Position numbers and translations under genes: made by a program
Shown: positions 1 through 64,000 of the stretch, piece by piece
Layout of the letters: the number at the start of each line of letters is the position of its first letter
Position numbering within the stretch: position 1 is the first letter of the stretch
Assembly (NCBI GenBank): GCA_052327205.1
Contig: CM126212.1
Span: forward strand, 209,250,001-209,314,000
DNA length: 64,000 bases
Reading direction: 5' to 3'
DNA from: Somniosus microcephalus
Lineage: Eukaryota
Notes under the pieces: generated by a model
Seen by the model: only the letters and a program-made list of their open reading frames with translations
Databases searched by the model: none
Told to the model about the DNA's origin: nothing

Positions 1-1140
1 TCCCTCTGCCCTTTTTTGAACAGTGGGGGTAACATTTGCAATCCACCAGTCCTCTGGCATGACTCCCATATCTAAGGAGGATTGGAAGATTGTAGCCAGA
101 GCCTCTGCAATTTCCACCCTTACTTCCCTCAGCAACCTAGAATGCATCTCATCCAGACCGGGTAACTTTTCTACTTTGATCGCTGCCAACCTCTTTAGTT
201 CCTCCTCGTTATCTATTTTTATGCTATCCAATTTCTCTACTGCCTCCTCCTTTACTGTGACATAGGCAACATCCTCTTCTTTAGTGAAGACAGATGCAAA
301 GTATTCATTCAGTACCTCAGACATGCCCTCTGCCTCCACCAGAGATCTCCTTTTTTGGTCCCTAATCGCCCCACCCTTCCTTTGACTACCCTTTTAATAT
401 TTATATGTTTATAAATGACTTTTGGTTCCCTTTTATGTTATCCACTAATCTAGTCTCATACACTCTCTCTGACTCTCTTATTTCCTTTTTCAGATCTTCC
501 CTGTACTTTTTGTATTAGCTTGGTTCACTACTGAATTATGAACCCGACATTTATCATAAGCCTCCTTTTTCTGTTTCATTGTACTCTCTATCTTTAATGC
601 TCTTCCTTTCCCCCTTGTGGGAACGTTCTAATCTGTACCTGAACTATCTCCTCATCGAAGGCCTCCCATTGCTTATTTACTGTTATACCTGCCAATCTTT
701 GATTTCAATCCACCTGGGCCTCATCAACTCACTGAAATTAGCCCTCCTCCAGTTGAGTATTTTCACATTTGATTTTTCCTTGTCCTTTTCAATAACTACT
801 CTAAACTTAATGATACGGTGATCACTGTTTCCCAAATGCTCTCCCACTGAAATATGCACCACTTCATTCCCCAGGACTAGATCCAACATTGCTTCCTTCC
901 TCGTTGGGCTGAAAACATAGTGATCAAGAAAGTTCCCGTACACATTTCAGGAATTTCTCTCCTCTTTGCCCTTTACACTGTTATTTTCCCAGTCTATATT
1001 AGGATAATTGAAGTCCCCCATTATCACTACTCTAAGGTTCTTGCAGCTTTCTGCAATTTGCCTGCAAATTTGCTCAGCTATCTCCATCCCACTATTTGGT
1101 GACCTATCGTATACACCCAGCAGTGTAATAACTCCTCTAT
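1..1140 (-). mobile_element. Degenerate CR1 LINE ORF2 fragment
   Basis: Translates to PTRKEAMLDLVLGN...EHLGNSDH...LNWRRANF; frameshifted and deleted. Confidence 0.85.
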
Positions 1141-2351
1141 TGGGTTGGGTATGGATCCTCTGCCCACTCTAGGCAAGGACATCAGCGTAAGATAGAGTAG
1201 GGCTGGTGGCAGGGACTCCCTATGTTGGGATTGGTTTTATCACCTTGAGAGCAACCTAAAATAGGGTGGCCGGAAGTCTGCTGAGGTCAACATACGTTGC
1301 TGATAACCGGCGGAAGCAGGGTCCATTTGGGGTCAAGGCTGGGATCATGGCCTGAGACCCAGAGAGAAACCTTTTATAAATATTATATATATATTTAAAT
1401 GCAGCCCCCTCACAAAGGGCACCATTGAAGGCAATTGCCTTCTGCTTTTGGGGTGACCCCGACACCCTGCTCCTTAATGGTTGGGAGCCCGAGATACAGT
1501 TCCAGTGGTGCGGGTGCTCATCAGTCAAATGATAATTAAGGGAGTTCCCTTGAACCCACAAACATTAATGGGTCAGCAGCAGTTGCCTTGAGGTGTGCAT
1601 CCTGGCTCTTATGCTGGTGGCATTTTGTCCCTCAGTGGATTTTCAGGGCTCCGGACCCAGAACTTTCACTCTTTCATAGGCGGTGGTGGCCAGCCTAGTT
1701 CTACACTACAGTAAACTCTGAAATGTAAAAATGTGCCCGTGATGTTGGAAACATTGCTGTTTATCCAACCTAGAAATTGATCAGCAATCAATCACTAAAA
1801 TTTAGAGTTGCAGTAAAATAAACTAAATGTAATGAAATCGGTGATAAAACGCACTTTAATTGTTCATTCACAGCAGATGCATGATCAATACTGGGTTGCT
1901 TAAAGAGACAAAATCAATTTATAATTAGAAGACTGTTACACTGAGATAGTCCTGTTAATTGCATGCAATAATGTTTCAATATTTAACATTTCGGTTATTC
2001 TTTATGAAATTAGGATTTTGATAAACAAAAAGCAACCTATTGATTGTGAAATTTTGCGACAGCATTCCCAACAACAATACAGAAAGTTATTAATGTATGT
2101 TTCAGCACTATTACGTTCTCGGTCAGAAATATTCTCAGGTTGTTAATTTCTTGACCATGGGCATAAATTGCAGTTTTGTAAAAAGGTCTTTACATACAGT
2201 CATTTATAAGTTTCATAATATGGTATATTTACCTTAATAAAATATATTTCCATGCCCTCAAGGGAGCATGTTTGTCAAAAAATGTTTGCAGTCTTAAAAA
2301 TGTTAGCATAAAAAAAAACTATTCACTGAAAAGTGAGTAAAAAATAGTTGA

Positions 2352-2738
2352 AGAACGTACTTGCATTTTATACAGGCCTTTCACATCTTCAGGACGTCCC
2401 AAAGAGCTTCATGGCATTGAAGTGTGTTAGAAGTGTAGTCACTGCTGTTATGTAGGCAACTAATTTGTACACATCAAGGTCCAACAACCAGCAATGAGAT
2501 AAAAGACCAGATAATCTGTTTAGAAGGATAAAAGTTGGCCAGGAGAGCAGAACTCCTCTGCTCTTCAAATAGTGCCATGGGATCTTTATGTCCACTGAAA
2601 GACAGCGCCTGCAACAAAATAGCACTCCTTTAGTGCTGCACTGAAGTGTCAGCCTAAGTTATGTACCTTGGAGTGGGGTTTCAACGCACGACCTACTGAC
2701 TTAAAAGTGAGCGTGCTGTCACTGAGCCAAGACTGACA
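2352..2738 (-). mobile_element. tRNA-type SINE with L2-like tail
   Basis: Homologous to 36907-37294; tRNA-like head on minus strand; 3' end ...tataaaatgcaagt resembles L2 tails in this window. Confidence 0.65.
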
Positions 2739-4642
2739 CTTCTTTTTAATTCGTTTTTAAAAAAAACTTCACTACAGTTTCTGTTGTATTTAATTTTTAA
2801 AATATCTTTCACCTCAACTTTATTGAAGAAGCAGGCGAGCTGCGGCCTTCTCCATGATGTCCAAAAGCAGCATCACTTTACTCTCACAGGGGACCGCCAC
2901 AGCCCTCTGGAGAGCTAACAAAAATCATTGCAAGTACCCCCTTCAACGGATTAGAAATGACCATCACTTGGATTGGAACCTGAAAACAAGCATCAGCTGT
3001 AGCATTTACTCTTCAAGTGATGCTCGACATGATGATGGTCAATACATTTGCCAATGGTGTCGAAATGGTCACCTCTGTTTAGTAACATTGCACGGGTAAG
3101 ACACGTTAGCACTGCCCCTTAAACTGATTCTGCTTTTCTCTTTATTCCTTATGTACAACCGCTCGCTGTGACACAAAGGGGAAAACTTGGTTCTTTTACA
3201 GTGCAAAATCTGTGCAGGACATAACAGGTTTTGTGATCAAATATATATGGGAATAGTGTTGCTGTTTAAGGTTGAATATGGGTTTAAGAATAGGCATTTG
3301 TAAAATGAAAATCAAAAGTTCATTTTCTAAAGAGTAGATTTTCAGCTTTAAACTATTTTTAATTCAAAACAATTTCCATTCTGATAGCCCATGAAGCTAC
3401 AGGACAATCATTTTCAAATAGCTACTGACAGGACCACTATTTGATTTCTTGAAGTGTGATAAGCTGAGATATACAGAATACTCAAAATATTACAGCTCAA
3501 TTCATTAATGTAGGGCTGCGTTCAAAAATGTAGGCTGTCTGCACTGTTGTGTTGTAATTGCAGTAGAATAACTGATTGAATAATATATACCTGGGTTTGT
3601 TTAGACACAAAATAAATGTCATTTCTACCTAAATTATATGGTCACTTCAACTGTGCTTATTCATTTATTGATGTCTGATTGAAAAATGAACAGTTGAGGC
3701 GTCAGAACACTTAACCAAAGCATGCACACAATGGCAATTCTAGGCAATTGGTCCATAGAAAATAGGGCCGATTGTCACATCCCTGATGTCCAATTTACAC
3801 CTGTAAACAGGGCAGTAGCGAGTCAAAATGTGCAAGAAATAAAACACCGACTTACCACACGAGGTCCGCATGTTCTGATTTTTGGCCGGATCCTTGATTT
3901 AAGCACTTCCACTGGAAAAAGGCGAGGCTAATGAATCTATTTCAATGGGGGGGGGGGGGGGGTGTCAGATGATGCAGTTAAGACCACCAAGTGATTTTCA
4001 TATTAATTAGCACTGCCACCACTCCTTCCTTCACATGACCACAAATCATGGGCACTACAGGTCAGGAGGCGGCCATTTCCAGCACTACTTAAAGGGATCA
4101 TTCACTACAGTAATGGAAAGCTGGAGGCAGGTCTTGTTGGCGCTTATTTTTTTCTTGATTCTTTGGGAGTTCTAAGCAGTAAAACTTCCTTAACTTCAAT
4201 TCTTTGCTGTTTGATATGCTCTTCAAATTTCAACAATGCTGAAATAAGATACTCCACTGACCCCACCACCTCCTTGCTCTTTCCGGCCCTCCTCTTTAAG
4301 GTGCTGCTGTAGACCCTGCCAGATTCTGCACCCTTCCAACTGGCGAGCTGCTTATATACAGATCTATTAGCACTGATAGATCACCTCTTCATTGCTAATG
4401 ACACCCGGCCATGAAGATCAATTGGGCCTCACGCCAACATTATCGGGTGGGAGGAGCGGACGTTTACACTGGGAACAAACTGGAAACAAAAATCAACCCT
4501 CCTAAGTCATGACCTTTGATTAATTTCTTCTCAAGTGAAGCTGATCCGATAACTTATGGCAATCTCACGTCTAAAAGGTGTCACATTATTACTATCCCTG
4601 TGGAAAATGGCTTTCATTTCCACTGTTAAATTCCAACACAAA

Positions 4643-5215
4643 GCGTGGAATTTTAACCCCCCAAAACAGGTGGGTTTGGATCAGTTGGGATGTGAAAATT
4701 TAAAAAATCTCAAACCCGACCCCAACCAGCCCACTTCATTTTAAAGGCCAAATGGGGAGCAGCCAACGAACCCGCTCCCAGGAGGCGGGTTGGTCATTTA
4801 AATATTTTAATGAAGCTTTGTGCCTCACATTTAACCTGTCTTCCAGATTGAACCCTGGTTGGCCAGGTTTCCCGGGCCTCGGGAAACCTGGCAGCTAAAG
4901 GGAGGTGAGGACTGCTTTGTGGAAAAGGTAAGTATCTTTGCAGCACTGCTTGTGGGGCAGGAAGAGCAGAAGTGCTTCCCCCAACCCATTAAGCTTACCT
5001 GCTGCCCTGTCCACCATCACCCTCCACCCCGCCCCCCACGAGGATCGGCAAGCAACCCCCCCCCCCACCCCCAAACTCAGCTGCAGGTGCCCTCCTGGGC
5101 CTCCTCCAGAGCATTCCCCACCTGACAGGGAGCCAAGTCTGTCAATCTTTCAGGATTCCCAAACAAAACTCCTTCGCCCCACACAGGAATCCCATACCAG
5201 TCAATATTGGGGTCA
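4643..5215. mobile_element. Non-autonomous DNA element (MITE-like), same family as 15995-16622
   Basis: Shared aaacccgaccccaacc...cccacttt...ggttggt(c)atttaaatatt blocks. Confidence 0.55.
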
Positions 5216-5949
5216 AATATTCTAAAGGCAATTGTTCCACAACAATGCAGGTGTCAGCTAGCCAGCAGGAAGTGCAAGCTGTCAGAATATTGCCTGAGTT
5301 GTTAGTTTAACACCAGTGGAACTCCTGCCATTCAGCCGGGTTAAACCTGGTTTATGACAGGATTCAAGCATGCAGTCATTAAAGTGTGATGTATGTGCTT
5401 TTTCATTGCATCATCAAATTGCTTCTTCAAAAATATGTATTCTGATGATCTCTTAAATTTGAACACTGCATATCAACACATTTACCTTCTGGGTGATAAA
5501 AACAAGGTACAATGCATGACTTCCTTCTGTGCTGTAAATGTCTATGGAGCTTGCATAGTTTCAGATATCACCACAGGGTCCTTATGTAACATGTACCAGC
5601 AGCACCAGAACAGTTAATTCCCCAATTAGGTTACTAAAGCTGGTTATGATACTCACCCCGTATTTGAAGAGAAGACACAAAGCAAGGATGGTGACGTGAA
5701 GACATGTATGATTCATGCTGCTCTGTGAATTTATTAATTTTTTTTGTTTTGTTTTCACTTGTGCTCCTGCCACGAGATAATCTAATCATTTGACAGTAAG
5801 CAGCAAGAGCCAGTTCATGGTTTTCAAACTATAAAATCATTTACATCACATGGTTTACTGACTTCTTAAACCACAAACATTCCAGCAACACACTTGTAAG
5901 AATATGAGAATAACAATCAGAAAGCATAACCTTTTTGCATAGTATTAAA

Positions 5950-8050
5950 TGAACAGAGACATTTAGTTCTTTATTTACAATTATTGTCTGGGTAAAAAAT
6001 TCATAAAAACAGATGGATGAACACATGTCATTGCCCAGACAGGGCCAAATTGCCAAATGTACTGCTGCAATTTTTTATTATTATTATTTTCACAAAACTC
6101 ATGCTGATAAATACATTATGTAGAAGCAAGCATGTTTGTATTGCAGAATGATCTTAATAAATTGATCCTTTAAATTCCCTCATTTTAGGCTGTCCTGCAC
6201 TAAACAGATGCCAAAGAAACAAAAATCTTTGTAGCTTGTGAAGAAATGTGTGACCTGTCGTTGTGACTGGCTGAAATTGCATCTAATTTGATTTTAAACA
6301 AAAGCTACGTCACACATACATGCCCACAGAAGCCCAGATTTATATGCATCTTACTTTAAATGTATCTTACTTTAAATGTGTTACTATATACACAGGATTT
6401 ACTGGCAAATTCAGAGATGCCTGAACTCAGAACTAAAGGCATGTTCCTCTTTAGCAGGGCACAGACAGTTCTTAAAAGTTTCATCTTTCCAACTGGACCT
6501 TCTACAGGTCACAGAATCAAAATGAAAGTAAAAAATAAAGTTTTTTTCCACTGTCCATGATGCAAAGATTGTTTCATGCTCACTGCTTCATAGACATTTA
6601 GCCCCAATCCCCCGGATAAAAAATACATAGGGCTGTTACCGTCTTGAAGCGCTTTTTGTCTCACCCTTGTGACAAGCTTTTAATGGCTTCCCCCTTAGGA
6701 AAGCACAGTAAGTAGATTTAAACAATACTGCTGAGATGCTACAATGTATTTAGTAGGTGTCCGCAGGAAGACAAGCTCGATAAAACCACACAAAGCACAT
6801 CGAAATACATCACAGAAAGTTTCATTCGTATTTGGAGAGTGCAGAGTATGAAGATTGTTAAAAAAAAAATCAAATAAAAAAAAACCAAAGCAACCTAGGT
6901 TGTTTTGCTATTTTTTTCCTAAAACCTGACAGCCCTCAAGCTGTGATTTAAAAAAAAAACAATAAGCCACTAAAGAAAAAAAAGAAAAGCAACACAATAT
7001 CACAAGATTTCAACACTATTTTGATTTTTTTTTTCCCCATATAGACAAAGCCAAATATAACTTATTTTGCAATCAGCTCTAATAAACCCATCACAAGCTT
7101 GGATAGTTACAGTTATTTTGAAACATCTTATTTTAACAAGCAGGTGTTTATATATAGCAGACAGTTCAATCAAATTACATTTCAAATTGGCCTTTGCGAG
7201 TCTGAGAAAGACCAAAATAAATTTCAAGCATTTATTTAAAAAAGAAAAGAAAATCCCAGAGGACTTTAGTACCTAAAGATACACTCTCGGAAATAAAGGA
7301 AGCCATGCTGCATTTTTTGACCACGATCAATTAACATTAGGATACCATTTTAAACAATATTTCCCTGTTATATTTTGGCTTCTTTGTTTCTGCTAGCAAT
7401 ATCTACAATATTTAACAAAAAAGCAGGCAAATTCAGTACACGGTTGTAATGAAACATCTAGAATTCAATATTACAGAAGTACTCAACGAGAAGAGCTGCT
7501 TGTACTACGTCAGCAGCACTTAATACTCTACAAATAAACAAGAAAGTTATCTACAGGTTTTGTAAACAAATTACATTCTCTTCAGGACATAAATAAGGTA
7601 AAGTAGTAAGAGCCATTAAGCAGAAACAAGGCAACATGCCAAGAAACAAAGAAGATAAACTCTGTAGGTATTTAATAAATGCTTAGAAAGTTCCTCTGTT
7701 CAATTGGTGCAATTCTACTGTGCAAGTTGAGCTTTGCAACTTCAATTTTTAAAGTTTTGTTTTTTAAATTAATCTATACAATTAAGTCCATGCCACACAA
7801 GCACTTCAAAAGTCACAGACCAGTGGATTGGATACATTGCTTTAGATGCACTCAGTTGTGGTCCTTCCAGTGAAATTTGGGAAATGTACATTCATGCAGG
7901 ATCTCTATCTTGAGGAGGGTCAGCCAAACAAGAAATCACCCTTCCAGCAATTTCCCTTCTTGCTACAGAGCATAGAAGAGCACGATCAGAACAGTTTATC
8001 AGCCAGCAGGTTTTTTTTGTTTGTTCTGTTTTTTGCACAGAAATGGTCAG
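5950..8050 (-). other. Probable ATP2B2 3' UTR
   Basis: AT-rich, apparently repeat-free stretch after the stop; minus-strand AATAAA at 5970-5975 (another at 5730-5735); true end unknown. Confidence 0.5.
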
Positions 8051-8428
<378 letters not shown>

Positions 8429-9689
8429 CTAAAAACAATGAAGAGACAGAATATGTTTAAGGCAGTGCGGTGAGTTGAAGTCCACAGTCACTAGACTTTA
8501 TATAAGCATACGCAAGTGACTCAGTTTCGTGCATAGTGAGGTCGGTGAGAACTGCAATAAAACTGGAAAAAAGGCAATTGTAGAACTCATGGAAAGCATT
8601 GGTTAAATAAGCAAAGATCCAATGTGGTGTAACCTAGTAAAAGCCACGTTATTTTGTTACTTAAAGATTTAATGCAATGTCTATCCATGCATGTGAGAAA
8701 GTCTTGCAGTAAGTAAAAGGGTAAAAAGTGAAAAGTAGATTTATTTACATCTTATTTTTAAGATATATATATATATTTATGTATTCAGTATGAACAACAT
8801 ATTAAAACATAGACTACATGGTTACACAATTAAAGTAACAGCTCATTACAAGATGAACACTGAACAGAATGAAGGGAGCTGACAACAGGAAAATGGGAGA
8901 TGAAATGATGTTTTGCTGATGTAGATGGGAGCAGCCAGGAAGCACATCGCGAGACTCACCAGAAATACAAATCATGCCACAGAATAAGGAGGACACATGT
9001 AGATGGAAAAATCTGGCACATAGAGACAGCCATATTCAGAAGCCTGGTTAATGTGAAACATTAACAAGCATAATCCCATGCACATTGGGGTAAACGTTCG
9101 AGTATAGGCCCAGTGTTCTATCTCTGATCTCCATTAGGCCATTTTTGGACTTTTGTTGATGTTAGGAATGTAACAGGTTATGATTTCTCAAAACAATCCT
9201 TCCTTATCCCAGTCAATTCCAAAAAGATAAAGACTACCTTGTGGTATGTTAATTTGACAGTCTGGAATCAACTCCTGGCTGTACAGTTGGATAGTTTCAA
9301 CTGAAGTCCAAAACTTAATTCAAGCTCGCTACAAATTTCAGTTAAAGGGTTGGTTCAAACACTGTTCCGTTAACATGTCACAGGGTATAGGGTTTATTTA
9401 CTTTGGGGGAACAGATGCAGATAAATATAAAAATTACCTTGATTTATGAAAAGCAAGATTACTTTATGTTAGTAGTTTGCTTATTATGTTTCTGTTACCA
9501 ATGTTGAGGTTAAGGTCTGTTGTGCTGATCAGGTTAAATTTGAATTTACAGGGCTATTTAGAATTTAAGCACTACCTACATTATTAAGAGAAAAATCTCA
9601 AAATCTGCTTTAGCAGAATGTGGCCCACAGTTCTCAGCTTAACTTTTCCTGCTTTCTCATCAAATCTCAAGTGTACTTGGTAGCATTTA

Positions 9690-10960
9690 CATCATTCAGG
9701 TTTTAAACAGCTATTGATGATACAACACTCATCATAACCAGACTCGCCAGAGACACCATTAACATCTCCTTCATGTTGTCCCCTGTGCTGCTTTCCACAA
9801 CTGTCACTCTTCCATTTGGGTTTTCCTGTACACAGTCCAACCATCTCAGCTTTGGTCTGCTTGGCGATCTTTTGCCAGTTTCCATAATCTCCCGAGTACT
9901 GATCTTCAACCATCCTTTCACTGTAACACATGCTGTTAATTCACATAGACGGTTCCTTCTCATTATTTCACACTCCTCGTTAGTTCCAACAGTGTGTTTC
10001 AAAAGTATCCAATTTTTGCTTCTGTACCTTCATAAATATCCAGCACTCTGAACCATACAGAGGTACTGACTGTATGCTAACACCCACTATAGGTGTTCCC
10101 TCCTCCAGGGTAGTTTCCATAGTATGTCAAAGCACTTCCAGGTACAGCAGTTCTTGCTCATATTAAGCTTTTTTCCCACATATATAAGCTAATCCCAACT
10201 TCTGCTTGCTTAACATCAATGGTCACTTTCTTCAGTCTTTTAGCTTTCTGTGTTTTTCCTTAAATGATGGAGATAGCATTGATCTTTGAGAAAAGATGTT
10301 GAGACTCCACTTCTTTCCTGCAATACTCATCTCTTTGGTCATCATGATGGCAGTAGCTATGGAGTCAGCAAGGATGGCAACATCAGTTGCATATTCCAGG
10401 TCCTGCCCTACCCTTACATCTTCTGGCTCACTACCCTTGATGTCTCTACCCTTTCAATTTAGCCCATAATAATATTGGATAAGGTGGGTGATAACGCTCA
10501 GTCATTTTAGACTCCTGTCCTCACTTTAACCCATTGTGACATTTTTCCTTCCATTCTCACACAAGTCTTTATTCCCTCATACATATCCTTTAGCAGTCTG
10601 GAAATCTTTCCTACTTCTACTAACTCCCAGACACCATCTCTCCTCACTAAGTCCATCTGCTTATGATTTACAATACACACCCATAAACCTTTTCCATACT
10701 CCCCGTCACTTTTCAATTATCAGGCAGAGTGTGAAGCTCTGGCCAGCAAATCCAGAAGCTCTTCTGAAGCAGCTTTCGAACCAGGTATCTTAGCATCCCA
10801 TGCAGAAGTACCGCAGCCACATTAAGCAGGATAATGATTCTGGAATTTCTATTCCCCCTGTATATAGGCATCATTACTGACAGTTTCCAAAGTGGAGATA
10901 CTTTTCCTGTTTTGAAGACTGAATGACATGAAGCTCTTTCATCATTGCAGACCTCCCATC
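9690..10960 (-). mobile_element. Highly degraded RTE-like LINE
   Basis: Residual peptides GKRSPSRPKLRWLDCV and LLKDMYEG...VKVRTGV; ends approximate. Confidence 0.55.
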
Positions 10961-12655
10961 TTTAAATATCTAAGCATAATATACAAGGTAGTGAAAGTAA
11001 TTGTGATACAGCTAGTCTTATGAAGTGGGGTTTGTCAATTTTTCCAATTAAAAATTTGATTTTCCATTTATCATTTGATTGAATTAGTATGATAGATCAT
11101 GACTTGTAACTGTCTGGTTTTGAATGCTAGCTTTGAAGACAACTTTTTATTTGCCATGTGGGACTGGAATAATTATAGGTAGTGCAAAGTACTGTAGTTT
11201 TATTTCTGTTGACAGTAACACATGATGAATGTCAGTGGTACAAATCAATATCAACCCAAAGTCTGTGCAAATAGAAAAGTGAAATTATTTTGAATAAAAT
11301 ATGTACTCTACCTGTTTAGTTTTCAGTGTATGAACACCATCATTAAATAATTCTAATCTGTTTTAGTATATATAAACAATTTACTTTAAAAAAAAATGTG
11401 CATGCTATTTACTAACTGAATCTGTACAACAAATAAATTTTCCATTCTAAAATGGACAAGGAATTTATTAGGTGCAGAATGACTGATGGGAAGCAAGTGA
11501 TCTGGAAAATAATTCACAGGACATCAAGACAAGTGAGTTCTATGCTCTTGACATCTTTAGGTTTTCTTATTCTACTGATTCCAATTTGGCAATTCTATCA
11601 TTACCACATTGGGAATAATAATAACTAATATAGTTAGAAATGTTGCTTTGCCCATTAAAGACAATACAGACGTACACTTCAACTTATTTCAGTTTTCATC
11701 TTGAGTAATTGTCTAGCTACCTATTTCTGGACTGGGTTTGAACTTGGGGAATTCCAGATGGCTCTCAGATCATGTGTTCTACTTTGCCATCTACTGGCGT
11801 AGAAATGTTACCAATCTTAACATCCCTTTCCATTAAACTGTCACTATGTTTTGTTATAATTTTTGAAGAAACTGTTGTCCCAGGCTATGAATATGAAACA
11901 TGCAGTACTACATCGCATGCATGCTTTTCTCTATCCCACTGAAACAGCCGAGAAAATTTTAGATAAAATGATTTTTACTATAAAATGTGAGAATTTATAA
12001 TCAACTGTAGCCACTTTACTCAGATTTAGTCACATCAAAATATTTCCAACATGTTAAATGCTGACGGTGGGGGACCATGTGGAAACAACTGCCCAGGCAG
12101 TCAGGGCACATTACAAACTAGGCAGTGTCCCTGGACATAGAATATAAGAAAAACGACTGACAATGCACAGGCAGGACAAAAATGAGTAAAAACTTTTTTG
12201 TGGCAGAACAGAAAAACGAACAACAAGAAAATGTACTGTAATTTGACAAAAGACTTGGGGACAAGACTTCATGACACTCTCATGTGGTGGTCTTATTCTC
12301 CAGGGCCTTCTCGTCTTCTGCTTCTCAGTCACCCAGAAAGTGAGGCAAGGCGCAGGAGTGTCCTTGGCAATGAGTACCACAATGGCTTTGTCTAAGATTT
12401 TGCAAGGAAGGAAAAATAGTTTAAGTAAATCAAGCTCATCGTCTTGCTCTTGGGTTTGCCTGGTCTGAGTCGCCACATGAGGGGGGGAAAAAAGAAGAGA
12501 CTGTGTATAGTTCAGATGACACACTGTAAAATTAAAAGATTTTTTTGGCATTCTGTGGGCTTATACTCGAAAGTTTACACACACTTTTTAAGCCTAATAT
12601 CTAGATTCATAGGCCCAAGCAGTTCACATTAATTGCAGGCTCGGGTCAGACTCAC

Positions 12656-12709
12656 AACCTTTATTTCACTCCCTCCTGCTGGACCCTTTGCCTAGGGTTG
12701 TCTAGTCCT
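12656..12709 (-). CDS. ATP2B2: PMCA2 small second site-C exon carrying the 'a' isoform stop (...GQD*)
   Basis: 54-bp candidate: ttttctccag acceptor, GTGAGT donor; position and size fit the small second site-C exon of mammalian PMCA2; early TAG in frame. Confidence 0.65.
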
Positions 12710-12873
12710 CTGGAGAAAACAAACACATTCACTTCAGACACATAACAGGTCGCTGAGAGGTAAATAATATTGAACTCTACAAAAAGACTGACGAGATGAT
12801 TAGTATCAAATAGTTAAAAAGCAAAGTAGAGAGATGTGAAAGATCATCTTGTGCATTAAGAATACACACTCAC

Positions 12874-13051
12874 GCCCAGCAGTAGCAGCAGAAGCGCTGG
12901 TAGGAGAGGAAAGAGCATTGGGAGTAGATAACGATACGTGAGTAGGGCTAGAAATATTGGTTACATCTTGATTTTGGCTGGTAACGGATGACTGCCGCCT
13001 TAGAGCCCCCTGAAAGGAAGTGCCACTCTTGAATGTATTCACTACATCGAT
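12874..13051 (-). CDS. ATP2B2: PMCA2 alternative splice-site-C exon 1 (IDVVNTFKSGTSFQGALRRQSSVTSQNQD...AATAG), 'a'-type isoform
   Basis: 178-bp exon with cag acceptor and GTGAGT donor; closely resembles mammalian PMCA2a IEVVNTFKSGASFQGALRRQSSVTSQ; possible internal donor GTAACC after 87 nt (12965). Confidence 0.9.
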
Positions 13052-13242
13052 CTGCAATGGAGGAGAGAATGAGAAAGTTTGCTGAAGATGGAGATACAAG
13101 ATTAATGTGCCAGGGAACCTCCAATACACAAACATGATTCAATTAGCAAAAATGTACAGGGCCCAACACTTTGATAATTTTGCAGTAAAATAATGATAAA
13201 TTTAAACAAATGCACTCTTACTAATCAATAAAAACCCAAATA

Positions 13243-13852
13243 CAAAAGCAAAATACTGCAGATGCTGGAAATCTGAAATAAAAATGCTGGAAATACTCAG
13301 CAGGTCAGGCAGCATCTGCAGAGAGAGAAACAGAGTTAACGTTTCAGGTCGATGACCTCTCGTCAGAACTGGAAAAAGTTAGAGATGTAACAGATTTTTA
13401 AGCAAGTGTGGGGCAGGGAAAGGGGAGAAAAGAACAAAGGGAAGGCCTGTGATAGGATGGAAGGCAGGAGAGATTAAAAGACAAAAGGGATGATGGTGCA
13501 AGGCAAAAGGAGATGATAATGGGGACAAATTAAAAAACTAAAGATGAGTCTAGATGAGGTGTAAATGGGAATGGCAGAATCATCAACAGCTGCCATGTGA
13601 GAGAGAAAAAAATTTAAACAAAAAAAATATAGGGGCCGAGGTTATGGTCTGAAATTGTTGAACTTGATATCGAGTCCAGAAGATTGTAAAGTGCCAAATC
13701 GGAAGAAGAGGTGCTGTTCCTCGAACTTACATTGAGGACGGAGAGATCAGAGTGGGAGTGGAGCAGAGGTACTTTACAGCCTTCCAGACTCATCTGTTTC
13801 TCTCTCCACAGATGACCTGCTGAGTATTTCCAGCATTTTCTGTTTTTATTTA
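13243..13852 (-). mobile_element. Penelope-like element remnant with inverted terminal copy
   Basis: 13283-13335 is an inverted repeat of ~13793-13840; contains a hammerhead core; homologous to 44760-44886. Confidence 0.7.
13334..13370 (-). ncRNA. Minimal type-I hammerhead ribozyme motif
   Basis: Minus strand AGTT-CTGACGA-G-AGGTC-ATC-GACCT-GAAACGTT-AACT: core boxes, 5-bp stem II, palindromic stem III. Confidence 0.65.
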
Positions 13853-15871
13853 ATAAAAACCTAAAGTTAGTCAACATGGAAATGTCTTGCACCTTGCAGT
13901 TTTTAAACAAGAGTACAGGTTAAAAAACTAGACCAATTTAATTACAACTAGGCTATGTTCTCATGCACAATATTAAAACAAAATAATATATTTTCTGTTA
14001 TCATAGTCAGAGTCATAACGGCACAGAAGGAGGCCAGTTGTCACATAAATTATTTGAACCAGACAGAAATAATCCGCATCATCACTTTCAGTGCAATAAT
14101 TTAATTCTGACATTTTAAGATTATTAAATGTTAGTAAAACATACTCAAGTTTTTGACAAATAATATGACAAAAATGTAATTCTCTATCAACACAGCTTGG
14201 TAAAACTCATTTCAGTATTGCGGCCACATGCCATTATTTATTCATGGCAGACTGGGCACTTAAAGGAAACCAAGATTACTCAACAATAACACTGAACTAC
14301 CCCATCATTTTCTTTTTATTGGTAAAATGAAGCTCAAATTTGAATATGTTAAAGATAAATTGGTCATGCAATCGTATTGCAATTAGTTTCCACAGAACAA
14401 TATCTCACTTGCCAACAGAAAATATGTTTTTGAAAGCAAACAAATTGCACCGAATTTGCAAATCTACATTTGTCTCCATTTAATTTCAAATTTTTCTTAA
14501 CCCTTTAATAACTGAATGTCAAAATATTTAACAATTGGCTCCTCCAATAGCTCAGCTGGATAAAACAGTGAGTAGCCCAGCCATAAAGACCAGATAGCAC
14601 TTTAGCATGTTTCTTTACATTAACGCAAATGGAAGTTGTTATTGCAAGCTGAGCTAGCCGATCTCAGCTGGGGCCAATGGTGGCTTTGGCATCTCCAGGC
14701 TGGGGCTGGGGGAGAAATAGTCAACAATCCCACTTTTGAACATTATGCATTAAGTCCTGCTGGAGTGGGGAGGGAGAACCTCCACGGTTTAACAGTCTGC
14801 AACAATCACTCCAGATTCATGCAGAAAGACCACTTGGATAATGAATATAAGGGTCACCACTGCCCACAGAACTGTATCCAGCGTGAGTCACCAACTTCAG
14901 CATGAGGGGTATGGAGTGAAAATTGGAGAACATTACAAAAAAAAATTTTTTTTAATCTATTGCTGAATTAGAGATACATTAAACTACACAAGGTACAAAT
15001 TCACTTTTTTCTTTGAATAAACGAAAAAAAGTGTGATTTAATTATATCTTTTATTTAGATGCACAAATCACTATTGCAGTCCTCAAAGGGTTGAAACACA
15101 GGTGCTTGCAATATCCATGGGGATTCTCCAGCAAAATATCAATGAAGCTTATGGCAGGAGATTAGGAGAAACCCATCAAAAATTTTCCCCAAGTAGTTTT
15201 ATAACTTCAGAATAATGTGTAACCCTGTTACTTTCACTATTACAATCTTTCTTAAGAGGAAACTTTTCACAGAAAATCACATACTTGTGTTGAAGATTTG
15301 AAGGCAATGCTTCAAAAAGAGCTACGGCAAGTATATAAGCTCTTCTGAACCTGAGAACACACAATCACTAACTCCACTTTAATGCTAGTCTGGTAAACTA
15401 CTGCAGTAAAGATTGCAGAAGGGACTGAGGGAATATAATTAAACTCAAAGTTTCAATAAGATATTTAGAAACACTGGAAAAAACATAATGGGAATCGACT
15501 TGAAAAGGCTTTGGAATAAATATGACAATAAATGAAAAATGCCAATTATTGCTTGACCTGAGGGATAGTATTTTGACAATGATTATCCAGGAATTTATTA
15601 TAGGAAGGAACATAGGAACAGGAGTAGGCCATTCAGTCCCTTGAGCCTTTTCCACCATTTAATGACATTATGGCTGATCTGCATTAAACTCGAGCTGAAT
15701 GTGTTTGAAATGTGGAAATTAGATGCATCTATTTGGCCAACTACAGCTTATCTTCCAAGACACGAGTTCTACTAACTGCTGATGTAACTCACTGAGGATG
15801 TCTGGCTGTAAAATAGTCTGGTCCAAGGGTGGAATAACATTATACATGGTGAGGTGTATGTATGTTATCAT

Positions 15872-16945
15872 TTCAGAATGATAGCGGGGCTTAGAGGATT
15901 ATATTATGAGGACAGGTTGCATCAACTTGGCTTGTATTCCCTTGAGCATAAAAAATTGAGGGGTGATCTGATCAAAGTGTTTAACATGTTGAAAGAATTT
16001 TCACAGGAAAAGCGGGTGGGTTGGAGGTGGGGGTGAAAGTTGTAAAAATCTAAAACCCGATCCCAACCCGCCCACTTTCACCTTTTAGTCAGGTGGGGGC
16101 GGGCAGCCAACCCGCTGCCAGGAGGCCGGTTGGTATTTAAAATATTAGAATGAGGCCTGAAGCCTCTACTTTAACATGCTGTGCATGTTTACCTGCGGGC
16201 GGCTGCGGATCCCGGGGCTCGGGATTCCCGGTAGCTGCAATGAGACGGTCACAGCTTCGGGGAGCAATCCTTGTGGGCCGGGAGGACCAGAAGTGCTTCC
16301 TCCAGGCCCCCCAAGTTCCCCCACCAGCAGACTGCACCCCCAGGGATCAGGGTTCGGACCCCCTCCAGGGGTCGGACACCCCTCCCACCACGTTTGGAAC
16401 CCCACCCCCAACTACCATCCTGGGCCCAGCACCTACCTGGTCCTGCAGCCTCCTGGTCCGTGTTCCCCGCCCGACTGGAAGCCAGCCTGTCAATCAGGCC
16501 GGCTTCCGGGCATGAAGCCCGCCCTTTACGTCGCTCGCATGCGGAAACCCGGACTTCCAGGTTTCGCACTGTCTCCCAGGTCCCCCTGCACCGTGTGGAT
16601 GGGAAACGGGAATATCCTGGCCAGAGAAAGTATTTCCTCTGGTCAGGGAATCAAGAACGAGGGAGATCATCTTAAAATCAGAGCTAGGCCATTTATTAGG
16701 GAAATCAGGAAGAACTGTTTCCACAAAGGATAGCAGAAATCTGGAATTCTCTGCTCCAAAAGGTGGTGGATGCTGGGACAATTGGAGCTTTTAAGACTGA
16801 GCTGACAGATTTTTGTTCAGTAAGGGTATCAAGGAATATGGAGCTAAGGCGGATCAATGGAGCTGAGGTACAGATCAGCCATGATCTAATTGAATGGTGG
16901 AGCAGGCTTGAGGGGCTGAATGGCCTACTCCTGTTCCTATGTATC
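15872..16945 (+). mobile_element. CR1 3' fragment interrupted by a GC-rich MITE-like insert (~15995-16622)
   Basis: GLYYEDRLHQLGLYSLE..LRGDLI before the insert; CR1 resumes afterwards to ggcctactcctgttcctatgt. Confidence 0.8.
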
Positions 16946-17024
16946 TTAATATCTGAGCAAGAGAATTTTTATACCTGCTATCATGAATTTGTAGACAACA
17001 GAGACTGCTTGCTCTAAGCATATA

Positions 17025-17317
17025 GGCCTAGAAATTGCAGGCCACTGCTGTGGCAACAGAAGAACTGGGAGTGCCATTTAAGTGGCAGAAGTGCCCCAAA
17101 AATCTGAATCAATGTCCCACTGAAGGTCTTAACCAAGACTTGATCCTTTAGTAGGAGCCAGAGCGGAGGAATAACAGGCTCTACAAAGGCCTCGTCCTCC
17201 ATGTGGGCACATCAGAACCCTTACCACCAGCTTCCTCATGGCGGCCCCGAAAAGCACTGGTAACACAAGAGAACAGGAGGGACCCAGGCCCCACACCCAC
17301 TGCTGCAATTTACAGGT
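17025..17317. mobile_element. Old Harbinger-type MITE candidate
   Basis: Left end GGCCTAGAAATTGCAG (same start as 50397); degenerate right end CTGCAATTTACAGGTT. Confidence 0.45.
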
Positions 17318-18704
17318 TGAGGGTAGTGAAGGATGGGCCTGTAGCAGTCCCAGCTGGGGTAGGCAGAGGGAAATATTTCGGCTGTGAGGTGTTGGTAGAC
17401 CTCACTGCCCACATTTCCTTCATTCGCTGCTTTTGGGCAGAATCATGAAAGAGAATCCAGCTCAGAGCTACAAACTGGTGAAGGGAAAATTTAGGGCTGA
17501 TATCAGGAAGCATTTCTTCACAGACAGTAATCAATATTTCTAATAGACTTCGAGGAAGAGTAGTGGAGGCAAAACCTTATAGTTGTTCAAGAGCTTAATG
17601 AAGAGGGCCTATTGATGTTTTCTTTTTTGGACAGATGAAGGAGGGCTAAATAGCTTTCTTCAACTGTATTCACCTTGTGATCATTGCATATATTAAAAGG
17701 TGGTTGATGTTAGATTGAGAGTAGAGGAATGGATATGCTTTCTTTCTCTATGAATAATTCCAATAATTTAAACAAATAACCTTTACTTCCTGATTCTGAA
17801 AAACTTCAACCTGGAATTAATGGACACTAAACAAAACATATAACAAACAATCCTAAGAATTGTGTTAAGAGCCAGTAATTACAAAAAATCTTCTGGTAGA
17901 ATATTCATTTTCCCACATGTCAGTAAGAAATCCTACTTTTAGTGCAGCAAGTGCAGACCAAATTTATAAACCAGTAGAGCTTCATTTGGGAAAAATCAGT
18001 CTTGCACTGTGCAGTAAGTATTTGAATACTTTTTAGGTTCAATCAGGAATACTGAGTTATCGTAAGTAATTAGAGAATTTTATATATTTAGGAAAAAAAA
18101 TCATGTAGTAGATATTCTTCAACATTTGATTGTAAGATGAATCAGGAAGAACAAGATCTTACCAGTAATGGCAATCAACACTCAAACCACATATAAAAAT
18201 ATCCTAACCACTTCATATTAAACATTTGCTAATGTATAGTATGAACTGCTTCATAATATAACATGGAGAACTTTTTTTTTAATAAAGGGTATTCATACTG
18301 TCTTAAATGCAAGGAAATGAATGTGCAAACATGAGTAAAATTAGATAGCACATTTTAGATCAAGATAAATAAGCATCATATCTGAGTAATGGAAATATAT
18401 GAAAGTGCATCATGTCAAAGATAAGATCATCAGTGTAATATACAAACCCATTAGATCATTATACTGCTTAAATACAACATTATTTATTCTTAATTTGTAT
18501 TTTACTCCTGGCATTATTTTCTACTAAAGCCAAAAGGTAGGACAATTTAAATACTAGAACATAAAAGACAGGAATGTGAGCAGCCCATTCAGCTCATAAA
18601 AATCCTACTGATTCAGTCAGGATCTGCTCAAAGCATTGCGCTCCCTTTGTGTTTGATTTTATTGGATCAGGATTCCGCCAATTTTGAATGCTTCCATTAA
18701 ATTT

Positions 18705-21700
18705 GCATTCACTGGACCTGGTGGCGGTCTATTCTGTATGTTAACAAGCCACTGAACGAGATTGTGGTCTATCACATATGTTAATTCACTGGACCTGGTG
18801 GCGGTCTACTCTGTATGTTAACAAGTCACTGAACGAGATTGTGGTCTATCACATATGTTAATTCACTGGACCTGGTGGCGGTCTATTCTATATGTTAATT
18901 CACTGGACCTGGTGGCGGTCTATTCTGTATGTTAACAAGTCACTGAACGAGATTGCGGTCTATTCTATATGTTAACAAGTCACTGAACTAGATTGCGGTC
19001 TATTACATATGTTAATTCACTGGACCTGGTGGCGGTCTATTCTGTATGTTAACAAGTCACTGAACGAGATTGTGGTCTATCACATATGTTAATTCACTGG
19101 ACCTGGTGGCAGTCTATTCTGTATGTTAACAAGTCACTGAACGAGATTGTGGTCTATCACATATGTTAATTCACTGGACCTGGTGGCGGTCTATTCTATA
19201 TGTTAATTCACTGGACCTGGTGGCGGTCTATTCTGTATGTTAACAAGTCACTGAACGAGATTGCGGTCTATTCTATATGTTAACAAGTCACTGAACTAGA
19301 TTGCGGTCTATTACATATGTTAATTCACTGGACCTGGTGGCGGTCTATTCTATATGTTAACAAGTCACTGAACGAGATTGCGGTCTATTCTATATGTTAA
19401 CAAGTCACTGAACTAGATTGCGGTCTATTACATATGTTAATTCACTGGACCTGGTGGCAGTCTATTCTATATGTTAACAAGTCACTGAACTAGATTGCGG
19501 TCTATTACATATGTTAATTCACTGGACCTGGTGGCGGTCTATTCTATATGTTAACAAGTCACTGAACTAGATTGCGGTCTATTACATATGTTAATTCACT
19601 GGACCTGGTGGCGGTCTATTCTGTATGTTAACAAGTCACTGAACGAGATTGCGGTCTATTACATATGTTAATTCACTGGACCTGGTGGCGGTCTATTCTG
19701 TATGTTAACAAGTCACTGAACTAGATTGCGGTCTATTACATATGTTAATTCACTGGACCTGGTGGCAGTCTATTCTATATGTTAACAAGTCACTGAACTA
19801 GATTGCGGTCTATTACATATGTTAATTCACTGGACCTGGTGGCGGTCTATTCTATATGTTAACAAGTCACTGAACTAGATTGCGGTCTATTACATATGTT
19901 AATTCACTGGACCTGGTGGCGGTCTATTCTGTATGTTAACAAGTCACTGAACGAGATTGCGGTCTATTACATATGTTAATTCACTGGACCTGGTGGCAGT
20001 CTATTCTGTATGTTAATTCACTGAACGAGATTGCGATCTATTCTATATGTTAACAAGTCACTGAACGAGATTGTGGTCTATCACATATGTTAATTCACTG
20101 GACCTGGTGGCGGTCTATTCTATATGTTAATTCACTGGACCTGGTGGCGGTCTATTCTGTATGTTAATTCACTGGACCTGGTGGCGGTCTATTCTATATG
20201 TTAACAAGTCACTGAACGAGATTGTGGTCTATCACATATGTTAATTCACTGGACCTGGTGGCGGTCTATTCTGTATGTTAACAAGTCACTGAACTAGATT
20301 GCGGTCTATTACATATGTTAATTCACTGGACCTGGTGGCGGTCTACTCTGTATGTTAACAAGTCACTGAACTAGATTGCGGTCTATTACATATGTTAATT
20401 CACTGGACCTGGTGGCGGTCTATTCTGTATGTTAACAAGTCACTGAACTAGATTGCGGTCTATTACATATGTTAATTCACTGGACCTGGTGGCAGTCTAT
20501 TCTGTATGTTAATTCACTGAACGAGATTGCGGTCTATTCTATATGTTAACAAGTCACTGAACGAGATTGTGGTCTATCACATATGTTAATTCACTGGACC
20601 TGGTGGCGGTCTATTCTATATGTTAATTCACTGGACCTGGTGGCGGTCTATTCTGTATGTTAACAAGTCACTGAACGAGATTGCGGTCTATTCTGTATGT
20701 TAACAAGTCACTGAACTAGATTGCGGTCTATTACATATGTTAATTCACTGAACTAGGTGGTGGACTATTCTCTATGTTAACAAGTCACTGAACTAGATTG
20801 GGTCTACTCTATATGTTAACAAATCACTAAACGAGATGGCCGTCTGTTCTACATTTTTACAATTCATTGAACGAGATGGTCGTCCACTCTATATGTTTAT
20901 AAATCATTGAACGAGATGGTAGTCTACTCTATATGTTTATAAATCATTGAACTAGATGGTAGTCTATATGTTTATAAATCATTGCACGAGATGGTAGTCT
21001 ACTCTATATGTTTATAAATCATTGAACTAGATGGTAGTCTATATGTTTATAAATCATTGAACGAGATGGTCGTCCACTCTATATGTTTATAAATCATTGA
21101 ACTAGATGGTAGTCTACTCTATATGTTTATAAATCATTGAACGAGATGGTCGTCTACTCTATATGTTTATAAATCACTGAACGAGATGGTCGTCTACTCT
21201 ATATGTTAACAAATCACTAAACTAGATGGTCGTCTACTCTATATGTTTATAAATCATTGAACGAGATGGTCGTCTACTCTATATGTTTATAAATCATTGA
21301 ACGAGATGGTCGTCTACTCTATATGTTTATAATTCATTGAACGAGATGGTCGTCTACTCTATATGTTTATAATTCATTGAACGAGATGGTCGTCTACTCT
21401 ATATGTTTATAAATCATTGAACTAGATGGTCGTCTACTCTATATGTTTATAAATCATTGAACGAGATGGTCGTCTACTCTATATGTTTATAAATCATTGA
21501 ACTAGATGGTCGTCTACTCTATATGTTTATAAATCATTGAACTAGATGGTCGTCTACTCTATATGTTTATAAATCATTGAACGAGATGGTCGTCTACTCT
21601 ATATGTTTATAAATCATTGAACTAGATGGTCGTCTACTCTATATGTTTATAAATCACTGAACGAGATGGTCGTCTACTCTATATGTTTATAAATCACTGA

Positions 21701-22042
21701 ACGAGATGGTCGTCTACTCTATATGTTTATAAATCATTGAACGAGATGGTCGTCTACTCTATATGTTTATAAATCATTGAACGAGATGGTCGTCTACTCT
21801 ATATGTTTATAAATCACTGAACGAGATGGTCGTCTACTCTATATGTTTATAAATCATTGAACGAGATGGTCGTCTACTCTATATGTTTATAAATCACTGA
21901 ACGAGATGGTCGTCTACTCTATATGTTTATAAATCATTGAACGAGATGGTCGTCTACTCTATATGTTTATAAATCATTGAACGAGATGGTCGTCTACTCT
22001 ATATGTTTATAAATCACTGAACGAGATGGTCGTCTACTCTAT
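18705..22042. repeat. Satellite/minisatellite array, left part: mixed 37-bp and 40-bp monomers to ~20760, then a homogeneous 40-bp monomer
   Basis: A=AATTCACTGGACCTGGTGGCGGTCTATTCTGTATGTT, B=AACAAGTCACTGAACGAGATTGCGGTCTATTACATATGTT, C=AAATCATTGAACGAGATGGTCGTCTACTCTATATGTTTAT. Confidence 0.95.
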
Positions 22043-22396
22043 GGGCTAGATTTTCAGTTTAGGCAGTTTTGGGGCGCTAGCTTTAGCGCCCGCCCGAAGT
22101 TAGCGCCCGCCCCAAAGTAGCGCCCCGTTGCCGGGAATTCAGTGGCTTCGCCCTAAGAGGTTGGTGGAGCGCTAAAAGAGGCGTTCCACTACTCTCTTTA
22201 GGCGCTAAGCCGGCGGTCCAGAGGGATAGCGCCCAGGCGGGGCGCAGCACGGGTGCGGTCATTTTTGCACTGACAGCAGACCCCGTGGTGCCGACCAGCT
22301 CTTAAAGGGGGAAGGGACGAATTGGTCTGCTGCCACGCCCTGCACACTGCAGCCTTGCAAAGAGGCCTCAACACTACTGCTCAGCCCCAGGGAGTC

Positions 22397-24553
22397 ATGG
22401 CAACGCCAGAGAAGGCCCGTCAGCGTGCCCTGCGCTTCTCAGAGGGTGATCTGGACATCATGCTCACAGCTCTGGAGGTGAGGCGCAAGATCTTGTTTCC
22501 AGACAGTGGGAGGAATCCAACCCACCACGACTACACCAAAGCCTGGAAGCAGATCGCCCAGAGGGTGACGTTCACCGGCGAGGCCCCCAGGACCCACACA
22601 CAATGCCGGAAGAAGTACAACGATCTGACCAGGATTGTGAGGGTGAGTAGCCTTTCCAGTCTCCTCCTCATTCTTGCATGTACACCTGACATGATGGGCA
22701 AAGGGACCTGAAAGTCCTTTTGGCCAGCCCTCAGCCAGCAGCATTGGGACAGTCATGAGCATCAAATGGCCATTCGGCACTCTACACTTTGGCCAAGCTA
22801 TTCCACCATGGGAGGCAGTGCACACTACATCAGGGCTTCACTCTGTCCAAGCTATTCCACCATGGGAGGCAGTGCACACTACATCAGGGCTTCACTCTGT
22901 CCAAGCTATTCCACCATGGGAGGCAGTGCACACTACATCAGGGCTTCACTCTGTCCAAGCTATTCCACCATGGGAGGCAGTGCACACTACATCAGGGCTT
23001 CACTCTGTCCAAGCTATTCCACCATGGGAGGCAGTGCACACTACATCAGGGCTTCACTCTGTCCAAGCTATTCCACCATGGGAGGCAGTGCACACTACAT
23101 CAGGGCTTCACTCTGTCCAAGCTATTCCACCATGGGAGGCAGTGCACACTACATCAGGGCTTCACTGCGCACTTACAGCCCGTCCTTTCTCTTGCAGGCT
23201 AAAGTAGCGTTTAATCGCCAGGCCCGTGCCAGGGGTGGCCGCGCCAAGCTGCAGAAGCTCACTCGGCTGGAGGAGCGCGTGTGTGTGCTCATGGGAGCAC
23301 GTGTGATTGTCCCCACAGCGTGCGGTGTATCCGACCCTCCACTGCCCGGCAATGGTAAGGACCTCGCCTTTTGGCCCTCTCGCGTCGCACTGGCCCATCC
23401 GAGCTACCTCCTTTGCCACTGTCCCACCAATGCGCTGAATCCCACCAGTCCTAACTCCCTCGCTGACGCCGTCTCCTCACTCTGAAGCTACTCTTGTGCA
23501 TTCATGCTTTCAGCTGGTGACGACCAGGACCCTGAGGCTGCCAGTGACAGCACCTCCAACCAGGAGGAGGAGGAGGAGCAAGCCGGACCTTCGGGGGAAC
23601 AGTCACGTCCCGCAGGAGAGGAGGAAATGCTCGACACCTCCTCACTGGACGAGTGCCTGGAGGAACTGTCGCAGGGCAATGCAGCTTCTAGGACCAGTGG
23701 CGTCCAGCCACCCAGCAGCCGTGCGCGTGGCCCGCGGCCTTCCCCCCAAAGGGGGGAAGGATCAGAGGGGAGTGCTGCTGCTCGGCACACTCGCCGTCAC
23801 CAACGCGGCAAGGGTCCCCTAGTTCGGCCCCCTCCTCCCCAGCGGGAGAGTCGCGACTCCAGTCCGGACACCTTCACTTCGGAGGAGGTGCGGAAGCTCG
23901 ATCAGATGGCCGACGACTCGGACCGGCGCCACACGGAGCTCATGAGCGTGGTGGGGCGCATGCCTGAGGCCATCGAGTCGCTGGCGACCAGTGTGCGCGT
24001 GTTCGGGGCAGCAACTGCCGCGACTGGCCGCATGCTAACTGATGCCGTCAAGACCCTGGCGGATGTGAAGCGCGCGCACACCAGGACCACAGGGCCACTC
24101 ACTGCTGCCACACGCGCTGTCTCAGGCAGGCATCGCCAGGGCAGGCGCCGCGCTGGACCATCCCAGCAAGCCGGCCGTCGGCTGATTGCTGCGGATCCTG
24201 CAGTGCGGGCCCGGCCGAGTGCCACCGCGCCACAGCACCAGCCAGCGCATCCCAGACGCCAGCTGGCCCACATTGCACCATCCGTCGCCGCCATTCCCCC
24301 TCTGGGGCGTCAAGGGCAAGCGGCTGCAGCTGATGGTGGCCAGGCTCAGGCGCGCCACTCAGGAGACGGCCCCTCGAGGCCCAAACGCCGTGTAGGCCGC
24401 CCCCCAGCGGCATCTGGCGGAAGGGCATCTGAGCCTCAGGCGCCTTCCCCCAGCCTCGCAGCAGCCACTGGGCAGAGCTTGCGAAGGAGCAGCAGGCAGG
24501 GCAGGGGAGGCAAAATGCTGGCCAAGGTCTCGCCCTCGCGGGCCACTCAGTAG
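22397..24553 (+). CDS. Harbinger Myb/SANT-like DNA-binding protein, 3 exons: 22397-22642, 23198-23354, 23514-24553 (~480 aa)
   Basis: Exon 1 RFSEGDLDIML...LFP...AWKQIAQRV...RTHTQCRKKYNDL (trihelix/MSANTD-type); GT-AG introns with compatible phases (0, 1); acidic and low-complexity C-terminal part. Confidence 0.88.
22793..23166 (+). repeat. 54-bp tandem repeat, ~7 identical copies, in intron 1 of the Myb-like gene
   Basis: Unit CCAAGCTATTCCACCATGGGAGGCAGTGCACACTACATCAGGGCTTCACTCTGT. Confidence 0.95.
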
Positions 24554-24916
24554 AGGGTGTGGCCAGCTTTCCTTTAATATGGCGGTGGCCATCTTTATTT
24601 TGCCCATGGTTGTGCTTTTGGAGGGCTTTTTTTTTGCGTTAGGCCGACGTTGAGGCCCGGTTTCAATAAAGGTGGAGTGGCTCCTCCCCAGTTTGTGGGA
24701 GTGAGTCGTTTGTTGGGCTTTTTGTGGGGCCCGTTTATTGTTTTTGGGGATTCATGTGGGAAGGGCTTTCCATTTTTGTTTAATAAAAAATTATCTTTAT
24801 TCATGCAGTCTCCATGGTTGTTCTTCTTAGTGTTTGTTGGCTTCGCCGGCTGAGGGCTTGCGGAGCGGCTGCATTCATCTTCCCTCATGGCCCCTGGCCA
24901 TTCCCTGACAGGGGGC

Positions 24917-26071
24917 TTAGAAGTACCGTGTAATAAGGTGGCGTCGTGCGGCCCTTGGCCCTGGTCGCTCCCTCCTGGGAACGTACTCCTGCTCCTCCTC
25001 CTCCTCCTCCTCCTCATGCTCCTCCTGCTCCTCCTCCTGAGGTGCTGGTCCAACGTCAGGTGGCAGTGCCTGAGTCCTGCGGATAGCCAGGTTGTGTAGC
25101 ATGCAGCAAACCACCACAAATTGGGAGACCCGGTCCGGCGAATACTGGAGAGCTCCTCCGGAGCGATCAAGGCAGCGGAACCGCTGCTTGAGGACCCCAA
25201 TAGTTAGCTCGATGATGTTGCGGGTGGTTTGATGGCTCTCGTTGTAGGCCTCTTCAGCAGCGGTCCTGGGCGCGCGGAGCGGGGTCATGAGCCAGGTGCA
25301 CAAAGGATAGCCTTTGTCCCCGAGTAGCCATCCTCTTGGGGGAGGCTGTGCCTGGAACATGTCATGCACAGTACTCTGCCGCAGGATAAAGGCATCGTGG
25401 CTGCTGCCTGGGAAGCTGGCATTGACTGCCATGATGCGCTGCTTGTGGTCACAGACCAGCTGCACATTCAGAGAATGGTAGCCCTTCCTGTTGCGATACT
25501 GCTCGCCATGCTCCAGAGGGGCCCGCAAAGCCACATGCGTACAGTCAATGGCGCCCTGCACCAAGGGGAATTCCCCGAGTCTGGAAAATCCCAATGCGCG
25601 CTGATGCTGGCTCTCCAGGGCCATGGGGAAGGAGATGAATTGGCTTCTCCTTCTGAACAGTGCTTCTGTCACCTGGCGGATGCAGCGATGCGCGCCGTAC
25701 TGGGAGATGTTTGCTATGTCCCCAGCAGCGTATTGGAAGGAGCCGGTGGCATAGAAGTTCAATGCCACTGTCACCTTCACTTCCACCGACAGAGACGTCC
25801 TGCACCTGAGCTTTGGCCGCAGATCTCGGCGAAGCAGGTGGCAGACCTCTGCAATCACCTCCTTTCGGAATCGGAGCCTTTTAACACATCGCGCGGCACT
25901 CATGTTTAGGTAGGAGCGCTGCTGGCGGTATAGCCTGACTGGGTAAGGCCTACGTGGCCGACGCCTGTAGCCCCCTCTGCCTCTAGCCAGGGCTGCCCCT
26001 CTCACAATGCGTCTGCGAGCCCTACGGACATGGAGCTGCAGCTCCGCGTTGGCACCCCATGCAACCCCCAT
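24917..26071 (-). CDS. Harbinger DDE transposase (HARBI1-like), 384 aa, intronless, uninterrupted
   Basis: Motifs GAIDCTHV, NRKGYHSLNVQLVCD, GSSHDAFIL, WLLGDKGYP, RNIIELTIGVLKQRFRCL; HTH-like FYATGSFQ..GD...ISQ; first ATG at 26071 (the ORF track starts on a TTG). Confidence 0.95.
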   Translation of the reverse strand: MGVAWGANAELQLHVRRARRRIVRGAALARGRGGYRRRPRRPYPVRLYRQQRSYLNMSAARCVKRLRFRKEVIAEVCHLLRRDLRPKLRCRTSLSVEVKVTVALNFYATGSFQYAAGDIANISQYGAHRCIRQVTEALFRRRSQFISFPMALESQHQRALGFSRLGEFPLVQGAIDCTHVALRAPLEHGEQYRNRKGYHSLNVQLVCDHKQRIMAVNASFPGSSHDAFILRQSTVHDMFQAQPPPRGWLLGDKGYPLCTWLMTPLRAPRTAAEEAYNESHQTTRNIIELTIGVLKQRFRCLDRSGGALQYSPDRVSQFVVVCCMLHNLAIRRTQALPPDVGPAPQEEEQEEHEEEEEEEEQEYVPRRERPGPRAARRHLITRYF

Positions 26072-26392
26072 CAAATCCTGGCAAACACTCTAATTTCCAA
26101 ATGGCCACTTGCAGCGCTGTTGCCTGAGTCCAAAAATACCTGGCTCTTGCTGCTTGAAACCAGTTAGCTATCCTCCTTGTTGTGTCTCCAGAAATGCGTT
26201 GCACAAGACTGTTTTCTGAAATAATGGATGGCCTTTATACTGGAGAGGACGTTCCCTTTAATTAGCGCCCCCCGGGGCCCGCGCTGGTTGTGTTGCGTTC
26301 CTTTTTCCAAACGCTCCGGCCGCCCGCCGCACAATGGGGCGGTCCGACTGAAGTTTGCAATCGGGGCGGCCAAAGGGCGTTGCACGAGGATG

Positions 26393-26400
26393 TGACGTCA
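26393..26400. promoter_or_regulatory. Palindromic CRE-like TGACGTCA upstream of the transposase
   Basis: Exact motif; minus-strand TATAAA at 26234-26239 lies between it and the ATG; function untested. Confidence 0.35.
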
Positions 26401-26571
26401 TTTTCTGCGCGCGCAGCCGGGCGGGCGCTAAACTTTGCGCCGGCGCTAACGGGCAACTTAATTTGGGGCGGGGCGCAAACTGCGCTGCGCCCGGGCGCTA
26501 CACGCATAGCGCCCGGAAATCACTTCTCTTAAGGCGCTAACTGCTGGCGCAAGCAACTGAAAATCTAGCCC

Positions 26572-26825
26572 TATATGTTTATAAATCATTGAACGAGATG
26601 GTCGTCTACTCTATATGTTTATAAATCATTGAACTAGATGGTCGTCTACTCTATATGTTTATAAATCACTGAACGAGATGGTCGTCTACTCTATATGTTT
26701 ATAAATCATTGAACGAGATGGTCGTCTACTCTATATGTTTATAAATCATTGAACTAGATCATGGCTTATTCCATACGCTTAAAAATCACTGAACTAGATG
26801 GTCGTCTATTCCAAATGTTAACAAA
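26572..26825. repeat. Continuation of the 40-bp satellite beyond the Harbinger insertion
   Basis: Same C monomer resumes in register after the TAT duplication, then degenerates. Confidence 0.93.
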
Positions 26826-27392
26826 TGTGAGTCGCTGTACCTTTAGTTATATTTATCTGGAAGTTGGTCTCGAATGTAGCAATGTTCCCTTATTTATTTC
26901 TCTTGGTTCAACACACAAACTTCTCCAAATCCATCTCATTTATTCCTTTGTGATTTAAAAATCTTTATTACTTCTTTCACATAATCTTATGTGATCCATG
27001 AGAGGAAGGTGCTGGGTGCAGGTAACTGCTTCTCACAGGAAAATCACAAGGTGAAGAAACCAACCTATTCTTCCTACCAGCTGGAACAACACTACACAGA
27101 CATTTAAAACAAAAACAGAGAGGGGAACATTAATCTGTCTTGTGTAAATCTGTTTCTACAAATACATATATATTTATTTTAAAAACTGCATGAAAAAAGC
27201 AACTATTTAACATAGAATGATATGGCACAAAAGGAGGCCATTCGGCCCATTGTGCCTATGTGCTACAAAAATTAGGAAATAACCTCCTATCTGACACAGT
27301 ATCTATTTATTATAACATGAGGATGAATAGGACAGTAGGATATGTTTTTTCAAAAGTTTGTAGACATAGCACTAGCATGGTATTGAACATAC

Positions 27393-27575
27393 CTGAGTTT
27401 GGATCCTGTTTAGACCTCTGAACCAAAGAATCTGCCCACGCCGAAGTTCTCTCTCTGCATGATCAATTTCTTCAGCATCTTCATTAAGCTCCTCTTCTGG
27501 GATGTCATCCTTGTGAGTTCCATGGCCTGCCTCCTTCAGAAACTTCAATCGATTGGTTGGAATGGAGGATATTAC
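27393..27575 (-). CDS. ATP2B2: PMCA2 coding exon ending in first half of calmodulin-binding domain (...[22 protein letters not shown])
   Basis: 183-bp exon, AG/GT, canonical [18 protein letters not shown]. Confidence 0.95.
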
Positions 27576-28027
27576 CTGAGAAATTAGTAAATGGACATGG
27601 GCTGTTAATCTCTCTTTTCTGAGCAGTTTCCAATTGGTTTAATCGTGAAAAGAAGAAAATATGTTGATTTGTGCTATGAGGGAACAACTAATAATCTAAA
27701 GGCATGATTTTCCTCTCCTTTACAATTAGGGAACACTCAGTTCCTGGGTACGAAATACAGGAAAAATGGCAAAGACTTGTTATGCTGAGTCTCCGCCTAC
27801 TTTACCATGCCTAGTGATTTCCTGGGGATCTCCTGAAGAGGCAGAGCAGTTAAGCTCTAAGGGGAAAAAAAAGCCATGTGAGATGAGTGGTGTGTGATGG
27901 GACGTCCTGTCTCATTTTCCTACAGAAAAGCTAGACAGGTGCCCGTAAGAAGTAGGCATTAGACCTTGCAACTCACCTGGCCTCTCGGAGCAAAGGAGCT
28001 GTAAGGGGTAGTAAGCAACACCATGTG

Positions 28028-28281
28028 TAGGGTCGTCAACTCTTCAGAATTGCCCTGGAGTCTCCCAGGAATTAAAGATTAATCTCCTGGACACTGCTGT
28101 GAGCAACCCAGTAGAAAAATCATAGGGGCATTAAAAAGAAATTGTGCGCTTTTTTTGTTTATTTATTATTAAAGTATTAAAGACAGGGAAAAAAAGGCCG
28201 TTTAACTGGGCGGGGCATATGGAGGCAGGAGGTCATGTGAGAAACCTCCAGACACATGTCCAACTAGAGTTGGCAACCGTA
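28028..28281. mobile_element. hAT-type MITE
   Basis: TIRs TAGGGTCGTCAACTC / GAGTTGGCAACCGTA; 8-bp TSD ACCATGTG / ACCATGTA (7/8). Confidence 0.8.
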
Positions 28282-29297
28282 ACCATGTAAGATCTGAAAA
28301 GATAAGTGACTTAAAAAAAACAGGTCCCCGTGGAGCTATGGGTCAGGAGGCCTACTGGCTGCTGTGTCTTATTACCCCAGAGAACACGCTGCTGGTGCAG
28401 TATACTTCACTTTGATGTTTGGCAAAGTACCTCACAAAATTTGGCCAATATCGTTTCCTTCGAAAGCCACTGCATGGCTGCTCATTCTACTGGAATGCTG
28501 AGGCATGCCTTTTCTAAAACTAGGAATAAAAGAGCTGAACCTAGTTCCTTCCATTAGGATACAGTATCTTCGTATGCGATCATGTAGAGTAATTGGAGAC
28601 GAGCTATTGTTTAACATACAGAACTATGGTTTGTTATTCCCTGTTGTACAGATCACTTGGGTCTAAGCATCACAAGATAACAAGTAATCCTGTGTAACTC
28701 TTCATTTATAGCATCCCAATTTCCACCTTTTGCAACATGGGTACAAATTGCAATGTTATTGCCCCTGACCTGCACCCTACTGTAAACTAATCATTTATAC
28801 GCGAGTGATATGAAAGCTATATGGAAACAATGTGCAATTTAAAGTTTCGTAACTGTACAGACTTTACTTTGTACACTGTGCTTTGGTGGCACGTTATGAG
28901 AGTTAGGTAGTAGAGTCCCTGACACTTCTCCCACATTCAAGAATATATTTTTTTAAAGCTTTTTAATTCAGGGGAAAATGGAATTGCTGGGTTCCCAGTT
29001 GTTTGATTGTTTTGGTTTTAAACGGGCCTTTGTGGTACACTTACTAAAATGCACAATAGCTCTTATTTGGGTCTCTACAGAACTCTACCCACATCCTGAA
29101 TGGCATCCCCTCCCCTAGTGCTATATTGCCGGCTTACTAGTGTTAGTTGTGCAACAAAACATTTTGAAGGGACCATTCAGATACCAGACGTATAGCCCTC
29201 ATTTTTCACTGACCTAGGTGGCATTTACGACCATGAAGTTGTGGAAAAGATGGACACATTTTCAATATTTCTTTATGAATTCAGAATAAATCATTAC

Positions 29298-29405
29298 CTG
29301 TCCCCATAGCAACTCTCCCACTCCTAGAACGATGCACCACAACCACTGGTCTATTTGCAGAGGTACACAACTGAAAGGTTTTCCACCAAACTGAATAATT
29401 ACAAT
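29298..29405 (-). CDS. ATP2B2: PMCA2 coding exon ([36 protein letters not shown])
   Basis: 108-bp exon, AG/GT, TM9-10 region, translated by hand. Confidence 0.93.
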
Positions 29406-29519
29406 CTACAGCAGTGGGGAAAAAAAACACAAAAATAATCAGAGCCTGCTTTTTAAAATAGGATCACAATTTTTGCTATTTGTTCCTAAAAAATTGAAAT
29501 GACTCTTATATGCAAGTTG

Positions 29520-30642
29520 AAGCATAATTATATTAGCATGGATGGATAGAGAATTGGCTAACTAACAGAAAGCAGAGAGTCAGATAAATGGGTAATTTTC
29601 CGGTTAGCAAACGGTAACTAGTGGGCTGCCACAAGGATCGGTGCTGGGGCCTCAACTATTTACAATCTACATTAATAACTTGGATGAAGGGACCAAGTGT
29701 AATGTAGCCAAGTTTGCAGATGATACAAAGATGGGTGGAAAAGCAAGTTGTGCAGAGGACTCAAAGAATCTGCAAAGGGATACAGACAGGCTCAGTGAGT
29801 GGGCAAACATTTGGCAGCTGGAGTATAATATGGGAAAGTGCGAGGTTATACACTTTGGCAGGAAAAATAAAAAAGCAAATTATTATTCAAATGGAGAGAG
29901 ATTTCAAAATGCTACAGTTCAGAGGGACCTGGGGATTCTTGTGCATGAAACACAAAAAGTTAGCAGGCAGGTACAGCAAGTAATCAAAAAGGCAAATGGA
30001 ATGTTGGCCTTTATTTCAAGGGGGTTGGAGTATAAAAGCAGGGAAGTCCTGCTACAACTGTACAGGCTATTGGTGAGACCACACCTTGAGTACTGTGTAC
30101 AGTTTTGGTCTCCTTATTTAAGGAAGGATATACTTGCATTGGAGGCAGTTCAGAGACGATTCACTAGGTTAATTCCAGAGATGAGGGGTTTGACTTATGA
30201 GGAAAGGTTGAGCAGGCTGGGCCTATACTCATTGGAGTTTAGAAGAATGAGAGGTGATCTTATTGAAACATATAAGATACTGAGGGGGCTCGACAGGGTA
30301 GATGCAGAGAGGATATTTCCCCTCGTGGGGAAATCTAGAACTCGGGGGCACAGTTTTAGAATAAAGGGTCGCCCTTTTAGAACTGAGATGAGGAGGTATT
30401 TCTTCTCTCAGAGGGTCGTAAATCTGTGGAATTCTTTGCCCCAGAGAGCCGTGGAGGCTGGGTCATTAAATACATTTAAGGTGGAGATAAACAGATTTTT
30501 GCAAGATAAGGGAGTGAAGGGTTATGGGGAGCGGGAGGCGAAGTGGCTTTGAGCCCAAGATCAGCCATGATCTTATTGAATGGCGGAGCAGGCTTGAGGG
30601 GCCAAGTGGCCTAATCCTGCTCCTATTTCTTATGTTCTTATG
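29520..30642 (+). mobile_element. 5'-truncated CR1 LINE; open RT C-terminal frame 29641-30552
   Basis: LGPQLFTIYIN...KFADDTK...RPHLEYCVQFWSP; CR1 3' UTR ending atttcttatgttcttatg. Confidence 0.93.
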
Positions 30643-31774
30643 AAGCCTATAATTTGAAAGATGAGATTATCATAAAAACTGAAGCAACACAGTGCGCTAC
30701 TGAGCAATATTGACCAGGAATGTTCCTGGTTCAATTGCTGGACTGTTGCATGTCAGCTTATCTCTATCTGGACAGCCTTGAGTGTGCTACAATTGATGTC
30801 AGCATCCTTGAACTAAGGAAGGGTGGGTGAGGGGGGAGAAATCATTCATGGTTCTTGCTCCTAATTACTATCCAGAAGCCATTGCTGGAACTGAAGATAA
30901 ATTGATTGGGTCAGGTTCACATGTGATGGCCACTGACACTCAAACTGTCTTGGTTCACCCATGGGGAATGTCTGCTTCAGAAAGGGCCTACAGAGCCACC
31001 ACCAGACCCTGGCGAGAATTATGGCCTACATCAGAGCAGCAAAGGTGGGAAATCATAGAGAAAACTGGAGGCGCATAAAATAGTGAACAGAAAAGAGGTT
31101 CAATTTGGACGAAGTACAAATGTGTGCTACAGAACAAATATCACATTACAGAAGGAAGTTTTATGGATTTAAAATAAACTAGAGCAGGGGTATTACTAAA
31201 AAGTTAACTCAAGCACATATTCTGAACCGCATGCTGCTGTGTTGGAGAAATTCAACTTGCAGCACTGCATTTTTTCATGTCGCTTTGTACACTACTTCCT
31301 GATTATTAATAAGATTCTAATAAATGCAACTCTTATTATCACACCCAAATATCTCAGGGCAGCAGTTTGAAGGGCAGAACCTGTGGCAATGCTGTAAACC
31401 CTCAATACTGAGCTGGAATGTCAGCCTAAACCATGGCATGGTGCTTTAACTCACAACTTTCTAACCCAGAGAAACCCAGAGAAAGACCATTGTGAATTCA
31501 GCATAATGGTTAGGAATAAAATCACTGACATAATTGAAGAGCAGGATTTTATCCAGGCTGCAGGACAAGATTGAGAAGCAATGCACCACCCTGGTGAAGG
31601 AAATGTTCCGTTACAAGCTGCAGCTCTCCAAACTGAGGCATTCTATGGATTAAAACACTTGTCAGTGGATTCTGTTTGTGACTAATCTTTATTTATACCT
31701 TTCAATAGTATTACATTAATAAAAAACACTGATGGGAAGCAGTTAATTTATCAGAAATTTCTGTTCTCCAATAC

Positions 31775-31986
31775 CTGGATTGCAAAAGTGCCGAATACAA
31801 TACTACAGAAGATGGGATTTCTGAAAATGCCGTCAAACACATTCTTCTCCCCATGAATCTTGCGAGCGTTGATTTCATTGAAGAGTTGCATCAAGACAAA
31901 AGTGTTAAAGATGATGGTGTAGTGTTCAGATGGTGGCGCATGCAATGGTGCATTTCTACCACTGTCGATATTAAAAATGGTCTCCC
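31775..31986 (-). CDS. ATP2B2: PMCA2 coding exon ([46 protein letters not shown]...FAIQ)
   Basis: 212-bp exon, AG/GT, phase consistent with neighbours. Confidence 0.95.
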
Positions 31987-32184
31987 CTGAAAACAAGCAG
32001 ACAGCAGCACAGCAATGATACAAGTTACTGCTTCGAGTAAATATACCTGAAAGATGCACTGCTTTTGATCATATCTCCTTCTTTGGCTCAGCATTCAATT
32101 TTGACTGATTATGCCTCTGTGGAGTGCCTTGGGACATTTTTCAATGTTTAAAGTGCTATATAAATGCAAGTTATTAAATGCAAT

Positions 32185-33012
32185 TAAATACTGGGAAGAC
32201 CGAAGCCATTGTTTTCGGTTCCCTGCCACAAACTCCGTTCCCTAGCCACTGACTCCATCCCTTTCCCTAACATTTGTCTGAGGCTGAACCGCACTATTCG
32301 CAACTTTGGTGTCATATTTGACCCTGAAACGAGCTTCCGACCACATATCCGCGCCATAACCAAGACCGCCTATTTCCACCTCTAACATTGCCAGTCTCCG
32401 TCCTTGCCTCAGTTAATCCGCTGCTGAAACCCTGATCCATACCTTTTTACCTCTAGACTTGACTATTCCAATGCACTCCTGGCTGGCCTCTCACGTTCTA
32501 CCCTATGTAAACTTGAGGTCATCCAAAACTCTGCTGCCCGTGTCCTAACTCGCACTAAGTTCCGTTCACCCATCACCCCTGTGCTCGCTGACCTACATTA
32601 GCTCTAGATTAAGCAACGCCTCAGTTTTAAAATTCTCATTCTTGTTTTCAAATCCCTCCATGGCCTCACTCCTTCCTATCTCTGTAATCTCCTCCAGCCC
32701 CACAACCCCCCCGAGATATTTGCACTCCTCTAATTCTGCCCTCTTGAGCATCCCTGATGATAATCGCTCAACCATTGGTGACCGTGCCTTCTGATGTCTA
32801 GGCCCTAAGCTCTGGAATTCCCTCCCTAAACCCCTCTGCCTCTCCTTCCTCCTTTAAGATGCTCCTTAAGACCTACCCCTTCAACCAAGCTTTTGGTCAT
32901 CCGCTCTAATTCCTCATGGGGCTTGTTGTCAAATTTCTGTCTTATGATACTCCTGTGAAGTATCTTGGGATGTTTTACTATGTTAAAGGCGCTATATAAA
33001 TACAAGTTGCTG
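32185..33012 (+). mobile_element. L2-clade LINE 3' fragment
   Basis: Degenerate SRLDYSNALLAGL...IQNSAARVLT; tail ggcgctatataaatacaagttg. Confidence 0.85.
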
Positions 33013-34373
33013 TCATTGTTGTTGTTACATACCAATTGGAGTTTGATGGTTCACATATCTTTTTTTTATATACTTCTCCCATCTCAAGAATGAACAAAGT
33101 CTCTGCCATCTTGAAAATGAGCAAAACCTGTCCAAAGAGGCCTGACGTCAAACTATGTATTCTGGATGCACTGTAAATGACTTTTTTCCATGCACTTCAG
33201 ATACTACACAAACATATTTCTTCAGAAAATTCTATAACAGAAATATTTGGAATAAATTTTACAGTACAATGCCCATTGCTAAATGACAAATGCTGAAATA
33301 CCAGAGAAAAAATGAACAATTTCATTTTTAATGAATTTTTGGAATGCAAGGCAATGTAACTCTTCGTTCATCCTGCCATCAAATTTCCAAAACGAATAAA
33401 TTGGTTGATGCTTATTGGATTTTCAATAACAGTCGGCATAGTAGGCCCATTACCCTTCTACGCAGCACTGTGTAGAGTCACAAATCATAAAAAGCAAGCA
33501 TTATATTTTCAAAGAATAAAAGAGTAATAAGAAGCAAATATTTTCACTTATTTATTTCTGCATTACTGACAAATAGCATCATTTTTATTCCCCCAGGATA
33601 AAGAAACGTACCTAGTGAATGGTGTATATAAAAAAACTTGCTTGAAATATATTTTGTTTATATATGCATAAGGCGGCAAAATATTTGTACATGTCCTGAA
33701 GCTGGTTTGTGCAATAAAAAGCTGACTTTTATGTCTCCACCTCTACATACTTTGTTTTAATACTTGCAGTTACTTCTCTTCACCTCTCAAGAAAATGCTA
33801 TTGTATGGTTACACTTGCACTAACTACCCACCAGTACCTTACGCATGTGAGTATTGCCAGGCTATTGGACCATGGAAATTATTACAGCATCTGGTCCTGT
33901 CCTCAGCTGGTGTCTATGGCTGTGTATTTTCCAGCAAGGGTTACTGGATAGTCAACAGGCCAGGAGCATTGACTATATTTTCTCCTCTGTAGCTAAGAGA
34001 TGCTAAGGATAACTGTGCTGCTCCAACACTGGCCCAGATCAGATAGTTCAGCAAAGACCAGGGATTGAACCTGGGACCTTTATAGATGACATGACTTAGA
34101 ATCACACCACGTAGTGCAAGTACCCACTGAACAACCACCCCATCATATCTTTTCAAGTCTGAAACACAATTTTAAGATTTCACTGAATTAACCAACTGCT
34201 GTAAGAATTTTCTTTGTTAATCATAAACTTTTCTATTCATAACATTTATGAAGAAAGAAAACCATTATCTTGATCCCTGATTTGTTTTCCGAAAAGGAAT
34301 TCTTGAACTCTTGTTTTCTTTTATAGAGAATGATAAGAACTGGATGAATCGATCTGACAAAGACAAATACATT

Positions 34374-34973
34374 GGCCCGGATTTTGTGGTCAGTGGTGAA
34401 GGAACAGCAGTCGCTGTTCACTCCGCTGACTGCTGCCCATGAAGTTTTTGCGGGCTTTTGAGCGCAGACTTGTACAGAAAACAAAATAAAGATTGGGAAA
34501 TACAGATGGGGATTAAGGGAGATAAAAAAAAGAGACAGAAAGAAAAAGTAAAAAAAAAAGCATTAAAAAAAATCTCCAACACTAATTATCTTCTGAAGGA
34601 ATGAGATGAGATTCCATTCTTGCAAAATTAATTTGTCAGAGCCAGCGAGGTTATTCAGCAGTAATTATCACTTTTCATGCCATTAAAAACTCACTCCGGA
34701 GTGGAGCAGCCCTAACATTTTCAGCCATCTTTAGTGGGAAACTTGTGGGCAAGTACCACAAGTTCACGCCATTGCATTCATTTCAGTGGTGAGTCTATCA
34801 GCAAGGACGGCAACAGCACACCCGGTGGAGGAACAGGGTATCTGTGACAGCAACATCCGGATTTCCATGTTTAACTGCGCATGTGCGTATTCCAGAAGTT
34901 GCTGTCCGATTTACCCCGGTACAATGGCGAGCGCTGTTAGTCTCACCGTTATTCTTGTTGCAAAAATCCAGCC
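34374..34973. mobile_element. Harbinger-type MITE, degenerate TIRs
   Basis: GGCCCGGATTTT...AAAAATCCAGCC; internal homology to 35099-35838. Confidence 0.55.
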
Positions 34974-35098
34974 TATTAAGTTCTTTAGCATTTGAGTAAT
35001 TAGTGAGGAAATTCCCTTGCTCAGTGGAAGAAGCATTAATGTCAGCAATTCACACATGTGCGAGTGTGCACTGTTCCATGATTTCCTCAGTGCGTAAT

Positions 35099-35838
35099 GG
35101 GCCATAATATGCCGTAGCAGGGCATCTAACAGCATCTGCCACTCGTTAGACTTGCCCTTGCATGTTTAAGTTTTAAAATTTTTTGCGTGGCATGTTGCTG
35201 AAAGTGCGAGCTGATAATGTAGCAGTGAGGGAAACCGGGCATCTGGGACCTGAGTGAACAGGGAAAGCAACTGTCCTTAACCAATCAGATTGAAGGATTG
35301 TGAAATTACCAGAACAAGGACCGAGAGGGAAGTACAAATTAGTGTGGGTAAATTCAATGCCAAATCAGGTACAGAAAGAGAAATAAAGAGAGGGAAAGAA
35401 AGATTGGATGAAGAGAGAGAGACAAAGAGACAGAAAAGTTAATTTTTTAAAAATTTCTATTTTTAAAATCTCCAACAATTAAAACCTGAAGGAATGACAC
35501 TCCACACTTGTTATAGTTATTTTGCAGTGTCACAGAAGTTGTTTGGCAGTAATTAACACGTATCAAGTCGTTAAAAGGGTACTTAGACTGAAACGGACAA
35601 GACCTAACTTTCTGTGTCGAGTTTAGTTTGTATCTACCGCGCAAGTACAGGAATTTCACACTGTTCAATGCAGTTCAATGGTGAGCCAGACAGTGAGATG
35701 CCATTCTCGCGAAGCAACTCAGACAGCGACTTTTGGATATTTGAGTTTAACTGCGCATCTACCCCTTGCCTGAAGTTGCACATAAATAATGCCGAGTGAC
35801 ATTAGCCTCACCATTATTTTGACAGCAAATTATGGCCC
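35099..35838. mobile_element. Harbinger-type MITE
   Basis: TIRs GGGCCATAAT(A/T)TGC (13/14); 3-bp TSD AAT on both sides. Confidence 0.8.
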
Positions 35839-36311
35839 AATATGTATTTGTTCTAAATGGGTTTACACGTGGTGCACAGAGGAAATCTTTCCTCATTGTG
35901 ACAAACATGATTCATGGTTCTTCCCTTTCAACAAATAAATGAATTTGCCAAACAATTTTTCCAAGAAGTTAATGTCCCCCTTTAATATGATTTAAAATGT
36001 AACCCTGTCTATTAAGATTTATCTCAGTCATCTGAAATGCATCTCATACTGTTGTAGCCAAGCAGTATGTGCAGGCACACAAGGCAATCATAACAGAACC
36101 AAGCAAAACATGACTAGGAATGGCTGTTATAAAATCCTGAATCTTCCAGACTTTCTACATCACAAATCATATCAGCAATGATTAACATTTCACAGGCGTT
36201 GAACATTGCAGTCCAATGTTTGTTCCTTTTAATAAAAGATTTACACAATACATCTTTTTGTTTTAAAAAAGAGTTTGTGTATGAATGAAGCAGCAGTTCA
36301 CTAGAGCCTCA

Positions 36312-36635
<324 letters not shown>

Positions 36636-36906
36636 CTAGAGAAGAAGAATTATTAAATTGCATTATAAAATCATTTTATTGTTCTCAAGACTGGCTGAAG
36701 TAGTATAAATAGTACAAAGTTGTTTATGTAAAATGCCTTGTAACAAAATAATAATTTATAGAAGGGCACTGGATCAAGTACTGCGGCCCTAGTACAGTAC
36801 TTAAATTTAAGAAATCTGCATGGAAATTGGCATGGAAGCTGTATAGATTTGATTTTCTGGGGGTTTAAAATATCTTGACAAAAACTGGGCAATTGCAGTA
36901 AGAAAG

Positions 36907-37294
36907 AAGAACTGGCATTTATCAAGTACCTTTCGTCAAGTACTTTTGAAGTGCAGTCATTGTTGTAACGTAGGGAAATGTGGCAGCCAATTTCTCCACA
37001 GCAAGGTCCCGCAAAACGAGAAAAGTGACTATATGCTCTGTTTTAGTGATATTGATGAGGGATAAATGTTGGCTAGGACACTAGGAGTACTACCCTGTCT
37101 TCTTCAAATAGTACCATGGGATCTTTTACATCCAGCGGGGAGGGCAGACAGGGCCTCATTTTAACATCTACTCTAAAAATGCAGCACTGAGGGAGTGTCA
37201 GCCTAAATGACATGCTTATGTCTCCAGAATGGGGTTTGAACCCACAACCTTTCTGACTCAGAGGCAAGAGTGCGACCTCTGAGCCAAGGCTGAC
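36907..37294 (-). mobile_element. tRNA-type SINE, same family as 2352-2738
   Basis: Shared cttcaaatagt.ccatgggatcttt and ggggttt.aac.cac.acct blocks. Confidence 0.65.
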
Positions 37295-37509
37295 AGCAAT
37301 TATTCTAAATAATGATGATAACCCATGAAAAGAAAGCTACTACATCAACGCTACAAGTAAAGTCTTTGTTAAGGAATTTGATTCAAGCAAAACCCATAAT
37401 GGTTATAGTCACATTACAATAAATAATGTTAAATCAAAGCTTACCATTTTGCACAGTTTAACAATTTTTGAAAACGTAGTTCAGAGAAGAATTCTGCTGA
37501 GCGAGTAGG

Positions 37510-37806
37510 GTTAAAAGTCCCCCCAATATTTTAACTGCAGTCTAACCAATGATTTACATAGGTTTATCCTTTATTTTTGTACTTAGTGCCCTATTTATAA
37601 AACTTATGATCCCATACACATTTATTTACAACTCGCCCGCCCGTTTTTAAAGATATGTGTATCTGAACACCTCAGCCTTTCTTGCTTCTGTATTCCTTTT
37701 AAAGTTTTACCATTTAGTAAATATTTTCTGTCCTTATTCTTCCTCCCAAAATATATCACCTCATATTTCTCTGCATTAAATTTCACCTGATATCTATCTG
37801 CCCATA
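37510..37806 (-). mobile_element. Degenerate CR1 fragment
   Basis: WADRYQVKFNAEKYEVIYFGRKNK. Confidence 0.75.
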
Positions 37807-38794
37807 AGGAAGCATTCAATTTCAGCAGTGTTTCTGAGGGCCATGCACGGAATGAAAAATTAAGTTCAAGATTCCCATCTTCTAAACGAATGCAGTATAA
37901 TTTATACTATGGTATTCTGCTTAGGTCTTCAGTTTTGCGCAAGATTGTTACACTTTAAGCAAAGTAATACCTGGCTTCATAAAATATGTAACAGTATTGG
38001 GAACCCTGCTGAACAGATGTGCTGTCAACTTAATTCTCAGTAACAGTCTATAAATGATGGAATGCCTTTCCAGGAAGGTCACTCTAAGTATTCTGACTTC
38101 TAATTAGTAGTCTTTAATGCTAGCGACTATAAATGATTTGCATGTTATATTGACCATCTCTACTCGAAAATCCTCTCTAAAAATAAACCTATTATCTGGT
38201 ACACTGTAGTCTTCATCCATATGGGGAATTTTACTGCCTGGTTCAGGCTCAATATTAAACACTACTTAACTTCAACAACCAGCTGATAGAATTTCAATTG
38301 AAAAAATATAGCAATCCGACAGGTAACAACTAACTTCAGAGGAAAATAATCAACTCGACGAAGGCTCCCAATGCTTCATTCTCCCTCTATTTCAGTCTGC
38401 TGACATTTAACAGGGCATCATTTGCACTTTTCATCAAAATTCAAAGATTTTCTAAAGGATGTCTCAACGGTCAAGGTTGTAGAGTGCACTCTAAATTGGA
38501 TCATTTGTCTACCAAAGCAAAAACAATTTTCTTAAGCTTTCGGACAGACCATTATAATGACTACCATCTAGGCAGAAACATCCAACAGGACTGTTTTGCT
38601 GAGCTTGGGATAAACTGAAACTCCCTCCTATCAAGTAATTGCACAATAATCTCAACCTGGACTCTCGCCCAAAGAAAGCAGTCTGGTACTAAGTATCTCC
38701 CATCGAAAAGAGAGTAATTTTAGGTATACTGCTTCTTGAATTGTTATGTTTCCCATACCTTGATTATACCAAAGGAAATGAATCACTAGAAGCA

Positions 38795-39880
38795 CCTTTG
38801 ATAAGGTGCCACATAAGAGACTCATGACAGAGGTCAGTGCATGTGGAGTCAGGGAGCAGAATGGATTGAAAAATGGCTACCAAACAGAAAATAGAGGGTA
38901 GTAGTTAAGGGAAGTTTCTCAGACTGGCAGGAAATGGGAAGTTGTGTCCTCAGGGATCCCTGCTCAGACCACTGTTGTTTACCATATACATAAATGATTT
39001 GGAGTCAGGAATTGGAGGTATGGTGTGAACATTTGCAAATGATACCAAATTAGGGGGTGTAGCTAATAAGATGCAGGACTGCACAAAAATACAGGAAGAC
39101 ATAAACAGGCTTGCAGAATGGCCAGATAAATGGCAAATAAAATTCAACATCGGGAAGTGTGAGGTGGTTCATTTTGGTTGGACTAAAATTCCACTTATTC
39201 CTTGCAAGACAAGAAACTATCTGGGTACAGGAACAAAGAGATCTCAAAATACAGAGATATAAATTGCTCACAGTAGCAACATAAGTTGATAAGGTCAATT
39301 CTGGAAAAGAGAAGGCCAAGAAGGGACGTGATAGAAGTCATATTCAGGTGAAACAGCATACTTGTACTTCTTTCAATTTAGCATAATGTATTCGCTGCTC
39401 ATGATACGGTCTCCTCTAGATTGGGGAGACCAAATGCAGATTGGTGATCGCTTTGCGGAACACCTCCGTTCAGTTCGCAAGCATGACCCTGAGCTTCCGG
39501 TCGCCTGTCATTTTAATCCTCCTCCTCACTCTTGCCTCTCTGTCCTTGGCCTCCTACACTGTTCTAATACATAAATCAATAAAAGCTAGTGGACAGGTAC
39601 AAAAAGTAATCAAATAGGCTAATGGAATATTGGCCTTTATCTCAAGAGGCTTGGAATACAAAGGGAAGGAAGTAACGCTTCAGTTGTATAGAGTGCCTTG
39701 ATCAGACCCCACCTGGAGTATTGCGGTCAGTGCTGGGAACTGCAACTTATGAAGGATATATTGGCCTTGGAGCGGATAAAGCGCAGATTTATCAGAAGGA
39801 TACCGGGGCTTAAAGGGTTAAATTATGAGGACAGGTTGCATAAAATTGAGTTGTACTCCTTTGAGTTTAGAAGGTTGTGG
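38795..39880 (+). mobile_element. Degenerate CR1 RT fragment with nested insertion
   Basis: FDKVPH..., LAEWPDKWQIKFNIGKCEVVHFG, IRPHLEYC...EDRLHK. Confidence 0.8.
39330..39570 (+). mobile_element. Penelope GIY-YIG endonuclease fragment nested in CR1
   Basis: Decayed ...CIRCS..GLL*IGETK..IGDRFAEHLRSVRKHDPELPVACHFN. Confidence 0.75.
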
Positions 39881-40056
39881 GAATTCCAAAAGCAGGAAGA
39901 GAGTAAATATCAGAACGAACAGTCACAAAAACCACATAGACCAAATCGATGTTCAACAAGACTAGAGGAACAGGTACTGTCCAGTCAAATGAAGAATGTC
40001 CAAGTTGACCTCCAGAACCACAAGCAGCAAGGATATAAGGGCTAACGGTGTTGATT

Positions 40057-42636
40057 TAGAGTCATAGAGTCATAGAGTTTTACAGCACAGAAAGAGGCCC
40101 TTCGGCCCATCGTGTCCGCGCCGCCCATCCATCCCTGTCCAGTCTAATCCCATTTTCCAGCATTTAGTCCATAGCCTTGTATGCAATGGCATTTCAAGTG
40201 CTCATCCAAATGCTTCTTGAATGTTGTGAGGGTTCCTGCCTCTACCACCCTTTCAGGCATTGAGTTCCACATTCCAACCACCCTCTGGGTGAAAAAGTTC
40301 CTCCTCAAATCCCCTCTAAATCTCCTGCCCCTTACCCTGAATCTATGCCCCCTTGTTATTGACCCCCCTACTAAGGGGAAAAGTTCCTCTTTATCTACCC
40401 TATCTATGCCCCTCATCATTTTGTACACCTCAATCAGGTCCCCCCTCAGCCTTCTTTGCTCCAAGGAAAACAACCCCAGCCTGTCCAGCCTGTCTTCATA
40501 GCTGAGGCGCTCCATCCCAGGTAACATCCTGGTGAATCTTCTCTGCACCCTCTCCAAAGCAATCACATCCTTCCTATAGTGAGGCGACCAGAACTGCACA
40601 CAGTACTCCAGCTGTGGCCTCACCAGCGTTTTGTACAGCTCCATCATAACCTCCCTGCTCTTATATTCCATGCCTCGGCTAATGAAGGCAAGTATCCCAT
40701 ATGCCTTTTTAACCACCCTATCTACCTGTTCCGCTGCCTTCAGGGATCTATGTACATGTACACCAAGGTCCCTCTGACCCTCTGTACTTCCTAGGGTCCT
40801 ACCACTCATTGTGTATTCCCTTACCTTATTTGTCCGTCCAAAATGCATCACCTCGCACTTTTCAGGGTTAAATTCCATTTGCCACTTTTCCGCCCATCTG
40901 ACCAACCCGTTTATATCGTCCTGTAGCCTGAGGCTTTCCTCCTCGCAATTTACCACCCCACCAATTTTCGTGTCATCTGCGAACTTACTGATCATACCTT
41001 TTACATTCTCATCCAAGTCATTTATGTAGACCACAAACAACAAGGGACCCAGCACCGATCCCTGAGGTACCCCACTGGACACAGGCTTCCAGTCACAAAA
41101 GCAACCTTCGACCATCACCCTCTGCCTCCTGCCACTCAGCCAGTTTAGGATCCAACGCGCCAAGGCACCCTGGATCCCATGGGCTCTTACCTTCTTGACC
41201 AGTCTCCTATGCGGGACTTTGTCAAAAGCTTTACTGAAGTCCATGTAAACCACATCCACAGCATTTCCCTCATCCACCCCCCTAGTCACCCCCTCGAAAA
41301 ATTCAATCAGATTTGTCAGACATGATTTACCCTTGACAAAGCCATGCTGACTATCCCCGATTAATCCTTGCCTCTCCAAGTGGAGACTAATTTTGTCCCT
41401 CAGAATTTTTTCCAATAATTTCCCTACCACAGATGTTAGGCTCACTGGCCTGTAATTCCCTGGTTTATCCCTGCTACCCTTCTTGAATAATGGTACTACG
41501 TTAGCTGTTCTCCAGTCCTCTGGTACATCCCCTGTGGCCAGAGAGGTTCTGAAAATTTGTGTCAGAGCCCCTGCAATCTCCTCCTTTGCCTCCCACAGCA
41601 GCCTGGGATACATCTCGTCCGGGCCTGGGGATTTATCCACTTTTTGGCCTGCTAAAACCGCTAGCACCTCCTCCCTCTCGATGCTAATATGTTCAAGTAT
41701 GTCACAGTCCCCTTGCCCGATTTCTATGTCTGCATCGTCTTTCTCCATAGTGAACACAGATGCAAAAAATTCATTTAAAACCCCGCCTACATCATCTGGC
41801 TCTACACACAGATTGCCACTTTGGTCCCTAATGGGTCCTACCCTTTCCCTGGTTATCCTCTTGCCCTTAATATACTTATAAAACATCTTAGGATTTTCCT
41901 TTATTTTGCTCGCCAGTGTTATTTCATGGCCCCTCCTCGCCCTCCTAATTTCTTTTTTAAGTATGCCCCTGCACTTTTTATACTCCTCTAGGGCTTCTTC
42001 CGTCTTTAGTCTTTTGTAACTGCCAAAAGCCCCCCTTTTATTTCTAATGCATTTGTGTATATCCCTTGTCATCCAAGGTTCCCTTTGCTTGTTGGTCCCA
42101 CCCTTGACCTTTACAGGAACACGTTGGCGTTGTACTCTCTCTATTTCCCTTCTGAAAGTCTCCCACTGTTTTGATGTGGATTTTCCTATAAGTAGCTGCT
42201 CCCAGTCCACTTTGGCCAGATCCTGCCTTATCATATTAAAATCGGCCCTCCCCCAATTTAGAACCCTTATTTCCGGGCCATCTTTGTCTTTTTCCATGAC
42301 CACCTTAAATCTCACCGAATTATGGTCACTGTCGCCAAAATGCTCTCCTACTGACACTTCCACCACTTGCCCGGCTACATTCCCCAGAATTAGGTCCAGT
42401 ACCGCCCCCTCTCTTGTAGGACTTTCTACATGTTGGCTCAAAAAGCTCTCCTGGATGCACTTTAAGAATTCTGCACCCTCTAAGCCTTTCACACTCTGAC
42501 TATCCCAATTTATATTGGGGAAGTTGAAATCCCCCACTATTATTTTCGCACTTTTCTGAGATTTGCCTACATATCTGTTCCTCTATCTCCCCCTGACTGT
42601 TTGGGGGCCTATAGTACACTCCCAGCAAAGTGCTTG
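40057..42636 (-). mobile_element. Young 5'-truncated CR1 LINE with 797-codon uninterrupted ORF2 (40144-42537)
   Basis: Endonuclease C-terminal half (GDFNFP, SDH) plus complete RT (YRPVSLT, PQGSVLGP, FADDTK); 3' tail (CTATGACT)n at ~40057-40077. Confidence 0.95.
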
Positions 42637-42689
42637 CCTTGAACCTTCAGGAATAGGATCTGGGTTACTGAATCAACCATGATGCTTCA

Positions 42690-43288
42690 CTTGCGCCCGG
42701 AGATCGTGACGTCATTGTCCTGTGCATCGCCCCAGTAATGCCCTGGACCCGAACATCGGTTCCACCCCCTGTAGCATCGCCGGGCAACAACACCAACAGC
42801 TGCAGGGGGCATTGTTCGAGAGGCCGGGCACTTCGGGGACGCAAGTTAAAGGGGATGTTGGCGCGGTAATTAATAAAACTGTTGCAGTACTTGAGTTTTT
42901 TCCATTTTCCTTCGACTGTGATCGATCAGCCCGGCACTCTGCTGGAGTGCATGGGGCTGTCGGGCCGGATCATGGTTGCCGCCGGCGACCAGCTAACTGG
43001 TCCCAGTACAGAGCCTGCAGCGACGGCCCTTCCCTTTAAGGGAGGGAAGGTGCCTCGAATCTCGGCAGCGCTGCACGGGACATTATGCAGCGCTGCACCA
43101 CTACTGCTCCGCCTGCGTCCTTTAGCGCTCCAGGAAGGAAGTGGAGAGCTTGATTTAGCGCTCCACCTCCTTCCTGGAGCGCTAACACCGAATTTACAGA
43201 AAGCTGGGAATCATTAACGCCTGGTGCTAATTTTTCCAGCTTTCAAAAGTTACCGCCCCCAAACGGGGCGATACCGAATTTCTCCCCC
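42690..43288 (-). mobile_element. Non-autonomous Harbinger relative, one terminus retained
   Basis: Reverse complement GGGGAGAAATTCGG...GGTGGAGCGCTAAA...CCACT...CTTAAAGGGAAGGG parallels 22043-22320; GTGACGTCA near the other end. Confidence 0.65.
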
Positions 43289-44810
43289 CAAACTGTTTTT
43301 GACCTTTCCTTCTATTATTGCTAAAACATACAAATCAAAGTTGTGGACCGAACAAAGGCATCAGCTGTGATTGATAACAGGAAAGATTTCCTGCAAATTT
43401 TCATGTGCAATCACACGGTCTCCTATTGGCATTCCCTGTGTCGAGCAGACTTTGAAGTAAATACGTGGCATAAATCAGATATTGTACCAAACCAAGTATT
43501 GAGCCCACAGAATGAAAATTTATGCTGTATTATTCAGAGAAAATCTCACTCATCGGGCAACACGTATGTAGTTAGTGCCAACAATGAGAACAATGTGTTA
43601 TTTAGGACACAGAAGTGGGAGGTCACAAGTTTCCAGCTATAAAAATAGACAGGTAACAGCACTGTTTTCCCCAATGGTGTGCTGACCTTACCAATGGTAT
43701 ATGGAGGAAAATGACTGAATGAGAATGGAGACAATTGCCTTCAATGTTACAAAGTCATTGCTTTCAATGTCACAGTACTCATATATACAGTAATTTAACC
43801 AGAAGAGATTTCACAGGTGAACTGCAATGATGAATACGTTGAGCCCCAGATATAAATAACTGCTGTGACAGTGGTTGAGAGTCTCTGGGGTAATTTCAAA
43901 ATAATGAAAAATGAATGAAGGCTTAAATTAAAAATCCCAAATCTTACAACTGAAATAGAGCTCTTCTAGTTATCTCATAGGCCAACTGGAAGCAATGAAT
44001 TGAGAAAAAGGGTTAGATTCCTGAAGGCTATGCTAGACACAGATGAATAAATAGTCCATTAGCGTTTTCACTCAAAATACACTAATTATTATTCCCATCT
44101 ACTTCTCCAATAAAATTAGCAAAAGACAAGGGCCTAGGAATAGGTCTATGTAGTGCCCTGTTTTGTGGGTGTTAATCAGACTACTAAGGCCCCAATATGG
44201 CAGGCAGGAATCGTGTGCACATTTCCGGCCAGAGGTACGCCACCCGCCATGTTGGGTAAGGACAAAAAATGTGTGTCCTTTACCCATGCTTGAAACAGGC
44301 GTTAGCCCCTTTACACATGCAAATAAGGGACGCAAAGCTTGTTTGAGGCCCCCAGTCAAAATTGGTTTGCCCTGAGGCAGCCCACGCCAGCACCAGCTGG
44401 ACCCAAGGAAACCGAGCCAGGGATCGCCTGCTAGTACCAACAAGAGGGTGAGTAACTTACCTGAATGTGGAGCCGGAGGAACACTCCCACATTAAAGGAA
44501 CTGATCGTCGCTGCTCCACCCACCCCCCCACCATCTCCTGATCGCCCCCGCACCTGGCCCTGACTCCTCATATCGCCTGCCACCGGCCCTGACACCCGAT
44601 GAGCATCTTTACTTCAGTCTGTTCTCCTTCATAGACTTCCTGCTCACTCTGTTAACGATAATTTTAAATTGATGATCCCTTGTCATTGACTCGCCAACCA
44701 GAGATTTCTCCCTCCGCGACACCCTGGTCCACTCCTTCCCTTTTGTTCTTTCCTCCCCTCCTCCTGCCCCTACACTTGCTTAAAAACCTGTTCCATCTCC
44801 AACTTTTTCC

Positions 44811-44847
44811 AGTTCTGACGAAGGGTCATTGGCCTGAAACGTTAACT
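44811..44847 (+). ncRNA. Minimal type-I hammerhead ribozyme motif in a Penelope-like terminal repeat
   Basis: AGTT-CTGACGA-A-GGGTC-ATT-GGCCT-GAAACGTT-AACT; stem II held with G-U pairs. Confidence 0.6.
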
Positions 44848-44966
44848 CTTTTTCTCTCTCCACAGATGCTGCCTGACCTGCTGAGCCCAAAAGCTCTGGC
44901 TGAATTCTGTAGCACAGTAATGCCTGATGCTTGTTCTTCCGAAAACAGGCTCCTTATGTGCTTTCA

Positions 44967-45188
<222 letters not shown>

Positions 45189-46717
45189 CTAAAATACAGC
45201 AAAAAAAAAGTTAACCAGCACCGCTAGTGTCAGAAATCTCTGTGTTTGACAGATTTGGGGGAAAAAAAACCAATAGAAGTACAGTAAATGGATTTGGTTC
45301 TGAAATTAATCTTTTTTTAAAAACTGCTCTGAACATTATAATAATGTGCCCAACTTTACCTAGAGTCTGATTAAAACCATTAATTAGACTACATTCATTA
45401 GTAAGGCAGGAGACATCAATCTTTTGGGAACAGAACACTTTTTCCAACCAGAGAGTCAGGTCAGGGAGGTCAGGTGTTAACATAATTTTGATGCAGGTTC
45501 CATCTACAAGAACAGTGTGCCTTAATTCAAATCTCAGAAAAATATCTCCTACGATGCTGAAGTGATGTTGACCTTCGTATATCAGCCATTCCTGTGACAG
45601 CTCTGAATTGCAATAGAATTTAGTACCAGATAGTGCCAAATTATGATCATTTTTATGCTGTGGGTCCACTGGGAGATTGGCTGAAGAATTTCTGGCTTGC
45701 TAACTTGAAATTTATGTTGACAAATTAGCAAACAAAACAATGGAAATGAAAGTTGGCTACAATCATTACAAATAACTTGAGCTTTTGAAAGCGTTATTTA
45801 CAGATGAAGGCTGAAATGGGGATTTTCAGGTAAACACATTCTACTGTCTTTGCACAAAGCAATCACCATGGTAACAGCCTTGACATACAGCTAGCACGGG
45901 GCATTCAAAATATCCATCTCCTTACAATACATTATAGACCAGCATTCTTGCCAGCTGGATAGCAACTTATGGTGTGTAAATGTCAGAACATGCCTGGTGT
46001 TGTGATGTTGCCAATATAAACTGATGTGGTATGACCAAACTGCTGTACGTTAGAGAAAGAGGATAAATGATCCCAAACATTTTACGGTCTTGAAACAATA
46101 AATATTACAAACCTTTGAAGATTCTGGTAGTATTTAGGTTACAAAAAATAAAAACGGAATACTTTAGATTTGTTCTTGGAAATCTGTGAGCATAAAATTA
46201 CTCATGTTGCACATGTTCTCTCAACAAGTTCGCTGTCGGATCAGAAGTAAATTCAACACAAGCACTTGTACATTATAACATACAAATTATGCTTCTGTTA
46301 CATGCGTTATGTGGATTAACTGTTGTCCTTATCATATCACACCTCAGGCGGGTACCAACTGCATCTTACTTAACTTCCCTCCCACTAAAATGATTATTTC
46401 TATGAATTTTCTCGCTTGTATAGATCTGAATTCCTGTCTTGCCGTCCAGTAAACAAACGTCAAGTCTTTTCAACATTCATCATCATTTCCAATGCAATGC
46501 AATAGAAGGAAAAAATTCCATCCTACACACATGCCTAGTCAACAAGATTAATGAGATTAAATGCAAAAAGCCCAACAGAAAAATTAATTTGGCAGTTTTA
46601 CCCTATTCCGAGTGTGCATGGGCCCAACACAAAAGTGGCCATAATTTGGCATAAATTGACAATCTCAGTTACAGAGGCCACAAGGATGACAAGTATCCGT
46701 CACAGTACTGAAACGAC

Positions 46718-49363
46718 CCTTATCAGTCACAAATGACATCCTTTGTGACTGTGACCGTGGTGCACTATTCCTCCTCATCCTTCTCGACCTGTCTGCAGCC
46801 TTTGATACAGTTAACCACACCATCCTTCTCCCAATGCTTCTCCTCTGTTTACTAGCTGAATGGAACTGCCGTCACCTGGTTCCATTCTTATCTGTCCAGT
46901 CGTAGCCAAAGAATCTCCTACAATGGCTGCTCTTTCCACTCCCTCACCGTTACCTCTGGAGTCGACCAAGTATCCATTCTTGGCCCCCTCCTATTTCTCA
47001 TCTACATGCTGCTTCTTAGCGACATCAACCGAAAACACGTCAGATTCCACATGTACGCTGACGACATCCAGCTCAACCTCATCACCACCTCTCTCGACCC
47101 CTCCACTGCCTACGATTTGTCACGCTGTTTGTCCGACATCCAGGATTGGATGAACAGAAATTTTCTCCAATTAAAACATTGGGAAAACCAAAGCCATTGT
47201 TTTCGCCTGCCCAATCACAAACTCCATTCCCTAGCCACCTTTCCATTCCCCTCCCGAGCCATTGTCTGAGGCTGAACCAGACTGTTCACAACCTCAGCGT
47301 CCTTTCTGACCATGAGCTGAGCCTCCTGCCCCATATCCTCTCCATTACCAAGACCTCCTACTTCCACCGCCGTAATATCACCCATCTCTGCCCCTTCCTC
47401 TGCTGCTGTAACCCTCATTCATGCCTTTGTTATCTCCAGACTCGACTATTCCAATCCTCTCCTGACCAGCCTCCTAGCTTCCACCCTTCGTAAACTTGAA
47501 CTCATCCAAAACCTCTGCTGCCCGTATCCTAAATCACACCAAGTCCTGTTCTCCCATCAATCCTATGCTCGCTGACCTATATGCAGCAATGCCTCAAATT
47601 TAAAATGCTCATCCTTGCGTTCAAATCCCTCCATGGCCTCACCCCTCCCTATCTCTGTAACCTCCTTCAGCCCTACAACCCTACGAGATCTCTGTGTTCC
47701 TCCAATTCTGGCCTCTTGTGCACCCCCAATTTCCTTCGCCCCACCATTGGTGGCCATGCCTTCAGCTGTCTATTTCAAGCACTGGAATTGCCCCCCTGTC
47801 TCTCTACCTCTCTCTTCTCCTCTAAGATGCTCCTTACCTCTTTGACCAAGCTTTTGGTCATCTGTCCAAATATCGGTAGTGGGGAAAATGCTAGAGTCCA
47901 TTATAAAAGATGTAATAGCAGAGCACTTGGAAAGCAGTGACAGGATCGGACAAAGTCAACATGGATTTACAAAAGGTAAATCGTGCTTGACCAATCTACT
48001 GGAATTTTTTGAGGATGTAACTGGTAAAATAGATAAGGGAGAACCAGTGGATGTGGTGTATTTGGACTTTCAGAAGGCTTTCGATAAGGTCCCACACAAG
48101 AGATTAGCGTGCAAAATTAAGGCACATGGGATTGGGGGCAAGGTATTGACTTGGATAGAGAACTGGTTGGCAGATAGAAAGCAAAGAGTTGGAATAAACG
48201 GGTTGTTTTCCGAGTGGCAGGCAGTGACTAGTGGGGTACCGCAAGGATTGATCCTAGGACCCCAGCTGTTCACAATATATATTAATGATCTGGACGAGGG
48301 AATTGGATGTAGTATCTCCAAATTTGCAGATGACACAAAGCTGGGTGGGAGGGTATGCTGTGAGGAGGATGACGTGAAACTCCAGTACGATTTGGACAGG
48401 TTGGGTGATTGGGCAGAAACATGGCAAATGCACTATAATGTGGATAAATGTGAGGTTATCCACTTTGGTGGCAAAAACATGAAGGCAGACTATTATTTGA
48501 ATGGCAATAGATTGGGAGAAGGGGAAGTGCAAAGAGACCTGGGTGTTATTGTGCACCAGTCGCTGAAGGTAAGCATGCAGGTGCAGCAGGCGCTTAAGAA
48601 GGCAAATGGTATGTTGGCCTTCATAGCAAGAGGGTTCGAGTACAGGAACAAGGATGTCTTGCTGCAGTTGTACAGGGCCTTGGTGAGACCACACCTTGAG
48701 TATTGTGTGCAGTTTTGGTCGCCTTATCTGAGGAAGGACGTTCTTGCCATGGAAGGAGTGCAGCGAAGATTCACCAGGCTGATACCTGGGATGGCAGGAA
48801 TGACGTATGAGGAGAGATTGTGTCGATTGGGCTTATACTCACTGGAGTTTAGAAGATTGAGAGGGGATCTCATCGAAACCTATAAAATTCTGTCAGGCTT
48901 GGATAGACTAGATGCAGGAAGGATGTTTCCGATGGCCGGGGAGTCCAGAACCAGGGGTCATGGTCTAAGGATAAGGGGTAAGCCATCTAGGACTGAAATG
49001 AGGAGGAATTTCTTCACCCAGAGAGTGGTGAACCTGTGGAATTCTCTGCCACAGAGGGCAGTGGAGGCCAGTTCATTAAATATATTCAAGAAGGAGTTAG
49101 ATATATTTTTTAAAGCTAAAGGGATCAAGGGATATGGGGAGAAGGCAGGGACAGGGTACTGAATTTGGATGATCAGCCATGATCTCATTGAATGGCGGAG
49201 CAAACTCGAGGGGCCGAATGGCCTACTCCTGCTCCTATCTTCTATGTTTCTGTCATAATATCGGTGTATGTGGCTTGGTGTCAAATTTTGTTTGATAACG
49301 CCCCTGTGAAATGCCTTGGAACATTTTACGACGTGAAAGGCGCTATATAGATTCAAGTTGTTG
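46718..49363 (+). mobile_element. L2-clade LINE (RT region to tail) split by a CR1 insertion
   Basis: LLDLSAAFDTV, FHMYADDIQL; the 3' UTR breaks at 47877 and resumes at 49249, matching the uninterrupted copy at 32185-33012. Confidence 0.85.
47878..49248 (+). mobile_element. Young 5'-truncated CR1 LINE, open ORF2 part 47879-49162
   Basis: RT motifs intact; flanked by a 17-bp near-duplication (15/17) at 47861-47877 and 49249-49265. Confidence 0.93.
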
Positions 49364-50396
49364 TATGCAAAATGAAACCATTCATACTGGCTCAAAAGGG
49401 ATATGCTTCCAAGGCAGAAGTTAAGGCACATTGTTGAAGTACAACAAAAGAAACTTTACCTCCGTTTGCCCCATACACTACCTGAATGGGCAGAAAATAG
49501 AAAAATATTCAAGGTCCAGAATTGGTATCTCTTATCGAGATGACTACAAGAAGTAAGGATCGAGCATGGTATTGAATTGAACAGCTCCATTACAGTTAAA
49601 CATCAATCACTAGAGGGTGCTCAAATCTTATCAAGTGCTGATGCCTGGCAGAAGAAGGTTTTAAGGTTGCTCTATTTACAGTTACATAGTAATATTCTGT
49701 ATAAATTAACGGAAAACTGCCATCCCACTGGGGTTGGTGTGAAGGTGAGCAATTAGACTAAAAGTTCAGAATAGCCAAAATGGTTACTAATAGCAACAGT
49801 AGTATCCAACGACGTCTGCTGTCAACAGTGATATTTTTGGAAGACTTTAAGCAGAGTGACTTTCTTCTAGAACCTTCAAAATGATCACAGGATTTTTAAA
49901 ATTCCCTTGAAAAATATATTATTGAAAAGATCATGATGGATAGTCTGCTCTGAATCTTGTTGAGTGCTCAGTTTATTTCAAGAAAAAAATTTTTGGCTTG
50001 CAAACCAGAAATGATGGACAGCAATGCTTCTTTATTCAATTGATTAAAGAAGCATCACTGTTGATCCAACAATTTTGAGGAAATAATATGCAAAGCAAAG
50101 CTTTGGGTACTGATATTAGTTAATTATTGAAGTGACATTATAAAAGTAACATCCTAAGTCTTGCTTAATGAAGTAATTTTGAAAATAATAGCTTTCTCCA
50201 GACCATTTCTTAAATATTACATGTTCGAAGGCTTTTCCCATGCCACTGGACCACTGCTGACTCATCAATGCCCACAACTTTCTTGACTACTCTCAAAAAC
50301 GGTTGCAACTAATGTTGGAATATGGCTTCATAGGTGCCATTAGTGCTCCAGTACCTCACCCAATAACCATTCTACTTGCGTGAGCCTAGACAATGA

Positions 50397-50960
50397 GGCC
50401 TAGAAATTTGATTAGGCCGGAAAACAGGCGGTGACACCGCGGGCCAAGGTCAACAGCCGCCCGCAAAAATAGCACAAGCAGCACCGGTATTTTGATGCTG
50501 CCTGCTGCTTTACATAAGCGGAGCGCAGAATTTCTTGTGCAATGCACTCTTTCCAGCACTAACCTCAGCAGGCGGCCGAAGGATCGGGCCATGTGCTGTT
50601 TCGGATCATTTGGTGACGGCTCCTGGGTTTTGCTGGGTCAGGAGGTATTGAGTCCGCTGATGGCCCTTGTAGGGTTGGAGCATTGTGCGTTGTGGCACAT
50701 TAGGAGGCATTTGTTTGTCCATGGTTCCCCTCTTACTTTCACGGACATTTGTCTGGGTCTTGTGTTAAGTCCACAAATGGGTACCAGACTGTCTGGTACT
50801 CCTTGCTTCGCTGGCTGCTACAGGCCCACGATTGATGTGACAATTAAAATACTTGCTGAAAATGGCAGCTGCCGTGGGACCCGCCGGATGGCGGCGGACG
50901 TCATTTTTAGCAACAAAACGGGTGTTAACGGCCAGCGCTAAACCCTCCAATTTCTAGGCC
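50397..50960. mobile_element. Harbinger-type MITE
   Basis: Perfect 12-bp TIR GGCCTAGAAATT; 3-bp TSD TGA on both sides. Confidence 0.85.
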
Positions 50961-51860
50961 TGAGTGTCTGCAAAGGGGGGGGGCGGTGTCATTACAACCA
51001 AGCCCCATCCAGTCCACACCTAATGTCAAAACAAATGCATTTCCAGCAGAACTCATTGGCTGATTTCTCTCCTCCCTAACCCAACTGCATTTGTGGATCG
51101 CTGATGCCACCCTAGCCGAGATCAGCTAACTCAGCACAGATGAGGGCTCAAGCCAAGAGCTTTGCTGGTTTCCAATACCCAGGGAGCATCGTTTCAAACT
51201 TAAATAATTTCATGCATATGATCTATTTATAAATCTGTGCCCATAAGTGCAGACATCAAATAGGAATACAAGGCTATCAAATCAGGAACCACTGCTTCCT
51301 TTTCATACTTCCTCCACCCATTTCCTTCAGTCTGATCATGTCTCTAATAACTTCAATGCAGAGGAACCCACATGCAATAGGTGAAGGCTAGCAAGTTACA
51401 ACAACCAGGCTTGTATATACCATTGCTGACCATGGAACGAGCAAAAGTGGAACTGAGTGACAGGTTTGTGTGTATTGCGACAGTGCTTTCTAATTGACAA
51501 GTAGGTTTGTGGTCTTGACTGTCATATCATTCTATTATTTAAATATTCAGCTTTAATGCATATTGATCTGTAACAGTAGAATAGGGTTTCACAAGGTTAG
51601 ACCACTGAACACTTCAGAAATCGTAAAATCAGTGCATGGATTTATTGATTCTATAAAATAGTTTATTAATGCACATTGGCATAGTAATTGGGAGTAATGA
51701 ATCTAACACAGTGACTTATCGCCATTGATTTAACGGGCAGCACAAATATAAGAGTCGAAATCACAAAGCCTCATCTATGTGAATTGATTAGGTTCAAATC
51801 ACAAGTGACATGTTTCAAAGTTTCACATCTGATGTATTAATATCACTAACGCAAAGATAA

Positions 51861-52135
51861 AGGGCCTGAAATTATGGTGCCGATGACAGTGTACGCATAG
51901 CATATGCCATCGGAAGACTTGGAAAAGGTCCCGCAAGTTCCGGGTTTCTGCATGCATTGCGCATGCGTGAAAACCCGGAGCTTGCGATCTGTCAAGGATT
52001 GCCTTGACAGATCATCCGCATGCACCCCAAATACACTTTTGTTGCTGCAGAGTTGGGCTAGTTGCCTAACCACTGCCCACCAAATGCCCACAAAACCCTT
52101 ACACCTGGTAAAAGCAGGGCTACGCCCTTTTCCCG
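51861..52135. mobile_element. Truncated Harbinger-type MITE
   Basis: Starts GGGCCTGAAATT, CpG-rich; no matching right end found. Confidence 0.4.
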
Positions 52136-52869
52136 TATGCCAGACTACAAGTGCCAAGAGGTTTCTCAACTGTGGGGGCTTTCATAGCCAAGCCTAATCC
52201 TGTCCTCCAACATCCACACACACACACTCACACTTCTCACAGGGGTCACTAAAAAGTGATTGATTTTTCCCCAGACAGTTTTCACCTCCTAAAGCAAGGC
52301 ACACCAAAGCCATTTGTAGCATCACTACCCCCATCCCAGCTCAGATCACCTAACTCAGCATAACGGTCCCAAACCTGGGACTTCCTGGTCTGTATGAGTC
52401 GACTACTCACTGGGTAAACTCACTGAACCATCGGGAGAACTTAATTGAGGTTTTCTAGCACCAGACCCAAGGGTCCATGTTCTTTCGGTTTTTGAAATGG
52501 AAAAAAATTGCTAACTTTCAAGGGTAAAGTAGGGGCCCACAAGATATCTATGAGCAAAAAAAAAATCCATTAATATATCCATTTTCATTTTACAATACAA
52601 CTGTATAGAAGCAATATGTTTAAAAACAATGTTTTTTTAAAAAAAATGCCAGCCCAACTATTTAAAATATATCTGAACCAATTCTGTCAAAGTTATTCTA
52701 GTATGTCTCTGATCCAGTTGGTCTCATCTCACTCCAGATCAGATGGCATGACCAGGCAGGATATTGAGCCTATTGTATCTGTAATATCTTGTAGCAGGCC
52801 TCTACATTTGGGAATAACCAGCTGCAGTGTTTTCATCCAGCCCAAATGTAACAGGTGTGCTGCATTGAA

Positions 52870-53365
52870 TCATAGCATCATAGAACAGAATCATAGAATG
52901 GTTACAGCACAGAAAGAAACGGGGCGTAACCGAATTTCGCACCCTATGCCTCTATTTATAAAGCCCAGGATCCCATATGCTTTTTTAATCGCTTTCTCAA
53001 CCTGCCCTGCAATGATTTGTGCCCCCAGGTCTCTCTGTTCCTGCAACCCCTTTAGGGTTGTACCCTTTAGTTTATATTGCCTCTCCTTGTTCTTCCTACC
53101 AAAATATATCACTTCACACTTTTCTGCATTAAATTTCATCTGTCACGTGTCCGCCCATTTCACCAGCCTATGTCTTCTTGAAGTTTATCACTATCCTCCT
53201 CACTGTTCACTGCACTTCCAGGTTGTGTGTTACCTGCAACTTTTGAAATTGTGCCCTGTACACCCAAGTCCAAGTCATTCATATATATCTCAAGTAAAGC
53301 AGTGGTCCTAGTACCGACCCCTGGGGAACACCACTGTATACCTTCCTCCAGTCCGAAAAACAACT
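52870..53365 (-). mobile_element. Internally deleted CR1 fragment
   Basis: MKFNAEKCEVIYFGRKNK...KKAYGILGFINRG; tail (catagaat)-like. Confidence 0.8.
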
Positions 53366-53569
53366 ATTCATTGCTGGAAACTATAACTTTAGCCAAACTG
53401 ACAAATCAATAATACATGTTTGTAGGGAGCAAATCATAATATTGGTGATTCCACTTTTAGCACTGACAGTGCAGGAATACTGCTGCATTAACACAATTTA
53501 TTGATTGAAATCTTACACAAAAATGCTAATTTAACACATTCTGTATTTCGTGAATGTTTTGTCGCCTAC

Positions 53570-53676
53570 CATGGCAAAGCCAACATCTGCTTTCTTCAGC
53601 GCTGGTCCATCGTTGGTTCCATCACCAGTTACTGCTACAACTTGTCTTCGCTCTCCGCACAGGCTGTCAATTATAC
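53570..53676 (-). CDS. ATP2B2: PMCA2 coding exon ([35 protein letters not shown])
   Basis: 107-bp exon, AG/GT boundaries, P-type hinge motif [11 protein letters not shown]. Confidence 0.95.
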
Positions 53677-55034
53677 CTGTAACAAACAAAGCCATCCCAC
53701 TGGAGCTCATTAGAAAGAATAGATCTGATGAGACAATGAGCTTCTCACTCTCACCATTCACAGGAAAACTGCCTCCACTCTTCCAGCTCCAATTACTTAT
53801 GTCAGCAATTTGTGCTCGAAGTAACAATTTCTCAGAAAATAATGTCAGTTTTTATTAGTCAGCCACTGCCCTCGACACCTTCAAGCAACCACATTGGTTT
53901 TTTTTTAAACGTAATACAGCCAGACTAATGATTAAATAACAGTGACAAGTTAGGGGGAGGTAAAGACAATTAAAAATTAAATTGGGTCGCTGACCCCATT
54001 GGCGAAATAATCTCTGGACTAATCGTCATCTCTAAAATTGTTACACAATTTATAAGAAATAATTAAATAATTTGACCCTCAGTAGAATAATTGTACTGTT
54101 ACTGGTTAAGAACATTAATAATGTAATCATTGATCATGATTCATTATTCTGTAAACATTATAATATGTCCCTTTCCAAATTATTGCAAAAATCAATGTAA
54201 TGTTCAGGGCACATTCCAAAACAATTAATGTTAAATATACAAAAACCTCATGGTGAAAATAATGAGATAGATTTCATTTGATCTGATTATATTTAATTGC
54301 CTCCATACAGTTTCAATTTTATCTTGTGGAAACTTGCATTATATTTTTCTGAGCAAATTTCAAACCTTTCGCTGATAAATATGGGCAGAATTACAAACAT
54401 TCAGGCCTTTAATGATTTTCAAAGCATATGTGTATCACTTCTTCCAACATTTGGTGTACTGCACACTACCCTCACAAAGAAGCTTTGCCTAATCCCAGCT
54501 TGCTTTTTGTATTTATTTTCTGGTCATTGTGAAGGACAAATAATTCTCAGGTGGTGTGGAGGTTAAGAGATTAGGAAAGATAAATAAAACATCAGGAAGT
54601 TAGACTGACTGAGTCTTCAACTACTGTTTAACCATGTGCATTACGCAACTGAACTACAAATAAAGTGCAAACCAGAAATAATGTGCAATGCTTTTCAAAA
54701 TGAATCACTGTTCCTTTTCCTAACATTTTTGTACCTATTGTATATTAAAAATGGTGAGTGGATCACAACATTCTATCTTGAAATACATTGGAAACCTAAT
54801 GAGAAAATCCATATTCTTTTGCAATACCTGTTATGCTTGTAAGTGACAGATGATTGGCATTTATAGCGCAAATGCCTTGTCACAGTAATGTTAAGAAGGT
54901 GCGAGGACATTGCACAGGATCACAATATGTACCTCTGCAGCAGCAAGTGATCTCCAGCTGGAAGTTAGATTATGATGTACCATCTCAGGCTTTTAAGAAC
55001 CCACTTACTGTCATAAGAATATTTCTAACTTGTA

Positions 55035-55357
55035 CAGGAAACTTTGGTTTATCCGGAGGTTATATGTCCGGAATACTCGATCTAACGGCAAAAATCAGGA
55101 GCCGTTTTCTATATGTTTTTTTAGTTCTCGTTGCTTTTTTTTTTCCAGTCAAGCACTGCAAAGTCTGTAGCTATAGCAACAGCTTCAGCTACAGACGCTT
55201 GCAGCTACAGCCGACTGTTTTGAAGCTGTAGGGTTTGTTGATTCACACGGAGCTTCTCAGTTCCGTATGTTTAAACATTAACTCTGGTATGTCCGGCACT
55301 TTTGATGTTATGGCACCAGCTCGGTCCCGTCAGTGCCGGATATCAGAAAGTTTCCTG
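55035..55357. mobile_element. Tc1/mariner (Tigger-like) MITE
   Basis: TA-CAGGAAACTTT...TATCCGG and CCGGATA...AAAGTTTCCTG-TA; TA target duplication. Confidence 0.75.
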
Positions 55358-58029
55358 TACTTTATCGTCGAGTGCAGAAGCCTGAGGTACCGGCAGAATC
55401 TTATCCATCCCTTGCTAATGCTTTTGTTGTTGGTTAATTTCAATTCCACCCTTAAGATGCCAGTAAATTGTCCCTCATGACTAGAAAGCAATTTCATGCC
55501 ACAAATTCCAGCAGAACAAAAACGGTTATAATTTTCTCCAGCTGGCAATCCTCCCCCCCGCCCCGCCCCCGAGAATGAGGGTCAGATAGTGTGCAACATT
55601 ACATAGAGAATCTTTCTGAAGTGTGCTAATCCACCAAACACAGAAGAGACATTTGGCCGTTGCCCATGGGCAATGGCCATCGACTGACCAGGAAAGGGTT
55701 AAGCATCGTCACTCCTTCCTTCCAGTCCCAGGTAATTATCCTGGACCAATGACGCCTGCCTGCACCCGCCCCTTCATGAGTTCAAATGTGGGAATAGTGC
55801 CCGACTGTCCCTTACCCGTCCACCACCACCCCCCGCCCACCATTTAAGCAACTAATCATGCCTGTGGGAATGTAGACTGAAACACCCTCCTCCCCCACAT
55901 TGCAACTAGATTGAGCCCGAGGAAAGCTAACCCACCACAATCTCCCTAACCCCCCTACTGAGCATATAATTGGAGCCTGGGGAAATGTACACTCAATCCC
56001 CCAACAGAATTTACTGCCTCCAGCCTCCCCTACTTACTCATCCACATCCTTCCCTCCTGTTCTCTCTGATATGATCTTATTCCTACTTCCATTTCTTTTT
56101 CCCCACTCTCCCTCCTCCTGTCCCCATTCCCGCTCCCCAACCACCTTGACCATTCCCTTTTTCCCATCCTCTCCCCATCTCACTTCCTTCCCGTTCCTCC
56201 TTCCATAGGAACATAGAAACAGAAGTAGGCCATTCAGCCCCTTGGGCTTGTTCCACCATTCAACTAGATCATGGCTGATCTGTTCATACATGAAGAATTG
56301 CCTTTTAGATGAGGTGCCAGAGGGCACTCGGTATCTGTGCAGCAACACCCCAGTAAGGTGCCAACACCTTGGGAAAAGGAGAGAGGCAAGGAAACTGGCA
56401 GAACAAAAAAGTGTGGCACTGCTAAGATTTCAGTGTGCTGGCAATTAACGTGCCCTGGGAGATCCAATTATTTCAAATGCAAAGCACCATTTGCACATTA
56501 ATCGGCAAATACGCACTATTATGTGCCTAAGTGCAGTGGCAGACTGAACTTCAGAGCAAACCTGCCACGGGCAGGGATAGCCCTGCTGATGGGAATGAAC
56601 TACATCATTAAATACTCCTTTCATATAAGAATGGCCTAGGGCACAGTATAAAATAATCTGAGAAAAGCAAGCATGGCGAGGTGCCCTTGCAAGTGAGCGA
56701 GAACCAGACAGAGGAAGGGTTAAGTGCGGAGGTTCCACATGCACTTGCCCCTGACTTCATTGTTGGTGTTGGTTGCAAGCCTTGTTTATGCAGTGCTTGT
56801 ACCGATGAACCTGCAGATAAAGCAGGTCAATATGTTTTCCTCCAGCAACTTGAAATCTACCTCTTAAATTCAGTACTTCTACAGTCACACTAAAAAAAAA
56901 CTTACCGATAATATTCCCCATAGAACTTAATCTTGAAGATAAACAGTAATATGGGAATCTTCACACCACACCCACTGGTTAATTATGTTACTTTAGGAAA
57001 AGCTGCCATAAAACAAAAGCTGGCCTAGAAATGCTATGAGATTATCACTACCCCTTTGGGAAATGGCCGTTCCTTGAAGGGCTTTGGCAATCAATTTCCT
57101 GTGGGTAATGCTGGCATCAGATCAGCTTCGATCATTGTTAAGACTTATGTAATGTTGCACACTATCTGACCCTCATACTTTCCTGATATGTCGGGCACGA
57201 CGTGTGTTATTTGGTCTCCTGTTCTCTTATCAGCTGACAGAACAACAAATTTTCCTTCGTGCTTTTTATTGAAATGACCCGTTTCAGTTTCAGTCTGTCA
57301 GGGCTGTTGGAGGAAAGGCAGATCTTTCATATAACGCAGTCATCAATTTCTCTGCTCGACTGGGAGCATGTTTTACAATTTAACCTGTCATGTATAATGG
57401 GTTGGATTTTTTTCCCACATTCATAATGCATAAGGTGTAAATTCCTTTCAAAGGACGTTTCCACTTATCCGTTGAAAATCTGAACAAGAGCAACGTCTTT
57501 TTTATTCGCTGAATAAGGTTCCGAGAGAGTTAACACTGTACACCTGTTGTGCACATTTCTGTGTTACCTACCTAGTGTGAACATTTTCAGAACTCTGCAT
57601 TTTGATGTACAACAACCACTAATGTGGAATTCGGCAGCGAGTATAAACTACTCTTCAATTTCATTGCAAGTATCTTCATATTAAAATGTTGTATGCAGGC
57701 AACCATTTATAGAATAGGTGAAACTCATTAATGAGGCACCTACTGAATTGTACAAGAGCACAGGAGATCTATTCTGATTGCGGCACAATCAGGTTATTTT
57801 TTGACACTGCCTGATGTCCATGTGTTTATTGAAGTATTAGCAAATTTTAACTTTCTGAAGATTGAGATAAATAATTTGCAAATTCACTGACATAATCAGA
57901 GTGATCCCAATGATTAACAGCAAGCTCTTGTATTTACGCAACCCTATATATAGGGAGGGAAACTGAAAACTCTCTTCTATCTTGTTGACTTTCAAAATGG
58001 TTGTCAAAATTCTCTGACAATCGCAACAG

Positions 58030-58527
58030 CTAATCCAAAACTCTGCTGCCTGTATCTTATCCCCACACCAGGTCTCACTCACCCATCACACCCGTCCTTA
58101 CTGATCTACTGTGTCTCTCAGTCCCCCAATGCCGTAAAATTTAAAATATCCATCCTCGTCTTTGAATCCCTTCAAGGACTCTCCCCTCCCTATCTCTGTA
58201 ACCTCCTCCAACCCTGAATTCTGAATCTATCTGATTCTGGCCTCTAGTGCATCCTTCCCCCCACTCGCACACCCTCCCCACTCTCTGTTTTCCTCTCTGT
58301 TGGTTGCCACGCCTTCAGCCGTCTAGGCCCTACACTCTGGAACTCCCTCCCTAAATGTCTCAACCTCCGTCTCCTCCTTAAACCTACATCTTTGACCAAG
58401 CTTTTGGTCACCACTCCCAACATCTCCTTTTCAGGTTTAGCATCCATTTTTGTCAGATTATACTTCTGTGAAGTGCATTGGAAGATTTTTCGACATTAAA
58501 GATGTTGTTATAAATTTAAAGTTGCTG
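58030..58527 (+). mobile_element. Older L2 3' fragment
   Basis: Homologous to 32520-33012. Confidence 0.75.
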
Positions 58528-59455
58528 TTATCCAAGTTAAGATCATCTGTGCAAATCAAGGATTCAAACCTGGTCTCTGTGACTTAAAAAAACCACACTG
58601 CATGACATGTTTACTCATTGCGCTATTGGTGAGACCAACAGGATTTCGAACAAATGTAGAGTGGGAACTAAAGCAATGAGACTGGAAGCCAAGGTACAGG
58701 GAAATTAAAGACATGAGAGAAACAAAAAGATAAGCCAAGTAAATAATCAATATCACATGTAAAATTTGCTGCACTTTGAGCACTGTGTATTCTTTCCTGC
58801 AATTTGTTGGCAATTTTCCTGAATATGCATACCTTAGATCAAACTAGGTAAATAGTTTAATTGTTTCCATATTTTCCTTGGTGATTCCGAGACACTTGCA
58901 TACACAGAGAACCACAAGGGAAAGCCCCAAAGAAATACAGGAAAATACATGAAAAAAGTATTTCCAGCACAATTCGGCCAAAATCGGCCAAACCAGCGCA
59001 AAAGATCAAGGAATTTCAAACGCAAATTACATCCAGCGCAAATCGAGTTTCCGCGATCTTTTGCACTAGTTCAAAAAAGTGGAGGACTAGACACTCTGAT
59101 TAAAACTGCTTTTTAAAAAAATGATAAACTCATTTTCAGCTGTATTTAAAAAAACTGTGCCAAGTTACTACTCTTAAATATATCAAGAAATATTTTTTAA
59201 TGCAATTTTTAAAAATTATGTTATAAACCGCTGCCTGATTGCGCTGGTTCATGGAAGATTTTATGTTCGACAATATGCAAATGGGTTTGAGCAGAAACTT
59301 GAGCAAAAAATTCACTTGCAAAACTAGCGCAATTTTGAGCGCAATTTGCACCCAGATAGTCGACTGCACCTGAAGCAGAAACTCTTGGCCATAGTCTTAT
59401 GCACCTTGTAGACATGCTTACCCAACACTAATTAGAATAAAACACAAAACAATTA

Positions 59456-59719
<264 letters not shown>

Positions 59720-61356
59720 CTAAAAGTTAAAAAAAAATTATTTTAAAAGTTTTGTTAAGTTAGTCATTCAAAACAAAACCTACGCATATGTAATAAGGTC
59801 AATGTTTTTACCATAACTCTAAAACAACAGTTACAAATTACACTGAATTACTTTTGTTTTTATGGGTTTTGTTTTTGCTCATTAAGATAAGAGATGTCAA
59901 GCTGGAACACTTTTCATTTTTCTATTTCAGGCAACTAGTGTCAACAAAAACCTCCAGATGAGGTATAGTATGGCCAGATGCAGACCCCTACCCAACAATG
60001 TGCCGCCATCTTACCTTAGTGGTTTGGCCCAATGCGTCAGTGCAACATTTCCATATTTTACACCAGCCATCCTTACGACAGCACTGAAAGGGATTGCCAA
60101 TTTATGCCAAATTGAAAGATGTGTTCTGCTCTGAAGCCATGCCCTCAGAAATATGAACTTGGTTGGCACGATACAAATTTATTTGGACTTTTACAACTAG
60201 TAGGAGGCAGAGACTTTGGGATGATTCTGAACCTAGGTCTCTTGGGTTAGAGGCTATACTGGTACCCAGTGTGCCAGCCAGTCCCAGTAAACTTGTATTT
60301 TATAGTATATACCTTTAATGCACCTTAAAAATGCCCAACAAATGTTCCATATGTTGGTTGGTGTATTTTATTGATCATGGCGATATTGGCAACGAATGGC
60401 ATAGATTAGACCACTGCACCCCAACCTTCCAATTTATGCCAACGTTTGCTGAAGAACTAATTAGAATATGCTGCAGTGTGTATAGCATCAAATCAGAGGC
60501 GGTGTGGTCAATGGCCAATGAGTTGATCCCACTGCCAATGGTGCGTCTGGCCTGTAAAGTGACAACAGAGGGCATCCAGCAATCACAGAGTAGAAGGAAA
60601 TAAATTCGCACACAAAAATCCCCAGATGATGAATTTTCAGTCTCAGCATGGCTGCTGTGGGAGATGTCAAACAGAAGTCAGGCTCCTCGCCATAGGAATG
60701 GAGTGAAAATAGCCTCAGGCACATCAATCCCAAAAACTCTTGTGCTTCCCGGTGGCTGGTAAGAGTGGCACTGGCACAGTCCTGGAAAGAAACTACTGCC
60801 AAACCTCTTGGCCATGGAAAGGTGGAAAAGCATGGCACAGAGTAGAGAAATTAAAAGGCTTAAATTTGATTTCAATGGGAAAAAAAATCCAAGTTCAGAA
60901 AGATTAGTTATTTTAATTTCCCCAGTATATTATTCAATGGGAGATGGTGTCCTGTAGTCTTCTTATATATTAATAATTTAAACCAGATTGTTAAAATATG
61001 GTTGATTTTGCCATGACTAAAGGCATTACATAAAAATTTCAAAGTGCAGTGCAAAACAGCACAAAATGTGTAATTAAATATGACTAACGACACAAAACCA
61101 ATTGACAAGACACGTCCAGCCACTTTATCAGTGCTGGTCATCACTTCAACCTCCTGCAAATACTGAATACATTCAGTCACTTACTGATTAAATCAGAAAG
61201 TTAAAAGGAGCTGTGCAGTGTGCTGATTAGAGGTTGTCATGGTACACATTTCTTTTCTACTATAAATGTCTTAAGCATAACAGGCTTAATATTATCATAG
61301 ATTATTTCAAAATGTGACATGTACATTAAAAAAATAAAGCTAAGTTGTATTTTTCA

Positions 61357-61900
61357 TTTCTTCTTCTTAGGCAGTCCCTCGGAACCGAGGATGACTTGCT
61401 TCCATATTAAAAATGAGTTCGCAGGTGACTGATGAGTCAAATGCGGGACCTACAGTCTCCGTCACAGGTGGGGCAGATGGTGGTTGAAGGGGCGGGTGGG
61501 TGGGGTGCTTGGGTTGACGTGCGCTCCTCCTTGCGCTTGCTCCCGGCGAAGAGACTCGAGGTGTTCGGCGCCTTCCCGGATGCTTCTCCTCCACTTTGTG
61601 CGGTCTTGGGCCAGGGATTCCCAGGTGTCAGTGGGGATGTTGCACTTTTTCCAAGGAGGCTTTGAGGGTGTCCATGAAGCGTTTCCTCTGCCCACCTGGG
61701 GCTCTCTTGCCGCGCTGGAGCTCCGAGTAGAGCGCTTGCTTTGGGAGTCTTGTATCGGACATGCGGACGATGTGACCCGTCCATTGGAGCTGATCGAGCG
61801 TGGTCAAAGCTTCGATGCTGGGGATGTTGGCCTGAGCGAGAACACTGACGTTGGTGCGCCTATCCTGCCAATGGATTTGCAGGATCTTGCGGAGACAGCT
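61357..61900 (-). mobile_element. RTE-clade LINE 3' end
   Basis: CLRKILQIHWQDRRTNVSVL...WTGHIVRMSDTRLPKQALYSEL..GKRAPGGQRKRF; (AGA)n tail. Confidence 0.88.
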
Positions 61901-63642
61901 GTGACTAACAGCCAACTGAGCAATCAGAGAGGCTAAGGCAATGAATGGCTGAGCCATACAGGCCAGGAAGACCTCGAGCTCGATCACCAATCTGTGGAGA
62001 GTTCACTGATTTCAGTAGGTTGGCAGTAGGGCTGCTACAATTGGCCTCGAGCACTCCTGGTTTAGGGAGGGGAAAATTAGTCAGAGTTCCAGCTCCTGAT
62101 TGTTACTCTTGCTGGAAGTGTGGCTATCAAATGAGTACGGGGCCGGGGTTGGTTATGGTGCTCCTCACAGTTGAATAAACTGCCAATAATTACGGGGTGA
62201 ATTTCTGCAGACATTCTCCTCCTAATCTGTTCTTGCCTTATTGGAAACCAAAAAAACTTAATCAAAAATAGAAAATTGCCTGAAACGTATCATATTCATT
62301 TTATAACCAAGTTATCTGTGCTGATTTATTAATGTGGCACTGTCTACCACAGTAAGGCAGCTACCATTGAAATGTTTGGGTTTTAAAAGCCGAAAGACTG
62401 TATGAGGTGGGAAAAACTGAGGCAGATAAGGGCCAGGAATTTCCTCGGAGCTGCTGCCACTCTTCCAACAAAGTTATGACAGAAACCGCATTTATACGCG
62501 TAAACGATGATTCTGCGGCACTTCCGGTGAAGTTATGGAAGTGAAACAGGAGCAGCTCTAACAGGATTCTTGGATAAGGAGTTTTGAGATCCTGAGAAAG
62601 AATGTTAGAGTAGGAGACTGCTGGATCTTGATTTCAACACCATGGGAGGTAGGGAACAGGAAGAGTTTGTAGGACTGCACCTTTGCAGCTTGAAAGGACC
62701 AAAAGAGCAAAGCTTATAAATGTACATTTTGTTGATTCAACAGCCTTCATTATTTGCCATATAACAGACAAAACTAATTACGTAATCTAGTTAATCCAGT
62801 TTTATTTCTTATAATGTACAACAAAGAACCACAAGCATATATTAGGTTATTTGTGGACATTTTTGAGTTTTATTTTATACTTGTGATTGGTCTGGCGTGG
62901 CTGAGAAAATAGCTTAGGGTCTTTCACTGAAGCCTTACAGAAATGGACTGGATTGTTGAAGATTCTATTCTGTATAAGAGTGCAAGCACACAGAAGAAAA
63001 AGTTTAAAATAACTATTACATACATTACATTACAACTAGAACCATAAAAAGTAACTTTTCTACTAATTATTGCCATGTACATAATAAAAATACAAAACAG
63101 AAATAACAGTGGAAAGCGCTGAATTTTGGTCTTGCATTGCTCCCTAAGGAAGATCAATGTGCACCCCTCAATGTTGTATTTATGAAAACAAATAATGGAG
63201 CTGGTCCTATTACAGGAGCTGCATACCATGTTTTAAATGTAGTTTTCATTCTAGTTTTTTTTTTAAATGTTGTTCACAGGTTATCAGCAACACCATGTTT
63301 ATTGTCCATCCCCAATTGCCCCAAGAAGGTGGTGGCGAGCCTTCACCTTGAACTGTTGTCGTCCCCTTGGCCATGTTAAAGTCCATTAGGAGTCAACTGG
63401 AGTCGTGTGTATGTCAGATCAGGTCGGGGAAGCAGGCTCCCATTAGTGAACCAGTCTGGTTTTTACAACAATCCAGCAGCTTTCATGATCGTTTTTCAGG
63501 TGTCAGATTAATCTATCCAAATTAACTGAATTCAGTTTCATAATTTCCCAGGGTGGGAATTGAATTCATGACCATAACCACTAGGTTACTGTCCTCCCTT
63601 GCACATTTAGGTAAAATTATAAACAGGACGATTTCACCTTCT

Positions 63643-63920
63643 TGATTACACCAACACTATATACTGGACTCACACCAAAACTATATCTATCTAACTATCT
63701 CTCTCTATTTTATATGTATATATATCTCAACACTATATACTGTGATCACACCCCACAAATACATCACACTATACGTACTAGAATTACACTAAAACTATAT
63801 GGTGGAATTATACCATACTATATACTGAGCTTAACCCAACACTATACACTGGGATTTCACCAACACTATATAATAGGATTGCCCACACTATATAAGGGGA
63901 TTACACCAACACTATATGGT
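63643..63920 (+). repeat. Degenerate tandem repeat with TTACACCAACACTATA core
   Basis: Core recurs about eight times with variable spacers. Confidence 0.6.
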
Positions 63921-64000
63921 GTTAACTCAACACCTTCTGCCATTTCCCTGCGAAATCCTAATGACCTAATCTAAACCATGTGTTAGCCTCTATCACACAG

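Follow-up and report, generated by a model that had tools for sequence, protein, structure and literature searches.

A structurally complete two-gene PIF/Harbinger element within a minisatellite of a plasma-membrane Ca-ATPase intron in Somniosus microcephalus

Architecture of the element and its insertion site

The 64,000 nucleotides analysed here (the window; assembly GCA_052327205.1, contig CM126212.1, positions 209,250,001 to 209,314,000) include part of a plasma-membrane Ca-ATPase (PMCA) gene, in an intron of which, 822 bp from a splice donor, a full-length PIF/Harbinger element lies inside, and splits, a single unit of a 40-bp minisatellite (Table 1). The PMCA exons flanking the interval are recognised by Pfam ATP_Ca_trans_C and Cation_ATPase_C. 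The two genes of the element, a spliced Myb/SANT gene and an intronless transposase gene, converge on a spacer with AATAAA at 24665 and 24782 on the forward strand and at 24594, 24734 and 24796 on the reverse strand, which may serve as poly(A) signals.

Table 1. Coordinates of the element, its parts and its host context within the window
Feature	Position	Strand	Remarks
Host interval between two constitutive PMCA exons	8363..27392	-	contains the element and the alternative exon
Alternative exon, PMCA gene	about 12874-13051	-	inside 8363..27392
Host 40-bp minisatellite, split by the element	18707..26826		parts 18707-22042 and 26572-26826
Left TSD copy (TAT)	22040..22042	+	from sequence and empty-site unit test
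Full-length PIF/Harbinger element	22043..26571		4529 bp, 60% GC, TIR to TIR
Left TIR	22043..22059	+	17 bp, 100% complementary to right TIR
Left subterminal cluster	22073..22233		6 exact TAGCGCC and 1 with one mismatch
Myb/SANT gene, exon 1	22397..22642	+	ATG 22397, 82 codons, trihelix domain; Pfam PF13873 (Myb_DNA-bind_5) 3.6e-11
54-bp tandem repeat in Myb intron 1	22785..23166	+	7.1 copies, 99% matches
Myb gene, exon 2	23198..23354	+	homologue alignments cross exon 1/2 junction, including Pristiophorus P0005
Myb gene, exon 3	23514..24553	+	acidic, low-complexity region and basic tail; stop 24551-24553; open frame
Spacer between convergent genes	24554..24916		AATAAA on both strands
Intronless transposase CDS	24917..26071	-	ATG 26071, stop 24917; 384 aa
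Transposase E288	25208-25210	-	catalytic triad
Transposase D252	25316-25318	-	catalytic triad
Transposase D176	25544-25546	-	catalytic triad
TATAAA, possible promoter	26234..26239	-	about 165 bp upstream of transposase ATG
Right subterminal cluster	26263..26552		6 exact TAGCGCC and 3 with one mismatch
Right TIR	26555..26571	-	17 bp
Right TSD copy (TAT)	26572..26574	+	from sequence

An earlier sequence-only reading had described this element as an intact autonomous Harbinger with perfect 17-bp TIRs and an exact TAT duplication, and that description stands: the ends are complete and fully complementary, the TSD is exact and agrees with the minisatellite unit, both genes are open, the catalytic triad is present and no inactivating lesion is visible. 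The TIRs fall below the range of PMC9179366 (25-50 bp) and close to the ~15 bp of PMC9710019. Excision of the element with one TAT rebuilds a 40-bp unit present 10 times elsewhere in the window; the insertion is therefore real beyond chance, and the minisatellite provides its own empty-site control. A 2-bp TA duplication in place of TAT was ruled out because the element ends would then become asymmetric. TAT matches neither TWA, the usual target consensus, nor the CWG of the palindromic Harbinger3_DR site, a single site being unable to define a preference.

The element sits in a tandem repeat, where assemblies may err, but an artefact or contamination within the array is barely credible: a mis-join would not leave the two TIR ends abutting an exact 3-bp duplication within one repeat unit, and the window sequence contains no N. 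A search of the 64-kb window for further copies or MITEs returned three chance-level matches only, so that the window holds one copy, which was picked for its intact look. The exact motif TAGCGCC occurs 14 times in the window, a count expected from shuffling to be 2.18 and reached by none of 100 shuffles, and 12 of the 14 matches lie in the two element ends; by analogy with Harbinger3_DR, these clusters are putative binding sites for the Myb protein.

The two genes of the element

The spliceable three-exon Myb gene of the sequence-only reading is borne out by a predicted product of 480 aa, with two GT-AG introns, no internal stops, and homologues that back both the junctions and the frame; the frame of exon 3 is shared by P0126, P0129 and P0141 up to 24514. 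By a crude score the acceptor of exon 2 ranks first of 60 and its donor third of 51, and a rival donor-like site at 22477, inside exon 1, equals the predicted donor. An exhaustive search with exon 1 found 52 relatives at E<=0.001, and a word-based search of the same exon against longer proteins gave 0 of 42 candidates at that threshold. A short stretch around a GG motif in exon 2 was considered as a lesion and rejected, because its length differs between homologues.

The transposase is likewise free of internal stops over its 384 residues and is recognised as DDE_Tnp_4 (PF13359, 1.4e-39), and D176, D226, D252 and E288 are all there, in line with the acidic catalytic motifs noticed earlier. It agrees at 130 of the 135 columns for which conservation among the homologues is 70% or more, a score level with the best among the 120 homologues listed, for which the median is 83%; the D/D/E triad is retained in just 58 of the 109 homologues that cover it, and some shark and ray clades are catalytically dead. 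The five departing columns are S93, G166, E167, Y192 and H236, with H236 found in 0/112 homologues and G166 and E167 in 1/115 each, and because there is no family consensus, family traits and lesions cannot be told apart at these positions. A predicted model (mean pLDDT 80) has an RNase H-type fold, with D176 in a strand, D252 just past one and E288 within a helix. In structural comparison it is best matched by DDE transposases, namely piggyBac (Z 9.4, rmsd 5.3, 234 aligned) and Tn5 (Z 8.9, rmsd 5.5, 236 aligned); Foldseek returned no match to the model at E<=0.001, and a sequence search of the PDB gave a single low-complexity match.

Relatives, age and competing explanations

The nearest proteins to the transposase, the best of 120 matches listed, are from shark and ray and reach 66% identity by BLAST and 68% over 285 tree columns; sharks and rays account for 111 of the 120, including the first 59. 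In a midpoint-rooted tree of the query and 54 of these homologues, picked for length and species spread, the query groups (95/96) with eight proteins of Pristiophorus, within a clade of 46 rows whose other members are all elasmobranch (100/99). The element is, on sequence, very probably a member of an elasmobranch PIF/Harbinger family; it belongs to an already known two-gene transposon type and is not a new system. With a best identity of 66-68%, the protein sets searched lack this family; the suggestion of a possibly undescribed family thus survives to the extent of a protein comparison, in which no relative exceeds 68%. As to origin, a recent horizontal transfer from some marine donor outside the elasmobranchs would fit the high GC and CpG of the element relative to its flanks, and such transfer of Harbingers has been reported in sea kraits (PMC8437027) and between teleosts, but the shark and ray predominance among the matches listed and the position of the query in an all-elasmobranch clade make such a donor very unlikely. 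Transfer between sharks is possible.

Two whole frames could also mark a domesticated gene pair under host selection, like HARBI1 and NAIF1; some shark and ray relative clades look domesticated, and the database label of the matches is 'putative nuclease HARBI1'. That label, however, is common to dozens of distinct proteins in Pristiophorus alone, the listed proteins from sharks and rays include no orthologue of more than 68% identity, the insertion lies in a homogeneous minisatellite, and the TIRs and TSD, whose absence is a criterion for domestication in PMC9710019, are perfect. We regard domestication as highly improbable.

The age of the copy can be approached from several sides. The claim that its CpGs have not decayed is upheld by an observed/expected ratio that is 0.65 for the element and 0.38 and 0.39 for its two flanks; the coding parts stand at 0.61-0.71 and Myb intron 1 is poor in CpG (0.08). 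CpG decay accounts for none of the 30 departures of the transposase from the majority residue, but the residue expected from such decay fills 235 of 3950 cells in the homologues, 22 of 120 of which also have none, so that 38 intact sites would arise by chance about 1 time in 10 and this test alone is weak. The 21 minisatellite units across the insertion vary at only 2 of 40 columns, with both variants on each side, keep their CpG in 21 of 21 units, and show no private change in 798 invariant bases, which bounds divergence at about 0.4% provided that no later homogenisation of the two sides took place. In a simulation of neutral decay (400 runs per setting, scoring frames, splice sites, TIRs and triad), a divergence of 1% left all features whole in 3.5-6% of the runs and one of 2% in at most 0.25%, and by this measure the neutral divergence of the copy is under about 1%. 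At the measured shark rate of 7e-10 per base per generation (PMC10587355), a divergence of 0.5-1% corresponds to 7-14 million generations. Given this slow clock, the description of the element as recently active holds in divergence, with no inactivating lesion visible, and not in years.

The same clock lends weight to the most serious competing explanation, that of an old or subtly dead copy, whose family stopped long ago or which has been disabled by an inconspicuous substitution, by faulty splicing or by the loss of a promoter, and which owes its whole appearance to slow mutation in sharks. That long open frames last in this genome is plain from LINE frames in the window that run without a stop for 812, 438 and 314 aa, the residues H236, G166 and E167 are odd, the donor at 22477 competes with the predicted one, and Harbinger-Snek is, according to PMC8437027, much less active now though its copies are intact. 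Against this stand the unchanged minisatellite bases with the bound they set, the 12 of 12 exact TAGCGCC motifs, each bearing a CpG and all intact, and the loss of CpG in the three LINE frames (0.30-0.36) where the coding parts of the element have kept it. We consider an old or dead copy unlikely, if by a clear distance from negligible. One LINE frame, searched as a marker of the host, was of limited help: its named animal matches include Scyliorhinus torazame at 59%, with 78% of the query covered, Mobula at 50%, and birds and turtles at about 35-53%, but the top matches are unnamed or mislabelled.

The explanation that we favour, and hold to be rather probable, is a young, complete elasmobranch PIF/Harbinger copy that would have arrived by cut-and-paste into the minisatellite within the PMCA intron, shows no visible decay yet and most likely works like Harbinger3_DR. 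The protein from the spliced Myb transcript would bind the repeated subterminal motifs, as described for Harbinger3_DR in PMC2836001 and PMC9710019, and would also bind the transposase and carry it into the nucleus, where the DDE transposase would cut at the TIRs and insert with a 3-nt stagger, giving the 3-bp duplication. Besides splicing and the binding of the motifs, we infer the pairing of the two proteins, catalytic competence and the promoters; both proteins are probably competent. A more tentative proposal, which at present we doubt, is that the family is mobile today: the insertion would be polymorphic and the element a native chondrichthyan Harbinger that prefers targets other than TWA/CWG, whose proteins would transpose unmodified in vertebrate cells and whose sense-strand poly(A) signals may disturb C-terminal PMCA splicing.

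Known systems and significance

Harbinger3_DR of zebrafish (Sinzelle et al. 2008) shares with the element a DDE transposase and Myb-like gene, TIRs, a repeated subterminal motif and a 3-bp duplication, but it was rebuilt from a consensus (PMC2836001, PMC9710019, PMC3016246) and has a palindromic 15-bp target with a CWG core, whereas the element is a natural copy at a TAT site in which the eye finds no palindrome. Harbinger-Snek (PMC8437027) is likewise a vertebrate Harbinger that occurs in nature and whose two genes are intact, with 269 fully intact copies in Laticauda colubrina and, in L. laticaudata, where it is transcribed, one intact copy with reads over both genes; the rarity of intact vertebrate Harbingers supposed by the sequence-only reading was accordingly overstated. 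Harbinger-Snek was acquired horizontally and makes up 8-12% of the genome, and the parts of PMC8437027 consulted describe no test of its mobility; the relatives of the element, by contrast, are elasmobranch. Large Harbinger expansions have been reported for newt and coelacanth. HARBI1 and NAIF1/MSANTD belong to the same two protein families but are fixed host genes at conserved positions (PMC9392472), unlike an element with TIRs and TSD, and rice Ping/Pong-mPing shares the two-protein PIF/Harbinger mechanism and 3-bp TSD but belongs to a plant clade, targets TAA/TTA and has proven natural activity (PMC2836001). The nearest sequences among the matches listed are the shark and ray 'putative nuclease HARBI1' transposases, including Pristiophorus japonicus P0002 and P0005. 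In P0005, Myb exons 1 and 2, with the same junction as in the element, are joined to a transposase in the same direction, whereas the two genes of the element converge; the three best matches lack the catalytic Glu (R, K, K), and the element keeps E288.

The two-gene Harbinger type, intact vertebrate copies in print and Harbingers in shark repeat tables, where whale shark and grey reef shark both have entries for the superfamily, are already known; the minisatellite empty-site control, the 12 intact subterminal motifs and the PMCA intron location are new in this analysis. A 2022 survey did not find Harbinger in elephant shark and recommended other cartilaginous fish for study (PMC9179366), and our literature search found no description of a complete Harbinger element from sharks and no vertebrate Harbinger in print that works without reconstruction, the sole one found shown to jump being the reconstructed Harbinger3_DR (PMC2836001). 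Because this reconstruction is the only one found with such proof, and our searches turned up no close solved structure, an intact pair from nature, complete with its end motifs, lends itself readily to work on mechanism, structure and target choice, and the element is a good candidate for an activity assay. Its use as a gene-transfer tool is speculative, with the handicap that it needs two proteins and that several native single-protein systems exist already. Should the element prove mobile unmodified, it would be a vertebrate Harbinger working without reconstruction, and to have a live DNA transposon in a genome dominated by LINEs and slow to mutate would be interesting in its own right.

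Structure and insertion site of the element

The element is a real, well-preserved autonomous Harbinger, and the structural features ascribed to it by the sequence-only reading were borne out. Perfectly matched 17-bp inverted repeats bound it and TAT is present at both flanks; the transposase frame is free of stops and keeps the expected acidic residues (D176, D226, D252 and E288), the Myb/SANT exons join at GT-AG junctions into a stop-free frame, and CpG is well retained, with an observed/expected ratio of 0.65 in the element against 0.38-0.39 in its flanks.

Features of the element and its surroundings in window coordinates
Feature	Position	Strand	Description
Harbinger element	22043-26571		between perfect 17-bp inverted repeats, TAT each side
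Transposase CDS	26071-24917	-	384 aa, Pfam DDE_Tnp_4 1.4e-39
Myb gene	start 22397	+	480 aa spliced; exon 1 Myb_DNA-bind_5 3.6e-11
Plasma-membrane Ca-ATPase last exons	8054-36635	-	include alternative exon ~12874-13051
CR1-type LINE reverse-transcriptase frame	40147-42582	-	stop-free, 812 aa
CR1-type LINE reverse-transcriptase frame	47846-49159	+	stop-free, 438 aa
CR1-type LINE reverse-transcriptase frame	29608-30549	+	stop-free, 314 aa

The insertion interrupts a 40-bp minisatellite (18707-26826), and removal of the element with one TAT leaves an intact 40-bp unit that is present 10 times elsewhere in the window. Because a known unit is restored, the TAT duplication is real rather than a 1-in-64 chance, and the restored unit and the uniformity of the array argue against mis-assembly. 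In the 21 units from 21385 to 26756 only 2 of 40 columns vary, with each variant found to the left and to the right of the element, and no unit has lost its CpG at columns 7-8. This homogeneity suggests that the insertion hit a freshly homogeneous block, with the caveat that such arrays can go on homogenising after an insertion. Away from the insertion, at 18707-20835, the 40-bp units give way to a 37+40 bp higher-order pattern.

The two proteins and their relatives

Sharks and rays supply 111 of the 120 transposase homologues listed, the best identity among these being 66%. Of the 135 columns at which 70% or more of the 120 agree, the transposase matches 130, equal to the best homologue (median 83%); the D/D/E triad is kept in just 58 of 109 homologues, and the three best matches have lost the catalytic Glu. 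None of its 30 departures from the majority residue is a CpG-decay change. On the other side of the balance, H236, G166 and E167 are nearly unique among homologues, and the 38 CpG-sensitive sites that it keeps intact carry little weight by themselves, since decay is seen in no more than 235 of the 3950 homologue cells. The predicted structure (mean pLDDT 80) has an RNase H-type core with modest best matches to piggyBac (Z 9.4) and Tn5 (Z 8.9); Foldseek returned no match to the model at E<=0.001. In a midpoint-rooted tree of 55 rows, with 54 of the 120 listed homologues, the transposase groups with 8 Pristiophorus proteins (95/96), nested in an otherwise all-elasmobranch clade (100/99).

Six other homologues (P0006, P0012, P0013, P0015, P0016 and P0018), each from a different shark or ray species, are Harbinger transposases whose triad is broken; they form a clade (100/99) in which the core is 74-90% identical and the two rays group together. 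From sequence comparison this looks like an elasmobranch-specific domesticated gene, which was not found in the one listing searched, and the homologue pairs P0007/P0008, P0014/P0021 and P0020/P0057 (87-90%) suggest more such genes.

An exhaustive search with Myb exon 1 yielded 52 relatives, and local alignments of the spliced protein to these cross the exon 1/2 junction, which is identical in P0005, a Pristiophorus japonicus gene model. Alignments to two relatives, P0141 over residues 14-463 and P0126 as far as the basic tail, keep the frame of exon 3, which therefore gives no sign of a frameshift. Crude splice-site scoring with a generic frequency table put the predicted acceptors in the first two places among 60 candidates; among 51 donors the predicted ones came second and third, with first place going to a competing site at 22477 within exon 1. 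Intron 1 contains a 54-bp repeat in 7 copies (22785-23166) that leaves the reading frame unaffected; six of the seven full units are identical, and the repeat has expanded recently, whether in this one copy or across the family. P0005 joins Myb exons 1-2 to a transposase that reads the same way, which suggests relatives with tandem rather than convergent genes. AATAAA occurs on both strands at 24779-24801, within about 20 bp, where the two convergent genes may share a bidirectional polyadenylation site. On balance we favour the view that both proteins are competent.

Transposition route and age

The element most likely uses the standard two-protein Harbinger route, in which the Myb protein binds the element ends and the transposase and brings the latter into the nucleus, both proteins are needed, excision is usually precise and insertion produces a 3-bp duplication (PMC2836001). 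The window holds 14 copies of TAGCGCC (2.18 expected; 14 attained in 0 of 100 shuffles), 12 of them within the element's two ends, where 4 further copies have one mismatch. In Harbinger3_DR a subterminal motif of 9 bp is bound by the Myb protein (PMC9710019), so these clusters are likely binding sites of the element's own Myb protein. The two outside copies lie in similar stretches (32930-33050 and 49280-49400), seemingly copies of another dispersed repeat. Reported targets are a TWA consensus for Harbingers (bioRxiv 10.64898/2026.05.26.728016) and, for Harbinger3_DR, a CWG-centred palindrome (PMC3016246); the element's TAT fits neither, although a single site is too few for a preference.

Neutral decay was simulated with indels at 8% of substitutions, a CpG factor of 1-10 and 400 runs per setting. 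At 0.5% divergence 17-24% of runs kept frames, splice sites, TIRs and triad all undamaged; at 1% the share was 3.5-6%, and at 2% it was at most 0.25%. The minisatellite gives about 0.4%. These figures and the ages derived from them are upper bounds; in addition, the copy was chosen for its intact look. At the epaulette shark rate of 7e-10 per base per generation (PMC10587355), 0.5-1% equals 7-14 million generations. The proposal that the element was probably recently active thus holds as regards low divergence, but the slow shark rate stretches what recent can mean, and its age may lie anywhere from a few generations to many millions of years. That it is demonstrably mobile today seems doubtful.

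Host gene and place among Harbingers

Ca-ATPase exons gave Pfam matches in 4 of 240 frames scanned. Within the gene the insertion falls 822 bp beyond the splice donor at 27393 and upstream of both the alternative exon and the last exon (from 8362), in an alternatively spliced interval that also holds the minisatellite. This is presumably the 'site C' region, and the gene presumably the ATP2B2 paralogue. Since the transposase gene runs in the same sense as the Ca-ATPase gene and the element carries AATAAA signals, the insertion could possibly alter host splicing or polyadenylation. For the flanking LINE, catshark is the best named animal match by identity, and this together with the transposase tree points to a shark or ray as host; the three CR1-type frames share just 66-73% DNA identity. 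The top match of a LINE frame (P0174, 67%) is labelled as a protein of the bacterium Carnobacterium maltaromaticum; its 3-kb contig is probably animal DNA that has contaminated a bacterial entry.

Harbingers are reported as widespread and expressed in teleosts and, in the same source, as undetected in elephant shark (PMC9179366); they appear in repeat annotations of whale shark and grey reef shark (PMC8455134, PMC12498223), make up 9.3% of the coelacanth genome (PMC3787270), have recently expanded in newt (PMC5741667) and persist as 269 fully intact copies in Laticauda colubrina (PMC8437027). The domesticated forms are HARBI1, NAIF1 and the MSANTD genes (PMC9392472), and Spy, a relative from the wider PHIS group that is active in its native form, already serves as a tool (PMC11304231). 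Neither a complete chondrichthyan Harbinger nor a native vertebrate one with a cell assay was found in the open-access literature searched. The element probably represents an unnamed elasmobranch family.
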